From Rebecca billardiae RCC1528 (lineage: Eukaryota > Protista > Haptophyta), in NCBI GenBank assembly GCA_965240325.2, contig OZ251223.1, positions 4,402,001 to 4,466,000 on the forward strand: a DNA stretch of 64,000 nucleotides. Reading direction: 5' to 3'. The position numbers were made by a program, and so were the translations under genes. The notes under the pieces were generated by a model. That model saw nothing but the letters and a program-made list of their open reading frames with translations. It was not told where the DNA came from and did no database searches. How positions within the stretch are numbered: position 1 is the first letter of the stretch; the number at the start of each line of letters is the position of its first letter. Shown here in pieces: positions 1 through 64,000 of the stretch.

Positions 1-124
<124 letters not shown>

Positions 125-154
125 CCGCGTGCCCCAGGCCGAGGCGATATATAT

Positions 155-463
<309 letters not shown>

Positions 464-2305
464 TGCCCTGGCGGGCGGGGGGGTCGGCGGGCCGTGCCAG
501 TGCTGTCGCAATGTATCCTTTGCGGGTTCGCGTCTTTCCACATTCGCTCGTGGCCGTGGGTGACGGACAGTCGAGTGCAAGGACCAGTGACACGTGAAGT
601 TGGCTCCCCGACGTGATGTACACACGTTTCACGGTCTGTACTCTTAGCGTATTGTATGCGCATCAGCGAGGCCCACACCCACGAGGGAATGTGCAGCACG
701 CGGGGCGGGGCGGGTAGCCCGTTGCTCCGCGCGAGCGCGGGTACGCGCTGTATGTGCCGCAAATCGACCGCGATGGCGTAATCGAGCGCCTCGCCGCCGT
801 GGGCTCGGCGCAGGTCGCGTTGACGTCGTACACGGCCACCACGCTGAGCACGCGCGCGTTGACGTTCACGCGGTCGTCGCTCTTCGCATCTTCGACAGGT
901 CTGGCGCCCGCGTGCTCGGCGGCACGAGGAGCTGTTGGTTGTGCGCGCGCGCGCGCACAGCGACAGCGTGTGCACTCGCGATCGAGAGTGGGCAAGCGCT
1001 GCTCACGCGAGCACACGAATCGCAGCGCATCCGTCACCGGCGTGACGACTTCCGCCTCGTCCCGCAGCGCCTGCGCCATGGACGAGGCCATGGCGCGGCG
1101 ATGTTGCATGCTCGACGTTTCATCTCTCTGCGGATGGCATCACGGGCTTGTCTGTGTCGCGCTGCGGCGAGGGTCGCCAACTCGCGATGACGCGGTTGCT
1201 GCCACGGCGACAGACCCGGGAGGTGCGTCCGCTGCGCGTCGTACGCCGTTGGCGCTGCGCTTCCGTCGCATTGGTCACCGTCGACGCCATGCAGGCCGGA
1301 CGTGGGCTTCGAGGGACCGCGAGCGACGACTGAGTACGGTGCGCGGATTCCGGCGATCGAGTTCAGAAGGCCGCGCCAAATCTTGCCTCGCGTGCGATGG
1401 CGCTTCGAACCCGCCCGCGAGACACCTCGTGATGAATGCGTTTCCGCACCGAGCCCGACGCGCGGCGGTGGATCGTGCGAGGCGGCCATCGTGCGCAGCG
1501 CATGATGTTATGGCCGGTGCGAGCTTTCGACGTGCACGTCGGGCGAGGATCGCCCCAGGTCGCACGATCGTGTCGACGCGCCGAGCGTACCGCTCCAAAC
1601 GTGTCGATTTAGCCCCCGTTCGACCTGCACGCGAGACGACGAGGGCAGCAATCGCGAATCGGGCGAAAACTCCCCTCGGGAGTCCTCTCGCGATGTCCGC
1701 GCCGGCGTTGGATTTGGCGCGCGCCGCCCATGCGCTCCGCGCCATCCGTCTGTTGTTTTCGGCCGAGCGTCCCCAGTGGGAGCTGTGAGGGCGCCCGGTA
1801 GTGAGCGAAGCGATTTTCTTTTCTTGGCGAGGCGATTTTATTTTCTTTTCTTGTTATTCTTATCTTTTTCCCGGGCACTACAAGGGGCGGACCTACGGCC
1901 CGCCATATATACATATATATATATATATGATGACGATGCTGATGATGACGATCGGCCTGCGCCCGATGAAGCCTCTGGACGGCTGGTAGTGGTGACGGTA
2001 GCCTACCGTAGTCTTATAGTATACTGCTTACAAAAATATAAGTGCTGCGCTATACGACCAGCATATATATATATTATTGCTCTCTCTCTATATATATGAC
2101 CGCGTTCCGCGGTCCTTTTTCCGTAGAACGAACGTAGTTCAGGGCCCGCGGTGGCGGTGCACCCTCCGTCGCAGTCGTCTATTGACAGACCAGTTGCATA
2201 TGCCCGTACAACTAGACTCCATCAGCGGCGCGCCGCCGCCCGCCGCGCCGGGCGGGCCCATTGCAGCCGCCGGCGCGGCGCCGATTGTGTACAGGCGGAT
2301 GCGAC

Positions 2306-2608
2306 GAGGCGTGATCGACGCATGAGCGCGACTCCACGTGCACACCAGGCCACGCGGAGCTGACAGCCAGGGAGCACGGTGCGGGGCCGCGGATTCGTTC
2401 GGGCCGCTGCTGCTGACCGCTGTCCCCGGGGTCACCCCCCGCGCCGGCAGCGCCCGGGAGTAGGGCTGGAGGAGTAGGGTCCGAGTAGGGTTCGACCAGC
2501 GCCTGCGCGACGGCCGACAGGCGGGCGCGAGGCGTGATCTTCGCATGAGCGCAACTCTACGTGCACGCCAGGCCACGCGGAGCTGACAGCCCGAGGGAGC
2601 ACGGTGCC
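2306..2608 (+). repeat. Imperfect ~75-bp direct repeat pair (2306-2380 and 2529-2608)
   Basis: Both copies read gaggcgtgatc..gcatgagcgc.actc.acgtgcac.ccaggccacgcggagctgacagcc..gggagcacggtgc. Confidence 0.8.
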
Positions 2609-3967
2609 GAGGTGCGAGGGCACCGGTGATCCGGTTCGCGCACTCGCCGCGCGTGCACGGGCAGCTGACACACCTCGATCAGGCTCGGCACGCGTTGCAG
2701 AGGCACGGCCAGCTCTGGGGACGTCACGCACCACCGTCGCCCGCGCAGCTCGTCCTCCTCGTAGAGTACCGTTCAGTTCCGAGGCGTAGCCCTCGCTCAG
2801 AGTCGACCGACGATGGACTCGGATCGTCGGCGCGCCTGCTCTCTCTCAATCAAGAGGAGTTCTGGGAGACCCCGGAAAGGCATGGCAAGGGCGGCGCGTG
2901 GTGAAGTCGAAGGCTCAGAGATCGATCAGTCCGGCATCAGGCGCCGCTGCCCCCGAGCTTGCGAGAGCCCGAACACAGGGCGGCGGCTGCGGCGCCGGCT
3001 CGCGGACAGGCGCCGGGGCCGCGCAAGGCCGCGCCGAGGCATCGACAGGGCGGCAGGGGCGGCGGGGGCGCGCGGAGTGAGCGGGGGCACGACGAACGCG
3101 ATGTCGACGGCAGTCGGGACCCGCCGCAGCCGCGCGCTCCAGGCGCCATTCGCCGCGCGCACCTGCCCATCGCCGTCCTCACCCGTCGGTCCTCGAGCCT
3201 CGTGCCCGTGGCTCGCCTCCAAACGCGGGCCGCCTCTGGTGGGCCGCCGGGCCACGCGCGCGCCCAACCAAGTCCGTTCGCGTCAGATAGTATTGAGATT
3301 CGCCGAGGTTGGCCCATCGGCTACTGACCCTTGCCTCGTCGGCTCCTGATACAGACACGGCGCGATTGAATAGTTGATTCAACTGATTCAAGGGACGTAC
3401 ATGGTCACATCGGTTCGCGGCAATCTGTATCTAGATACGTCATCGCTCCTTGGACCTTGCTGCAATCTCATTGGCCGAAAAAATCGCTTGTAACGGTTCG
3501 TTACGTTAGGGATCCTAAAGGGCGTGAAGTTTTTTGGACGGGCGTCACTCCACGCTTTACTATGAACTTGCCGTGGGCGCGACCTTTTTCGGCCGTGATG
3601 CATCGCTGCATCGGTTAGAGAGGGTCTCAACATTCGAAACTCGGTCTCCTCCAGCCATGAAAATCGTCCCCCGTCCCTTTTTTCTTGATCAAAGATCTTT
3701 TTGAAACGTTGTTCGGGCCCGCTGGTGCGGGCTCCACGCTGCGCGCTCCGCCCTGCACCGCGGGCCAGAAGCGCACGCGTGACGAGGACTGATGAGAGTG
3801 ATGAGGCGAGACGAATGGCGGCCGGCGGCAGAGTCGAAGAGCTGCGCGCGCGCGCCGCGTGCGCGTCGCCCACTGGCGGATACATAGCAGCCGCCTGCTG
3901 CCCTGCTGCGCATCATGGCTGCGTGCGGATGCACGCCGCAGCCCTGCTGCTAACCTCCGACTGCCGG

Positions 3968-5347
3968 TCACGTGGCGAAGGCCGCGGCGGTGCGTGCGGC
4001 GCGCTCGGCGGGCTGCTGCTCGTGGAACCAGCCTGAGCAGGCGAGCCGCTCGCGCCCGCGCGTGGGCAGCACCTCGTGCGGCAGCGCGACCGAGTCGAAG
4101 AGCACGAGCGTGCCCGCGGCGGGCGGCACGTCGACCACCCGCTCGCCCGGCGGCGCGAAGAGCGACTGCACAGGCAGCCCCGCCTGCGCGGCCGCGCGCG
4201 GGCTGGGCTGCGCGAGCACGCTGAAGCGCGCGCCGAGCTCGCGCGAGCGCATCAGCAGCTGGCGCACGAAGAAGTCGCCGCCGAGCACGTACAGCACGGG
4301 GTGCGCGTGGAAGTCGTCCGAGATGTACTCGCGCGCGCCCTCGCCCTCGGCGCCCTTGCCGCCGCCCCCGAGCGTGTAGAGCGCGCACGTGCCCGCGGGC
4401 CGCGCGTCGTCGAGGAAGACTGGGCGCTCGAGCGGGTCTGCGGCGCACGCGCGGAGCCAGCCCACCTGCAGGTCGCCCGCCGGCGCGGCGCCCACGCCGG
4501 CGGCGGGCGGCGCCGCGCGCTCGTACACGCGCAGCTCCCCGCCCGACTGCGCCGCGTCCCAGCCCTCGTTCAGGTAGAGCAGCCACGAGACAGAGCGGCG
4601 GCTGGGCGCCCTGCGGCCGCGCCGCCCCTTGAGCGCCTCGTGGTGCTCGTCCGTGTGGCGCGCGAGGGAGGCGCCCGGGCCGTACCGCGTGTAGCTCGCC
4701 TCGTGCGTGTGCGCGCGCGCGGCCGCGAGGCTCGGCCGCTCGAGGCCGCGCGCGAGCGCGCGCCGGAGCGCGTCCATCCGCGCGCCGAGGCGCGCGCGCG
4801 TGCGCGCGTCGCCGAGCGACGGGTCGACAAAGGGGCCGTCGGCGTCGGTGGAGGGGAAGTAGGCCGGGAGCACCGTGCGGTCGCGCGACGCGTCGAACTG
4901 CGCGGCGCCGCCCGACCCCGACTTCGCCGCGCCGTACGCCGCGAGCGCGTCCGCGCGGAAGAGGCCGCGCGCGCGCAGCGCCGCGGCGTCGGCGCGCAGC
5001 GCGCGCACGTCCTCCTCGGGGAGCCAGCCGGGGAGCACGGCGACGCGGCCGGCGCGGATGGATTCAATCGCCGCGCTCGGAAGCAGCACGTCGGCCGGCA
5101 CGGCGCGCGGCGCGAGCAGGCGCGGCGCGAGCAGCAGCCCGCCGCCGCCGCCCAGCACGCCCGCGAGCGCGTCGCGTCGGCCGAGCGCGCCGCCGGCGGA
5201 CGGGGCTGGCGCAGCGGCGCGCGCCGCATCCGCCAGCAGCAGTGGACCGAGCAGACGCGCGAGCCGGGCCCGCGGCAGCGACGCCGCGAACGCCGCGCGA
5301 GCGTGCGGGCGCGAGCGACACGCCACGGGCGCTCGCGGAATCGTCAT
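3968..5347 (-). CDS. 2OG-Fe(II) oxygenase (prolyl-4-hydroxylase/EGLN-like), probably organelle-targeted
   Basis: Motifs YTRYGPGASLARHTD (HxD), SVSWLLYLNEGW...GGELRVY and VPPAAGTLVLFDS..LPHEVLPT..RERLACSGWF (distal His, 2OG-binding Arg). First ATG at 5347; single exon. Confidence 0.88.
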   Translation of the reverse strand: MTIPRAPVACRSRPHARAAFAASLPRARLARLLGPLLLADAARAAAPAPSAGGALGRRDALAGVLGGGGGLLLAPRLLAPRAVPADVLLPSAAIESIRAGRVAVLPGWLPEEDVRALRADAAALRARGLFRADALAAYGAAKSGSGGAAQFDASRDRTVLPAYFPSTDADGPFVDPSLGDARTRARLGARMDALRRALARGLERPSLAAARAHTHEASYTRYGPGASLARHTDEHHEALKGRRGRRAPSRRSVSWLLYLNEGWDAAQSGGELRVYERAAPPAAGVGAAPAGDLQVGWLRACAADPLERPVFLDDARPAGTCALYTLGGGGKGAEGEGAREYISDDFHAHPVLYVLGGDFFVRQLLMRSRELGARFSVLAQPSPRAAAQAGLPVQSLFAPPGERVVDVPPAAGTLVLFDSVALPHEVLPTRGRERLACSGWFHEQQPAERAARTAAAFAT

Positions 5348-5408
5348 TCGGCGGCTGGAGTGCGCGCGCTCTCGGGCGCTTGTCGTTAAATCATAGAATG
5401 AGTACAGG

Positions 5409-8113
5409 TTCAGCCGAGAGAGGTGGCATTGCCACCTCTCGCGCGAGTTGGGGAAACGTTGAGTTCCCGAGTTTTTACACGGGGCGGCAATTTCTGGCGC
5501 GCGCAATCTTCCGATTTTAAGGCGGTGGGTGGCGCCGCCGCCGTCGCGCTCTCGACGCGCGCGAGCTGCGCGCGCGCGGCGGCGGTTTTGGCCGCGCGGC
5601 ACTGGGCCGGCTGGGTCCGCACGGCCGAGGAGGCCACTCTTGCCGCGGTGGTCGTGGCGCGGGGACGTCCCCGCCGCTCGCCAACCTCCCGCGAGCGCCT
5701 CGCGCCGCCTCGCGCCGCCTTCACGCCATCTCCGCGCGCCAACTGCACGCTCTGGACGCCTCGGCGGCAGAGCCGCGCGCGGCGCGGTTGTGTGCCGTGT
5801 AGACTGGGCCCATGCGCGTCCGCTGTCGGTGCGCCCCGGCCACGCGCGCGCGCAGCCCAGACCTCTCGCCTCACGCGTCGCCGCCGAGCACGGCTGTGCA
5901 CCTCAGTCTGCCGTGGTGCCGCGCGCGCGGCCGAGCGAGCAGGCGACGCGTTGTGGAGCGTGTGACGCACGAGACGGGAAGGCGTCCGAGCGTCGGAGCC
6001 ACCGCTGACCGGCGGCGCGCACGCGATCGGCTTGAGCCATCGGCGCCGACGGCGCGCGCGCGCTGAGCCAGCTGAAGGCTTGTGCGCCATGGCACGGCAG
6101 CCGCCAATCGCGGCCTGCGGCCGTACTGTGCGGCAGGCGCGCTCGGTGCGGGCGCTTCGGGGCGTGGCCTCACGAGACCGGAGCCCCTGGAAGCGCGACG
6201 CCTATGAGCTCGCCCCGGCCTGAGTGAGCGCGCATCTGTCAGTGATCGGCACACGCAGCAGCACGGGGTGGCCGTCGTCATGAGCTCCGCGCTGAGCGCT
6301 CCCACGCTGGGTGTCGACCAGGCACAAAGAACAAGCGAGCATGCGCACTTTTGAAGTTCTCACCTGCATGGTGCGGCGCTAGGCGTGCACGGTCATGCTG
6401 GCGCATGCGAGACCATTCAGCAGGGCTGTGTGCGATGGCCGGCGGCGCAGGCGCCACGCGTGCGTGTGCGCTGTCTCCGTACCGGCGGAAGGCTGGGATA
6501 CCAGTATCCCACCCTTCACCTACGCTGACACCTTGAAAAGCTCGTGTCAGCCAGAAACGCGAGCTTCGAGCGCCGCGCGGCCAGGTAGCACGACCCACTA
6601 TTCAGCCCATGTAGTCGGATGACCTGAGCAGCAGTTGGCATCATCGCGCGTGGGCGCGCGCACACGCCACCTCGGGCCAACGTGAGAGTGCGTCGGGCGG
6701 GCGCGTGTGCGCACGAATCGAGTGTCAGCAGCAGCGCTCGCTCGCGCTCACCGAGGAGACATACTTGCTCGCTGGTCGTCTGGGTCAGCAGGCTACCAGC
6801 CGTGGTAGACGTTGCAGCAGATGGGATGGAAGGAGATACAGTCTCAAACTTCCTGGTAAGCAGTCGGTCTGCGCAGACGCGGCTGCTCCCGGCGCACAAG
6901 GACCGTGCGCCGTGAGAGAGAGAGCTGCCGTGGCGCGCCCACCTCGGAGTCAGCGGACCAGCAGCACTGCAACCATGGAACTGTGCGGTTCAACTGGAGG
7001 GTTACGACTTCTGACTGGTATAGTCACTCTCTCTGTCAATGGAAGCACGTGGCTGGCATCGGACAGACGCTCAGATGAAACGCGTTGAGGCAGGTGCGCG
7101 GCAGCATGCGAGTGCTCGCGTGCGTGCGCGCAAGAGCACACGGGCCAAGGTAAGTGCCGGGGGTCATACATCTACTCTTCACGCGGCGCCGTGCGGTGTG
7201 TCGTGGCGCGCTCAGCGCGGCCGTGTCAAGGCCATGGCTCATGACGACGGCCACCCCGTGCTGCTGCGTGTGCCGATCACTGACAGATGCGCGCTCACTC
7301 AGGCCGGGGCGAGCTCATATGCGTCGCGCTTCCAGGGGCTCCGGTCTCGTGAGGCCACGCCCCGAAGCACCCGCACCGAGCGCGCCTGCCGCACAGTACG
7401 GCCGCAGGCCGCGATTGGCGGCTGCCGTGCCATGGCGCACAAGCCTTCAGCTGGCTCAGCGCGCGCGCGCCGTCGGCGCCGATGGCTCAAGCCGATCGCG
7501 TGCGCGCCGCCGGTCAGCGGTGGCTCCGACGCTCGGACGCCTTCCCGTCCCGTGCGTCACACGCTCCACAACGCGTCGCCTGCTCGCTCGGCCGCGCGCG
7601 CGGCACCACGGCAGACTGAGGTGCACAGCCGTGCTCGGCGGCGACGCGTGAGGCGAGAGGTCTGGGCTGCGCGCGCGCGTGGCCGGGGCGCACCGACAGC
7701 GGACGCGCATGGGCCCAGTCTACACGGCACACAACCGCGCCGCGCGCGGCTCTGCCGCCGAGGCGTCCAGAGCGTGCAGTTGGCGCGCGGAGATGGCGTG
7801 AAGGCGGCGCGAGGCGGCGCGAGGCGCTCGCGGGAGGTTGGCGAGCGGCGGGGACGTCCCCGCGCCACGACCACCGCGGCAAGAGTGGCCTCCTCGGCCG
7901 TGCGGACCCAGCCGGCCCAGTGCCGCGCGGCCAAAACCGCCGCCGCGCGCGCGCAGCTCGCGCGCGTCGAGAGCGCGACGGCGGCGGCGCCACCCACCGC
8001 CTTAAAATCGGAAGATTGCGCGCGCCAGAAATTGCCGCCCCGTGTAAAAACTCGGGAACTCAACGTTTCCCCAACTCGCGCGAGAGGTGGCAATGCCACC
8101 TCTCTCGGCTGAA
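5409..8113. mobile_element. Fold-back element with ~890-bp terminal inverted repeats (5409-~6299 / ~7207-8113) and ~900-bp spacer
   Basis: The arms are reverse complements: ORF 5410-6090(-) is repeated at the end of ORF 7039-8112(+). I saw only 3 substitutions plus a ~15-nt indel near the inner end. GG flanks both sides. No transposase recognised. Confidence 0.85.
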
Positions 8114-8882
8114 GGTGGATACGGGTGATCTGGACAGTGGCCGACCCAACTCACGCGGAGGCCTCCCTTGGAGCATTGGGGTCGAAGGGGCGCCAGGGAC
8201 GGACTTCAGGGGGTCCCTGGAGTTCCGCCGCAGCGCGCTTTCTGCGCTGCGGGCCCGTCTCCGCGCGTGGCGGCCGCAATGGCACTGTCCAATTAGCCCC
8301 TGGCACTGGCTGAGGCATGGGAATCGAGCTCAGAGACGCGCGCGCGGAGGAAAAGCGTGTGCAGCGGCTCGGACGGTTGCTCTTGGACCTACCCACGCCA
8401 GCGCAACCGCGCCTTGCCTCGGAGTCCGCCCTTCCTGAGTCCGCGCACACGCCTTGCGGCTTGAAACGCTGGCGTTCGCCCTTGTGCGCGGGACTCACGA
8501 AACAAGGCGAAGGCGGCGAGAAGCGCGACCTGGCGCGTGCGCAGACGACGTCTCACGACCAGGTGAGTTCAGCGAACATCGTGCGCCGTCGTGGCGACCC
8601 GCCAGTGGGCGCTCGTGCTCGTTCGCCCACGAGCCCTCGCCACGAGGCCCGCCGCCCGCTGAGTGTCCAGATAGCCCCTGTGTCCAGTTAGCCCGTATCC
8701 ACCTGTAGATCAGTCCGTTGCGTCGTCCTCTGGGCTCGCCGTTGCTCTTTTCTGCCGCCTTTTCGTGATGAATCTGCGCGAATAGACCACAAAAGACAGC
8801 CTTGCCGTTGACGCTGAACTTCCGGTGAACTTCGTTCGTGACTTCGTGCGGTGAGCGGTCGTGCCGCCGTCGTGCGAGCTCA

Positions 8883-9533
8883 ATGGCAGATGTTGTGTCC
8901 ATGAAGGACGGCGGGGGGGAGAAGGAGTGCACGTGGCGGCACCAAACACTCTGGTGGGCAGGTGTGCTCGGCCTTCTCTGCTTTGTGACAGGCTGCATAC
9001 TGCTGCCCATCGGCGGACCCATGCTCGGCAGCGGCGCCGGCGCCGACCCAGCGGCCGATTTTGAAGAGCTCGGCCGCGCGTGCACGCTGACCGAGGTCAA
9101 GCACGTCCCGCGCGAGGGGCAGGAGGGGGGCGGAAAGAACCAGGCGCCGAAGACGGTATGCTATGACGCGTACTTCTACACCTTCACGTACGAGGGCCGC
9201 GCGTACGACGAGCGCAATCACGAGCGCAAGCGGTGCGATCGCCCATGCGGCGACTGCGGTGCTGCACTCGATCCAGACTTTGTGGAAGGAGAGGTGGTAG
9301 AGTGCTGGCGCGCCACAGCGCCGGTGAACCAGCGGGCGTACAAGTGCGGCAACCCGGGATGCTACAAGATTTACGAGCCTGCTGCCGAGCTCGCGGGCAC
9401 CATGCAGGTCGCGATCAGCCTGCTGGTCTCGGGCGCGGTGCTGCTCGTGTTTGGCGTGGGGTGTGTTGGCCTCGCGTACCACATGTATGTGCAGCTGCGT
9501 ACGGCGGGATACACGAAGCCTTGCTCGTGCTGA
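8883..9533 (+). CDS. Two-TM membrane protein with Cys-rich loop (216 aa)
   Basis: TM1 LWWAGVLGLLCFVTGCILLPIGG and TM2 VAISLLVSGAVLLVFGVGCVGLAY, with 8 Cys in the intervening loop. GC3-rich codons. Confidence 0.8.
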   Translation: MADVVSMKDGGGEKECTWRHQTLWWAGVLGLLCFVTGCILLPIGGPMLGSGAGADPAADFEELGRACTLTEVKHVPREGQEGGGKNQAPKTVCYDAYFYTFTYEGRAYDERNHERKRCDRPCGDCGAALDPDFVEGEVVECWRATAPVNQRAYKCGNPGCYKIYEPAAELAGTMQVAISLLVSGAVLLVFGVGCVGLAYHMYVQLRTAGYTKPCSC

Positions 9534-9566
9534 TCGTGCGCACAGGGACCACGATGCTGCTCGCTA

Positions 9567-10027
9567 CAGGCAATCGCGGGCAATAAGGAGCTGTCACTGT
9601 CAATAAGAAACTGGGGCTTGCTATCATTATCATCAATGCGGATCTGGCCTAGAAACTGCTAAGACTAGCGATTGGCTGGTTCGCTATACGCATAGTCACA
9701 CTAAGAAACCGGGACTACGTCGTCGCGGCTCAGACGCGAGTGGTCCGCCGAGGCGCAGTGCCCGTGTGGCGTGTCGGGGCCACGCAGCGCGCGGCCCGAC
9801 CGTACGAGTAGCTAGTGACACTCACCGCGTAGCCGCGTGGGCCGGCCGCAACTGAGTCCCCGCGGACTTCTCCGACCGTCCTGATGAGTAGTAGCTAGTG
9901 ATGACTGACTCGTCCTGGCCAGTGGCAGTGCGCACCGCCGCAGCATCCGTGCAACATCATGATGCCGCCAGATTTCAGCTCATCCAAAATATGGCCCAAT
10001 TGTTTTCTTCGGCTCGCCGGCCGGGCC
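9567..10027 (-). mobile_element. Degenerate one-ended copy of the TA-flanked MITE at 36735-45903 (opposite orientation)
   Basis: Starts TA|CAGGCAATCGCGGGCAATAAGGAGCTGTCAC, the reverse complement of 45873-45903, then aligns to the reverse complement of 37220-36908 with many small insertions. Confidence 0.85.
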
Positions 10028-10090
10028 AAAATATGATCTAGTATTCTTCTTCTTCTTATTATTATATATAGTATAAACGCTGCGTATATA

Positions 10091-10296
10091 TGTAGGGGGT
10101 CGCTCGGCCGCGGCGGCATCTGCCGTCGCCGCCGCGTGCCCCAGGCCGAGGCCGGTGCTCCATCCCGGCCCCGCTCCCGTAGGGGGGCAGGGCTGCGGGT
10201 GGCGCACTGTCTGACCTGGACGGAAGGCGCGGACGCATTCTATGTGTCTGTTGCACTCTGAGCCTGACGCTTGTCCGATGCTGCCACGTCGTCAAA
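10091..10296 (+). repeat. Longer copy of the (TA)n-associated short repeat
   Basis: 10128-10296 matches 155-321. Flanked by tatata upstream and tatatatatat downstream. The 5' boundary is inferred from the TA flank. Confidence 0.75.
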
Positions 10297-11485
10297 TATA
10301 TATATATCATTATATATGTGGTGGGTGGGTGAGTTAGAGTCGGCCACTCGAGCGACTTCGTGTCTGGCGAGGCAGATCGCGCCAGTGCGTGGCGCGAGGC
10401 AGATCGACGCTCGCCTGCCTCGGGAGCCGCTTAAGCGAGGGCAGCTAACTAAGCTAGTAAAGCCGCAGCCGCGAACTTCACGAAAGCCAAATAAATGTCT
10501 GCCGGGCGGCCCGCCGCCCGTTCTTGCGCACGGTGACAAGGGCGCGCGAGGGCGCTTCCTCACTATCTCGAAGACGGAAGAGCGCTGCGCGCGGCGTCGC
10601 GTTGGCGGCGGCAGCGGCGCTGCAGCCGGGTGCATCTTGCCCATTCTGCGTGGCGGCGTGCGCTCATCATTACCGGCCTCGGCCGCCACCATGCATGCCA
10701 TGCGCAGCGACCGGGCGTGTCGCCTTCTGGCTTCTTGACGGGCAGTGCACACGCCCTTGCAAGCGCACAGCCGTGACTAAGCAGTAAGTGAGTCATTCCG
10801 GGCGTGACACTAGCTGACTAGAGCCGAGCCACTTAATCGGGGCCCGGGCCGCATATTTCAGATCTCTCATCTAGGCCGTCAATCAGTGCCCATCTCGACG
10901 CGCCGACGTGACCGATCAGTGGGCGCGCACGCAACTGCACTAAGCGGTCATTGCCGCCAGTCCGCTCCGGCGCTGTTATTCGGAATCCTGACGAGGCTCG
11001 CTGGTGACTAGTCACTACGCGGGCCGCGGCCGATGGCCCGACTGTGGCTATGCGGATTCTCACTCTCGGGATTGCGCGCCATCTTAGCAGATGGCCCAGC
11101 GCCGGCGACTCACGCCGCGCACGGGCGAGCGCGCTTGCAGCAGTTGCCCATGTATGTCCCGACGTGCCTAGCTCGAGAGCGCCTCGAAACTCGCCCTGCT
11201 GCATGCGGGCCATTCGCGCAGCCTCCGGAGCGCGCGGCCGCCGCAGCCGGCCCCGGCGGCCCCGGGCGGGCCGAGTGCCGGGCCGGGCGTAATGCAACAG
11301 GCCTGCGCGGCGGAGAGAGGCGAGTGTGCGGGGCGAGAAGGGGCGGGGACGATCCCCTGTGCCTCCCGGTGCCATCCGGCCTGCGCGCGCGTGCGTGCGC
11401 TGAGGGCCGCGCGTCAGCCTGCGCGGCGCGCGTGGTGCGGGACCGCGACGTTGACGCTCTCAGAATTCCTAAATGCGTGAGTACT

Positions 11486-12591
11486 CAAGGGAGGTCCGGG
11501 CCGGGAGCTCCCAGCGAGCGGCCAGCGCGACATCACCTCAAGGTTTTTTCCTGAGCGCCGGGCGGCAGCGGCGGCGAGGGCGGTGCTCCGCTGGCGGGGC
11601 GCGCACGGGGCACGGCGCTGCGGGCGCGGATGTGCCCGCAGAGCCGGCGCGTGCGGACGGGCTGTTGCGGGAGAGCATCTGGCGCCCTCCTGCGCCGCGC
11701 GCATTGCGCCACGCCTCTTTCGCCTTGACTCAGGGCAGCGCGCACATGCGCGCCGCGTCAAGGCCAGCCTTGCCGCGCCGCAGCCGACCGCGCGCGCGCC
11801 GTGCGCGGCGTGGTCGGGAAGGAACGGGCGTGGCTGCCGGGCGAGATGGCGACATCACGTGCGCACGCCATGCCGCCCCGCCACGCCTTGACGAGCGTGT
11901 CGCCGGTCCGTTTGCACGCCTCTTCGAGTTGTCTCAAATGGTCTGCACGGCCTCGCGGTCGCGACCCTTGTCGGGACGATCATTGAGACACAGAACAGTG
12001 CCAGACGGGCACGCGGACTACTCTTACATGAATGTCCATCACCACGTGGCCATGTAGAAGTGCTGGGTGCGACGCTTTCCTCGCGCTGATGCACTTTCAT
12101 CATCTTTTTCGAGCTCAGGTCTGGCTTCAGGCACGGCAAGAAATCAGCACTCGTCAACAGCTGTGCGGATCCGTTATCGCGCCCTTTCGCGGCGCCGCGG
12201 GACGACATGGCGTGCGCACGTGATGTCGCCATCTCGCCCGGCAGCCGCGCCCGTTCCTTCCCGACCACGCCGCGCACGGCGCGCGTGCGGTCGGCTGCGG
12301 CGCGGCAAGGCTGGCCTTGACGCAGCGCGCATGTGCGCGCTGCCCTGAGTCAAGGCGAAAGAGGCGTGGCGCAATGCGCGCGGCGCAGGAGGGCGCCAGA
12401 TGCTCTCCCGCAACAGCCCGTCCGCACGCGCCGGCTCTGCGGACACATCCGCGCCCGCAGCGCCGTGCCCCGTGCGCGCCCCGCCAGCGGAGCACCGCCC
12501 TCGCCGCCGCTGCCGCCCGGCGCTCAGGAAAAACCTTGAGGTGATGTCGCGCTGGCCGCTCGCTGGGAGCTCCCGGCCCGGACCTCCCTTG
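11486..12591. mobile_element. Non-autonomous TIR (fold-back) transposon, CAAGGG termini, 7-bp TSD GAGTACT (P-superfamily-like)
   Basis: GAGTACT|CAAGGGAGGTCC ... GGACCTCCCTTG|GAGTACT (TSD 11479-11485 and 12592-12598). ~400-bp arms (11486-~11887 / ~12191-12591) with a handful of differences. Confidence 0.9.
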
Positions 12592-12865
12592 GAGTACTAG
12601 ATCAATAATGGGCCGGCTTTGTCCGCGCCCTACTATCATACCCCCATACCAAGACTATTTTCGTCCTCCCAATGGTCGTAAGATCGAGGGGGAATCTAGC
12701 CAAATTCATGGGTGCTGATCCGAACGGAATGCGTTCGCATGAGGCGGCTTATTAATCACAGCGCCCTTTTACCCAAGTGGTTGTGTGCCCGCCACGACCA
12801 GCGGATCACCATTCACCCCGAATCAACGTCGCTAGCGGGGTCCGCCGTACGCTAGAGCCAGGGCC

Positions 12866-15800
12866 ATGGCCACGCCGCTATGGCGCGGGCTGATCGGCTG
12901 GCTCCTCGTGGGGTATCGCGTGGTCGCAGCGCCCATGCCACCCGGGCCGGGCGACCTCGCTGTGATCGGCATCCACGCGGACGACCCGGACGAGGTGCTG
13001 CTGGTCGCCACGACGGATATTGCGCAGGGCACCACGTTCTACCTCACGGACAGGGGCTGGAAGGCGGACGGGACGTGGCGTGGGGGCGAGGGCACGCAGA
13101 CGTGGACCGTTGGCGCGCCGCTGGGCGCGGGCGCGGTCACCGAGCTCGCGCTGAGCGAGCTGCTCATCGCGGCGACGGGCGACGTGCTGTACGTGTACAC
13201 CGGCTCCGAGAGCGCGCCCGAGTTCATCTACGCCATCTCGATCAACGCGAACGCGTTCGATGCGGACGCGAGCTCGGCGCAGCAGGGCACGCTGCCCGAG
13301 AACCTCACGCTGGGCGTGAGCGCGGTCGCGCTGGGCAACGTGGACAACGGCGTGTACGGGGGCACGCGCAGCGGCACGCGCGCCGAGCTGCTCGCGGCCA
13401 TCTCGAACGCGGCGAACTGGCAGACGTCGAACGAGCGGCTGACCTTCGACAACGCGTCGTTCTACGTCGGTCCAGCGCCGCCTGCGCCGCCGCCGAGCCC
13501 GCCATTGAGCCCGCCGCCACCCGCGCCGCCGCCGAGCCCGCCACCGAGCCCGCCGCCACCTGCACCGCCGCCGAGCCCGCCTCCAACGAGCCCGCCGCCT
13601 GCGCCCCCGCCGAGCCCGCCGCCGAGCCCGGGGCCGGTCCCGCTCGCGCCGGGCGACCTGGCGGTGATCGGCATCCACGCGGACGACCCGGACGAGGTGC
13701 TGCTGGTCGCCACGACGGATATTGCGCAGGGCACCACGTTCTACCTCACGGACAGGGGCTGGAAGGCGGACGGGACGTGGCGTGGGGGCGAGGGCACGCA
13801 GACGTGGACCGTTGGCGCGCCGCTGGGCGCGGGCGCGGTCACCGAGCTCGCGCTGAGCGAGCTGCTCATCGCGGCGACGGGCGACGTGCTGTACGTGTAC
13901 ACCGGCTCCGAGAGCGCGCCCGAGTTCATCTACGCCATCTCGATCAACGCGAACGCGTTCGATGCGGACGCGAGCTCGGCGCAGCAGGGCACGCTGCCCG
14001 CGAACCTCACGCTGGGCGTGAGCGCGGTCGCGCTGGGCAACGTGGACAACGGCGTGTACGGGGGCACGCGCAGCGGCACGCGCGCCGAGCTGCTCGCGGC
14101 CATCTCGAACGCGGCGAACTGGCAGACGTCGAACGAGCGGCTGACCTTCGACAACGCGTCGTTCTACGTCGGTCCAGCGCCGCCTGCGCCGCCGCCAATG
14201 AGCCCGCCGCCACCCACGCCGCCGCCGAGCCTGCCACCGAGCCCACCACCGAGCCCGCCGCCGAGCCCGCCGCCACCAAGCCCACCGCCGAGCCCGCCGC
14301 CGAGCCCGCCGCCGCGCCCGCCGCCGAGCCCACCACCTAGTCCGCCACCGACGCCACCACCACCAACGGCACCACCGAGCCCACCGCCATCACCGCCACC
14401 AAGCCCGCCTCCGAGCCCGCCTCCGAGCCCACCGCCTGCGCCACCGCCGCCGAGCCTGCCGCCGAGCCCGCCACCATCGCCTCCGCCCACGCCACCGCCA
14501 CCGAGCCCGCCGCCAAGCCCGCCGCCGAGCCCACCGCCTGCGCCACCGCCACCGAGCCTGCCGCCGAGCCCGCCACCATCGCCTCCGCCCACGCCACCGC
14601 CGCCGAGCCCGCCACCGAGCCCGCCTCCGAGCCCGCCGCCATCACCGCCGCCACCGAGCCCGCCTCCGAGCCCGCCACCATCGCCTCCGCCCACGCCACC
14701 GCCACCGAGCCCGCCACCGAGCCCGCCTCCGAGCCCGCCGCCATCACCGCCGCCACCGAGCCCGCCTCCGAGCCCGCCACCATCGCCTCCGCCCACGCCA
14801 CCGCCACCGAGCCCGCCACCGAGCCCGCCTCCGAGCCCGCCGCCATCACCGCCGCCACCGAGCCCGCCTCCGAGCCCGCCACCATCGCCTCCGCCCACGC
14901 CACCGCGACCGAGCCCGCCACCGAGCCCGCCTCCGAGCCCGCCGCCATCACCGCCGCCACCAAGCCCGCCACCGAGCCCGCCTCCGAGCCGGCCGCCATC
15001 ACCGCCGCCACCGAGCCCGCCTCCGAGCCCGCCACCATCGCCTCCGCCCACGCCACCGCCACCGAGCCCGCCACCGAGCCCGCCTCCGAGCCCGCCGCCA
15101 TCACCGCCGCCACCGAGCCCGCCTCCGCGCCCGCCGCCATCGCCGCCGCCCACGCCACCGCCACCGACACCACCTCCGAGCCCACCGCCGTCGCCTCCGC
15201 CCAAGCCACCGCCACCGAGCCCGCCTCCGAGCCCGCCGCCATCGCCTCCGCCCACGTCACCGCCACCGAGCCCGCCACCGAGCCCGCCTCCGAGCCCTCC
15301 GCCATCACCGCCGCCACCGAGCCCGCCTCCGCGCCCGCCGCCATCGCCGCCGCCCACGCCACCGCCACCGACACCACCTCCGAGCCCACCGCCGTCGCCT
15401 CCGCCCAAGCCACCGCCACCGAGCCTGCCTCCGAGCCCGCCACCTGCCCCGCCGCCACCGAGCCCGCCGCCCAGCCCGCCTCCTTCGCCGCCACCGGCGC
15501 CACCGCCACCAAGCCCGCCTCCGAGTCGGCCGCCATCGCCACCGCCCACGCCACCGCCGCCGAGCCCTCCGCCGAGCCCGCCACCATCGCCTCCGCCCAC
15601 GCCACCGCCACCGAGCCCGCCTCCGAGCCCACCGCCTGCGCCACCGCCGCCGAGCCTGCCGCCGAGCCCGCCACCATCGCCTCCGCCCACGCCACCGCCA
15701 CCGAGCCCGCCACCGAGCCCGCCTCCGAGCCCGCCGCCATCACCGCCGCCACCGAGCCCGCCTCCGCGCCCGTCGCCATCGCCGCCGCCCACGCCACCGC

Positions 15801-18800
15801 CACCGACACCACCTCCGAGCCCACCGCCGTCGCCTCCGCCCAAGCCACCGCCACCGAGCCCGCCTCCGAGCCCGCCGCCATCGCCTCCGCCCACGTCACC
15901 GCCACCGAGCCCGCCACCGAGCCCGCCTCCAAGCCCTCCGCCATCACCGCCGCCACCGAGCCCGCCTCCGCGCCCGCCGCCATCGCCGCCGCCCACGCCA
16001 CCGCCACCGACACCACCTCCGAGCCCACCGCCGTCGCCTCCGCCCAAGCCACCGCCACCGAGCCTGCCTCCGAGCCCGCCACCTGCACCGCCGCCACCGA
16101 GCCCGCCGCCCAGCCCGCCTCCTTCGCCGCCACCGGCGCCACCGCCACCAAGCCCGCCTCCGAGCCCGCCGCCATCGCCTCCGCCCACGCCACCGCCACC
16201 GAGCCCTCCGCCGAGCCCGCCTCCGAGCCTGCCGCCATCACCGCCGCCCACGCCACCGCCGCCGAGCCCGCCTCCGAGCCCGCCGCCATCGCCTCCACCC
16301 GCGCCACCGCCACCGACACCACCTCCGAGCCCACCGCCGTCGCCTCCGCCCAAGCCACCGCCACCGGGCCTGCCTCCGAGCCCGCCTCCGAGCCCGCTGC
16401 CATCACCGCCGCCACCGAGCCCGCCTCCGCGCCCGCCGCCATCGCCTCCGCCCACGCCACCGCCACTGACACCACCTCCGAGCCCACCGCCGTCGCCTCC
16501 GCCCAAGCCACCGCCACCGAGCCTGCCTCCGAGCCCGCCTCCGAGCCCGCCACCTGCGCCGCCGCCACCGAGCCCGCCGCCCAGCCCGCCTCCTTCGCCG
16601 CCACCGGCGCCACCGCCACCAAGCCCGCCTCCGAGCCCGCCGCCATCGCCCCCGCCCACGCCACCGCCACCGAGCCCTCCGCCGAGCCCGCCTCCGAGCG
16701 TGCCGCCATCACCGCCGCCCACGCCACCGCCGCCGAGCCCGCCTCCGAGCCCGCCGCCATCGCCTCCGCCCACGCCACCGCCACCGAGCCGGCCACCGAG
16801 CCCGCCTCCGAGCCCGCTGCCATCACCGCCGCCACCGAGCCCGCTTCCGCGCCCGCCGCCATCGCCTCCGCCCACGCCACCGCCACCGACACCACCTCCG
16901 AGCCCACCGCCGTCGCTTCCGCCCAAGCCACCGCCACCGAGCCTGCCTCCGAGCCCGCCTCCGAGCCCGCCACCTGCGCCGCCGCCACCGAGCCCGCCGC
17001 CCAGCCCGCCTCCTTCGTCGCCACCGGCGCCACCGCCACCAAGCCCGCCTCCGAGCCCGCCGCCATCGCCTCCGCCCACGCCACCGCCACCGAGCCCGCC
17101 ACCGAGCCCGCCTCCGAGCCCGCTGCCATCACCGCCGCCACCGAGCCCGCCTCCGCGCCCGCCGCCATCGCCTCCGCCCACGCCACCGCCACCGAGCCCG
17201 CCACCGAGCCCGCCTCCGAGCCCGCTGCCATCACCGCCGCCACCGAGCCCGCCTCCGCGCCCGCCGCCATCGCCTCCGCCCACGCCACCGCCACCGACAC
17301 CACCTCCGAGCCCACCGCCGTCGCTTCCGCCCAAGCCACCGCCACCGAGCCTGCCTCCGAGCCCGCCTCCGAGCCCGCCACCTGCGCCGCCGCCACCGAG
17401 CCCGCCGCCCAGCCCGCCTCCTTCGCCGCCACCGGCGCCACCGCCACCAAGCCCGCCTCCGAGCCCGCCGCCATCGCCTCCGCCCACGCCACCGCCACCG
17501 AGCCCTCCGCCGAGCCCGCCTCCGAGCCTGCCGCCATCACCGCCGCCACCGAGCCCGCCTCCGAAGCCGCCACCATCGCCGCCGCCCACGCCACCGCCAC
17601 CGAGCCCGCCACCGAGCCCGTCACCGAGCCCGCGTCCGAGCCCGCCACTATCGCCGCCGCCCAAGCCACCGCCACCGAGCCCGCCGTCGAGCCCGCCGCC
17701 GAGCCCGCCACCAGCGCCGCCGCCACCGAGCCCGCCGCCCAGCCCGCCTCCTTCGCCGCCACCTGCGCCACCGCCACCGAGCCCACCGCCGAGCCCGCCT
17801 CCTTCGCCGCCACCTGTGCCGCCGCCACCGAGCCCGCCGCCGAGCCCGCCTCCTTCGCCGCCACCTGCGCCGCCGCCACCGAGCCCGCCGCCAAGCCCGC
17901 CTCCTTCGCCGCCACCTGCGCCGCCGCAGCCAAGCACGCCTCCGAGCCCGCCGCCATCGCCTCCGCCCACGCCACCGCCACCGAGCCCTCCGCCGAGCCC
18001 GCCTCCGAGCCTGCCGCCATCACCGCCGCCACCGAGCCCGCCTCCGAAGCCGCCACCATCGCCGCCGCCCACGCCACCGCCACCGAGCCCGCCACCGAGC
18101 CCGTCACCGAGCCCGCGTCCGAGCCCGCCACTATCGCCGCCGCCCAAGCCACCGCCACCGAGCCCGCCGCCGAGCCCGCCGCCGAGCCCGCCACCAGCGC
18201 CGCCGCCACCGAGCCCGCCGCCCAGCCCGCCTCCTTCGCCGCCACCTGCGCCACCGCCACCGAGCCCGCCGCCGAGCCCGCCTCCTTCGCCGCCACCTGT
18301 GCCGCCGCCACCGAGCCCGCCGCCGAGCCCGCCTCCTTCGCCGCCACCTGCGCCGCCGCCGCCGAGCCCGCCGCCGAGCCCGCCCCCTTCGCCGCCACCT
18401 GCGCCGCCGCCACCGAGCCCGCCGCCGAGCCCGCCTCCTTCGCCGCCACCTGCGCCGCCGCCACCGAGCCCGCCGCCGAGCCCGCCTCCTTCGCCGCCAC
18501 CTGCGCCGCCGCCACCGAGCCCGCCGCCCAGCCCGCTTCCTTCGCCGCCACCTGCGCCGCCGCCACCGAGCCCGCCGCCGAGCCCGCCTCCTTCGCCGCC
18601 ACCTGCGCTGCCGCCACCGAGCCCGCCGCCGAGCCCGCCTCCTTCGCTGCCACCTGCGCCGCCGCCACCGAGCCCGCCGCCGAGCCCGCCTCCTTCGCCG
18701 CCACCTGCGCTGCCGCCACCGAGCCCGCCGCCGAGCCCGCCTCCTTCGCCGCCACCTGCGCCGCCGCCACCGAGCCCGCCGCCGAGCCCGCCTCCTTCGC

Positions 18801-21800
18801 CGCCACCTGCGCCGCCGCCACCGAGCCCGCCGCCGAGCCCGCCTCCTTCGCCGCCACCTGCGCCGCCGCCACCGAGCCCGCCGCCCAGCCCGCCTCCTTC
18901 GCCGCCACCTGCGCCGCCGCCACCGAGCCCGCCGCCGAGCCCGCCTCCTTCGCCGCCACCTGCACTGCCGCCACCGAGCCCGCCGCCCAGCCCGCCTCCG
19001 AGCCCGCCACCTGCGCCGCCGCCACCGAGCCCGCCGCCGAGCCCGCCTCCTTCGCCGCCACCTGCGCTGCCGCCACCGAGCCCGCCGCCGAGCCCGCCTC
19101 CTTCGCCGCCACCTGCACCGCCGCCACCGAGCCCGCCGCCCAGCCCGCCTCTTGCGCCGCCACCTGCGCCGCCGCCACCGAGCCCGCCGCCGAGCCCGCC
19201 TCCTTCGCCGCCACCTGCGCCGCCGCCACCGAGCCCGCCGCCCAGCCCGCCTCCGAGCCCGCCACCTGCGCCGCCGCCACCGAGCCCGCCGCCGAGCCCG
19301 CCTCCTTCGCCGCCACCTGCGCTGCCGCCACCGAGCCCGCCGCCGAGCCCGCCTCCTTCGCCGCCACCTGCACTGCCGCCACCGAGCCCGCCGCCCAGCC
19401 CGCCTCTTGCGCCGCCACCTGCGCCGCCGCCACCGAGCCCGCCTCCGAGCCCGCCTCCTTCGCCGCCACCTGCGCCGCCGCCACCGAGCCCGCCGCCCAG
19501 CCCGCCTCCGAGCCCGCCACCTGCGCCGCCGCCACCGAGCCCGCCGCCGAGCCCGCCTCCTTCGCCGCCACCTGCGCCGTCGCCACCGAGCCCGCCGCCC
19601 AGCCCGCCTCCGAGCCCGCCACCTGCGCCGCCGCCACCGAGCCCGCCGCCGAGCCCGCCTCCTTCGCCGCCACCTGCGCTGCCGCCACCGAGCCCGCCGC
19701 CGAGCCCGCCTCCTTCGCCGCCACCTGCACTGCCGCCACCGAGCCCGCCGCCCAGCCCGCCTCTTGCGCCGCCACGTGCGCCGGCGCCACCGAGCCCGCC
19801 GCCGAGCCCGCCTCCTTCGCCGCCACCTGCGCCGCCGCCACCGAGCCCGCCGCCCAGCCCGCCTCCGAGCCCGCCACCTGCGCCGCCGCCACCGAGCCCG
19901 CCGCCCAGCCCGCCTCCTTCGCCGCCACCTGCGCCGTCGCCTTCGAGCCCGCCGCCGAGCCCGCCGCCGAGCCCGCCTCCTTCGCCGCCACCTGCGCTGC
20001 CGCCACCGAGCCCGCCGCCCAGCCCGCCTCCTTCGCCGCCACCTGCGCCGCCGCCACCGAGCCCGCCGCCGAGCCCGCCTCCTTCGCCGCCACCTGCACT
20101 GCCGCCACCGAGCCCGCCGCCGAGCCCGCCTCCTTCGCCGCCACCTGCGCTGCCGCCACCGAGCCCGCCGCCGAGCCCGCCTCCTTCGCCGCCACCTGCG
20201 CAGCCGCCACCGAGCCCGCCGCCGAGCCCGCCTCCTTCGCCGCCACCTGCGCCGCCGCCACCGAGCCCGCCGCCGAGCCCACCTCCTTCGCCGTCACCTG
20301 CGCCGCCGCCACCGAGCCCGCCGCCGAGCCCGCCGCCGAGCCCGCCTCCTTCGCCGCCACCTGCGCCGTCGCCTTCGAGCCCGCCGCCGAGCCCGCCGCC
20401 GAGCCCGCCTCCTTCGCCGCCACCTGCGCTGCCGCCACCGAGCCCGCCGCCCAGCCCGCCTCCTTCGCCGCCACCTGCGCCGCCGCCACCGAGCCCGCCG
20501 CCGAGCCCGCCTCCTTCGCCGCCACCTGCACTGCCGCCACCGAGCCCGCCGCCGAGCCCGCCTCCTTCGCCGCCACCTGCGCTGCCGCCACCGAGCCCGC
20601 CGCCGAGCCCGCCTCCTTCGCCGCCACCTGCGCTGCCGCCACCGAGCCCGCCGCCGAGCCCGCCTCCTTCGCCGCCACCTGCGCAGCCGCCACCGAGCCC
20701 GCCGCCGAGCCCGCCTCCTTCGCCGCCACCTGCGCCGCCGCCACCGAGCCCGCCGCCGAGCCCACCTCCTTCGCCGTCACCTGCGCCGCCGCCACCGAGC
20801 CCGCCGCCGAGCCCGCCGCCGAGCCCGCCTCCTTCGCCGCCACCTGCGCTGCCGCCACCGAGCCCGCCGCCGAGCCCGCCTCCTTCGCCGCCACCTGCGC
20901 TGCCGCCACCGAGCCCGCCGCCGAGCCCGCCTCCTTCGCCGCCACCTGCGCCGCCGCCACCGAGCCCGCCGCCCAGCCCGCCTCCTGCGCCGCCACCTGC
21001 GCCGCCGCCACCGAGCCCGCCGCCGAGCCCGCCTCCTTCGCCGCCACCTGCGCCGCCGCCACCCAGCCCGCCGCCCAGCCCGCCTCCGAGCCCACCGCCT
21101 GCGCCATCGCCACCGATCCCGCCTCCAAGCCCGCCGCCGTCGCCGCCGCCCACGCCACCAACGCCGGGCCCGCCACCAAGCCCGCCGCCCAAGCCGCCGC
21201 CACCGAGCCCGCCGCCGAGCCCGCCTCCGAGCCCGCCGCCATCACAGCCGCCCACGCCACTGCCACCGCGCCCGCCGCCGAGCCCGCTGCCGAGCCAGCC
21301 GCCGAGTCCGCCGCCATCGCCGTCGCCCACGCCACCGCAACTGAGCTCGCCACCGAGCCCGCCGCCGACCCCGCCACCGCTCCCGCTGTTCAGCCCTCCG
21401 CCGAGCCCGCCGCCATCGCCGCCGCGTGTGTCCCCCAGGCCTGCACCGCCCACGCCTCCTCCGCGCGCGCCGCCGCCGCCGCTGCCCTCGGCCCCGCCGA
21501 GCCCGCCGCCGTCCGGGCCGCCCGCTTCGCCGCCGCCGCCGCCGCTCCCCGGCCCGGCGCTGCTCTCCGCCGCCTTCGACGCGCAGGCCTCGGGCCTCGT
21601 CCTCACGTTCGACGGCCCGACCGACCGCGCGGGCATGGCCGCGGGCCTGGCGCCGTGCACGCGCGTGCTCGACGGCGCGACGCTCGGCCTGCTGCGCGGC
21701 GGCGGCGGCGGCGGGGCGGGCGGCGCGGCGGAGCCGCTCTGCTACTGGCAGGACGACGCGCGGCTGGTCGCGCAGCTGCGCGCCGCCTCGCTCGTGCGGC

Positions 21801-24800
21801 CGGGCGCGCGCGTCGGCGTGCGCGCGGCCGCGGTCGCGCACGTGGCGTGCGCGGCGCGGCACGCGTCCGCGCCGTGCGGCGCGCACGCGGCCGGTGCGGC
21901 GGGGAGCGTGCTCATCCCGGCGGGCGCGCCGTGCGGCGTGGGCGTGGCGTGCGCCGCGCCGGTCGCGAGCGTCTCGGGCGCGCGCGCCGTCTCCTCCTGC
22001 GCCGACGCCTCGCTGCGCCTCGTCGGCGGCGCGTCGAGCGGCGGCGGCGCGCTGCCGCTGGCGTACGCGTGGGCGGTGGCTCCGCTGGCTGAAGACCCGC
22101 CGCCACGCGCGGCGCTGGCGGCGCTGGCGGGCGCGCTGGCGGCGCTGCCGCCGACGCAGGCGGTGCTCGAGCTCGACGCGGCCGCGCTCGGCGCCGAGGG
22201 CGGCTTCGTCTTCTCCCTCGTCCTCACCTCCGCGCTCGGCGTCCGCTCCGCGCCCGCGAGCGTGGCGGTGGCGCGCGCGCCCGCGAGCGCGCCGCGCCTC
22301 GAGCTGGACGCGTCCGCGCAGGGCGCGCTCACGCGGCCGGACGCGGTGACGGCGGTGCTGGCGCGCGCGGAGGTGTCGGCGTGCTGGCCCGCGGGGCTCT
22401 CCGCGCGCGTGCTGTGGAGCTGGGCGGTGCTCAACGTCTCGCGGCACGACGACGCGGGCGCCGCCGCGCGCGCGGACGGCGCGCACCCGCCGGCGCCTCC
22501 GCGCGTGCCCGCGCTCGGCGGCGCGCGCGGCGCCACGCTGCTGCTGCCGCCGTGGTCGCTGAGCGCGGGGCACACGTACACGCTGCGCGCGACGGCGGCG
22601 ATGGAGGCGTCGGCCGAGCACAGCGCGAGCGCCGACGTCGCGCTGCGCGTGCCCACGCTGCCGCTCCGCGCCGCGCTCGCGCCCGCCGCCCTGCGCACGC
22701 ACGTGCGCACCGCCGTCAGCTTTGACGCCTCCGCGTCCGCAGACCCGAACGAGCCGCGCACGGCGGCGGGGGAAGGGCTGGCGTACGCGTGGGCGGTGTC
22801 GCGCGCCTCGGACGGCGCGCGCGTCTGGCCGCTGGGCGCGCACAACGCCACCGCCGCCTCGCCCTTCCTCACGCTGCCCGCGCGCGCGCTGCCCGCCGGC
22901 CGCTACGACGTGAGCGTGCGCGTGTGGAGCGCGGCGGGGGCATCGGGCGCGCGCCCGGCCGCGGCGGCGAGCGCGGCGCTCGAGCTGCTCGGCGAGGAGG
23001 CGGAGGCGGGCGGTGCGCTGCCCGCGCTCGGGCTGGTGCCGCTGCCCGCGCGCAAGGTGGCGCCCACGTGGGAGCGGCGCAGCGAGCGGCTCGCGCTGCG
23101 CGCAACCATCGGCGGCGCGGACGGCGCGGCCGCGGACGCGGACGCTGCCGCGGCCGCGGAGGGCGCGCACGCCTTCGAGTGGCGCGCGTTTGTGCTGGGC
23201 GCGGGCGGCGCGCGCTCGGCGGCGGCGGGGCTGGAGCTGGGCGACACGGCGCGCGTGACGACGAGCGGCGCGCACGGCGCGCTGCTCGCGCTGCGCTCCG
23301 GCGCGCTCGCCCCAGGCGCCACGTACGCGTTCGAGGTCAGCGCGCGCGCGCTCGGCGCTGGGGCCGGCGGCGCGGCGGCGGTCGCGGAGCTGGTCGTGGT
23401 GGTCAACCGGCCGCCGCACGGCGGCGCGCTGGCGGTGGCGCCGGCGGAGGGCGTGGCGGCGCTCACGCACTTTGCGCTGCACGCGGCCGGCTGGAGCGAC
23501 GACGACGCGGACGACCTGCCGCTCTCCTACGCGTTTGGGCACGCGCCCGCGACGGCGCGGCGCGCGGACGGCGCCGCCGCCGACGACGATGACGCCGATT
23601 CCGACGACGACGACGCGGCGGCTGCTGGCGCGTCGCTCGGCCGCGCGCAGCTCTCGCCGCTGGCGTCCGCGCTGCTGCCCGCGGGCAACCGCACGCTGAG
23701 CGTGCGCGTGCGCGACGCGCTGGGCGCGAGCGCGCGCGCGCACGCGGCGGTGCGCGTGCGCTCGCTGCGCGCCGACGCCGCCGCCCCGGGTGCGCCGCTC
23801 GGCGCCGCCGACGCGGCGGTGGCGGCCGCGCTCGCGCGCGCGCGCGCCGCGCTCGGCGCGGGCGACGGCGCGCGCGCGCTGCAGGCCGCGGTGGCGCTCG
23901 CCGCCGAGCTGCTCGGCGGCGGCGGCGGGCGCAACGGCACGGCCAGCGGCGGCGAGGCGGCGGCGGCGGCGGAGGCGGAGGCGGCGGCGGCGGCGGAGGC
24001 GGAGGCGGAGGCGGTGCGCTCGCTGCTCGAGCTCACCGCCGCCGCGGCGCTCGACTCGGCGGAGGCGCGCGCGCACGCGGCGGGCGCGCTCGGCGCGGTG
24101 GTGGCGCGCGCGGCGAGCGCGCGTGCGCTCGACGGGCCATCGCGCGCCGCCGCGCTCGCGCAGGCGGCCGCGCTCGCGCGCGCGGCCGCGGGCACCGGCG
24201 TGGGCGCGGCCGAGCGCGCCGCGCTGCTCGGCGCGCTCGACGGCGCGCTCGCGCAGCCCGACGCGCCGCTCGCGCCCGCCGACGCGGCGGCGGTCGGGTC
24301 GGCGGCCGCGGCGGCGGCGGACGCGCTCGCGCGCGCGCTGCTCGCGGGCGCGCTGCCTGGCGAGGGGCCGGCGACGGCGGTGGGCTGGGCGCTCAACGTG
24401 TCGGCGGTGCGACTGGCCCCGGCGGCGGTGCGCAACGCTAGCCTGCTCGGCGCGGGCGGCGCGGGCTCCGTGACGCTGCCGCCCTCCGCGCTCGACGCGG
24501 CCGATCTCCGCGGCAGCGCGGTGGACGTGCTGCTGTGGAGCGTCGGCCACGCGGCCGCCGCGCGCGCGGCCGCGCCCGGCGTGGGCGCTGCTGCCCAGAG
24601 CCACAACGGCTCGAGCGCCGCCGTTGGCGCGGGCGCGGCCACGGCTGTCTTCTCGGTCAGCCTCGCCTCGGCGGACAGCGGGGAGACGCTGGCCGTCGCC
24701 GGCCTCGCGCAGCCCATCACGCTCGGGCTGCCACCGCGCGCACCCGAGGCGGGCGCGGGCGCGGACGCGGCAGCGGGCTCGGCGTCGGGGTGGGCGGGCG

Positions 24801-26276
24801 GCGGCGGCGGCGAGGGCGGCGGCGGCGAGGGCGGCGCGCCGGGCGGCGGTGTGCTGGCGCCAGGGCTGGAGCAAGGGCTGGAGTGCCGCTGGTGGGACGA
24901 GGCGCGCGCGGCGTGGGTGCCCGACGGCTGCGCGGCCGTCCCGCCGCCCGCCGCCGCCCCCGCCGCCGCGTCCGCCCGCCTCCACTGCGCGTGCTCGCAC
25001 CTCACGCAGTTTGCCGGCTTTGCCATCCCGCCCTCTGCGGCCGCGGCGCGCGAGGAGGCGGCTGCGCTCCGCCCCAACGCCCTCAGCGCGGACGACGCCC
25101 TGGGCGCGGTGCTGGCGCCCGCGCACGAGCGGGACCCTGCGCTGCACGCGCTCGTGGGCGCGCTCGCGGCCGCGAGCCTGCTCTCCGTCTGCGCCCTCGG
25201 CTGCCGAGACCGGCGGCGCGCGCGGCTGCGCGCCTCCTCCGTCGGCGCGGCGGACGGTGCCGGAGCCGCGGGCGGCGGCGGCGCGGGCGGCGCGCCCCGC
25301 CGGCCGCCGCTTGGCTCCAAGCGCCCGGCCGCCGCGCCTTCCGAGCTCGGCGACGACGTCTCGCCCGCGCTGCTCGCCGCGCTCGCCGAGCTGCACGCCG
25401 CGTGCGAGATCCAGCGGTACGTCCGCGGGCTGCTCGCGCGCAGGGCGGCCGCGGACGACGCCGCCTCGTCGGCCGCGCCGGGCGGCGGCGGCGCGGGGAG
25501 CGCGCGCGGCGGCGGAGGCGGCGGCGGCGGCGGCGGCGGCGGCAAGCACTGGCTGCGCGCGCGCTGGGCGGAGCGCGGCCTGAGCGGGCGCTCGGCGCTC
25601 GCGCTCGCGCGCGCGCTCGGCGCGCGCGCGGGCGCGGAGCACTCCCTCCTCTGGGCCCTCGCCTCGCGCCACGACGCCGACGCCGACGCGGCCGAGTGCG
25701 GCTCCGGCGCGCGGCCGCTGCGGCCGTCCGAGGCGGCGGCGATCTTCTGGGCGGCGGCCGCGCTCGGCCTCGCGCTGTCGTGCGCGCAGTACGACGACGC
25801 GGCGGAGGGCGCGCCGCCTAGCCTGGTGCGCGAGGCGCTGGCCGCGTGCAGCACCGCGCTGCTCTCCGCGCCGCTGCTGCTCGCCGCCAAGGGCCTCTTC
25901 AGCAGCGGCCGCGCGCGCGACACGCGCGCGCGCGCCGCGCCGGCCGCGTGCGCGCGCGCGCTCGACCGGCCGGGCCGAGCTCAGCTCGTCTTCAGCGCGG
26001 CGGTGGTCGCGCGCGCCGAGGTGCTGCTCGGGCGCGCGGGCAGCGGCGGCGCGGCGCGGCGCGGCGCGGAGCCGGCGCGCGCGACGCGCGTGGGCTGGGA
26101 GGCGCTGCCGCCGCGCCGAGACACGCCGCCGCCGCCGCCGCGCGCCGAGCAGCGCGCGCGCCGCAGCGGCCGCGGCGGCACCGCGCGGCGGCGCGCTGCT
26201 GAGCTGCGCGCGGCCGAGGCGGCGGCCGCGGCGGGCGCGCGCGACGCCGGGCGGCGCGCGCGCGATCGCGCCGCGC

Positions 26277-26309
<33 letters not shown>

Positions 26310-26573
26310 AGTGCGCGCGCGCCGCGCCGCTCACCGCGGCGGCGCTGGCCGCGCACACGGCGCGCGCGGACGCGGAGGGCGGCGGCGGCGCGCTCGCGCC
26401 GCCGCGGGCGGCGGCGGCGTGGACTCGCGCGCGCGTGCCGCCGCCCTCGCCGGGCGCCGCCGTGCAGCCCACCGGCGCCGCGCGCGCCGCCGCGCCGCGG
26501 CTGCCGCCCAGCCTCGCGCCGCACGCACCGTCCGCGCGCAGCCGCAGCGAGGGCGAGGGCGGCAGCGACGCGG

Positions 26574-26627
<54 letters not shown>

Positions 26628-28237
26628 GCCCGGCGCGCTCGCCGCCCTCGCCGGTGTGCCGCCCGGCGGGGCTCGGCGGCGAGGGCGCGCTCGCGCGGCT
26701 CTCGCTCGCGCGGCTGCAGCCGCCCTCGCCCTCGCCCCTCTCGCCGTGCCGCGTGCTCAACCTCCCCGCCTCGCCGCGCGACGGCGGCGGCGCGGCGCGC
26801 AGCCCAGCGGCGCGCGCGAGCGCGCTCGGCAGCGGCGCGCGCGCGGGCGGCGGCGGCAGCGCGCGCGAGAGCGGCGCCCATGGCGGCAGCCAGCCGTGCA
26901 GCCGGCCGTCGTGCCGCGGCTCGACGGGCGCCGGCTCGAGCGTCTCGCTCGCCTGGACCTCGCCGCGCGCCGCCTCGACGCCGCCCAGCTCGGCCGCCGT
27001 CAGCGCCGCCGGCCGCGCGCCGCCGCTTGAGGCGCGCGCCGGCGGCGCGGGCGGCGCGGGCGGCGCGGGCGGCGCGGCGTGGCTGCCACCGCCGCCCGCC
27101 GAGTCGGCCGGCGGCTCGATGCCCGCGTCGCCGCCCTGGCCGGCGCCGCCGCGGGCCGCCGACCGCGTCGTGCCGTGGCGCGCGCAGCCCGAGCGCGCGC
27201 GCCCCGCCGCCGCCGCCGCCGCCGCGCGCGGCCCGCGCGGCGCGGCGCCGCTGCCGCCGCGCGCGCCCGCGCCCGCGGCCACGGCCGCGGACGCTCGGCG
27301 CCGCTCGATCTCGGCGCCGCTCGGCCGGTGCGTGCCGTCGGCCAGCTCGCGCTTCGAGGCGCCGAGCGCGTCGCAGCTGCGCGCCGCGGGCATGCCGCCG
27401 TCCGCGCCGCCCTCGCCCGGCGCGCGCGCCGCGCGGCCGGCGGGGTGCGGAGGGTGCGGAGGAGCGCTCGGCGCGGCGGTGGCGGCGGCCGCGGACGGCG
27501 CGGCGCGCGGCGGCGACGACGAGGCCGCGTCCGTCGCCGCCGCCTCCGAGCTCACCGCCGCGACGCTCGCCAGCCTCCCCGCCCTCTCCGCGCCGCACGC
27601 GCACGGCCTCGACTCCGCCTCCGCCGCGCTCCTCCGCTACCGCTTCGTCCTCGCGGACCCGACGCTCTCGGGCGCGGTGCCGCGCGCGCAAGCCGAGGCG
27701 TTCCTCTCAGAGCTCGGCTTTGGCCGCGGCCTCGCGAGGCGCGCGTGCGCGGCGCTCGTCGGCGCGGACGGCGCCGTCTCGTTCGACGCGCTGTGCGGGT
27801 GGTACGCGGCGCGCGTCGACGCGGGCGCGCGCACGCACGCGGCGCGCGCCGCGCGCGCCGCGCGCTGGCGCGCGTCGGCGTGCGGCCGGCGCGCGGCGCG
27901 CGGTGCGCGGTGCTTTGGCGCGCGCACGCGCACGGCGCTGGCGTGGGCGCTGTGCGCGGGCACGCTCTTCGCGTGCTGCCTCTCCGCGCTCGCGTACGGC
28001 TACCGCTTCGGCCGCGCCAAGACGCGGCGCATGCTGCTCAGCTGGGGCCTCGCCGAGGTGCAGCGGCTCGCGCTGCTCGAGCCGGCGCTCACGCTCGGCC
28101 GCGCGGGCGCGGCGCGCGCCGCGCGGCGCACGGTGCACTTTGGCGCGTCCGTGGGCGACGCGATCAACCACGTGCTCGCGTCGGGCACCGGCCGCTGCCT
28201 GCAGGCCGTGCTCCGCGGCGCGCGCGGCGGGGCGTAG
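12866..28237 (+). CDS. Giant polycystin-1/REJ-like GPS receptor with extensin-like Ser-Pro stalk (5123 aa, single exon)
   Basis: N-terminal signal peptide, two near-identical ~175-aa globular domains and a ~2,450-aa SPn tract. Then a REJ-like region (FDASASADP, VVVNRPPHGGALAVAPAEGVAALTHF, DLPLSYAF) and GPS motif CRWWDE..W..DGC...CACSHL/TQF at ~24880-25015. Then a TM, IQ motif IQRYVRGLLARR and an EF-hand-like segment, ending in PKD1-like TMs YGYRFGRAKTRRMLLSW...LLEP. Confidence 0.85.
14171..21553 (+). repeat. ~7.4-kb coding minisatellite encoding (SPPP)n extensin-like tract; 51-nt/17-aa dominant unit in the distal half
   Basis: Unit ccgagcccgccgccgagcccgcctccttcgccgccacctgcgccgccgcca, e.g. 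at 18413 and 18464. Higher-order duplications, e.g. marker ccgaagccgccacc at 17561 and 18044. Confidence 0.97.
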
Positions 28238-28564
28238 CGCGGGCCGACGGTCCGGTCGGAGTCGGAGTCAGCTGTTCGGGCCGCGGATCGGCCCATCACG
28301 TCATGCGACATCGGCGCGCGTCCCGCGTCTGTAGTTTGTGACGGCTGCGCTGCTGCGTGCTGACGATGATCGATGCTACTGCTGATGATGCGCGCATACG
28401 CATGTCAAGGACGAGCGCAGCTGATGCGCGCGCGCTGCGCGTGGCGGTATATCGCACGCGCACTGCCGTGATGCATGCTGCGCTGATCCTCCAGACGACG
28501 CGATAAAAAGCGCATGCCGCCATGCTGAACGACAACGACAAAAAACGCGCGGCCGGGCAAAATG

Positions 28565-28637
28565 AGGTCCTACTTGGATTCGAACCAAGGTCTGGAGATT
28601 CAGAGTCTCCCGTGCTGACCAACTACACTATAAGACC
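28565..28637 (-). tRNA. trnQ-CUG: tRNA-Gln (anticodon CTG)
   Basis: Minus strand reads GGTCTTATAGTGTAGTTGGTCAGCACGGGAGACTCTGAATCTCCAGACCTTGGTTCGAATCCAAGTAGGACCT. It has an acceptor stem, anticodon stem GGAGA/TCTCC and T-loop GTTCGAATC. No encoded CCA; a TTTT Pol III terminator follows 2 nt later. Confidence 0.97.
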
Positions 28638-28981
28638 GTCACGTAGCGACGATAGGCGTGTTTTTTGGGTACTTGAACATACGCGCAGGTGATGACTCCT
28701 TGGGGTCAAACCCGGGCCGCTGTTGGGCTGCTGGTGAACAACGCCAACGGCGACGAGTCGGCGCCGCGGCCATCGGCTTAAGATGACACTGCTTGAGTGC
28801 TGTCGTATAGCTATAGCTAGTTACATGGTCGCGTAGTGATTGAGTCGTAAGTCAAATAAGCCCAGCACGACAGGCACTCGCCGCGCGCGGCGTGAAGCTA
28901 CGCCGAGCAGCAGGCTGACGCGGAGCAGCCGCCATCCGGCCCGATCCGCGCGGATCACGTGCTCAGCAGTATACGTGCTCA

Positions 28982-29490
28982 TCACGCCGGCGCCGCGCCC
29001 ACGCGCGCGAGCGCGCGCGCGCAGCCGTCGAGCCTCGCGTGCAGCTGCGCGCACGCGCTCGCGTACGACGCGCCCAGCCGCTCGGCGAGCTCCGTGCGCG
29101 CCTCCTCGGCGCAGCCCTCGATGGGCGGCTGGGCCGCGCAGGTTGGCAGCACGAGCAGCGGCAGCGGCGTCGCGGCCTCGCCCGCCGCCGCCGCCGGTCC
29201 GCACGCGGCGAGCGGCGCGAGCGCAGCGCACAGCCGCTCGGCCGCGGCGGCGGCGCGGCGCGCCGCCTCGCGCAGCGGCGCGCGGCACGCCGCGGCCAGC
29301 TCGGCATCCTCCGCCGCGGCGGCGGCGCCCCCCTTGCCCTTAGCGCCGCCTGGCCTGCACGGCGCGCGCGCGCGCACGGCCTCGTCCCACGCGTGCAGCG
29401 CCAGACTCGCAGCGGGCAGCTGCACGCGCGCCAGCTCGGACGCGTGGGCGAGCGCGTGCGCGCCCAGCAGCGCGGCCGGCTCGGCAGCGC

Positions 29491-29537
<47 letters not shown>

Positions 29538-29723
29538 GCGGCGGCGAGTGCGGCCGCCGCGGCCGCGTCGCTGGGCGCAAACATGGCGCCCACGTGCTCA
29601 GCGGCGCGCTCGACCGCCGCCGCCCAGTCGCCGAGCTGCGCGCCCAGCGCGCCCAGCGCCGCCTCCGTGGGCTCCAGCGCCGCGGCCGCCCCACCGCCGC
29701 CGCCCGCACCGCCCGCCGCCGCC

Positions 29724-29771
<48 letters not shown>

Positions 29772-31510
29772 GCCGCCTGGGCGTGCGCCGCCCGCCAGCG
29801 GCGCTCGTCGAGGAGCGAGGCAGCGGCGCGCGTGGCGCCGAGCGCGAGGAGGGCGAGATCGGCGTGCGCGAACGCCGGCGCCTCCGCCTCCGCCTCCGCG
29901 GCGACCAGCGCCTCCGCCGCCGCCTCCGCCGCCGCGCCGTCCGCGCCCATCGCGGCCAGCAGCGCGCGCGCGTGCAGCCAGCCCGCCGCGAGCGCGTGCG
30001 CGCACGCGCGGTGCACCGCGGCCGCGGCGGGCTTGCGCGCGCTCGAGTCGAAGACGGAGGTGTCGAGGTTGGAGACGAGGGCGGAGGCGGAGCGCGCGGC
30101 GGCGCGCGCGTCCGCGCCGCTCGCGCCGCCCGTGCGCTCCACTGCGCGGGGCGGCGCGCGCGCGGAGGCGGGGCGGGGCGGCGCGGCGCGGCGCGACAGG
30201 GCCGCGCGGTCGGCGGCGGTGCGCGCGGCGCGCGCGGCGGCGCGCGCGGCGCCGCGCGCGGCGCGGAGCGGTGCTTGCGCGCGCCGCGCGCGCACCAAGC
30301 CGCAGCCCGGCGAGCGCCGCCCGCGCGGCGCGCACGTCCGCGGGCGCCGCGGCCGCGTCGAGCTGCGCCACGCACAGCTCGCACCACGCGCGCCACCTCG
30401 AGCCGCGCAGCCGCGCGCGCAGCGCCCCCAGCTGCAGCGCCTGCGCGGGGCGGCCATGCTTGTACGGCAGCACCGCGCTGTCAGCCAGCTCGCGCGCGCC
30501 CTCGGCATGCAACGCGAGCGAGTCGGACGCGGCGTCGCGCGCGGCGTCGAGCTCGCCGAGCGCGAGCAGCGCGGGCAGCAGCACGTACCCGAGGCTCTCC
30601 CGCTGCAGCTTGCGCGTGCCCAGCTCCGCGCACGCCTCGGCCACGAGCGAGGCCGCGCCCAGCCGCGCGCACAGCGCCGCGCGCCACAGCTTGAGGCACG
30701 AGTTGGCGGCGGAGCGGCGGGAGGCGGCGCGCAGCAGCAGCAGCGCGCGCGCGGCCGCGCGCGCCTCGCGCGCGGCCGCGCGCGGCCGCGCCTCGCGCGG
30801 CGGCGCGCGGAGCAGCGCGGCCAGCGCGGCCAGCGGGCACGCGCCGCGCGCCCACGCCTGCGCCGCGCTCAGCGCGAGCCCGTCCGCGGGCTGCAGCGCC
30901 GTGGGCTCGAGCGCGCACCCGAGGGGCAGCGCCGCGGCGTACGCGCCGGCGAGGGCGGCGGCGCGCGCGTGCGCGAGGCTGGGCGCGCAGCCGTCGTCGA
31001 CGCCGAGCGCGGAGCGCCACTGCGCCGCCGTGATCGCGCGCTGCGCCGCGCCCACGCTCGCGCCCGCGCCGTCCGCGCCGCCGTCCGCGCCGCCGTCCGC
31101 GCCGCCGAGCGCGCGCGCGCACAGCGCGGCGCGCGCGGCGGGCGCGCGCAGCAGCGCCGCCGCTGCGCGCAGGTGCGCACGCACGTCGCTGCCGGCGCAC
31201 GGGCGCTCGGCGAAGCGCGTGTAGTACTCGCGCAGCGCGTCGGCCAGCGCGTCGCACTCCGCGCCGAGCGCGCCCGCGCCACCCTCCGCGCCGCCGCCGC
31301 CGCCCTCCGCCGAGCCGGCCGCGTCCGCCGCGGCCGCGGCCGCGCGCAGCAGCCGCAGCCGAACGTCGACGGCGCCGAGCTGCGGCGCGCGGCCGCGCGG
31401 CTGGCGCTCGGCGAGGGTGCTGAGCACGCCGAGCGCGCGCGCGGCGCGCGCGTCGAGGTCGGCCGGCGCCGCCCACGCGCCCGCGCCCTCCTCCTCGTCC
31501 GCGTCCGCGT

Positions 31511-31551
<41 letters not shown>

Positions 31552-32562
31552 GCGTCGGCAGGGCCGTCGTCCGCGGCCGCGGCCGCGGCCGCGGCGGCGC
31601 TCTCAACCGCGCGCGCGCTCGGCGGCAGGCCGAGGGCGGAGAGGTAGCGGACGAGGCCGAGCCAGTCCTCCTCGCCCGCGCCCGCCGAGAGCAGCGCCTC
31701 CTCGCGCAGCGCCACCGCCTCCTCCGCGCGCCCGAGCGCCGCGACGCTCGCCGCGCGCACGTCCGCGCGCTCGGCTGCGGAGAGGTGGCGCGCGCCCAGC
31801 GACGAGCTGGCGAGGGCGAGCGCGCGCGCCGCGCCCGGCTCGCCGCCCTGCGCGCGCGCGACGGCGAGGGCGAGGCGGAGCTCGGCGAGCGAGGCCGGCC
31901 CGCCCGCCTTGTCCATCATCGCGCCCGCGAGCTGCACCAGCTTGGCGCCCAGCGCGCCGTCCGCCGCCGCGCGCGCCTGCAGCAGCACGCTCGCCAGGGC
32001 CCACATCTGGTAGCCGCGCGCGCGCTCGGCCGAGCCCGAGGCGGCGGCGTGGCGCGCGAGCCGGACGGCGACGGCCTGCTGCTTCGCGTACTGGAACACG
32101 CGCGCGTGCGCGAAGAACAGGTGCGACGCCAGCGTCTCCGACGCCCAGCCGTCCGCGCCGACCGCGATCTCGTGGATCTCGACCACCGCCTCGAGCTGGC
32201 CCGCCGCGCGGTACAGCATGGAGAGGGCGTGCATCAGGCCCTCCTCGACGGGCGCGCGGATGCCCGCGCGCGCGGCCGCGCCGAGCGCGAGCGCCTCCTC
32301 CGCGCGCCCCGTGCGCAGCAGCGCCATACCCTTGAGCGCCTGCGCGGCGGCGGCGCGCGAGCGAGCGAGCGGCGCGCCTCGCCGTCGGCCGCGCGCCCGG
32401 CTGGTTGTGTGCGCGCGCGCGCGCGGCGGCGGCGCGGCCCACCTGGAAGATGGGCACCACGCCCTTCTTCAGCACGCCGTCGCACAGCTTGAGCGCCTGC
32501 TTGTAGTTGGCCGCGTCGAGCGCGTCGTACACCTGGTTGAGCTTCGCGTCGGAGGGCGCCAT
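28982..32562 (-). CDS. NAA25: N-terminal acetyltransferase B auxiliary subunit (NAA25/MDM20-like); exons 32562-32443, 32339-30296, 30141-28982
   Basis: N-terminus KLNQVYDALDAANYKQALKLCDGVLKK..FQ/ALKGMALLRTGRAEEAL is typical of NAA25. Also YYTRFAERPC..DVRAHL and LGTRKLQRESLGYV. Both GT-AG introns (32442-32340 and 30295-30142) restore frame. PolyQ (CAG)n near 29726-29770. Confidence 0.85.
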
Positions 32563-32729
32563 CGTGCGACGTGCTCTCACTGCAGCGCGCCGCCCTGGCC
32601 AGCGCGCCAACGCCCACCAGTCCGGACTGTGCATCCCGGCGACGGCCGGACGCGGGAACTCGCCGAGGTGGCGCTTTTTGAAGTCACACTACCTTGCGAT
32701 CGCAGGAGCTCGACGATCATTCTGCGCCC

Positions 32730-33755
32730 ATGCTCAGGCCGCGCCCGCCCGCGGCGCCGCCTGGCCGCGGTCGGTCAGGCGCCGAGCTGCGCCGGCGCAT
32801 GTATGCCACGTGGAAGCCCGCGCCGCCACACCCCGCCACCGAGCGCGCGGACGACGCGCCGCTCGTGGGCCGCCTCCGCCCCAAGAGGGCGGCGGCGGGA
32901 GCGGCGGCGTCCGCACAGCTCGCCGCGCCTTCGAGCGAGAATGCCGACCCGCAGCTCGTGGCCGCGCCCGAGGCAGCGCAGCCAGGCGTCGTGGCGCGCA
33001 AGTCGTCTCGGCTCCGCGTGCTTGCGGCCGTCTCCGACGGCCGCGCCGCCGGGCCCAACGACGCCGTGCGCCCAGCAGCCGCTGAGGCGCGCGATGTCGC
33101 GCGGGCGCAGCGCGCGCGCGCCGAGCCGCTCGCTCCGAGCGCTCCAGCCGCGGCGGCCGAGCCGCGCGTGACGCGTTCTGCTGATGCGGGCACCGGGCCG
33201 CCCGCGGAGGCGTCGGGTGCGCGTGCGGCCGCTCGTGCGCCCAGCTCGCCGCTGCGCGCGCGCGGCGGTCCTGCCGCGCAGCGGCCGCCTGCGCTTGCGC
33301 CCTCCACGCCGGCCACCGGCTCGAGGCCCGCGCCAGGGCGGAGTCTCGCCTCACCCGCCGAGGCCGCGGCGCCGGCGGTGGGCTCGGCAGGCGACTCCGC
33401 CGTGCTGGCGTTCGAGCCGCCCTCGCCCGACGACATGCGCTCGGACGGTGTGCAGCCCGCGCCGGGCGCCGCCGCCGCGTCGCCGCTCACGCCGCGAGTG
33501 GCGGCGAGGACGCCGCCATCGGCGCGGCCGCCCGTCCGGCGGCCGCTTGCGCCGCAGCCGACGCCACCGCCGCAGCCGTCGGCCGTGCGGCCCGCGTCCG
33601 GGCACCGCGCGCGCGTGCACGTCCCCGAGGGCTTGAGCGAGGACGAGGACGCGGACGCGGAGGGAGACGGCTCCGAGGAGCTCAGCCTGTCCGACGTGAG
33701 CGACGTCGAGACGCTGGCGTCGCTCGACCCGCCAAGTGGCGGCGCGGGGGCGTGA
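32730..33755 (+). CDS. Hypothetical low-complexity Ala/Pro-rich protein with acidic C-terminus
   Basis: ORF divergent from NAA25 with acidic tail SEDEDADAEGDGSEELSLSDVSDVETL. No recognisable domain. Confidence 0.4.
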   Translation: MLRPRPPAAPPGRGRSGAELRRRMYATWKPAPPHPATERADDAPLVGRLRPKRAAAGAAASAQLAAPSSENADPQLVAAPEAAQPGVVARKSSRLRVLAAVSDGRAAGPNDAVRPAAAEARDVARAQRARAEPLAPSAPAAAAEPRVTRSADAGTGPPAEASGARAAARAPSSPLRARGGPAAQRPPALAPSTPATGSRPAPGRSLASPAEAAAPAVGSAGDSAVLAFEPPSPDDMRSDGVQPAPGAAAASPLTPRVAARTPPSARPPVRRPLAPQPTPPPQPSAVRPASGHRARVHVPEGLSEDEDADAEGDGSEELSLSDVSDVETLASLDPPSGGAGA

Positions 33756-34065
33756 TGGGGCGATGGCCCGTCGGTCGATCTACTGGCTGGATCATGCCCG
33801 TCGTCAACGTCAGCGCGCCGCGCCCAGTCAAGAACTGGTCATGGACGAAAATAATATCATCAAGAAAATCGATATAAACTCAGAAATGACAGAAAATAAC
33901 AATTATACGCGTACTGTTGCCTGAGCTGTGTGCGTCTCTTATTATATTCTTAGCCACCCGTTCCACGGGGTGTTGTTCCGCCGCCAGGCGCCCCGGCTGG
34001 TGGCGGACTGGCGGAAGGATGGCGAACAGGTGGGCGCGTGGCCGACGTGCGGACCGAGATATGCG

Positions 34066-35071
34066 TGACTTGGGCGGCGCGCGCCGCGCGGGCGGGAGGG
34101 CTCGGACCCATGCGCGCCTTTGAGCGCCCGGCGACCGCGCGCGCATCGGCTTCCTCCGCCTGCAAGTCGCCCGCGCCCGCGGCGGCCGCCCGCTTCGAGG
34201 GGGTTGACTGCGCCCGAGTCTGCTCGCGGCCGAGCGCAGGGATGAGTTGAGCGCGGCGCGAGGCGGCGATCACGATCGGGCGATCGCATGCGCCCATCTG
34301 CGCCCTATTTGCCACGGCGTGACAGCTTCAGCGTGCGTATGTGACCCCACTTGTCAGGCATGTCGGGGAGCGGGCGAGCTCTGTCGGCCAGCGTGTCCGC
34401 CCGCGCCGCGTGCTCGAAGGGCTCTACGCGTCGGATGTCGCTCCGTGGCGTCTCGTGATGTCTTCGCTACGCAAGCTGGCGGGCACGGTTGGTCCGCATC
34501 CGTAGTCATGGGGACGTCCACTGATGCCGTGTGCACCACTGTGACAGAACTCAAGAAGCAACTTCTTCTCGACCAGAGTTGTCGTCAGCATTGACGCACG
34601 TTGCGAGCTGGCAGAGCAGTGGATGGCATGACCTTGGTGGCCCACGCGGGGCTGTACACGGCCATGGCCATGCACTGATGCCGGTTGTGACGTGTTTCCG
34701 CGTCGTATGGCCCTGTGCGCACGCGGCGCGGGCGGACACACTGGCCGACGGTGCTCGCCTGCTACCCGACATCCCTGACAAGTGGGGTGACATACGCACG
34801 CTGAAGCGGTCGCGCCGTGGCAGATGGGGCGCATATGGGCGCACACGATCGCCCGATCACGATCGCCGCCTCGCGCCGCGCTCGACTCATCCCTGCGCTC
34901 GGCGGCGAGCAGGCTCGGGCGCAGTCAACCCACTCGAAGCGGGCGGCGGTCGCGGCCGCGGGCGACTCGCAGGCGGAGGAAGCCGATGCGCGCGCGGTCG
35001 CCGGGCGCTCGAAGGCACGCATGGGCCCGAGCCACCTCGCCAGCGCGGCGCGCGCCGCCAACAGCAAGTCA
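34066..35071. mobile_element. Older fold-back element: diverged ~365-bp inverted arms (34066-~34430 / ~34700-35071)
   Basis: For example gcgcccggcgaccgcgcgcgcatcggcttcctccgcctg (~34124-34162) is the reverse complement of ~34970-35008. Frequent substitutions; no clear TSD. Confidence 0.8.
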
Positions 35072-35164
35072 TCGACAGCAGAGCGCGTGGAACGCCGCGA
35101 CGTCGACGTCGCCCGCCCGCCCCCGCCCCTTCTCAACGGCCGCGGCCCCGCGTGCTCCCACTGT

Positions 35165-35213
35165 GGTCCGGGAGCTCAAAAGGTGCAACTTGCACCTTTT
35201 GAGCTCCCGGACC
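35165..35213. repeat. Perfect 49-bp palindrome (24-bp stem, 1-nt loop) upstream of DXO
   Basis: ggtccgggagctcaaaaggtgcaa-c-ttgcaccttttgagctcccggacc. Confidence 0.95.
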
Positions 35214-35348
35214 GTGTCCGAACTAATCGCCTTTCTGGAACGGGTGGAAACTGTATCCGTACGCTGAACGCGGGCCGGGCGCTGACGACGCTCCGCGCTC
35301 GCCAGCGAGCCTGGACCGCGCGCAGCCAGTGGCGCGCGTCTCGGTCGC

Positions 35349-36470
35349 ATGCTCGTCGCGCAGCGCGCGGTCGAGACGGTCGAGGAGCTGAGCGCGGCGT
35401 CCTGCATCGCGTACGACGAGCCGAAGGAGATCGCGTGCTTCAGCCGCGCCGCCGACCGCTCGGTCGCGTACAACGACCGCTCGCAGCTGCGCGCGTTTGT
35501 GCGCGCGAGCGTGGGCGCGGACCTGAACAAGGGCTTCGACACGTTCGTGGACAAGGCGGCGGACGCGGGCGCGCCGCTCGGCGACGTGCTTGGCGCGCTG
35601 GCGCATAAGGGGCTGGACACCGACAGCGCGCACTTCGTCACCTACCGCAACAACCTGAACAAGCTGCTGCACGTGCCGTACAACGCGCGGGACGCGTGGG
35701 AGATTGGCGTCGAGCGGCGCGGCCGCACCGTGCACCTGCACGTGCTGCAGACGGAGGCGGAGCGCGCGCGCGAGGCGGGGCGGAGCGAGGCGGAGCGGCG
35801 CACCGCGTACTGGGGCTACGCCTTCGAGGCCGCCTCCACCGCCTCCGAGGCGGCGGGCGGCTCGGACGACGGCCCGCTCAACGCAAACGCAGAGTTCTGC
35901 TCGGTCGCGCGCACCAAGCTCGGCGGCAACCGGCTCGTGTTCGCGGCGGAGGTGGACGCGGAGCGCCGCGGCTTCGGCGAGGCGGGCGGGGGCGAGCGCG
36001 CGATGCGCCAGTACGTCGAGCTCAAGACGACCAAGCTCCTCGACGGCGAGCGCGAGCGGCACACGCTCGAGCGGCACAAGATGGCCAAGTGGTGGCTGCA
36101 GTCCTTCCTGCTCGGCGTGCGCACCGTCGTGTGCGGCTTCAGGGACGAGGGCGGCGTGCTGCGCAAGACGCAGGACTTCGAGACGAAGCAGCTGCCCAAG
36201 TTCGTCCGCGGCGCGTGGCACCCGCACGTCATGCTCAACTTCGGCGACGCCGCGCTCGGCTGGCTGTACGAGCGCGTGATCGCAGGCCCGCCCACCGGCA
36301 GGTACGTGCTGGCGTACGACCCGGCCGGGCGGCGGCTGCTGCTGCGGATAGCGCCGGCAGGCGTGCTGCCCGAGCCGACGCCGAGCGTGGGCGCGAAGCG
36401 CCCGCGTGACGACGAGGACGCCGCCGCCGAGGACGGCCAGGCGCGCGCCGGCGCGCCGGCCGCGGACTGA
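35349..36470 (+). CDS. DXO: Decapping/5'-3' exoribonuclease DXO/Rai1/Dom3Z family
   Basis: Conserved motifs EPKEIACFS, FVTYRNNLNKL, YWGYAFE, EFCSVARTKLG..LVFAAEVDA, YVELKT and KWWLQSFLLGV..VVCGFRD. Confidence 0.93.
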   Translation: MLVAQRAVETVEELSAASCIAYDEPKEIACFSRAADRSVAYNDRSQLRAFVRASVGADLNKGFDTFVDKAADAGAPLGDVLGALAHKGLDTDSAHFVTYRNNLNKLLHVPYNARDAWEIGVERRGRTVHLHVLQTEAERAREAGRSEAERRTAYWGYAFEAASTASEAAGGSDDGPLNANAEFCSVARTKLGGNRLVFAAEVDAERRGFGEAGGGERAMRQYVELKTTKLLDGERERHTLERHKMAKWWLQSFLLGVRTVVCGFRDEGGVLRKTQDFETKQLPKFVRGAWHPHVMLNFGDAALGWLYERVIAGPPTGRYVLAYDPAGRRLLLRIAPAGVLPEPTPSVGAKRPRDDEDAAAEDGQARAGAPAAD

Positions 36471-39199
36471 GAGTGGCCACCGCCAGTGACGACTCGTCAG
36501 CATGCCGATTCTTTCTGACCGAGTCGCACTGCTTGACTGCTGCTGTTACTATGTGACTGCTGCTGCGAGCGCAGAGCCTGGCACGCAGCTGCTGCGCGCG
36601 CATGCTATATACTCATATTATATAGCGTCGGGCCGGCCGGCCGGCCAGCCGCGGAGCCATAAGCCCGATTGATGACGACTACTTCAATATATTAAATACT
36701 ACGAGAAAGAATTATAGTGACGAATAATAAATTACAGCAGGCAATCGCGGGCAATAAGAAGTCAGAGATCTCACGGCTAGTAGTCTCGGTTTCTTAGCCG
36801 TTCGGTAGCCCGAGCGCCTACGGAGTCTTGCAGTTTCTTAGCGCTAGGTCCGCCCGCCGCGCAGGCGCGGGGGGCGGCAGGGGGGCTGAGCCCCCCGCTG
36901 AGTCTTAGGCCCGGCCGGCGAGGCCGAATAAAACTTTTGGGCCATTTTGGAGCAAATTTGGCATGATCTTGCATGGATGCTGCGGCGCACTGGCCAGGAG
37001 TCAGTCATCAGGAGAAGTCGGGACTTGGCCTGTACTCGTAGTCGGGCCGCGCGCCGCGTCCCACGGCGGCACTGCGCCTCGGCGGACCACTCGTGGCAGC
37101 CGCGACGACATCGGACATAGTCCTGGTTTCTTATAGTGTGACTATGCGTATAGCGAACCAGCCAATCGCTAGTCTCAGTTTCTAGGCCAGATCCGCAGAT
37201 AGCAAGCCCCAGTTGCTTAACGTTAGGTGGGTCCCTCCCAACTGGGGCGATGTTCTGGCGCACTCAGAATGGCGTCCTAGATTTCGTCTCTCACCCAGAA
37301 TCGACGCTATAAATGCGTCCCATCGGGGCGGAGCAAAAGTTTCGACCTCAAAACCTACTCCGCGTGCCGTCGCGCGGCCGAGCGCGCGCGCGCCGCGCCA
37401 CTAGTGTCACATAGAGATTTTGCGAAGCGTTACTTGATGGTTATGGTGGCTAGATGGCGACATGCGATCGGAATGACTTATTGGCAACCGTTGACACCCG
37501 ACCGAACCATTTTATGAAGCAAAGAGTGGGGCTCTATGCTGTGCGCGGATACCTCCAACAAACTACAGCAAGATCGAGCAGATTACCCACTTTGTATATA
37601 GCAAATTACCCGTATACAGAACGACGGTTACCCACTTTATATTGACCGTGGATGTGGCTCACTATATATTCAAATTCGTTCCGATATGTGGGTACGTTTG
37701 TTGGGTCATCGAATAGGCGCCGAGCGACGCGGACACAGGCAAACCGGGCCGCAACCGGACTGCCTGCGAGTGGCAGTGTTTGTGGCGGGCTGCGTGCCGA
37801 GGCACGCATCATCGCCCGCCACCGAGCATGCCACCGTCGTCACACGGGAGCCCTCCGCCGTCGAGGCTGGACTATCAGCCAACGCCACCGCCGGAGCTTG
37901 CCGCGCTCGGCGGCTTCCGTGCTCGTACTCCGCGTGTCACCGGTCGTCGTATGCCCACCCGCGTGAGGCCGCCACCAGTCCACGACTACCGCAGCTGCAG
38001 CCCATGCCGTCGACGATACCTCCTACAATCTTCTTGCCAGGCAGCAATACGATAGGTTCACCGACGCTGCTGCTAGGCTGAGAGCACTCAGCCAGTTGGC
38101 CGGCGAGACGTCAGATGGTTCATTGGTTGAGCTGCTGGCCTACAGTAGCCATCACTGAATGGCATCACGTTGCGGCTTCCGCTCGCTCAAGTACACCCAA
38201 CGTGACGACGAGAACGTGCCGGGCAATCATCAGACATGCGTCTGAGGGGTCTACCACGCCTAGCCGTAGATTTGCTGAGTACGAGTCTTCGCAGATAACA
38301 AGCGGAACGAGTGGGACCACCCGATGGCAGGAGCAACAGCGTGGGGTGGCACCCGCGCCTGTCAACGCGACCGCGTTCTGTCAAGAATGGACCCATATCC
38401 TGCGACCACGCTCGAGCACCGCATATTATGCCCACACTCGGCATAGGGAAGGATCGCTGAGCGCCTGCTGCCGCTGTCAAAGGCCCTGCTGATCTTCCTG
38501 GCGCTTGATCGTGCACACGGATGGCAAGTCAGCGTGCTCGATGCACATCGCGGCGGCTTCTCAGCATCCCAAGTCCTCAGTGCACCCATCCCAGGCCTGC
38601 TGGTCGATGATTGGTACCAACCCCCACCAAACACGCCCTCTCGGAAGTCGCCAATCGCTCACATGGCTCCCCGAGAGCCCGGGGCTGGCTGTCGTGCGTT
38701 CTCACGAGCAGCTTGCGCGCAGCCCAATTGTCACCTTCACGGTGCGTAGAGCTGCTCAAGATGGCGGGAGCGTCAAGAGTATGCACATGCCTGATGGTGA
38801 CCCATGCCTCCCGTCGCCTGACCCGCCTGTAGCGAAAAGTGACCCTGCTCGAAGGCACGGGTCGAACACCTGCCGATCGATTCAAGTTGTCTGTACGCGT
38901 CTAGCCGGGCGAGAGTCAAACATGCGGGCACGTGCCAGGCGGGGGATGTGTGACCACGGATCCCATCCGTGAGCACGCGCAAAGCGCTGGAGCGCGCGAT
39001 AGGTGTTGGCAGTAGTCTACCCGACACACGGCGGCTCGGTCGCGCTGGAGAGGCACTCCGACATCGTCGGGAGCGTTCAGATCGGACCTCGGCCGGCGGC
39101 CCGGCGATTTTCCCGAGCCGCGCCCCGCGCGAAAGAAATCCGGCCAGAGAACCCGGTAAATGTTTAAAAGACCGCTGGAAAATCGCCAGGGACCCACCT

Positions 39200-39536
39200 T
39201 GTCAAGATCCAACGTTACCCGGACTCGCTCTCCCGTGCGTACACACCCGGATCACCAACCGTCACACTACACCAGACTACACCGACATTCATTATCGAGT
39301 CGGGATCATACACGCGCCCATCATGGCCACTTTCCCGACTTACCCGTTGATGGCTATCAGTGCCTCCAGCACAGTCTTAGACGGCTCGGGATTCCTTCCT
39401 CGCCAGGGCAGTTCAGTTCCGTATCGCTTCACTGCACCTCGACTCTCGAGTCGAACTCCAGTCCCTCGGGGCATCCTCGCCCCCCTCGTCACGCTCTCGG
39501 GCCTCACGGCCCTGTCGCTCTCTTCACCCTTTGACA
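39200..39536 (+). repeat. 5' LTR
   Basis: TG...CA ends. Identical to the 3' LTR except for two compensating 7-nt indels near 39438-39460. Confidence 0.97.
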
Positions 39537-42500
39537 TGGCGGAGCCGCCGGGTGGCGACATGCGTGACCAGCTCCCGCCGCGAGCTCTCGTCCTCAAGCC
39601 GCAGGACCTCCGCACGGCCATCTCCGTTCTTGTGGTCATGGTCACGTCGAAGCCGGACATGGACGTCGCGCTCGCGTTCTCCAACCCGTCCTCGCCCCTC
39701 GAGCCGGGCAAGGACGATACCGGCGCGGACAAGCCCATCGTCTGCCCCCCGTCCACCGCCGCCGCCACCATCCAGGCCAAGCAGCTGCGCACGCAGGCTT
39801 TCATCGTGCAGTTGCTTCTCAAGGCGGTCGCTCCTCGCATCCTCGACCCGATCATCGCGCAGTTGCAGCACTCTGGTCTCGGGCTCGAGCTGTCTCATCT
39901 CGTCAACGCGCTCAACGTGCGCTGCAACAGCTCCCGCCCCTCCTCGCTCGTCGCCAAGCTGTACGCCCTGCTCTCGATCAAACTGTCGCCGAGCGAGAGC
40001 TTCCACGCCTTTGCTGCCCGCGTGATGTCCAACGCCACGGAGCTGCGCGGCGTCGAGATCAAGGACGACATCTTCACGCTCGTCGTGATCCTCGTGAACC
40101 TCTACGGCCGCAACCCGTCCTTCGTCAGCTCGGTGATCGCGACGATGAACGACCAGCCCATCTCGGTGGAGGATCTCATCGAGCGCGTGCACGATCTCGA
40201 CCGCGTCGCCGCCGCCGCCAACGGCACGAACCCCAACCGCCAGGCCGTCAACGCGCTCACCTCCAAGGGCCAGCCCGGCGCATCCATGCCTCCTACCCCG
40301 TGCAAGTACTGCGGCGGCATGCACTGGAACCGCGACTGCCCGAACCGCCCCCAGACGTCCACCTCGCGCTCCTCGGGCGCGACGCCCGCAGCCGACGCTC
40401 GCTCCGGCGGCGCGCGCCGCCCGACTCACAAGTCCAACAAGCTCCAGCGCGTGCCCTCCGCGCCCTCGCAGTCGCAGCCGCAGCCGACGCCGCAGCGGGC
40501 GAAGCCGTCGGCGACCACGACGCGCGTGCGGCTCATCCAGGACGGCACGCCGACGCTCAACGCCATCTCCATCTCGGGCTCGGCGTCAGGCCCCAACTCG
40601 CAGCCGGCGGCGACCGACGCCGACGCGCCGCCGCCGCCGCCCGCCAACTCGCAGCCGCCCGCCGACTCGCCGCTGTCGCGGGCGCGCTTCAACTCGCTGC
40701 CGACGCTCGTCCTCACGCCGTCGTCGCGGCAGCCCGCCGGCGCGCCGCCGCCGCCGCCGGCGCCCGCCAACTCGCCGCCGCCCGCCGACCCGCAGCTGTC
40801 GCGGGCGCACTCCAACTCGCAGCCGGCGCTCACCAACACGCCGCCGCTGCCGCCGCTTGCCGACTCGCAGCAGCCGGCGCTGTCGCTCATCGACCAGCAG
40901 CCGGCGCTCTACTCGCCGCCGCCGCCACTGTTCGACCCGCCGACGCAGGCCAGCTCGCCGCCGCCGCCCTTCGGCCCGCCGTCGCCGCCGACGCAGGTCG
41001 ACTCGCCGTCGCCGCCGGCGTCTGAGGCCGGCTCCCCGATCCAGCTCGCGACGGCGGCCGAGCTCGAGCGCGGCCAGAATGTGCTCATCATGGCGTTGCG
41101 CCAGTCCATCCGCAAGCCCGCCTCCTACGAGCCGTTCCACCTCAAGCCGTTCCGTCTCGCCAACCCCCCGGACGACCGCGACGACTCCGCCTCCGACTCG
41201 GCCTCGGAGACGGACGATGAGCTGCCGGACCTTGTCCCGTGCACTCCCTCGTCCACGACCTCGGCTTCGGACGCGGCCTCGGACACGTCCGACGACTGCC
41301 CCAGCCTGGACGACGTCTCCACCGCGGGCAACTACACCTACCCGCTCGGCCACCTCGGCCAGCTCGCCGGAGAGCCGCTCACGCTCAGCCCGTACGAGTT
41401 CCTCGCCGCAGCCGCCGCGGCCGAGGCCGAGATCCATCGCGCACGGTCTTTCGGTGACGCCGGCGCCTACATCGATGACCTGATCGTCCGGTACGAGCCG
41501 CCGCCGCCGCGGTTCAAGCACGAGGGTCGGCTCCGCGCGCTCTTCAAGTCCTCGCACGGTGCCTTCCTCTTCCTCGTCGCGCTCGCCGTCCTCGCCATCA
41601 TCTCGATCCTCACCGCGGTCACCTGCTGCGCCCGCACCGGCCCGCCCATCATCTGCGGCGTCTCCCGCTCGTTTGACCCGATCAACCCGACCTGCATCCA
41701 GCAGCCGTTGCTCGCCGATCCGGAGGAGATTGAGAACGTGCACTCGACGATCTCCTTCGCCATCGGCACGCCGTTCACAGGCGACATCGCCCAGGCGAGC
41801 ATCTCGATCATGATCGACACCGGCGCGGACACCACCATCGCCTCGACCGCGTTCTCTCGGTTTGCCGCCAAGTCCTTCCGCCAGTTCTCGGAGGCGCGCG
41901 CGGCGAACGGCACGCGGATCAAGATCAACACCTCGGCCTCGTTCGCCCTCGGCATGCGCTCGATCGACGGCGACCTCATCACGCTGCCGCTCATGGACGT
42001 CCCGCTCTCTCCAGACGTCCCGGGCTTCTACATGAGCGACACTTGGCTGACCCGCCTCGGCATCTCGTTCATCTCGCTCGCGGCGCCGACCACCTTCATG
42101 TCCGGCGCCACCCCGATCCACGCGCAGGGCGGCCGGTACCTGCTGTACGGCGACAAGCTCGTTCCTCTGCACGGCCGCGATCTCGCATGCGCCGTCTTCA
42201 TCCCGGACGACGACTCGCCGTCGCCCACCATCGCCGCGTCCGGCCTCCACGTGCCGCCCGCCCCGCTCCAGTCCTCGCTGCCGCCGCCGCCGGCGCAGCC
42301 GCCCACGCCCGACGGCGCTCTCGTCATCGTGACCATGGACCAGGCCTCGCAGACCGCCGACCTCGCGCCGGACGACGACACGTTCTGCGACGAGTGCTGC
42401 GTCGAGTTCAAGGACACCGACGAGCTCTCGCGCGTCGCTCACCTCCGGCTCGGCCACGCTCACGCAGCTGCCGTCAACCGCACGCTCGCCGCATCCAAGC

Positions 42501-45258
42501 ACCTCGGCGCGCGCAACCTCAAGTCGGACTGCTCGTGCGCGCTCGCCAAGATGAAGCGCAACTCGTTCACGTCCACGTCGCCCCGCTCGGAGAAGGCGTT
42601 CGTGCTCGTCCATGTCGACGTCGCCGGCTACGTCGACGGCAAGTTCATCGTGAGCCCGGACGATTTTGCCAAGTTCTACGTGATGGTGTTTGTCGACGAC
42701 TACACCCGGGCCGGCTTCATCTACTTCCTCGACCGCCGCTCGGACGCACCGGAGGCGATGCGACGCTTCATCGACGACATGTCGGTCTACGGCCACACCG
42801 TCAGCCGCTTCCGCGTCGACGGCGCCCCCGAGCTCAACTCGACCGACTGGGAGGGCATCTGCCGCGCCCACGGCATCGCCCCCAACCAGGTCACGCCGCC
42901 CGACACGCCGCAGCACAACCCGATCGCCGAGCGCTTCATCCAGACGCTCTTCAACGCGGCGCGCTCGATCCTGTTCCACTCCAAGCTGCGCATCGACGCC
43001 TACGCCAAGGACGCGCTGCGCCACGCCGCGTACATCATCCGCCGCATCGCCACGCCGGTGACGTTCGACAAGACGCCGTTCGAGCTGCTGCGCGGCTTCC
43101 CGCCAGATCTCGCTCAGCTGCGTGTCTTCGGCTGCGTCGCCTACGTCGTGCCGCCGAACACGCACTTCAAGAAGCTCGACCCGCGCGCCGTCATGGGCGT
43201 CTACGTCGGCCACGGCGACGACGGCCACATGGTGAACGTCCCGCCCAAGAACCGCACGCGCTACACGAAGGCGATCATCGTACGCGTGCCCGGCGACGGC
43301 CAGATCGTCCCGGACATGTTCATCATCTCGCACCACGTGCGCTTCGACGAGGACACGCTCTACGTCGACCACCCCGACGCCGCTCACATCGCGCGCGACC
43401 CGCTCGCCGCCGCGCCGCAGCTGCCGCCGACGTCGCCGCCGCTCGACCTCCATGCTGCCGATGTGGGTAATGGGGGAAGTTCCCACGGCGCCGTCCGGCG
43501 CCGCGATGGCGCTGGCGCATTCGGACACGCTGAGCGGGTGGGGGACGCACCGCACGCCTACGTCGGAGACGCTGACGACGACGCCGCCGGCGCCGAGGAC
43601 CCCCTCGATGTCGACAACGCGCTCAACGACGACGACCCGCCCTCATCTCGCACGCGCGCGCGCGCACACGTCAACTCGGTCGCGTCGCCGACTTACTCCA
43701 AGCTGCCGCGCATCTACGCGCTCCTGCTCGCCATCGGACTCTCGGACACGCCGACGGCGGTGCAAGCACTCAACGGCCCGCATGCGACGCAGTTCGCCGC
43801 CGCTCTCGACGCCGAGTACGCCTCCATCCTGGCCAACGACACGTGGGTGGAGGTGCGCCCGTGTTCAACATCAAGCGCGACAAGAAGGGCAACATCAAGC
43901 GGTTCAAGGCCCGCGTCGTGGGCAAGGGCTTCACGCAGATCGAGGGCATCGACTACGACGAGACCTTCTCCTCGGTCGTCCGCTACGAGACCCTCAAGAT
44001 GATCATCGCCATCGCCGCGGCCAAGCAGCGCCGCCTCTTCCACGGCGACTTCACGACGGCGTACCTCAACGCGCCGATCGACTACGAGATCTACCTCGAG
44101 CTGCCGCTCGGGTACAAGCCGAAGAAGAAGGGCGACGTCGTGCTGCGCCTCCTCAAGAGCCTCTACGGTCTCAAGCAGTCCGGCCGCAACTGGCGTCTCA
44201 TGATCGACGACTGGATGAAGGAGTACGGGTTCGCGCAGAGCCAGGCCGACCCGTGCCTCTATGTCCTCAACACGCAGTCGGGCATCATCGCCGTGTGCAT
44301 CTACGTGGACGACATGCTCATCCTCGACGACAGCGACGACCCGACCGCCTGCGACAACTTCATCTCGAAGATCACATCCTCGTACAAGATGACCATCACG
44401 GCCGACATCGACGGCTACCTGTCGGCCACGCTCACGCGATCCAAGGACGGCATCATGGTGACCGTCACCAAGAACATCCTCGAGCTCCTCGAGAAGACGG
44501 GCTTCATGAACTGCAACACGTCCGACACGCCGATGACCGAGGGCCTCAAGCTCGGCCCGTGCTCCGAGTCAGACGCGCTCGACGCGGAGACGACGACGTT
44601 CTTCCGCTCCGTGGTCGGCTCGCTCATCCACATCACGCAGTTTCGCCCGGACATCGCCTACGCCGTCGGCACGCTCACCCACTTCATGTCCAAGCCGGGC
44701 AAGAAGCACCTCGAGGCTGCCAAGCGCGTCATCCGCTACCTCGCCGGCACGCCGAACCACGGCCTCTTCTTCCGCTCGGGCTCGGACGTCATGCTCGTCG
44801 CGTACGTGGACGCCGACTACGCCAACGACCTCCACGACGAGCGCAAGTCTGTCACCGGCTACGTGATGCACCTCTGCGGCTCGACGGTGAGCGGCCGCCG
44901 CGAGAAGCAGCGCACGACGGCTCTGAGCTCGACCGAAGCTGAGTACATGGCCGTCACCTCCGCCGGCAAGGAGATCATCTTCATGCGCAAGCTGCTCACC
45001 GACCTCGGCTACCCGCAGCTCGCGCCGACCAAGCTCTTCGAGGACAACAAGGCGGTGGTGGACCTCACGGACAACGAGAAGTACCACAACCGCACCAAGC
45101 ACATCGACGTCCAGTACCACTGGAACCGTCAGCACGCCCGCGCCGGCACCTTCAAGCTCTTCTTGATCCCCGGCACCGAGAACCCGGCCGACATCATGAC
45201 CAAGCCGCTCGGCCCGGCCGCCTTCCTCAAACTTCGTGCTCAGATCCTGGGCATGTAA
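39536..45258 (+). pseudogene. Copia gag-pol polyprotein, frameshifted at ~43860 at the start of RT
   Basis: First frame: Zn knuckle CKYCGGMHWNRDC (40301), protease IMIDTGAD (41816), HLRLGH..CSC and integrase VHVDVAG/FVDDYTR/RVDGAPE/NPIAER. Other frame: KARVVGKGFTQIEGIDYDETFS, KSLYGLKQS, YVDD and RNase H DADYA..STEAEY..EDN..TKHIDV..ADIMTK. Confidence 0.92.
39537..39552 (+). promoter_or_regulatory. Primer binding site
   Basis: TGGCGGAGCCGCCGGG directly abuts the LTR and is complementary to a tRNA 3' end ...CCCGGCGGCUCCG-CCA. Confidence 0.8.
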
Positions 45259-45524
45259 GGCCTCGCCGCATACACGAAGTCCCAGTGCTACATCGGTCGC
45301 CGCTCGTCGGACGCACATTGACCTCACGCTGTCTCTTCTGAACGGAGACGCTGCCGGCACCGACTCGCCCGACTTCTACATCGTCTACTCGGACAACCGC
45401 TCCGACGCATGCATCCCATACGGCAACATCGCATCATCTACAATCACACGATGGTCACACGTCTACACCCAGTCCCTTCGGGTCGACCAGGTTTCGTACG
45501 ACCACCGCTGCGATTGGGTGGGGG

Positions 45525-45861
45525 TGTCAAGATCCAACGTTACCCGGACTCGCTCTCCCGTGCGTACACACCCGGATCACCAACCGTCACACTACACCAG
45601 ACTACACCGACATTCATTATCGAGTCGGGATCATACACGCGCCCATCATGGCCACTTTCCCGACTTACCCGTTGATGGCTATCAGTGCCTCCAGCACAGT
45701 CTTAGACGGCTCGGGATTCCTTCCTCGCCAGGGCAGTTCAGTTCCGTATCGCTTCACTGCACCTCGAGTCGAACTCGGAACTCCAGTCCCTCGGGGCATC
45801 CTCGCCCCCCTCGTCACGCTCTCGGGCCTCACGGCCCTGTCGCTCTCTTCACCCTTTGACA
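45525..45861 (+). repeat. 3' LTR (preceded by polypurine tract GGGTGGGGG)
   Basis: Direct repeat of 39200-39536. Confidence 0.97.
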
Positions 45862-46308
45862 CACCTATTAACGTGACAGCTCCTTATTGCCCGCGATTGC
45901 CTGTAGTCGCATCATCGATCCGACCACCTCCCAATAGGTTCAGACTCTATTTTTATTACTATATATATATAATTACCCGTCCCTTACTCAGATTTCAGCA
46001 GGCAGTCCGGGAGCGTTCCGGACACCTGTATACATATGCGAAAATGCTACCCGGGCTGGGTATTTAGTTATAGAAAATAGTAGAGTCAAAACCTATAATT
46101 GGAGGTGTGGCTGATGATCCATCTTAATGGCTGATCATCTGGCCGTCGTAATATCGTCCAAGGGACCGCCTGGGGTGGGCTCAGGGCTAGGCAATTGTAG
46201 ATCATCAGAGGCGGCGATCCCGCCGATTGCAGTGTCAAGATGTAACGCTCCACTGACCGGACTGGGGGGGGTGGATCGAAGCCGGAGCCAGCTGCTGTCA
46301 TCATATTC

Positions 46309-46428
<120 letters not shown>

Positions 46429-46855
46429 CTCTCGAGTCTCCGGCGCGCGCGAGTCAGCGCATCGTCACGGCATCAATATAATATGTCGATTATTATTGTC
46501 GTCGCCGATCCGAGCCGAGCCGAGTCATCAGCACCAGACTGGCAGTTGTCTGACAGTTGACTCACCCCGCGTCTCAGTCCGGGCTGCTCGGCGCGTCTGC
46601 CGGCGTCACCGAGTGGCGGCGGCACGGCCGGGCAGTATGCTGCGCTGCCCGGACGCATATATATCGGACGAGGAGACCTCGGCGCCGCGTCCGATGGACG
46701 ACCGATGGCGATGGCGATGCATGTCGGTACGTAATAATATTATATATATATAATATTGATTATACATGCCCGCGTGTCGTCGTGAACTGATCGCATGCGT
46801 AACTGTGACATCACGGATCATCAGCTGACGGCACTCCTACTCTGAGTCACTCAGA

Positions 46856-48049
46856 CTACGAGTCGTGCTGATGCGACGGCAGCGGCACTGCGCGCAGCCG
46901 CTGCAGCTCGATCAGCTTCGCCACGGCTGGCTGCTGCTCCTCCTCGTCCAGCGCTCGCCGGACGGCGCGGCTGCGCCTGCGCCAGCGCAGGTAGAGCGCG
47001 CCGCAGAAGAGCAGCAGCAGCACGCCGCCCAGCGCGCCCTCCGCGAGGCCCGCGGGGAGCGTGGCCGCGGCTGCGCCGATGGTGCGCCGCACGCACGCGG
47101 GCGTGACGCCGCTGCCGCGGCACGGCAGCGCGCCGCCGCGGGCGCACTCGACCGGCGCGAGCGCGCGCGCCGCAGGGGCGTCGAGGTACTCGTCGATGAA
47201 GCGCTCCATGGTGAGCGGGGCGATGCGCAGGATGTAGGCGAGCGCGTGCGTGTCCGAGAAGTCGACGCACTGCGCGGCCGACGCCCGGCGGGGCGAGTCC
47301 GGGCACCACGAGTCGAGCGCGCTGAACGCGCGGAACGCCTCCGCCCACGCGCAGCCCAGCCACGAGCGGAGCGCGGCCGGCTCGAAGCGCGCGGGCACGG
47401 GGCGGAGGCAGCCGTCGCAGGCGGGGTCGCGCGTGGGGCGCTGGAGCGCGGCGTTCCCGTCGTCGATCGTGACATAGTCGGCGCGCGATCTCACGTACTG
47501 CAGGGCGGCGGCGCTGGCGTGCGCCTCGTTCCACGCCGAGTGCTGCACGACGTGGACGCAGCCGCTCGCGCCGGCCAGCCGCGCCTCGAGCCTCGCCAAC
47601 GCCAGCGCGGTGAAGTCCGACTGCCCGCCCTCCTTGACGTACACGGCGCCTCCCGCGGACACGGCGCGCGCCCAGCGCGCGCCGACAGCGTCCCCCGCCT
47701 CCGCTCGCAGCCGCGCCGTCTCCGCGGCCGCGTCGTCGCCCAGCTCGGCGCTGGCTCCCGCGCGCAAGAAGCCCCCCGCCGTGCCCCACACCGCGCCCAG
47801 CACGCGCTCGCACGCTGCCTGCTGGAAGAGGCGCGCGTTGGCGGCGCCAAACGTGCCGCCCACCGCGAGCGCGTGCTCGCGCAGCCACGCGGCGCCGTGG
47901 CGGAGCTCGAGAATGGAGCGGTCGGCCACGGCGCTCTCAAAGTCGTCTGGGTCGGGGGCGCAGTCGTAGTGCAGGCTGATCACGTCGACGCCGGGGTGGA
48001 AAGCATCGGGCCAGGTACCGTTGCACGCGCCGGGCGTCGAGCCCGCCAT
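46856..48049 (-). CDS. Uncharacterised enzyme-like protein with C-terminal TM anchor (397 aa)
   Basis: Globular motifs ISLHYDCAPDPDD, VYVKEGGQSDFT, VHVVQHSAWNE, DYVTIDDGN and DFSDT. TM GALGGVLLLLFCGALYL followed by RWRRR. GC3-rich. Confidence 0.8.
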   Translation of the reverse strand: MAGSTPGACNGTWPDAFHPGVDVISLHYDCAPDPDDFESAVADRSILELRHGAAWLREHALAVGGTFGAANARLFQQAACERVLGAVWGTAGGFLRAGASAELGDDAAAETARLRAEAGDAVGARWARAVSAGGAVYVKEGGQSDFTALALARLEARLAGASGCVHVVQHSAWNEAHASAAALQYVRSRADYVTIDDGNAALQRPTRDPACDGCLRPVPARFEPAALRSWLGCAWAEAFRAFSALDSWCPDSPRRASAAQCVDFSDTHALAYILRIAPLTMERFIDEYLDAPAARALAPVECARGGALPCRGSGVTPACVRRTIGAAAATLPAGLAEGALGGVLLLLFCGALYLRWRRRSRAVRRALDEEEQQPAVAKLIELQRLRAVPLPSHQHDS

Positions 48050-48232
48050 CGGTATCGCTCAGTCCTGCCGCTCGGGGACCAGCTGCGGGCGGAGGCCGAG
48101 ACGAGAGTGCGTGCCCGTTCGCCGTTCGCCGGATGGCTGGGTCCAGCGCCAAGCGGCAAACGCCGAACGCGCCGAAACTGGACGGCAGTCGGCACCATCG
48201 GCCGGCGCGGCGTGCCGAGCGGCTGCGCGGCG

Positions 48233-48499
48233 ATGGTGGAGCACAGCATGCCGCCCCTTCTCCTGCCAGCGGAATGCGTGCGCATCATCGCCGAGAAGGC
48301 CGACGGCGTGGTCACCCTCCGCGCCGTCTCGGAGCTGACCAAGAGCCACCGGGCAGCTGTCGCTGACGTGGGCGTGGTGAATTGCCGCCGCTGCTCGCAG
48401 CTGCGGCTGGACAGCGTGCAATGGGCGCGCACGTGCAGCTTCCACGGGTGTTCGGGCTGGACATGCGCTGCCGATATGACGCGGTACCTGGCATCATGA
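48233..48499 (+). CDS. Small F-box-like, Cys-rich protein (may be spliced or partial)
   Basis: LLLPAECVRIIAEKADGVVTLRAVSELTKSHRAAV resembles an F-box and is followed by CRRC..C...C....C. Divergent from 48049. Confidence 0.45.
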   Translation: MVEHSMPPLLLPAECVRIIAEKADGVVTLRAVSELTKSHRAAVADVGVVNCRRCSQLRLDSVQWARTCSFHGCSGWTCAADMTRYLAS

Positions 48500-49467
48500 G
48501 CTGCCCTCAGCTCGCGCGCCTCAAGGGGCACACGCACGCAGTGCACGCTGCATGCTGCGTGAGGGGCGTGCAGGGCTGGAGCGTCGCCTGGCCGTGGGGC
48601 GCTAGCGCCAGCTCGGTGCCTCGCTATCAGTCTGATGATCGCGCAGTCACTGGGCGCTCCACTCCTTGAAGCCAGACCGCCGGCGCCGGTGAGGCGGGTC
48701 CGCGGCCGAGCCACGGCGCTATGGCGGCCGACGCCGCTCCCGGCGACGCTGATGAGCATCTGAGTCTGAGACTGTGTCTGATCCGTGATCGTGTAAAGCC
48801 GTAATATTATCGTCATCGTCAGCATTAGTCGTATCAATCCCGATGCCGAGCTCGGTGACCGGGACCTTGTCCTTATTAGCCTTATTAGATGACGCCATTA
48901 GTAGAAAACTGGACGCCGATTCAGGACAGGCACTAGGCGGATCGGCCAGTCTGAGACTGAGTGACGAGCCGAGTGATGACGGCGCCCAGCCAGCCCCGGG
49001 CCTCTTCAGCAGCCCTCAGCTCGCCGTGGCTCCGCCGGGCGTCATCATCCGGCTGGCCGCATCCGCCGGCGCCGGCCCGGCTGCTTCGGCCGGACACTGC
49101 GGCCCAGGCCCGGCCTCGGCCCCACCGTACGACACGAAGCCCGGCTCCGGGGACGGGGGAGTACTCTCAGCCCCACCCCTGCCGCCAGATCGCGCCCTCC
49201 TCCTTCACGATGCCATCACGCCAAAGTCCGCAATCTCCCCGGCGGTGGCGCGCCGCCTGGCGACGGACCAGTGACAGCACACAGCGCCGGGCCGCGGGAG
49301 GAGGCTGCATGCCGCGGCAGGGGCAGCTCCGCCCGGACCCGGGCGGCTGGTCAGGCCGAGTGCCTGGCCGGGAGTGACGGTCGGCGCCTCGCCCGCGGCT
49401 GCGCCACGAGCGCTCGACGGGCGCCCGCCCAGCCACGGGCATCGCCCGCGCGGCGCGCGCGCGCGCC

Positions 49468-50844
49468 TCACGCGTCCGAGCCGTCCGTGTCCGCGGAGGC
49501 GGCGCCGCCGTGGGCCTCAGGCCCGACGGCCGTGTCCGCTGTGGCCGTCAGCCCGTCGTCCGCGTCGTCGGCGGGCGGGTCGTCGTTGTGGATCGACGCG
49601 AGCCAGGCCTCCAGCTCCGCGACGATCGAGCCCTGCACCAGGTTGCACTGCAGCGAGCAGCACGACAGCGTGCAGTTCGCCTGCAGCCCGGCGCGCAGCG
49701 CGCACGCGCCCGAGTCGCCCACGTAGTTCTCGAGGAGGTTGAGCTCGCGCAGGGAGGTGTTCGCCTCGAGGCCGGCGGCGAGGGCGGCGGCGCCGACGTC
49801 GCCCACGCGGTTCCACGAGAGCAGGAGCGTGCGCAGCGAGCGGTTCCGCCCGAGCGCGCCGCCGAGCTCCACCGCGCCCGCGTCGGCCACGCGGTTGGAG
49901 CGCAGGTTGAGCGTGCGCAGCGTGCTGCTGCGCCCCAGCCCGCGCGCGAGCGCGGTCGCGCCGCCGCAGCCGAGCAGGTTGCCCAGCAGGTCGAGCTCGA
50001 CGAGCGCGGTGGCCGGCTCGGCGAGCAGCGCGCCGAGCGCCTCGCCGCCGCGCGGCCCGATCGCCGCGGCCTGCAGCACCAGCCGGCGCAGCGACGGCAG
50101 CGCCCGCAGCGCGCGCGTGAGCCGCACGCAGCCGCTGTCGCCGAGCGCGTTCTGGGAAAGGTTCAGCGTGCCGAGGAGGCACGGCCGGCCGAGGCACTCG
50201 ACGAGGACGTCGACGCCGTGGGCGTCGATGGCCGCGTCGCACGCGCGGAACGAGCGCGCCGCGCCGTTCCCGCGCAGCAGCGCCGCGGCGAACACGAGCG
50301 AGTGCCGCGGCAGCGTCGTCTCAGTCAGGCTCACCTCGCGCGCCGGCGCCGCGCCGCCGCGCGCCGCGCGGCCGCCGAGCGCGGCGATCCAGCTGTGCAC
50401 GTGCTCGGCGGCGGCGCCGCAGCCGCCGGCGTCGCGCAGCAGCAGCGACTCGAGCGAGCCGTTCTGCGCGACGAACGGCGCGAGCACCAGCGCCTCCTCC
50501 ACCGAGACGCTCAGCTCGAGCCGCGCGGCTGAGCGCAGCTGCGCCACGCAGAACTCGCGCCCGTCGAGCTCGAGCGTGCGGAGGGCGGGGCACTGGCGGA
50601 GGGCGCACCAGCCGATCTGCGGCGTCGCGTCCTTCAGCTCGACGCGCATGCGCGGGTGCCCCGCCAGCCACTCGCCCACCGCGTCGCGCAGCTCGGACGA
50701 GGCGCACGCGAGCGCCTGCAGCGAGCGCAGCGTGCACGCCGACCACAGCGGCGTCTGCGACGAGACGTCCTGGCGCAGCAACAGGCGCAGCGGCGCGTGC
50801 GCCACGCCCGTTGGCTCTCGCGGCCTCGTCGCCACCCTCTCCAT
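49468..50844 (-). CDS. Leucine-rich repeat protein (ribonuclease-inhibitor/NLRC3-type LRRs)
   Basis: Tandem 28-aa LRRs: LNLSQNALGDSG, LDLLGNLLGCGG, LNLRSNRVADAG, LLLSWNRVGDVG, LNLLENYVGDSG. Possible degenerate N-terminal F-box (LQALACASSELR). Confidence 0.88.
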   Translation of the reverse strand: MERVATRPREPTGVAHAPLRLLLRQDVSSQTPLWSACTLRSLQALACASSELRDAVGEWLAGHPRMRVELKDATPQIGWCALRQCPALRTLELDGREFCVAQLRSAARLELSVSVEEALVLAPFVAQNGSLESLLLRDAGGCGAAAEHVHSWIAALGGRAARGGAAPAREVSLTETTLPRHSLVFAAALLRGNGAARSFRACDAAIDAHGVDVLVECLGRPCLLGTLNLSQNALGDSGCVRLTRALRALPSLRRLVLQAAAIGPRGGEALGALLAEPATALVELDLLGNLLGCGGATALARGLGRSSTLRTLNLRSNRVADAGAVELGGALGRNRSLRTLLLSWNRVGDVGAAALAAGLEANTSLRELNLLENYVGDSGACALRAGLQANCTLSCCSLQCNLVQGSIVAELEAWLASIHNDDPPADDADDGLTATADTAVGPEAHGGAASADTDGSDA

Positions 50845-51306
50845 TGGCGGCACGCGCGCGCGTTCGCTGCCCGGGTCCAGGCTGAGGTGTGTGCGCGCGG
50901 GACCGGCCGCTTCGGCTGTGGCAAGCGGCCCCAGCCGGCCAGCCCGGAGCGGGCGGAGTCAACGGGCACCGGCCGCTTTGAGAGCGTGCCGGTTCGTCTC
51001 AAGAGCCCGTGACGGATCGCAGCCCGAGTGAATATTAAGCGGGTGAGAATCTCATCAAGTTCTCCGTAGTTCTCGTTTGCGAGCTGCTCAGAATCTCACC
51101 GGACTGCGCAACCGCAACGGCCGGACGCAAAATTCAGTTTCGTCGCGCGGAGTCTGAAAAAAACGCCAGAAAGCAACGCGCAGCGGCGGCCGCAGCTTTT
51201 CCAACGGTCTGAGAAATGATGACGCGCCCATTGCGAGGCGTCTGGAACTTTACCCAGCCGCCGCCGCCGCCGGCCCCGCCCTCGCACCGCACGCTCCGCC
51301 CGCACA

Positions 51307-52639
51307 ATGTCCACGCCGGCGCGCCCCGAGCCGCTCGAGGAGACGTGGCGGTGGTATGGCCCGAACGACCCGGTCACGCTCGCCGACGTGCGCCAGTCCG
51401 GCGCCACGGGCGTCGTGAGCGCGCTGCACGACGTGCCCGCGGGCGAGGTTTGGCCGGTCGAGAAGATCCTCGAGCGCAAGGCGGCCATCGAGGCGGCCGG
51501 GCTGGTCTGGTCGGTGGTCGAGAGCGTGCCCGTCCACGAGAGCATCAAGCTCGCGCAGGAGCCCGAGCGCTCGCGCTGCATCGCCAACTACTGCGAGACG
51601 CTGCGCAACCTGGGCAAGTGTGGCATCCACCGGCTGTGCTACAACTTCATGCCCGTGCGCGCGCGAGAGCGAGGGGGCGAGCGCGCGCTGCACGCAGCGG
51701 CGCGCCCGCGGCGCGTGCTCAGACCGCGCGCGCCGCACCGCCCTCGCGCGCGCGGCGCAGGTGATCGACTGGACGCGCACCGACCTCGAGCGCGAGTGGA
51801 GCGACGGCAGCCGCGCGCTCGCGTTCGACGCGGACGACTTCGCCGCCTTCGAGCTGTTCACGCTGCGGCGCAAGGGCGCGGAGGCGCAGTACTCGGAGGA
51901 GCAGCGGGCGCGCGCGGCGGCGCGCCACGCCGCGATGAGCGAGCCCCAGCGCGAGGCCATCGCGCGCACGGTGATGGCGGGCCTTCCCGGCCGCATGGTG
52001 GAGTCCTACTCGGTACAGCAGTTCTCACACGCGCTGGCGCAGTACGACGGCACCGACGCGGCCGCGCTGCGCGCCAACCTGGCGCACTTCCTCAAGGCGG
52101 TGGTGCCCGCGGCGGAGGAGGCGGGCGTGTACATGGCGATCCACCCCGACGACCCGCCCACCCCGCTGCTCGGCCTCCCCCGCGTCGTCTCGACCGCGGA
52201 GGACGTGGAGGCGCTGCTCGGCGCACACCCGTCCGCGCACAACGGCCTCACCTTCTGCGTGGGCTCGTACGCCTCGGCCGCGGGGAACGACGTGGCGGCG
52301 ATGGCGCGCGCGTTCGCGCACCGCGTGCACTTCCTGCACCTGCGCAACGTGCGCAAGGAGCCGAACGGCTCCTTCGTCGAGGCCGACCACCTCGACGGTG
52401 ACGTAGACATGTTCGACATCCTCGAGGTCTTCATCGACGAGCGCGCGCGGCGCGCGGCGGCCGGCGGCAAGGACGCGCACATCCCGTTCCGGCCGGACCA
52501 CGGGCACAAGATGCTGGACGACCTGAGCGGCAAGCCGACCAACCCCGGGTACACCGCGATCGGCCGGCTGCGCGGCCTCGCCGAGCTGCGCGGGCTGCAG
52601 ACGGCGATCGTGCGGCAGAAGGCGCGCGCAGCGCAGTAG
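51307..52639 (+). CDS. uxuA: Mannonate dehydratase; exons 51307-51654 and 51761-52639
   Basis: [58 protein letters not shown] (joined across the GT-AG intron 51655-51760), [29 protein letters not shown] and [15 protein letters not shown]. Confidence 0.96.
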
Positions 52640-54070
52640 GCAGCCGCCGCAGCAGCAGCAGTGCGGCGCGTGCGCCCAAGCGGCGGGCACGGCGGGACAC
52701 GCTGCCGCACCGCACAGCTAGCGCCGCACGCCCGCCGCCCGCCGCCCCATCCGCCGCGGCGCGACTGTTGGACGAGTGGGTCGTCAGATTTATTACGGGC
52801 TGGCTCAACGACAACGGCTCCGGGCGCCGCGCGCGCGGACTGCACTCGGCGCGCGGCTAGCAGGCTGCTCCGGGGACCTGACACAGTGCCAGTCGGGCGG
52901 CGCGATACGGGTACCTAATAACACTGACCGCCAGCGGCCCGCCGCCGTGCGCGGGCGCCGCTGCACGCGTGCCTGGCGACGACATCATCCGATCATTCCC
53001 GCGGGGTCAGATCGGCGGTGCCGAGACGCAGCGCGCCGCGTGACCGCGTCCGCGGCGGCGGCCCGGCCCGCAGTGGCACCTGCGCGGCTATAGCGGCATC
53101 GCAGTGAGACGGTGTCACTGACTGTTGATGTGACTGAGTGCCGCCCGCGGCCCGGCGTAACAAGCTCACAAGAACATCATCAACTCAGTTGTCACTACAG
53201 TATAGACACAGCCGTACTCGGTACTGCGGTCCGGTCGTATACCGCGCACGCCGAGTCGTCGTACGTAAAACGTATATATATATACGACGTTATATACTAC
53301 CGCGGCGGACGGCGCCCGGCGCGGTCGTACTCAGACAGCTCAGTACTGCTCGTGACGAGTACTTCAGCAAGGTCAGTCAGATCTGACACGGTCACACCGG
53401 ACCGAACGGCGGGAATAACGGTAGTGCGGGTCACTAACCGTATACGGGTGGCACCCGCCGGGGATTATTGATTAACGGCGGGTTACAGCCTCTCACTCTG
53501 GCGGTGTGACTGACTGATGACCGACCGGTCACTCACCGGACGATGAATCCGCCGGCGGATGACGATGACGATTCATCACGGTCGCAGCAGCGGCCCACCG
53601 CCGTGCGCACCGGGTCCCGGTCGCGCCGTGCGCACGGTACCGATGGCGATGCGAGTCCGTCACGTGACACCGCGGTCCGAGTGTCCGACGGGCCTGACAG
53701 CTGATGAGCGCCGCACAATCGGACAAGTTGTCGCAGCGCAGCTAAGTAGTAATGTACGTATTATAATAATAAGCACGGGAACTGCCGCGGGGAGTCGGTA
53801 CAATACCGGAATACGTGATCATCACTACGGTCTTATTTATGAGTCGGGCGCAGCGGATGGCGGCTGACACCGAGTACTATATTGGCGCGCGTATACATAT
53901 ATATATATATACACAGCAACGACTTCTTTTTTAAAGCGGCCGTTAGCGTGTCCAGCGGCCAGATTAATTTTCGAAAAATTACTATGCGCTGCGCGCGCGC
54001 CCCTAGGGGGCGGCGCGCGCGCGCGGCTGGTCCCCCCTGCATGCCCGCACCGTCAGCTGCCTGATTGCCG

Positions 54071-56728
54071 CTACCCAGCCCCGCTACCGTCGCGCGCGAC
54101 ATCCGCGCCGTAAATCACCGTCACCGAGCGGTCCGGCGAGCGCGCCGCCATCAATTTGCTCCTGAGTGCCGAAAACTCCTTCTCCGGAAGCCCAGCCTCC
54201 TCGCGCAGGAGCTTGCGCGCCGTCATGCACTCCGCGATCAGGTCGATCGCGTCGGTCTCCGCCCTGCGCTGCCATTCGCGCTGCCGCTTGGCGTACTTCT
54301 TCAGCCAGAGCCGCCGCACCTTGTCGCCGAACTCCTCTGCCCACGTCGCAAGCGACACGCGGCGCACGAGCTGCGCGACCGTCGAGATGTGCGGCTCCGC
54401 CGTCGACTTCTTCCCCTCGGCGTACTCGCGGACGAATGAGTCGAGTGACTTGCGCGCGTGCACGAGCGGCATCGCACGCTTGGTCACCTGCACGAAATGC
54501 CCCTGCACCTGCTCGTCCGCGAGCTGCACGAGGCGCCCCCGCCGCCTGAGGCGAGACGCCGTCTGCGCCCGCCTCCGTGACCGCCCAGACGTTGAAGCGC
54601 AGCGGTGGGACGTTGTGCGAGCCCTGGCCGGCGAGGCTGGCGAGGCTGACGTAAGCGCCGGTGCACGCCACGATGGCCTTCTGCTCCTCCGCGTAGTCGG
54701 CCGCCTCGGCGCCGCCGCCAAAACCGCCGCCGGCCGCGCTGCCGCCTGCCGAGGCAGTGCTGCCACCGAGGCCGCGCTGCTGCGCGCCGCCGCCGGCCGC
54801 GCCGCCGCCGGCCGCGCCGCCACCAGCCGCACCACCACCCGCACTGTCAGCCGCGCCGCTGGCCGCGCCACATGCCGCGCCACCGGCCACGCGGACGCCA
54901 GCACCGGCTGTGCCGCTAGCCACGCCGCTGCCACTGCCGGCCGCGCCGCCCACGCCGCCGCCCGCGCCCGCGCCCGCGCACGCGTTGCCAGCCGCGCCCC
55001 CGGCCGCGCCGCCGGCCGCGCCGCCGGCCGCGCCACCGGCCGCGCGGACGCCAGCGCCAGCGGTGCCGCCAGCCACGCAGCTGCCGCTGCTGCTGCCACC
55101 AGTGCTGCTGCTGCCGCCCGCACCGGCCGCGCCGCCGCCGGCCGCGCCGCCGCCGGGAGCGCCGCCGCCGGCCGCGCGATCGCCAGCGCTGTCAGCCGCG
55201 CCGCTGTCCGCGCCGCCGGCCGCACCTCCGGCCGCGCCTCCAGCCGCGCGGACGCCAACGCCAGCTGTGCCGCCAGCCACGCCACTGCAGCTGCCGCCTG
55301 CGCCGCCCGCGCCGCCGCCAGCACCCGCGCCCGCGTTGCCAGCCGCGCCGCCGGCCGCGTCCGGCCGCGTCGCCGGGCGCACCGCCGCCTGGCGCGCAGT
55401 TGTCGGGCGTGCCGCCGTCGGGCGCGCCGCCACCGGGCCCGCCATCGCCCGCGCTGTCAGCCGCGCCGCTGGCCGCGCCGCAGGCCGCGCCACCGGCCGC
55501 GCGGACGCCAACGCCGGCTGTGCCGCCAGCCACGCCGCTGTCGCTGCAGCTGCCGCCGCCGCCGCTGCTGCGGGCCGCGCCGGCCGCGCGCGGCCGCGCC
55601 GTCGGCCGCGCCGCCGCCGGCAGTGCCGCCGCCGGCCGCGCCACCGCCCGCGCTGTCAGCCGCGCCGCTAGCCGCGCCGCCGGCCGCGCCACCGGCCGCA
55701 CGGACGCCAGCGCCGACTGTGCCGCCAGCCACGCCGCTGCCGCTGCCGCTCGCGCCGGCCGCGCCGCCGCCCGTGCCCGCGGACGCGCCCGCGTTGCCAG
55801 CCGCGCCGCCCGCCGCGCCGCCGGCCGCGCCGCCGACCGCGCAACCGGCCGCGCGGACTCCAGCGCCGGCGGCACCGCCAGCTACGCCGCTACCGCTGCC
55901 GCTGCCGCCGCTGCCGCCGGCCGCGCCGCCGGCCGCGTCGCCGGCCGCGCCGCCTGCAGCGCCGCCAGCCGCGCCGCCCTGCCGCGCTGGCCACGTGCAG
56001 CGGCGGCAGCTGGCGGCGCCGGTCGCGGTGGGAGCCGGCCGCTCCGGATCACGTCATTGATCCCGTCGGCGTCCGCACTCCATAGCTCGGGCATGTCCGA
56101 GTCCGGCCGCTCCGAGATGGCGATCGCCTCCGACGACGCGAGCGCAACACCCTCATAGTTGCGCACGATGGCGATCGTGGCCGCGCGCGAGTGCGCTGCG
56201 TTTGGCCCGTGTCCGCCGAGAGGAGGAGGACATGCGGCTGCCCGCGCGGGCGCGCGGACTTGCCGTAGTGCTCCAAGCGATCCAGCACGGCGCCCACGGC
56301 CTGCGCCCACGGCCGCGCCGCCGACTCGCTGCCGATCATCATCACGCCCGCGCCCGCGTGCTCGCGATTGCGCACCGCGCTCTCACGTGAGCCAGCCACC
56401 GGCGGCGGGATCGGGTGGCGCATGCCCAGGTTGAGCCACGTCGAGAACTCTCGGGCTGGCGCGAGCCCACGATGCTCAGTGTGCGGTCCTTCTCGCGCGC
56501 CTAGTGCACGACGCCCTCGTCGTCGAGCTAGGTGAAGGCATGCAAGACGAGCGCGTCTCACGAGAAGAGCCGCAGCTTGGCTACACGCAGCAGGTTGTTC
56601 TTCTTCCGCTGGGCCTTGATGGCGACGAGGCTGTTGACGCTGCGCTTGACCTCCGCCAGGTAGTTCTCGTTCCGCATGATCGAGTGGTCCACCTCGCTCG
56701 CGGCCTCGCGCGCGCGCAGCTTGAGCAT
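54071..56728 (-). pseudogene. Disrupted gene inside the CACTA-like element with central Gly/Ala-rich tandem repeat
   Basis: Coding-like blocks (MLKLRAREAASEVDHSIMRNENY..., NYEGVALASSEAIA..., DYAEEQKAIVACTGAY..., VRRLWLKKYAKRQREW...) lie in shifting frames. In-frame stops in LRLFS*DALVLHAFT*LDDEGVVH*AREKD. Confidence 0.7.
54760..55980 (-). repeat. Degenerate tandem repeat encoding GAADSAG../GSGVAGGTAGAGVRAAGGAAGG units
   Basis: Recurrent +strand blocks ctgtcagccgcgccgct (54844, 55188, 55454, 55653) and gtgccgccagccacgc. Confidence 0.85.
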
Positions 56729-57437
56729 CTCGTGCGGCTGAGCGCCGCGGCCATGCGCAGCCATGCAGATGCGGCAGAGACGTGGCGCCCGATGCTTTAG
56801 GCACCTTTGCGATGCAGCTTGGGCTTCCTAGGCTTCGCGCAGGAACGCTTGCCCTTGCCCACGGTGAGCACAGCCGTCGCCATTGCTGCGCGCGGCGAGC
56901 GCGGTCCCGCGCGGCCGTGCCGGGCGCAGCCGCAGCAAGTTAGTCTGATGCAAATTCCCGGTCACCCATGCAAAAGTAAGCGTTCCCGCTGCGCATGTGC
57001 GTGCATCACGAGTAACCCGCCGCCTGAATAACAACTCCGCGCCCCTCCATACACTTCCTGCATCCCCGCGCGCAGCGGCGTGCGGGCGGGCGCGAATTCG
57101 CACCGTGTTACGAACAGACCTAGCAAAGTAGATCGGTGTGGCGCGTCGGGACGCGGAGCGGGTGCGGGGCAGGCGGGGGATAGGTTGGGGAACACCCGCG
57201 ATTAGAGCACCGGTGGCGCAGCGGCGACGTGGACGCCGCCACACGCGCACGCACGGCGCGCGCTCGCACCGCGAGTCGAACGTCCGCTCGCCAAGCCCTG
57301 CGACGGCGTCCGTGCGACGCCGAGCGACGAACGCTCTCGGGATTTGGCCCGGACCACCAGATTCAGCCGTTAACGGCCGAAAATTCATTTGTTGGAGTTT
57401 CCTTAACGGCCGCTTTAAAAAAGAAATCGTTGCTGTG

Positions 57438-57601
<164 letters not shown>

Positions 57602-57881
57602 TACCGTAGTACATGATCAGGAGTAGTGGTGCACGGAGGGCGCATGGCGCGCATGCGCGGCTCAGCCTCAGGCTGCGGCCGCGCGGCGTCGGCCCGCGCA
57701 GCCGCGCGCGACGCGGGCTGCCGCGCCCGCGCGCGCGCCGTGACGGTGAGCAGTCGGAGTCAAGTGGCGCCGCCGGGTACGGTCACGGTACGGCTATAGT
57801 ACCTGACTCATCAATAGTAGCGCTAGCACGGTATAAGTCGATGAATCGGACGGACTAACCGGGCGCGCCTCACAGCCAGCC

Positions 57882-60810
57882 TCACGCGGGCAGCCTCCGG
57901 AAGTGCACGACGATCTCGTGCTGCCCGCTCCTCGCATCGAATGGCTCCTCCGCGCCCGCCGCCCCGCCGGCGTCTCCTTCCCTCTGCACGAGCTCGAGCT
58001 CGAGCACGCCGGTGGCGCTGTCGTAGGTGTGCGCCACCTGCGCGCCGTCCACCACCACGGACGAGGGCGCGCGCGCGGCGTACAGGCCGAAGGTGCCGCG
58101 GCCGATGGCGCGCACCGTCGCGCAGCCCGGCGAGGCGTGCACGTCGACGATGGCGCCGCCGCCGTTCATCATCCCGAGCAGCCCGAGCGCCGCCCAGCGC
58201 GTGCCCGCCGCCCCTCCGCCCTCCTCGGCCACCGAGTGCTGCAGTGGGCAGACGGTGAAGACCTCCCACTCGTTCGAGCCGAGCTGCCCCGCGGCGTGCG
58301 CGTCCGCCGCGCCGAGCGGGCCGATCAGCTCGCCCGTCGTGTACCGCCAGAGCACGTACCCGTCCGAGCCCCCCGCGCCGCCCGGCTGGAAGCGCGGCTC
58401 CGCGCAGTCGCTCGGCCGCAGGCTGAGCTGCACGGCTGGCGGCGCGGGCAGCGCGACAAACCGCCGCAGCCGCCGGCTCCACTCGGAGCCCTGCACGTTG
58501 AACGCGCCGATGAGGCCGGTGTGCGCGTTGGCGTTCCAGATCTTGAGCGCGCTGTGCCCGTCGCGCGACACGTCCTCGAAGAGGCAGTCGAGCGTCGGCC
58601 TGCGGCACGGACAGAGCGCGGGGCGCGGGACGCGGTGCGCGCGCGTGTGAGCGCGCGAGCGCGCGCGCGCGCCCGGCCGCGCCGCCGCGGGGGCGGCGCT
58701 CGCGCGCGCGCGCGCACCGGCCGGCGTGCGTCGCGCGCAGCGTGCGGCCGTCCGGCAGCACGAGCTGGCGCAGCAGCCCAAAGTCGTGCGCGCCCGGGTG
58801 GTCGCTCACGTAGATGGCGCCGCCGCCGACCGCGCGCGCGGCCGCGTGCAGCGACGCGGACGGCAGCGCCGACTGGAACATGTCCCAGTCACACGCGCCG
58901 ATCTCGCCGAGGAAGACGGAGTTGTACGAGACGGTGGCGATGTGCGCGGCGTGCGACGCGTCGTCGCGCGGGTAGAAGTCGTCCCCCGCGCGCAGCACCG
59001 CCGTCTCCCGGAACGAGAGCAGGTTCTCCGACGAGTGGCACATGCAGTTGATGCACTCGCGCGCGGAGGCGGGCCCGCGCGAGAGGTGGCGGCCGACCGA
59101 CGCCTCCATCGCGTGCACGGCGGCCTGGACGTAGCGCGGCGCGCCGATGCCGAAGCCCGCGCCGAAGGGCGAGATGCCCGACTGCGCGTCCACCTTCACC
59201 CCGTCCACGCCCGCCTCCTCCAGGTACGCGTGCAGCGCGCCGTAGAACGTGCCGAACTGCGCTGGGCCGATCGCGCCCACGCCGTGGAAGGACGCCGCGT
59301 CCCACGCGACCGCGGGCTCGACCATCAGCAGGTCCATCGCGGGCTGCGGGAAGCGCCACTCGGGCTTGAGCAGCTCGCGCATCTCCTGCGAGACGGGCGA
59401 GACCCCCGACCAGTACCCCGCGAGCGCGTGCCAGCAGTACACGCGCCGCACGCCCAGCTCGGCGCGCAGCTGTGACACGAGCGCGCGCAGGGAGCGCCCC
59501 TCGCCCAGCTCCGACTCGAACTTGGCGTTGGCGCGCACCGAGACGAGGCTCTTGGAGAAGTCGGTGTGCTCGTCGAAGAAGCGGATCAGGTTGCGCCGCA
59601 GCGGCCCCTGCGAGAGCCAGCGCCACAGCCGCGAGCGCTGCGAGTGGAACGGCGCGGGCTCCACCAGCCGCTGGTACGCCCAGCTCACCAGCCGCACCGC
59701 GAGGTTGATCGCCGAGGGAGCGGGCTGCGCGAGCGCGGCGGGCGAGGCGCGCTCGGCGTCGGCGTCCTCGAAGGCGACGCCCTGCCGGTTGGCCTCGCCC
59801 GCGTCCACCGTCTGCCACCCGTCGTCCACGATCACGAAGCGCGGCGGCGCGCCCCCCTCCCGCAGCGTGCGCACCCCCCTGAGGATGCCGCTCGGCTCCA
59901 CGCCCGAGTAGAAGGCGTCCCACGTGCACCAGCCGAACATGTCGAGGTGGTCGGGCAGGGGCTTGGCGCCGCGCACGCGGAAGGTGCCGAGGTGCTCGGA
60001 CGCCGCGGCGAACGCGCGGCGCAGCGTCGCGTACGGCTCGGCCCCCACCGCCACCACCGCCGCCGAGCCCACCCGGCGCGCGCACACGTCCTTGTCGCCC
60101 GAGTCGGTGCGCAGCAACAGCTCGTTGCTCAAAATGTTGCCGCAGAGGGTGGTGCGGAAGGCGCCGTCGATGAGCGGGATGATCACGGCGTACAGCGGCT
60201 CCGCGCCGCCCCCGCCCGCCCCCCCGCCGCGCCGCGCGCCCTCCGCCGCCGGGCAGCGGGCGAGCAGGAACTGCGTCTCGATCGGCACGCGCCCGCCCCT
60301 GCGGCACACCAGCGGGCCCATCCACCAGCGCTTCACGCGCGAGGCGGCGAGGAAGCGGTCGGCGTTGAGCCAGCCGAGCGTGTGCGTCGACTGCGACTTG
60401 GCCGGCGCGTCGCGCCCCTCCTTCCACCCGAGCACCACCGCGCCGTGCGTCGCGCCCGCGCTCGTGACGTCGTCGCCGAGCCGGTCGATCAGCACGCGGC
60501 CGCACGAGGACACGAGCGCGCCGTCGTCGCGCACGCGCAGGCCGAGCTCGGCCGGGTCGGCGTCGGTGGCGGGCGGGGGGTCGGACGGGTGCGCGGGCGC
60601 CGGCGCCGCGCGCTGCTGCCGCTGCGACGAGGACGGAGCCGCGCGCGAGGCGAGCGGCGTGGACGAGGGCGAGCGAGACACCGCCGACACGCGCCGCGCG
60701 GCGCGCGCGGTGACGGCGACGCGCGGGCTGATGGCGGCGGGGCGAGCGTAGCCCGCCGCGGGGACGAGCAGCGCGAGGGCCCCGAGCGTGACCGCGAGCG
60801 TGACGCGCAT
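57882..60810 (-). CDS. GH36 raffinose synthase / seed-imbibition (Sip1, alkaline alpha-galactosidase) family protein; exons 60810-58718, 58599-57882
   Basis: Motifs KRWWMGP, FGWCTWDAFY, FVIVDDGWQ, VYCWHALAGYWSGV, GVDGVKVDAQ, INCMCHS, RAGDDFYP, DWDMFQS and GGAIYVSDHPG. GR/PTLDCLF is joined across intron 58717-58600. N-terminal signal peptide. Confidence 0.94.
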
Positions 60811-61165
60811 GCCGGCCGTGACCGTCCAACACGTCGCGCGGAGCGGCACCAAATTGCGGGACGACGCCGGATGCGCGACGTGCGCCACCAGCAGTCCAGC
60901 AGCGCCCTTCGTTCGGTTCCGCTCCGTCAAGCGCAACGTTTGCGATTCGTCAGGCTGGGGCGCGAAGAACATGCGTCAGTACGCGCGAATACGACCGAGC
61001 GGCATCTATGACCGGCGCGACTACCGCGCGAGGAATCTGGAGGCCCGAGCGGGGCGACCTCGCGAAGGCAGCCCAAAGTTGAGAAGTTGAAAACGACGCG
61101 AGAGAACCGTGAGCCGCCGCGCCCGCCGCCGCCGGCAGGCGCAGGCGGCGCAGCGCGCGTTAAAA

Positions 61166-62744
61166 GGTTGTCGTCTGGGAATCCGGGACGCCGCCCACCA
61201 AACCGTTCAAACAGCATGGCGCCGCCGCCCGGCGCACGCGCAAGGACGCGCCGAAGGAGGACCTGGGCGTGATATGCCGCGATCTCGCGCGCGAGGCGGT
61301 GCGCGTGAGGACCATGCACACCCGAAGAGACCTCACAGACGCGCGCGACATGGACAACGACCAGCGCAAGGTGTCTGAGTCGATGGCCGAGGCCGAGAAG
61401 TGCCGGCACGCCGTCAACGGCGACGACAAGTGGATCAAGCAGGCGAACACCACCGTCAAGCACGAGCGAGAGGTCATTCGGGATGGCGGCAAGCTCCGTA
61501 CGGCGTATCTCGAAGGCGCCGCCGCACTCATCGCGCGCTGTGCTAAGTGCAGCCGCATGGCTGAGGCTCCCGAGGGGCTGCGCTCGCTTGCGTCGTCCCA
61601 CGACGGAGGGCACAACATCGATACGGGCGGGCTCAACACCGCCAACCGCCCGTCGGGGCAGGCCGACGAGACCCATAAGCACGTGGTGTACTCATCGGAT
61701 GCGCTCGGCGCACTCTCAGGCCGTGTTGGGCGCCCACGCGCGCGCGCGTGCTGCCACGAGCACCACGACAAGCCTACACGTGCACTCGGCGGCCTGCGCG
61801 CGAGCCCTGGTGCGCCAAATCCTATAGTCGGATTGCCTCAGGATCGTGCTCGCCGTGGAGTTTTGTAACGAAATCCGGGCTCGCGCGGGCTCCGGCCGCA
61901 ATCCATCGACAAAATTCGGAATTATTCCACGAAAATGCCAGATTTGGCCAAAATATCATAATCAAAACGTATTTAGGGACAATATTCCGAATTTTGTCGA
62001 TGGATTGCGGCCGGAGCCCGCGCGAGCCCGGATTTCGTTACAAAACTCCACGGCGAGCACGATCCTGAGGCAATCCGACTATAGGATTTGGCGCACCAGG
62101 GCTCGCGCGCAGGCCGCCGAGTGCACGTGTCGTGTAGGCTTGTCGTGGTGCTCGTGGCAGCACGCGCGCGCGCGTGGGCGCCCAACACGGCCTGAGAGTG
62201 CGCCGAGCGCATCCGATGAGTACACCGCGTGCTTATGGGTCTCGTCGGCCTGCCCCGACGGGCGGTTGGCGGTGTTGAGCCCGCCCGTATCGATGTTGTG
62301 CCCTCCGTCGTGGGACGACGCAAGCGAGCGCAGCCCCTCGGGAGCCTCAGCCATGCGGCTGCACTTAGCACAGCGCGCGATGAGTGCGGCGGCGCCTTCG
62401 AGATACGCCGTACGGAGCTTGCCGCCATCCCGGATGACCTCTCGCTCGTGCTTGACGGTGGTGTTCGCCTGCTTGATCCACTTGTCGTCGCCGTTGACGG
62501 CGTGCCGGCACTTCTCGGCCTCGGCCATCGACTCAGACACCTTGCGCTGGTCGTTGTCCATGTCGCGCGCGTCTGTGAGGTCTCTTCGGGTGCGCATGGT
62601 CCTCACGCGCACCGCCTCGCGCGCGAGATCGCGGCATATCACGCCCAGGTCCTCCTTCGGCGCGTCCTTGCGCGTGCGCCGGGCGGCGGCGCCATGCTGT
62701 TTGAACGGTTTGGTGGGCGGCGTCCGGATTCCCAGACGACAACC
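61166..62744. mobile_element. Near-perfect giant palindrome: ~760-bp inverted arms with ~60-bp AT-rich spacer, flanked by TTAAAA direct repeat
   Basis: TTAAAA|GGTTGTCGTCTGGG ... CCCAGACGACAACC|TTAAAA. Arms are 61166-~61922 and ~61984-62744. ORFs 61269-61868(+) and 62079-62642(-) are near-identical. Confidence 0.9.
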
Positions 62745-64000
62745 TTAAAATCGGTCCAGGACCGCCGCCCCACCCGCACCAGCCGCCGACGCCCACATCC
62801 CACGCCGCCGCCAAGAGCGCGGCGGCTGCGGGCACGCCTCCCCGGGCTCCCACGCTCCGCCACACATCGTCAGGTGGCGGCCTGCCGCTTGGACTCGTGA
62901 TCGGAGTGGGCTTGGGGTGAGCGCGTCGACTATGACGTGGACGTGGTAGCTCACGACGTAAGCTCGACCGCGTGCTCACGCTGGCCTACGTCGCACAGAC
63001 GGTGCGAAGAGGCTGCTGTGGACGGCGGCTGCCGGAGTCTGCGTGCTCGGCCGCAGCACCCCGTGCGCGCAGGTGATCTGCGAGGTGGGCACAGCGGCGA
63101 GCGCATCAACTGCGTGGCGCGCGAGCCCGATGAGCTCAAGAGCTCATCCAACCACGGCTCATGTCAAGACCAAAGCCGCTGCGCGGAGCCTCGGCGCAGC
63201 ATGCCGCCTTGCCGTCTGCGCGACGCCATGTGCGACTGCGCAACCTTGAACAGGCTGGCCGCCCGCCTGCAGCGGCTTTAGTGACGTGGTGGCGGGATCA
63301 TCCGTAATGCTCCGGCCCGTGTGTAGTCAGGCACATTATGCCCTGGCACCGGCAGCGGCACCGGCGGGGCGGACGGCGGTGGCCGCCTTGGCGCCTTCGT
63401 GACAGTGAGCGCGGGACTGAATGATGGCCACTGGAGTGACTAGACCCACGTGCCTGCCTTGCCCGACACCTCGTCGCGCGCTCGCGTGACTAACGCTCAA
63501 GTGGTGCATGCGCCGTATGGCATACGCCTCAGCGCCTGTCCACCACGGCGACGTGTTCCATGCCACCAGCCTAGCGTCCCCATCGGGCTTGCTTCGTGCA
63601 TGCACGCATCCGGCCAATCGACAGGCGGCGGCGGCGCGTTCCAGAGCATGCGCTGATGAGTGTTGATCCGTGACCTGCGCACTATCTGCGGACCGCTCGC
63701 TCCGGCAGCAGACTGTGCGCACGGACGAGGCCGAAGCCCTGCGGGCGCTAGAACGTGCCTTGCGCATGTCGACTACTCCGTACTCGCGCATTGGCGCCTG
63801 CCCAGCTGTTGGCGTAGTGCGCGGCGATCATCGCGCCGTCAGCCTCCCCGCCAGCCACGGCCACGAGCGGAAAGCCGAAAGCGCCGCCATCTTGGCCGTC
63901 GTTGGGACTTGGGAACTTGGGCGACAGTCTTGTCTCACACTGCAAGACTTGTCTCGCCTCGAGTGTCGAGTCCCGGTCCGACTCCAGAAGTCCAGAGATG

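Follow-up and report, generated by a model that had tools for sequence, protein, structure and literature searches.

Short insertions with the features of transposon footprints in gene-flanking DNA of Rebecca billardiae RCC1528

Genes and mobile elements of the window

The window analysed here is a stretch of 64,000 nucleotides from the haptophyte Rebecca billardiae RCC1528 (assembly GCA_965240325.2, contig OZ251223.1, positions 4,402,001 to 4,466,000 of the forward strand). It is GC-rich. Its DXO/RAI1 protein (35349-36470) is 64-70% identical to the closest homologs, with 64% for Diacronema lutheri and 67% for Pavlovales sp. CCMP2436, and its mannonate dehydratase likewise indicates Pavlovales. 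In other Pavlovales, the genes kept next to DXO come from a set of four, namely Rpl37ae, a DnaJ-domain gene, IleRS and PUF. Here the DNA directly flanking DXO contains transposons instead, suggesting that the DXO neighbourhood was reshuffled in this species. A tRNA-Gln(CTG) gene lies on the minus strand at 28564-28637; a tRNA-Ser call at 28042-28125 falls inside an ORF of 5123 aa and is probably spurious.

A non-autonomous TIR element (copy A, 9567-10027, plus strand) begins 33 nt 3' of the stop codon of the ORF at 8901-9533 (gene product P0037 on record). Its TIR is 5'-CAGGCAATCGCGGGCAATAAG, with TA just before it. The right part and the right TIR of copy A are absent, and similarity to the sister copy fades at about 10027. 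The sister, copy B, is a complete minus-strand element running from 45903 to 36735 with TA on either end. It is longer than the 36908-37019 recognised in an earlier note on this DNA, and it is split in two by another element, X: the body and the right TIR, whose tip bears a duplicated CAG, occupy 36735-37223 (TA at 36733-36734), and the left end with the left TIR occupies 45868-45903 (TA at 45904-45905). The TA flanks and a TIR starting with 5'-CAG are those of a Tc1/mariner-like MITE, and copies A and B form one TA-flanked TIR element family, also designated CAGGCAATCG. When metagenome and viral contigs were searched for a third copy, the TIR pattern gave 0 matches and the core pattern one match of 21 nt, a chance hit in coding-like DNA that is unrelated. 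A sequence of about 190 nt, bounded by TA repeats, is present twice (155-343 and 10128-10317, 98% alike); its second copy lies about 100 nt past copy A and may be linked to the lost right end of copy A.

Two resident elements of the window carry a 7-bp TSD. Element X (37224-45867), which lies inside the sister copy, has the TIR TAGGTGGGTCCCT and the TSD ttaacgt (37217-37223 and 45868-45874). About 2 kb of it is its own sequence, which has no Pfam match. A young Copia-like element (39200-45861, with an integrase match and the TSD cacct) is inserted in the right TIR of X, a few bases from the tip. The second is a foldback element (11486-12591) with the TIR CAAGGGAGG and the TSD gagtact (11479-11485 and 12592-12598). 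It is one of four foldback elements with arms of 340-880 nt, the others lying at 5410-8112 (apparent TSD aggt), 34073-35059 and 61164-62746 (apparent TSD taaa/ttaaaa). An element of 3.5 kb at 53912-57437, with the ends CACAGCAACG...CGTTGCTGTG, sits in a TA microsatellite; its flanks are compatible with a 5-bp TSD (atata), its ends resemble Transib ends or the RAG heptamer, and it contains a long GC-rich repeat ORF without Pfam match. Overall, element ends in the window are compatible with 2-, 4-, 5- and 6-bp duplications as well. A Pfam search of X and of the elements at 11486, 5410, 61164 and 53912-57437 gave no transposase match, and the stop-free stretches of X and of the 11486 foldback, where a hAT transposase would show BED, a DDE/RNase H fold and hATC, gave no Pfam match of any kind. 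Both elements look non-autonomous, with no partner in the window.

Insertions in the two copies and in a pair of LTRs

The earlier note had counted 10 insertions, about 6 substitutions and 1 deletion in copy A relative to its sister. Global alignment of 9865-10027 (163 nt) with the reverse complement of 36908-37019 (112 nt) confirmed these figures (+52/-1 nt, 6 substitutions). All ten blocks were found again (8, 17, 3, 6, 5, 3, 3, 2, 3 and 2 nt, 52 nt together); the 8-nt and 17-nt blocks are nested and comprise 2 and 4 events, respectively, when the sequence is read by eye. The inserts ascribed to the sister (cag-cag, ta-ta and atgtc-cg-atgtc) are present in copy B. The full element was then compared by aligning 9562-10032 with copy B, from which the nested inserts had been cut out in silico. 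This gave 330 matches and, depending on the scoring, 8-13 mismatches, about 9 of them inside the element. Copy A has 128 additional nt in 21 gap blocks and copy B 15 in 8 blocks (at least 29 gaps), with the polarity of the insertions read from the two copies. The load is uneven, with 99 of the 128 additional nt of copy A sitting opposite 120 nt of copy B. The hot zone of copy A (9750-9995, plus strand) holds nested perfect duplications of 2-3 nt and events of duplication plus filler. The majority of copy A events are 2-4 nt long, and many are perfect duplications.

Longer inserts have a recurrent form. In copy A, the scar c-CAGTG-g-CAGTG-c (9919-9931, plus strand) is a +6 event with the inferred target CCAGTGC and is not in copy B; c-CGTGT-gg-CGTGT-c (9762-9775, plus strand) is a hairpin-type scar of a 7-bp TSD with the inferred target CCGTGTC. 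A scar of the same type in copy B, c-GACAT-cg-GACAT-a on the plus strand at 37106-37119 (atgtc-cg-atgtc on the minus strand), is not in copy A. The two LTRs of the Copia-like element (330 nt) differ by 0 substitutions and two +7 scars; leaving out a 7-nt block per LTR makes them identical. The scar in the 5' LTR is c-CTCGA-ct-CTCGA-g (39437-39450, plus strand; inferred target CCTCGAG) and that in the 3' LTR is c-GAACTC-g-GAACTC-c (45770-45784, plus strand). Measured along the LTR, the two lie 8 nt apart, at offsets 238 and 246, possibly a target hot spot.

During hAT excision, the flanks are closed as hairpins and the joint becomes palindromic around the complement of the element-adjacent base (PMC5873905); flank hairpins are common to hAT, MULE, Transib and RAG (PMC5499845). 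A 7-bp target N1..N7 then predicts a 5-nt repeat with 1-2 nt of filler composed of comp(N7), comp(N6), comp(N2) or comp(N1). Four fitting inserts had prompted the tests of this rule, namely gcagtg of copy A, atgtc-cg of copy B and both LTR blocks. A single-event hairpin model accounts fully for 9 of the 13 isolated polarised fillers, against 2.8 by chance (P~1e-4), and the other 4 do not fit a single event. Without the four prompting cases, 5 of 9 fit against 1.6 expected (P=0.006). Probabilities for polarised events were calculated with all four bases taken as equally frequent, and the events were picked by eye. Several inserts of 2-4 nt also obey the complement rule; in the +4 insert cgcg (about 9860), all four letters are accounted for by a 2-bp target and a pair of arms of 2 nt each (chance 0.02). 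No strong consensus was found among 23 inferred target 7-mers, which show a mild C...G lean only.

The title of the earlier note extended insertion-dominated change to all non-coding DNA and called the process pervasive. The foldback arms contradict this. The arms at 34073/35059 differ by 31 substitutions (19 of them transitions) and 0 gaps in 341 nt, those at 5410/8112 by 3 substitutions and 0 gaps, and those at 11487/12591 by 6-8 substitutions and a single 1-nt homopolymer gap. Insertion-dominated change is thus real yet regional, the signal being absent from foldback arms and transposon bodies. We infer that the contrast with the foldback arms reflects accessibility.

Duplication-plus-filler motifs counted without alignment

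The intergenic DNA of the window (15.9 kb, partition drawn by hand) was searched for motifs of a 5-nt repeat around a 2-nt filler (5+2+5), and the counts were compared with 300 shuffles preserving 3-, 5- or 6-mers. Motifs on the hAT rule numbered 21, where 3.4-4.1 were expected and the highest count in any shuffle was 10; off-rule motifs were at expectation (10 versus 10.1). The on-rule share was thus 21/31, where the null predicts 0.26-0.30 (P 1e-6 to 1e-5, binomial). The commonest on-rule subclass is the both-apex type (12/21, classes overlapping). When the complement was replaced by two control letter-mappings, observed and expected counts were 3/2.4 and 7/2.5. Duplications with on-rule filler are in excess at period 7 (28 versus 6.6) and period 8 (13 versus 2.2), and no excess of duplication plus filler was seen at periods 4 and 5. 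Comparing insert-length peaks with the TSDs of resident transposons, as the earlier note had proposed, matched the peak at 5-nt repeats to the 7-bp TSDs gagtact and ttaacgt. Scars of +6 and +7 that obey the hairpin-apex rule are common in intergenic DNA, and polarised examples occur in both copies and in both LTRs.

Transposon bodies contained 4 on-rule motifs against 4.0 expected. Genes contained 19 against 9.8, an excess due largely to a single GC-rich repeat (54726-55925) within the transposon-like element at 53912-57437. After reclassification of part of this element, the 5+2+5 subclass alone exceeds expectation by at least 1.2 motifs per kb in host intergenic DNA. Scars occur in ordinary DNA beside genes and show no enrichment within transposon bodies, which leaves the suggestion that the process could inactivate repeats, taken as a defence, unsupported. 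Among +6 events with one filler base, observed and expected counts were 22/7.8 for the complement, 18/7.5 for the transition and 13/7.5 for the other base; this excess is not rule-specific and is probably confounded by 3-periodic sequence. Palindromes showed no excess at spacer 0 or 1 and a modest, non-specific one at spacers 2-3. Two other footprint types were counted and rejected. The RAG/Transib type, which keeps the whole TSD and has a palindrome centred between bases, was seen 0 times at a 5-nt repeat against 2.0-2.2 expected, and the Tc1/mariner type TA-CAG/CTG-TA (TA-CWG-TA) once against 0.6, which is no enrichment.

The differences could also be microhomology-mediated deletions in copy B, or assembly errors, instead of insertions in copy A. 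The comparison involves two copies without an outgroup, and, to judge by the subterminal repeats of the element, copy B may have lost part of the CTA by which the two differ at about 9659. The short-read unitigs used here break off at the repeated TIR (ending at 9591) and therefore do not reach the interior of copy A. Nevertheless, neither deletion nor sequencing error can produce the complement rule, and the alignment-free excess is independent of polarity. Logan short-read unitigs were 100% identical to the window over 46399-53929, 35219-36767 and 8680-9591, so the assembly is accurate wherever comparison was possible; the first of these matches, 7.5 kb from an independent short-read source, spans seven scars, all at 100%. 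We therefore regard deletion or assembly error as highly improbable.

Ordinary short-insertion mutagenesis would require no transposon visit. Slippage, fill-in of staggered breaks and end-joining with filler would act strongly but locally in simple gene-flanking DNA. Short insertions are mostly tandem duplications in human and rice, and the inserts described here likewise re-copy adjacent bases. The short length of most copy A events and their many perfect duplications agree with this explanation, as does the excess of perfect intergenic tandems (3-bp, 280 versus 174; 6-bp, 27 versus 6), of which the most enriched 3-nt classes are ATC (46 versus 17) and AAT (13 versus 3). Perfect 3- and 6-nt tandems have no diagnostic filler and are raised in genes and transposon bodies too. 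TGA/TCA and TAA/TTA, which belong to the ATC and AAT classes, are the kind of target used by elements with a 3-bp TSD, and these tandems could be scars of short-TSD families or products of slippage. Ordinary mutagenesis probably explains part of the 2-3-nt class. However, inserts of this origin should become steadily rarer with length and have a filler unrelated to the flanking base, and neither a 7-bp peak nor complement filler is expected from the tandem-duplication bias known in human and rice. In the data, duplication plus filler is not in excess at periods 4-5 but rises sharply at 7-8, and the 5+2+5 excess falls entirely on the complement rule. Slippage or staggered-break duplication was accordingly rejected for the 7-8-nt class, and we consider ordinary mutagenesis unlikely as the general explanation.

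Proposed origin of the scars and related systems

In our view, most of the inserts are likely to be footprints left where cut-and-paste DNA transposons entered gene-flanking DNA and then departed. Integration would duplicate a 7-bp target N1..N7, as it has for the two resident elements. Excision would then nick one base into either flank, and each flank would be sealed as a hairpin with the complement of the terminal TSD base at its apex; both steps are modelled on established hAT chemistry. Host enzymes would open the hairpins and join the ends. The predicted product reads N1..N6, then either comp(N7) with or without comp(N6) after it or comp(N1) with or without comp(N2) before it, then N2..N7, a form for which the motif statistics argue. 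It would appear as a +6 or +7 insertion, that is, a 5-nt repeat with complementary filler, and smaller excesses fit TSDs of 8 and 9 bp. Repeated visits to one accessible stretch may have produced nested scars such as those of copy A. The inserts of 2-4 nt, the majority by count, are probably a mix of short-TSD footprints with ordinary slippage and end-joining.

The responsible transposase was not found in the window. The assignment of X and the 11486 foldback to hAT is not established, given that no enzyme was found and that their TSDs measure 7 bp where the canonical hAT TSD measures 8 bp, though the scars behave in a hAT-like manner. For the 6-8-nt class, the complement rule, the 7-bp peak and the resident elements with a 7-bp TSD support one of the two origins offered in the earlier note, insertion-excision cycling with TIR-transposon footprints. 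The other, an undescribed "stutter" mutator, is superfluous for that class, since it gives no reason to expect the complement rule or the lack of an excess at periods 4-5; for perfect 2-3-nt duplications it stays a possible source.

A true stutter mutator might take the form of a host or domesticated nuclease, for example a cargo-free hAT-like transposase, that cuts open chromatin with a 7-nt stagger and leaves hairpin ends, no element having been inserted at any time. The high density of scars, at least 1.2 per kb for one subclass, would suit such an enzyme, as would two LTRs struck within 8 nt of the same position, and the single assembly offers no pair of filled and empty loci. However, the duplication requires strand transfer and fill-in, and the apex complement requires cleavage at a transposon end; we know of no single cargo-free reaction that yields both. 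Filled sites with a 7-bp TSD also exist in the same DNA. We judge a cargo-free nuclease to be quite improbable and retain transposon visits as the preferred origin. A much broader proposal would make hit-and-run cycling of hairpin-forming transposons, those with a 7-bp TSD foremost and short-TSD ones too, the leading cause of mutation in accessible non-coding DNA throughout the genome, exceeding point mutation, biased towards net insertion and targeted to open chromatin. We put this forward tentatively and with some doubt. If it were true, the scars would be a fossil record, readable without alignment, of earlier transposon traffic and of chromatin access.

Footprints of the hAT elements Ac/Ds, Tam3 and Hermes resemble these scars in their partial target duplication and short palindromic filler on the complement of the element-adjacent base (PMC5873905). 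In contrast, the target is 7 bp here and 8 bp there, and a background of at least 1.2 per intergenic kb with nested stacks stands against single reporter loci. The hAT7 families of rust fungi are hAT-type elements that share the 7-bp TSD, in another host lineage, and the available text of that report describes no hAT7 footprints (PMC12730594). According to the same text, a 7-bp TSD also occurs in non-hAT families such as Kyakuja (PMC12730594). Visits of non-autonomous DNA transposons to gene-proximal DNA are documented in rice and other grasses, where excision creates diversity, as proposed here; between two rice species, about 4,000 transposons are polymorphic genome-wide, and excision leaves deletions, foreign filler and flanking SNPs (PMC4423477, PMC5023962). 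The scars described here differ in being short, net-positive, stereotyped and locally more numerous than substitutions, a comparison whose time scales are not like-for-like.

The footprint type is already known, and its kilobase-scale density, locally exceeding substitutions, appears to be the new part. A literature search of incomplete coverage found no report of stereotyped scars at such density and none of footprint-dominated divergence in any alga. The old idea that transposon visits supply much of the small-scale diversity near genes has so far been backed mostly at single loci or for a minor share of divergence. Scars that can be counted from one sequence without alignment make this idea directly testable and give a readout of vanished insertions and of DNA that was once accessible. 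Dating repeats or estimating neutral rates from substitutions would mislead in such genomes, as the LTR pair with two scars and no substitution illustrates.

The motif count was also applied to two relatives. At the Diacronema lutheri locus, just 1.5 kb of intergenic DNA held 1 on-rule motif against 0.5 expected. In Pavlovales sp. CCMP2436, 5 on-rule motifs were found in 8.9 kb of intergenic DNA against 1.3-1.5 expected, with an on-rule fraction that is not significant (P 0.11-0.16); this excess is suggestive of a weak echo of the same scars.

Follow-up and report, generated by a model that had tools for sequence, protein, structure and literature searches.

The large ectodomains of the polycystin-1 family (PKD1, PKD1L1-3 and PKDREJ) and of the sea-urchin suREJ proteins end in a REJ domain followed by GAIN/GPS, with an H-L/T site just ahead of the first membrane helix. 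suREJ1 and suREJ2 have only one or two membrane helices and, therefore, channel-less REJ proteins are already known. The gene described here, found in a window of 64 kb (the whole stretch of DNA that was analysed), shares this ectodomain order, and the peptide that would follow the cut (T-x-F-A-G...P-P-S) resembles that of PKD1. The differences are nonetheless numerous. In the polycystin-1 family a PLAT domain follows TM1, in the place that is taken by an IQ helix here, and the membrane is crossed by 11 helices, compared with a predicted four in this protein (five in paralogues). The PKD_channel part, the PKD repeats and the LRR, WSC and C-type lectin domains of that family are absent, while an extensin-like rod ectodomain and a cytosolic EF pair are present. 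Furthermore, the solved PKD1 and PKD2 chains have no detectable sequence kinship to its membrane part.

In the adhesion GPCRs (latrophilin, BAI, GPR126 and others), a long adhesive ectodomain likewise precedes a GAIN domain, which by cutting itself leaves a tethered peptide before TM1, and the same logic of mechanosensing is proposed here. Given that the 7TM secretin-like bundle of these receptors is absent (no Pfam match in this protein), there is no obvious coupling to G proteins. Animal ectodomains of this class are also hundreds of nanometres shorter than the predicted rod.

Plant extensins, the Chlamydomonas sexual agglutinins SAG1/SAD1 and GP1 are hydroxyproline-rich glycoprotein rods (Ferris 2001, cited in PMC10290126). 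Ser-Pro3-4 repeats, such as those of the stalk, are expected to form glycosylated polyproline-II rods, and the head-on-shaft layout of the protein resembles that of the agglutinins, the shafts of which are shorter than its 2,462 stalk residues. Extensins and agglutinins are held in the wall or peripherally, whereas this protein is predicted to be integral to the membrane with a GAIN base. The stalk has no tyrosine, which excludes cross-linking by isodityrosine of the extensin type.

Among documented proteins, the nearest analogue in design is Mstax, in which a rod of hydroxyproline stands on an anchor of the PKD2-like type. Mstax is the axial protein of Chlamydomonas mastigonemes, a giant single chain of ~8,000 aa with distal binding domains, a Ser-Hyp/Hyp-rich stem of ~660 nm, and a basal polycystin-type membrane region with a cytosolic part (bioRxiv 10.1101/2024.12.24.630281). 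The design principle is the same and the predicted length similar. The anchor of Mstax is the PKD2-like channel half, whereas that found here is the REJ-GAIN receptor half and channel-less. The stem of Mstax is made of Hyp11-(X2Hyp)n-Hyp12 repeats sheathed by Mst1, while the stalk has plain Ser-Pro3 repeats, similar in this to the PPII stretch of Mst1. Mstax carries lectins as heads, the present protein LTD-like sandwiches, and the lineages are a green alga and a haptophyte-type alga, respectively. The suggestion of a flagellar hair, made in the initial annotation, thus has a real precedent in Mstax, the location itself being a guess.

The gene and its family

The ORF is uninterrupted over exactly 12866-28237 of the forward strand (15.4 kb) and encodes 5,123 aa. 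Its GC3 is 0.94-0.98 wherever the sequence is not Ser-Pro repeat, while both flanks are flat at about 0.6. This open frame and its GC3, compared with the flanks, indicate one coding exon, in which no intron-like windows of 120 nt were found, so that the earlier description of a single-exon gene holds with an unbroken coding signature (Table 1). ORFs of 2,000-2,500 aa are also present in other frames and on the opposite strand of the locus. In 16 paralogues the frame is open from upstream of REJ to a common C-terminal end motif, with all of them stopping at the same place.

Table 1. Features of the gene, with positions in the window and the basis of each assignment.
Feature	Residues	Position	Strand	Basis
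Whole CDS, one exon	5,123 codons + stop	12866..28237	+	open ORF, GC3
Probable signal peptide	1-22	12866..12931	+	read from sequence
Head domain 1, predicted Ig-like/LTD-like beta-sandwich, unnamed family	27-200	12944..13465	+	AF2, profile, Atlas shape matches
Short Ser/Ala-Pro linker between heads	201-258	13466..13639	+	TRF, P-rich windows
Head domain 2, near-identical to head 1	259-434	13640..14167	+	pairwise comparison
Extensin-like Ser-Pro3/4 stalk, no Tyr	about 433-2899	14168..21559	+	composition, TRF
Pre-REJ region with Cys		21560-22534	+	
REJ domain as matched by Pfam	3224-3639	22535..23782	+	PF02010
GAIN domain (helical subdomain, beta-sandwich, GPS motif)	3645-4049	23798..25012	+	AF2, Foldseek, profile, Pfam
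H-L-T, putative autoproteolysis site	4045-4047	24998..25006	+	motif, paralogue conservation
TM1	4092-4114	25139..25207	+	KD19 2.15; modelled as long helix
IQ-like motif, cytosolic	4178-4193	25397..25444	+	conservation, family profile
TM2	4289-4309	25730..25792	+	KD19 1.67; F-W motif invariant
TM3	4323-4345	25832..25900	+	KD19 1.61; conserved in paralogues
Long low-complexity cytosolic loop	4370-4905	25973..27580	+	composition, GC3
Degenerate (pseudo) EF-hand pair	4920-4984	27623..27817	+	alignment with paralogue EF pairs
TM4	5023-5045	27932..28000	+	KD19 1.96
Conserved C-terminal tail		28001..28234	+	family-invariant residues

Counting this gene, the genome has about 90 REJ loci, which bear differing heads, and the C-terminal module of the gene matches 61 genome places. 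The proposed combination of extensin with adhesion-GPCR/PKD features is borne out by the head, rod, REJ, GPS and channel-less membrane part; as a REJ-GAIN receptor that combines known features, however, the gene is not unique, given that it belongs to this family. Compared with its six nearest paralogues, the gene has a high dN/dS, of 0.58-0.63 in GAIN and 0.76-0.89 in the C-terminal module, values which are partly an artefact of 97% GC3 and partly may reflect relaxed constraint. In the C-terminal module none of the 23 invariant residues has been lost, indicating that the gene is not a decayed copy, and 35 of the GAIN region are likewise retained; its private changes are as few as those of other family members. 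We conclude that the locus is a single genuine gene without introns and belongs to a large family of stalked REJ-GAIN surface proteins.

Heads, stalk and cleavage region

At the N-terminus, Arg7 is followed by a 10-residue hydrophobic core (KD 1.76) and by V-V-A, which precedes A-P and the likely cut, as fits the probable signal peptide that had been proposed. The two globular heads described earlier were also found. Over 522 nt there are 4 differences between them, and over 174 residues 2, while a separate search gives 98% identity. Being 99% identical, they point to a very recent duplication or conversion. Between them lies a 39-nt repeat (TRF, 13476-13630), and P-rich windows span aa 198-264.

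No Pfam model matches the heads, that of LTD included. The AF2 model of head 1 (pLDDT 77.6, pTM 0.82) predicts a fold that is Ig-like and lamin-tail-like, with Atlas shape matches at TM 0.84-0.87 to unnamed clusters of bacterial surface proteins, TM 0.58-0.59 to LTD clusters and Z 4.6 to the lamin B1 Ig domain. The search for a solved relative of known function found none, the best being a DUF4876 protein (Z 6.3). What is new here is the placement of the heads in a large unnamed family, given by 4,064 profile matches, mostly to bacterial surface proteins. The domains that co-occur with these relatives are Endonuclease_1, Exo_endo_phos, Endonuclease_NS, LTD and T9SS tails. In a sample of 62 proteins, roughly one third carry extracellular nucleases. 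LTD proteins and the ExeM/NucH-type extracellular nucleases share with the head the Ig-like sandwich and the LTD-cluster shape, but the closest shapes are the unnamed bacterial clusters, and the nuclease domain of ExeM/NucH has no counterpart in this gene. The role of LTD in nucleases is itself unresolved (PMC6085458).

The stalk measures 2,462 aa (73% Pro, 18% Ser; 358 SP3 units and 512 X-P3/4 units), in agreement with the ~2,450 aa first estimated, and no other part of the protein is as large; long stalks occur across the whole family. Its DNA repeats have TRF periods of 12, 51 and 153 nt and a longest exact repeat of 295 bp, and the units have diverged (81% matches). At 0.31 nm per residue, and with the assembled length assumed, the stalk would reach about 0.76 micrometre as an upper bound, so that the arithmetic behind the earlier figure of ~0.75 µm is correct. 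The rise agrees with that of a solved glycan-coated tetrapeptide fibril (12.4 Å per 4 residues; PMC11725842). The genome has at least 54 matches to P4H-type genes, and haptophytes possess an ExAD-like GT47 (PMC5371791).

The REJ-like region and the GPS with an intact HL/T site had both been recognized correctly, and profile matches were obtained for each. REJ is matched by PF02010 (E 3.3e-27, 95.7 bits) over aa 3224-3315 and 3459-3639. The Pfam score for GPS, 23.1 bits, is only just above the cut-off of 22.5, while a profile search matches the adhesion-GPCR GPS at E 1e-6. The AF2 model of residues 3641-4125, of middling confidence (pLDDT 69.6), has seven helices and a sandwich, and its ten best Foldseek matches in the PDB are all GAIN domains of adhesion GPCRs (E 3.8e-7 to 9e-4, with TM by query of 0.25-0.36). 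According to this model, the GPS sits within a full GAIN fold. The motif C-x-C-x-H-L-T-x-F (aa 4041-4049) is shared by the gene and every one of the 16 paralogues, and the residues of GAIN/GPS that are invariant across the family are four Cys, two Trp, and the H, L and T. In PKD1, cleavage needs REJ (Qian 2002, as cited in PMC3321182).

Membrane part and cytosolic modules

The initial annotation called the protein polycystin-1-like, with TM1, TM2/3, TM4/5 and neither PLAT nor PKD_channel. The label suits its REJ-GAIN half, but profiles of the membrane parts match no PKD1 or PKD2 chain, and profile searches found no sequence kinship of the membrane core to any solved receptor or channel. Pfam indeed finds no PLAT or PKD_channel in the protein, and TM1 to TM4 are all hydrophobic. 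TM5, on the other hand, is not: the best 19-residue KD past TM4 is 0.92, while distant paralogues do have a hydrophobic TM5. The protein is thus predicted to have four membrane helices and its paralogues five. Four helices would put the conserved tail outside the cell, which is odd compared with the inside tail of the five-helix paralogues. In this tail, an F-G...T-R...S-W..A-E.Q.L..E-P block is accompanied by the segment that corresponds to TM5, here not hydrophobic, and by the end motif.

The IQ motif lies where it had been placed. Its core, Q-x3-R-G-x3-R, shows no change in 17 of 17 paralogues, even where identity across the region has fallen to 28-36%, and a family profile matches the IQ of myosin-5A at E 0.0024; its Pfam score of 16 bits nonetheless falls below the cut-off of 20.3. 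The long loop, rich in Ala, Gly, Arg, Pro and Ser, is of variable length from one paralogue to the next and hard to align, its GC3 of 0.97-0.98 indicating that it is coding.

No Pfam EF-hand match was obtained in the protein. Its EF pair aligns, however, with the canonical pairs of ten distant paralogues (EF-hand_7 at E about 1e-11), and the family profile of the pair matches calmodulin at E 1e-19 to 1e-25. Judged from these alignments, it is a descendant of a true calmodulin-like pair. Position 12 of the two loops is Q and A, with the Glu missing from both, and, given that both loops lack calcium ligands, this is a pseudo-EF pair. The claimed EF-hand-like pair stands as homology, and the coupling to Ca2+ claimed with it is doubtful for this member. 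In most paralogues the pair is canonical and, by its residues, calcium-competent. The degenerate EF/TM5 state is common to seven genes at 61-71% identity, which means that it has been maintained.

Proposed action of the receptor and the alternatives

A stalked REJ-GAIN surface receptor is, in our assessment, on balance the best explanation of the gene. The signal peptide would direct the N-terminus out of the cell, and prolyl 4-hydroxylases, followed by arabinosylation, would make the Ser-Pro3 segment a stiff polyproline-II rod, tipped with two identical binding domains. Next to the membrane, REJ and GAIN would cut the chain at H-L/T, after which head, rod, REJ and GAIN would stay non-covalently on a membrane fragment that begins with the T-Q-F-A-G peptide and spans the membrane four times. 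Once the heads are bound, a pull on the rod would strain or remove the GAIN cap, and the resulting change of state of the small membrane core would be read on the cytosolic side by the IQ helix together with the EF pair, which resembles a calmodulin lobe. In this member the EF pair may associate with the IQ helix independently of calcium, in the manner of a myosin essential light chain; alternatively, the IQ may be left free for soluble calmodulin. The best guess for the ligand is a polyanionic polymer, for example extracellular DNA, or a glycan of some surface, given that relatives of the head are often found on bacterial extracellular nucleases.

A less likely explanation is a passive structural fibril, the axial or anchoring part of a cell coat or of a hair on the surface or flagellum, in which REJ-GAIN and the membrane helices would be only a foot and the heads would attach other coat components. 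Mstax, with its Ser-Hyp segment, lectin domains, ~660-nm stem and polycystin-type membrane region, is a precedent for it, and the differing heads of the paralogues fit a varied glycocalyx; the dominance of the stalk and the loss of calcium sites and TM5 in this member also agree with a fibril. Nonetheless, the invariant cleavage triad, GAIN cysteines and IQ core, as well as the canonical EF pair of most paralogues, are hard to explain in a mere anchor, and neither the PKD2-like region of Mstax nor, in the stalk, its Hyp11/12 repeats were found.

It is improbable that the protein is a polycystin-type channel subunit, pairing with a separate PKD2-like channel and gating it as in PKD1-PKD2. The genome has about 25-30 separate PKD_channel loci, REJ plus GAIN is a PKD1-type ectodomain, and for Mstax an association with three PKD2 protomers has been proposed. 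However, PKD1 and Mstax join the tetramer by channel-like helices of their own, which are missing here, as is PLAT. Profile searches with the membrane part found no link to PKD1 or PKD2 chains, and no channel gene linked to this one was seen within the window.

A reading of the gene as a paralogue that is young, drifting or not expressed, with its frame kept open mainly by the rarity of stop codons at 83% GC, or of the stalk length as an assembly artefact, is very improbable: the long ORFs in other frames, the dN/dS of 0.6-0.9, the degenerate EF loops and TM5 and the recently duplicated heads would agree with drift, but the high GC3 is confined to one frame through 8 kb of sequence outside the repeat and is lost abruptly at both the start and the stop codon, the invariant residues are kept, the degenerate state is shared and maintained, and the repeat units are diverged in a family where long stalks are general.

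The receptor gene and its surroundings

The receptor had been annotated as the product of a single exon of 5,123 codons (12866-28237, plus strand). Given that the G+C content is 80-87% across this region, and that open frames of 2,000-2,500 aa are also present in other frames and on the opposite strand, the open frame alone is little proof of a gene. The codon-position signal is decisive for the coding status of this ORF. GC3 is 0.94-0.98 in each 600-nt block of the receptor frame outside the Ser-Pro repeat, it is flat at approximately 0.6 both 5' of the ATG and 3' of the stop codon, and no intron-like dip or frame shift was found in any 120-nt window inside the ORF. This pattern, together with the tRNA-Gln gene that follows the stop codon and with a conserved end motif at which 16 paralogues from the same genome also terminate, indicates one uninterrupted coding exon, with start and stop as annotated. 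The features of the receptor and of its surroundings are collected in the table.

Intron read-through over the last 1,000 residues is ruled out by their GC3 of 0.96-0.98 and by the retention of the C-terminal module at 61 places in the genome. The ORF at 28959-32492 was likewise rejected as a source of further receptor exons, because the tRNA-Gln gene and a stretch of flat composition intervene and the paralogues end at the motif they share with the receptor. An ATG-started ORF of 909 aa (29598-32327, minus strand) runs convergently to the receptor gene, and over its first ~650 residues it resembles a protein made of helical repeats. The final third, rich in Arg and Gly, seems to be out of frame, and for this reason an intron or a frame change inside the ORF is likely.

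Features of the receptor and of the neighboring DNA (nucleotide positions are those of the window)
Feature	Residues (aa)	Position (nt)	Strand	Remarks
2OG-FeII_Oxy_3 (prolyl-4-hydroxylase-type)		4022-4696	minus	Two pieces in one 644-aa ORF, ~8 kb upstream of the receptor gene
Signal-peptide-like N-terminus	1-22			Arg7, hydrophobic core, V-V-A; read from the sequence
Head 1	27-200	12944-13465	plus	60-residue Pro-rich linker to head 2
Head 2	259-434	13646-14167	plus	
Ser-Pro stalk	435-2898			2,462 residues; 73% Pro, 18% Ser, Tyr absent
Cys-bearing pre-REJ region	2899-3223			
REJ (PF02010)	3224-3639 (stretches 3224-3315, 3459-3639)			E 3.3e-27, 95.7 bits (cut-off 25)
GAIN domain	3645-4049			Model, fold matches, and GPS motif
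Hydrophobic helices TM1-TM4	4095-4113, 4289-4307, 4323-4345, 5024-5042			
IQ-like motif	4178-4193			Between TM1 and TM2
Low-complexity loop				530 residues between TM3 and TM4; coding, GC3 0.97-0.98
EF-like pair	4920-4984			Between the 530-residue loop and TM4
tRNA-Gln (anticodon CTG)		28564-28637	minus	330 nt past the receptor stop codon

The REJ-GAIN family and its membrane core

The REJ-like region and the GPS with an intact H-L/T site, both proposed in the initial annotation, were recovered by Pfam, the REJ domain far above its cut-off and the GPS narrowly so (23.1 versus 22.5 bits). An AlphaFold model of the GAIN region, built on an alignment of 17 paralogues (pLDDT 69.6), comprises a beta-sandwich together with seven helices and a long helix for the membrane; in the PDB, each of its ten best Foldseek matches is an adhesion GPCR GAIN domain (E 3.8e-7 to 9e-4). 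The family profile also matches adhesion GPCR GPS motifs by sequence (E 1e-6). The motif C-x-C-x-H-L-T-x-F, four cysteines, and two tryptophans are invariant in all 17 sequences, and TM1 starts 45 residues past the H-L/T site. Dictyostelium and Tetrahymena also have GAIN domains (PMC3321182), and cleavage of PKD1 requires the REJ domain according to the passage of that paper that cites Qian 2002.

The receptor belongs to a large family. The REJ model has 103 matches at approximately 90 loci of the 72-Mb genome, nearly all in open frames of 2,000-21,000 aa, and the last 224 residues of the receptor, used as a query, match the genome at 61 places, each a few kb downstream of a REJ match. The 16 paralogues examined all have the same order of elements: REJ, GAIN with H-L-T, TM1, IQ, TM2-TM3, a variable loop, the EF pair, TM4(-TM5), and the end motif. 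PLAT is found at two loci only, neither of them near a REJ gene, and PKD_channel domains lie at some 25-30 loci apart from the REJ family. Taken together, this means that the lack of PLAT and of the channel half is a property of the whole family, and the absence of both domains noted initially holds for the receptor and for three paralogues, with no match to PF01477 or PF08016. None of the 23 family-invariant residues of the C-terminal module has been lost from the receptor, 35 such residues are kept in its GAIN region, and its private departures are only five, similar to other members. The dN/dS values against its six closest paralogues, obtained with a simple method, are 0.58-0.89 and are inflated by the near-saturated GC3. 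For the membrane and C-terminal part, little weight is given to searches outside this genome: no match was obtained in word searches, which were swamped by low complexity and had limited length windows, or in a metagenome scan, and an Atlas feature search returned only a generic EF-hand.

Another member lies on the same contig as the receptor, approximately 70 kb before the window, in an ORF of 7,769 aa (contig 3, 4328475-4333931). On contig 19 (~1573818-1631899), four REJ-GAIN genes with a regular spacing of ~17.6 kb and near-identical REJ scores form a tandem array.

The initial annotation placed five helices in the membrane. In the distant paralogues, a fifth hydrophobic helix does follow an E-E-P motif (hydrophobicity score 1.8-2.4); its counterpart in the receptor is polar and Arg-rich, with a best score of 0.92, and only four helices are counted here. 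With four helices, the conserved C-terminal tail would be extracellular, unless the TM5 counterpart is amphipathic or re-entrant. Within the C-terminal module, conservation is highest in the block that follows TM4; the end motif comes after this block.

The core I-Q-R-Y-V-R-G-L-L-A-R fits the IQ consensus [ILV]Q-x3-[RK]G-x3-[RK], and all 17 paralogues keep its Q, R-G, and R unchanged, at identities in this region that go down to 28-36%; the Pfam score of 16 bits is below the cut-off of 20.3. The family profile of the region matches the IQ of myosin-5A (E 0.0024), radial spoke protein 23, and Sp17. The motif is therefore a probable IQ motif, with calmodulin binding only putative. For the EF pair, the homology proposed initially stands and the calcium binding is doubtful. 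The receptor pair alone has no match in a Pfam EF-hand scan, and it aligns column by column with the canonical pair of ten more distant paralogues, in which the loops read D-x-D-x-[SN]-G-x-[VIM]-D-x-x-E and D-x-D-x-[DN]-x-x-I-x-[FY]-x-E. EF-hand_7 was matched in the three of these that were scanned (E 1e-10 to 1e-11), and the family profile of the pair matches calmodulin (E 1e-19 to 1e-25). The receptor loops, D-P-T-L-S-G-A-V-P-R-A-Q and L-V-G-A-D-G-A-V-S-F-D-A, depart from the canonical 12-residue form (ligands at positions 1, 3, and 5, and Glu at 12), with Q and A at position 12. Across the receptor and the six genes most closely related to it, loop 1 has Q or A at position 12, and loop 2 has L, G, and A at positions 1, 3, and 12. 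Given that the pair aligns with canonical ones and that the ligands are lost, it is a genuine EF-hand homologue in which calcium binding has very probably been lost. The fact that seven genes at 61-71% identity have this degenerate state in common indicates that it is maintained and not accidental.

The designation polycystin-1-like holds only in part. The receptor shares with the polycystin-1 family the REJ domain and the GAIN/GPS with H-L/T beside TM1, but it lacks the PLAT domain of the first cytosolic loop, and it has four hydrophobic segments instead of eleven helices with a C-terminal PKD2-like six-helix part. These are two defining features, and for this reason the receptor is not filed as a polycystin-1. 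It is placed in the class of REJ-GAIN proteins, as are suREJ1 and suREJ2. With adhesion GPCRs it has the GAIN logic in common, while the secretin-like bundle of seven helices is theirs alone; assignment to that class was rejected, given that there is no Pfam 7tm match and only four hydrophobic segments.

The stalk and the heads

The stalk comprises 358 Ser-Pro3, 17 SP4, and 512 X-P3/4 units in its 2,462 residues. At the DNA level, periods of 12, 51, and 153 nt are seen, and no exact repeat is longer than 295 bp. Divergence among the units (81% matches) speaks against a simple assembly expansion, and the length is not thereby proven. When compared with extensins and HRGPs, the stalk has the long Ser-Pro3-5 runs, and the Tyr cross-linking motifs YXY and VYK are not found in it, in line with its composition. 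The proposed length of ~0.75 micrometer stands as an upper bound: at 0.31 nm per residue the rod would reach up to ~0.76 micrometer, and the same rise was measured in a tetrapeptide fibril coated with glycans (12.4 A per four residues; PMC11725842). The rod would be shorter if kinked at non-Pro positions. At least 54 prolyl-4-hydroxylase-type matches were found in the genome, so that the proximity of the 2OG-FeII_Oxy_3 ORF to the stalk gene may be due to chance. An ExAD-like GT47 arabinosyltransferase has been reported for haptophytes (PMC5371791).

The two globular head domains of the initial annotation were confirmed as near-identical copies, which differ at 4 of 522 nt. No Pfam model matches the head. 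Its structural model (pLDDT 77.6, pTM 0.82) is a sandwich of seven to eight strands with short C-terminal helices. A Foldseek comparison with the PDB gave no hit for it at E<=0.001, and the solved structures that resemble it are limited to a DUF4876 protein (Z 6.3) and Ig-like domains of a generic kind, such as the lamin B1 Ig (Z 4.6). Predicted surface proteins of Bacteroidota, Planctomycetota, and Verrucomicrobiota are much closer (TM 0.84-0.87), followed by a haptophyte cluster (TM 0.76) and by clusters of the lamin tail domain (LTD), including ExeM/NucH nucleases (TM 0.58-0.59). The head was not assigned to the LTD, given that the profile PF00932 has no match at E up to 1 and the likeness is one of shape only.

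A head profile built from 11 copies matches 4,064 proteins at E<=0.001, and 389 at E<=1e-30, among 1.84 billion representatives, often with several copies in each protein. In the 62 relatives scanned, the head is accompanied by Endonuclease_1 (10), Exo_endo_phos (7; Exo_endo_phos_3 in 3), Endonuclease_NS (3), LTD (6), and a type-IX secretion tail (9). The link to nucleases extends to a eukaryote-type sequence: the only word-search match, the algal-looking public fragment P0001 (248 aa), joins the end of an Endonuclease I through a Ser-Pro linker to a head with 46% identity. That the head is associated with three unrelated nuclease families suggests that its ligand is DNA or some other polyanionic polymer of surfaces. 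This remains a guess, given that the role of the LTD in ExeM itself is unsettled (PMC6085458).

Within the genome, the head occurs in two further REJ-GAIN genes, on contig 19 (two tandem copies) and on contig 1, and in a few shorter frames. It was not found in the six relatives closest to the receptor in the part from REJ to the C-terminus (12 of 12 candidates scored), which means that heads have been exchanged on this shared part at least once. The receptor heads have ~55% protein identity to the tandem heads of the contig 19 paralogue (L040 and L041), which are almost identical to each other. Near-identical pairs within each gene suggest gene conversion or an independent recent duplication in each.

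Proposed mechanism and alternatives

The receptor would enter the secretory path, and its Ser-Pro3 chain, if hydroxylated and arabinosylated by enzymes of the kinds indicated in the genome and in haptophytes, would form an extended polyproline-II rod. The GAIN domain should be cut at H-L/T, as judged from motif and fold, and force on the rod would then strain the GAIN cap or pull it off, so that the T-Q-F-A-G peptide becomes exposed, as happens in adhesion GPCRs. The presence of an invariant IQ helix and a calmodulin-like lobe in two different cytosolic loops suggests that they bind each other; this binding would depend on calcium in most paralogues and be independent of it in the receptor, as in myosin, where IQ motifs are bound by essential light chains whose EF-hands are dead.

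In its fullest form, this proposal gives the family a built-in calcium switch, in which the EF lobe of loop 3 would clamp the IQ helix of loop 1 in cis, so that force sensing by GAIN at the end of a sub-micrometer rod would be coupled to the membrane core with neither a channel nor a G protein involved. The receptor would be a calcium-blind variant, with nuclease-associated heads that fish for extracellular DNA or prey surfaces up to ~0.76 micrometer off the cell. The complete scheme is improbable, with perhaps a slim chance of being right in all its parts; were it true, it would be a type of receptor not described in any organism.

The strongest rival is that the receptor is a passive hair or coat fibril of the type of Mstax, the axial protein of Chlamydomonas mastigonemes (bioRxiv 10.1101/2024.12.24.630281), which is the closest documented design, with a hydroxyproline stem on a polycystin-type anchor. 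The two differ in their heads and in their repeats, which are Hyp11-(X2Hyp)n-Hyp12 in Mstax and Ser-Pro3 in the receptor, with no Pro11-12 runs. Mstax has a PKD2-like membrane region, whereas the receptor has no PKD_channel and carries the opposite half of the polycystin repertoire. The invariance of the cleavage and IQ residues argues against a part that is nothing more than the foot of a fibril. A second alternative, that the receptor partners separately encoded PKD2-like channels, is possible given the many PKD_channel loci elsewhere in the genome, but channel-like helices through which it could enter a tetramer are missing from the receptor. That the gene is a drifting or an unexpressed copy, or that its stalk is misassembled, is disfavored by the GC3 signal in one frame without intron-like dips, by the divergence of the repeat units, and by the invariant residues that are kept.

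Work on GAIN-domain receptors and polycystins has been confined almost entirely to animals, in which mechanosensing by these proteins is still a matter of debate. Here, a REJ-GAIN module stands at the foot of a predicted rod hundreds of nanometers long, on a very small membrane core with conserved IQ and EF elements, and the design exists in approximately 90 versions with interchangeable heads. If these genes are expressed, they would amount to a naturally occurring set of receptors that transmit force in a unicellular alga, and could show what REJ-GAIN does without a channel or a 7TM bundle. The principle of Mstax, a hydroxyproline rod on a polycystin-type anchor, would be extended beyond green algae to an alga of the haptophyte type. 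The receptor also gives the first eukaryotic receptor context for the head family, which is very large and unnamed and occurs in bacterial surface proteins and nucleases. No paper joining REJ domains and haptophytes was found in the literature library searched; the receptor, as read from sequence and models, has a striking architecture within a large and apparently undescribed family, for which a precedent in principle exists.

A PKD_channel match was also observed inside an ORF of 6,448 aa on contig 16 (881490-881921), which may encode a giant protein that does carry the channel half.
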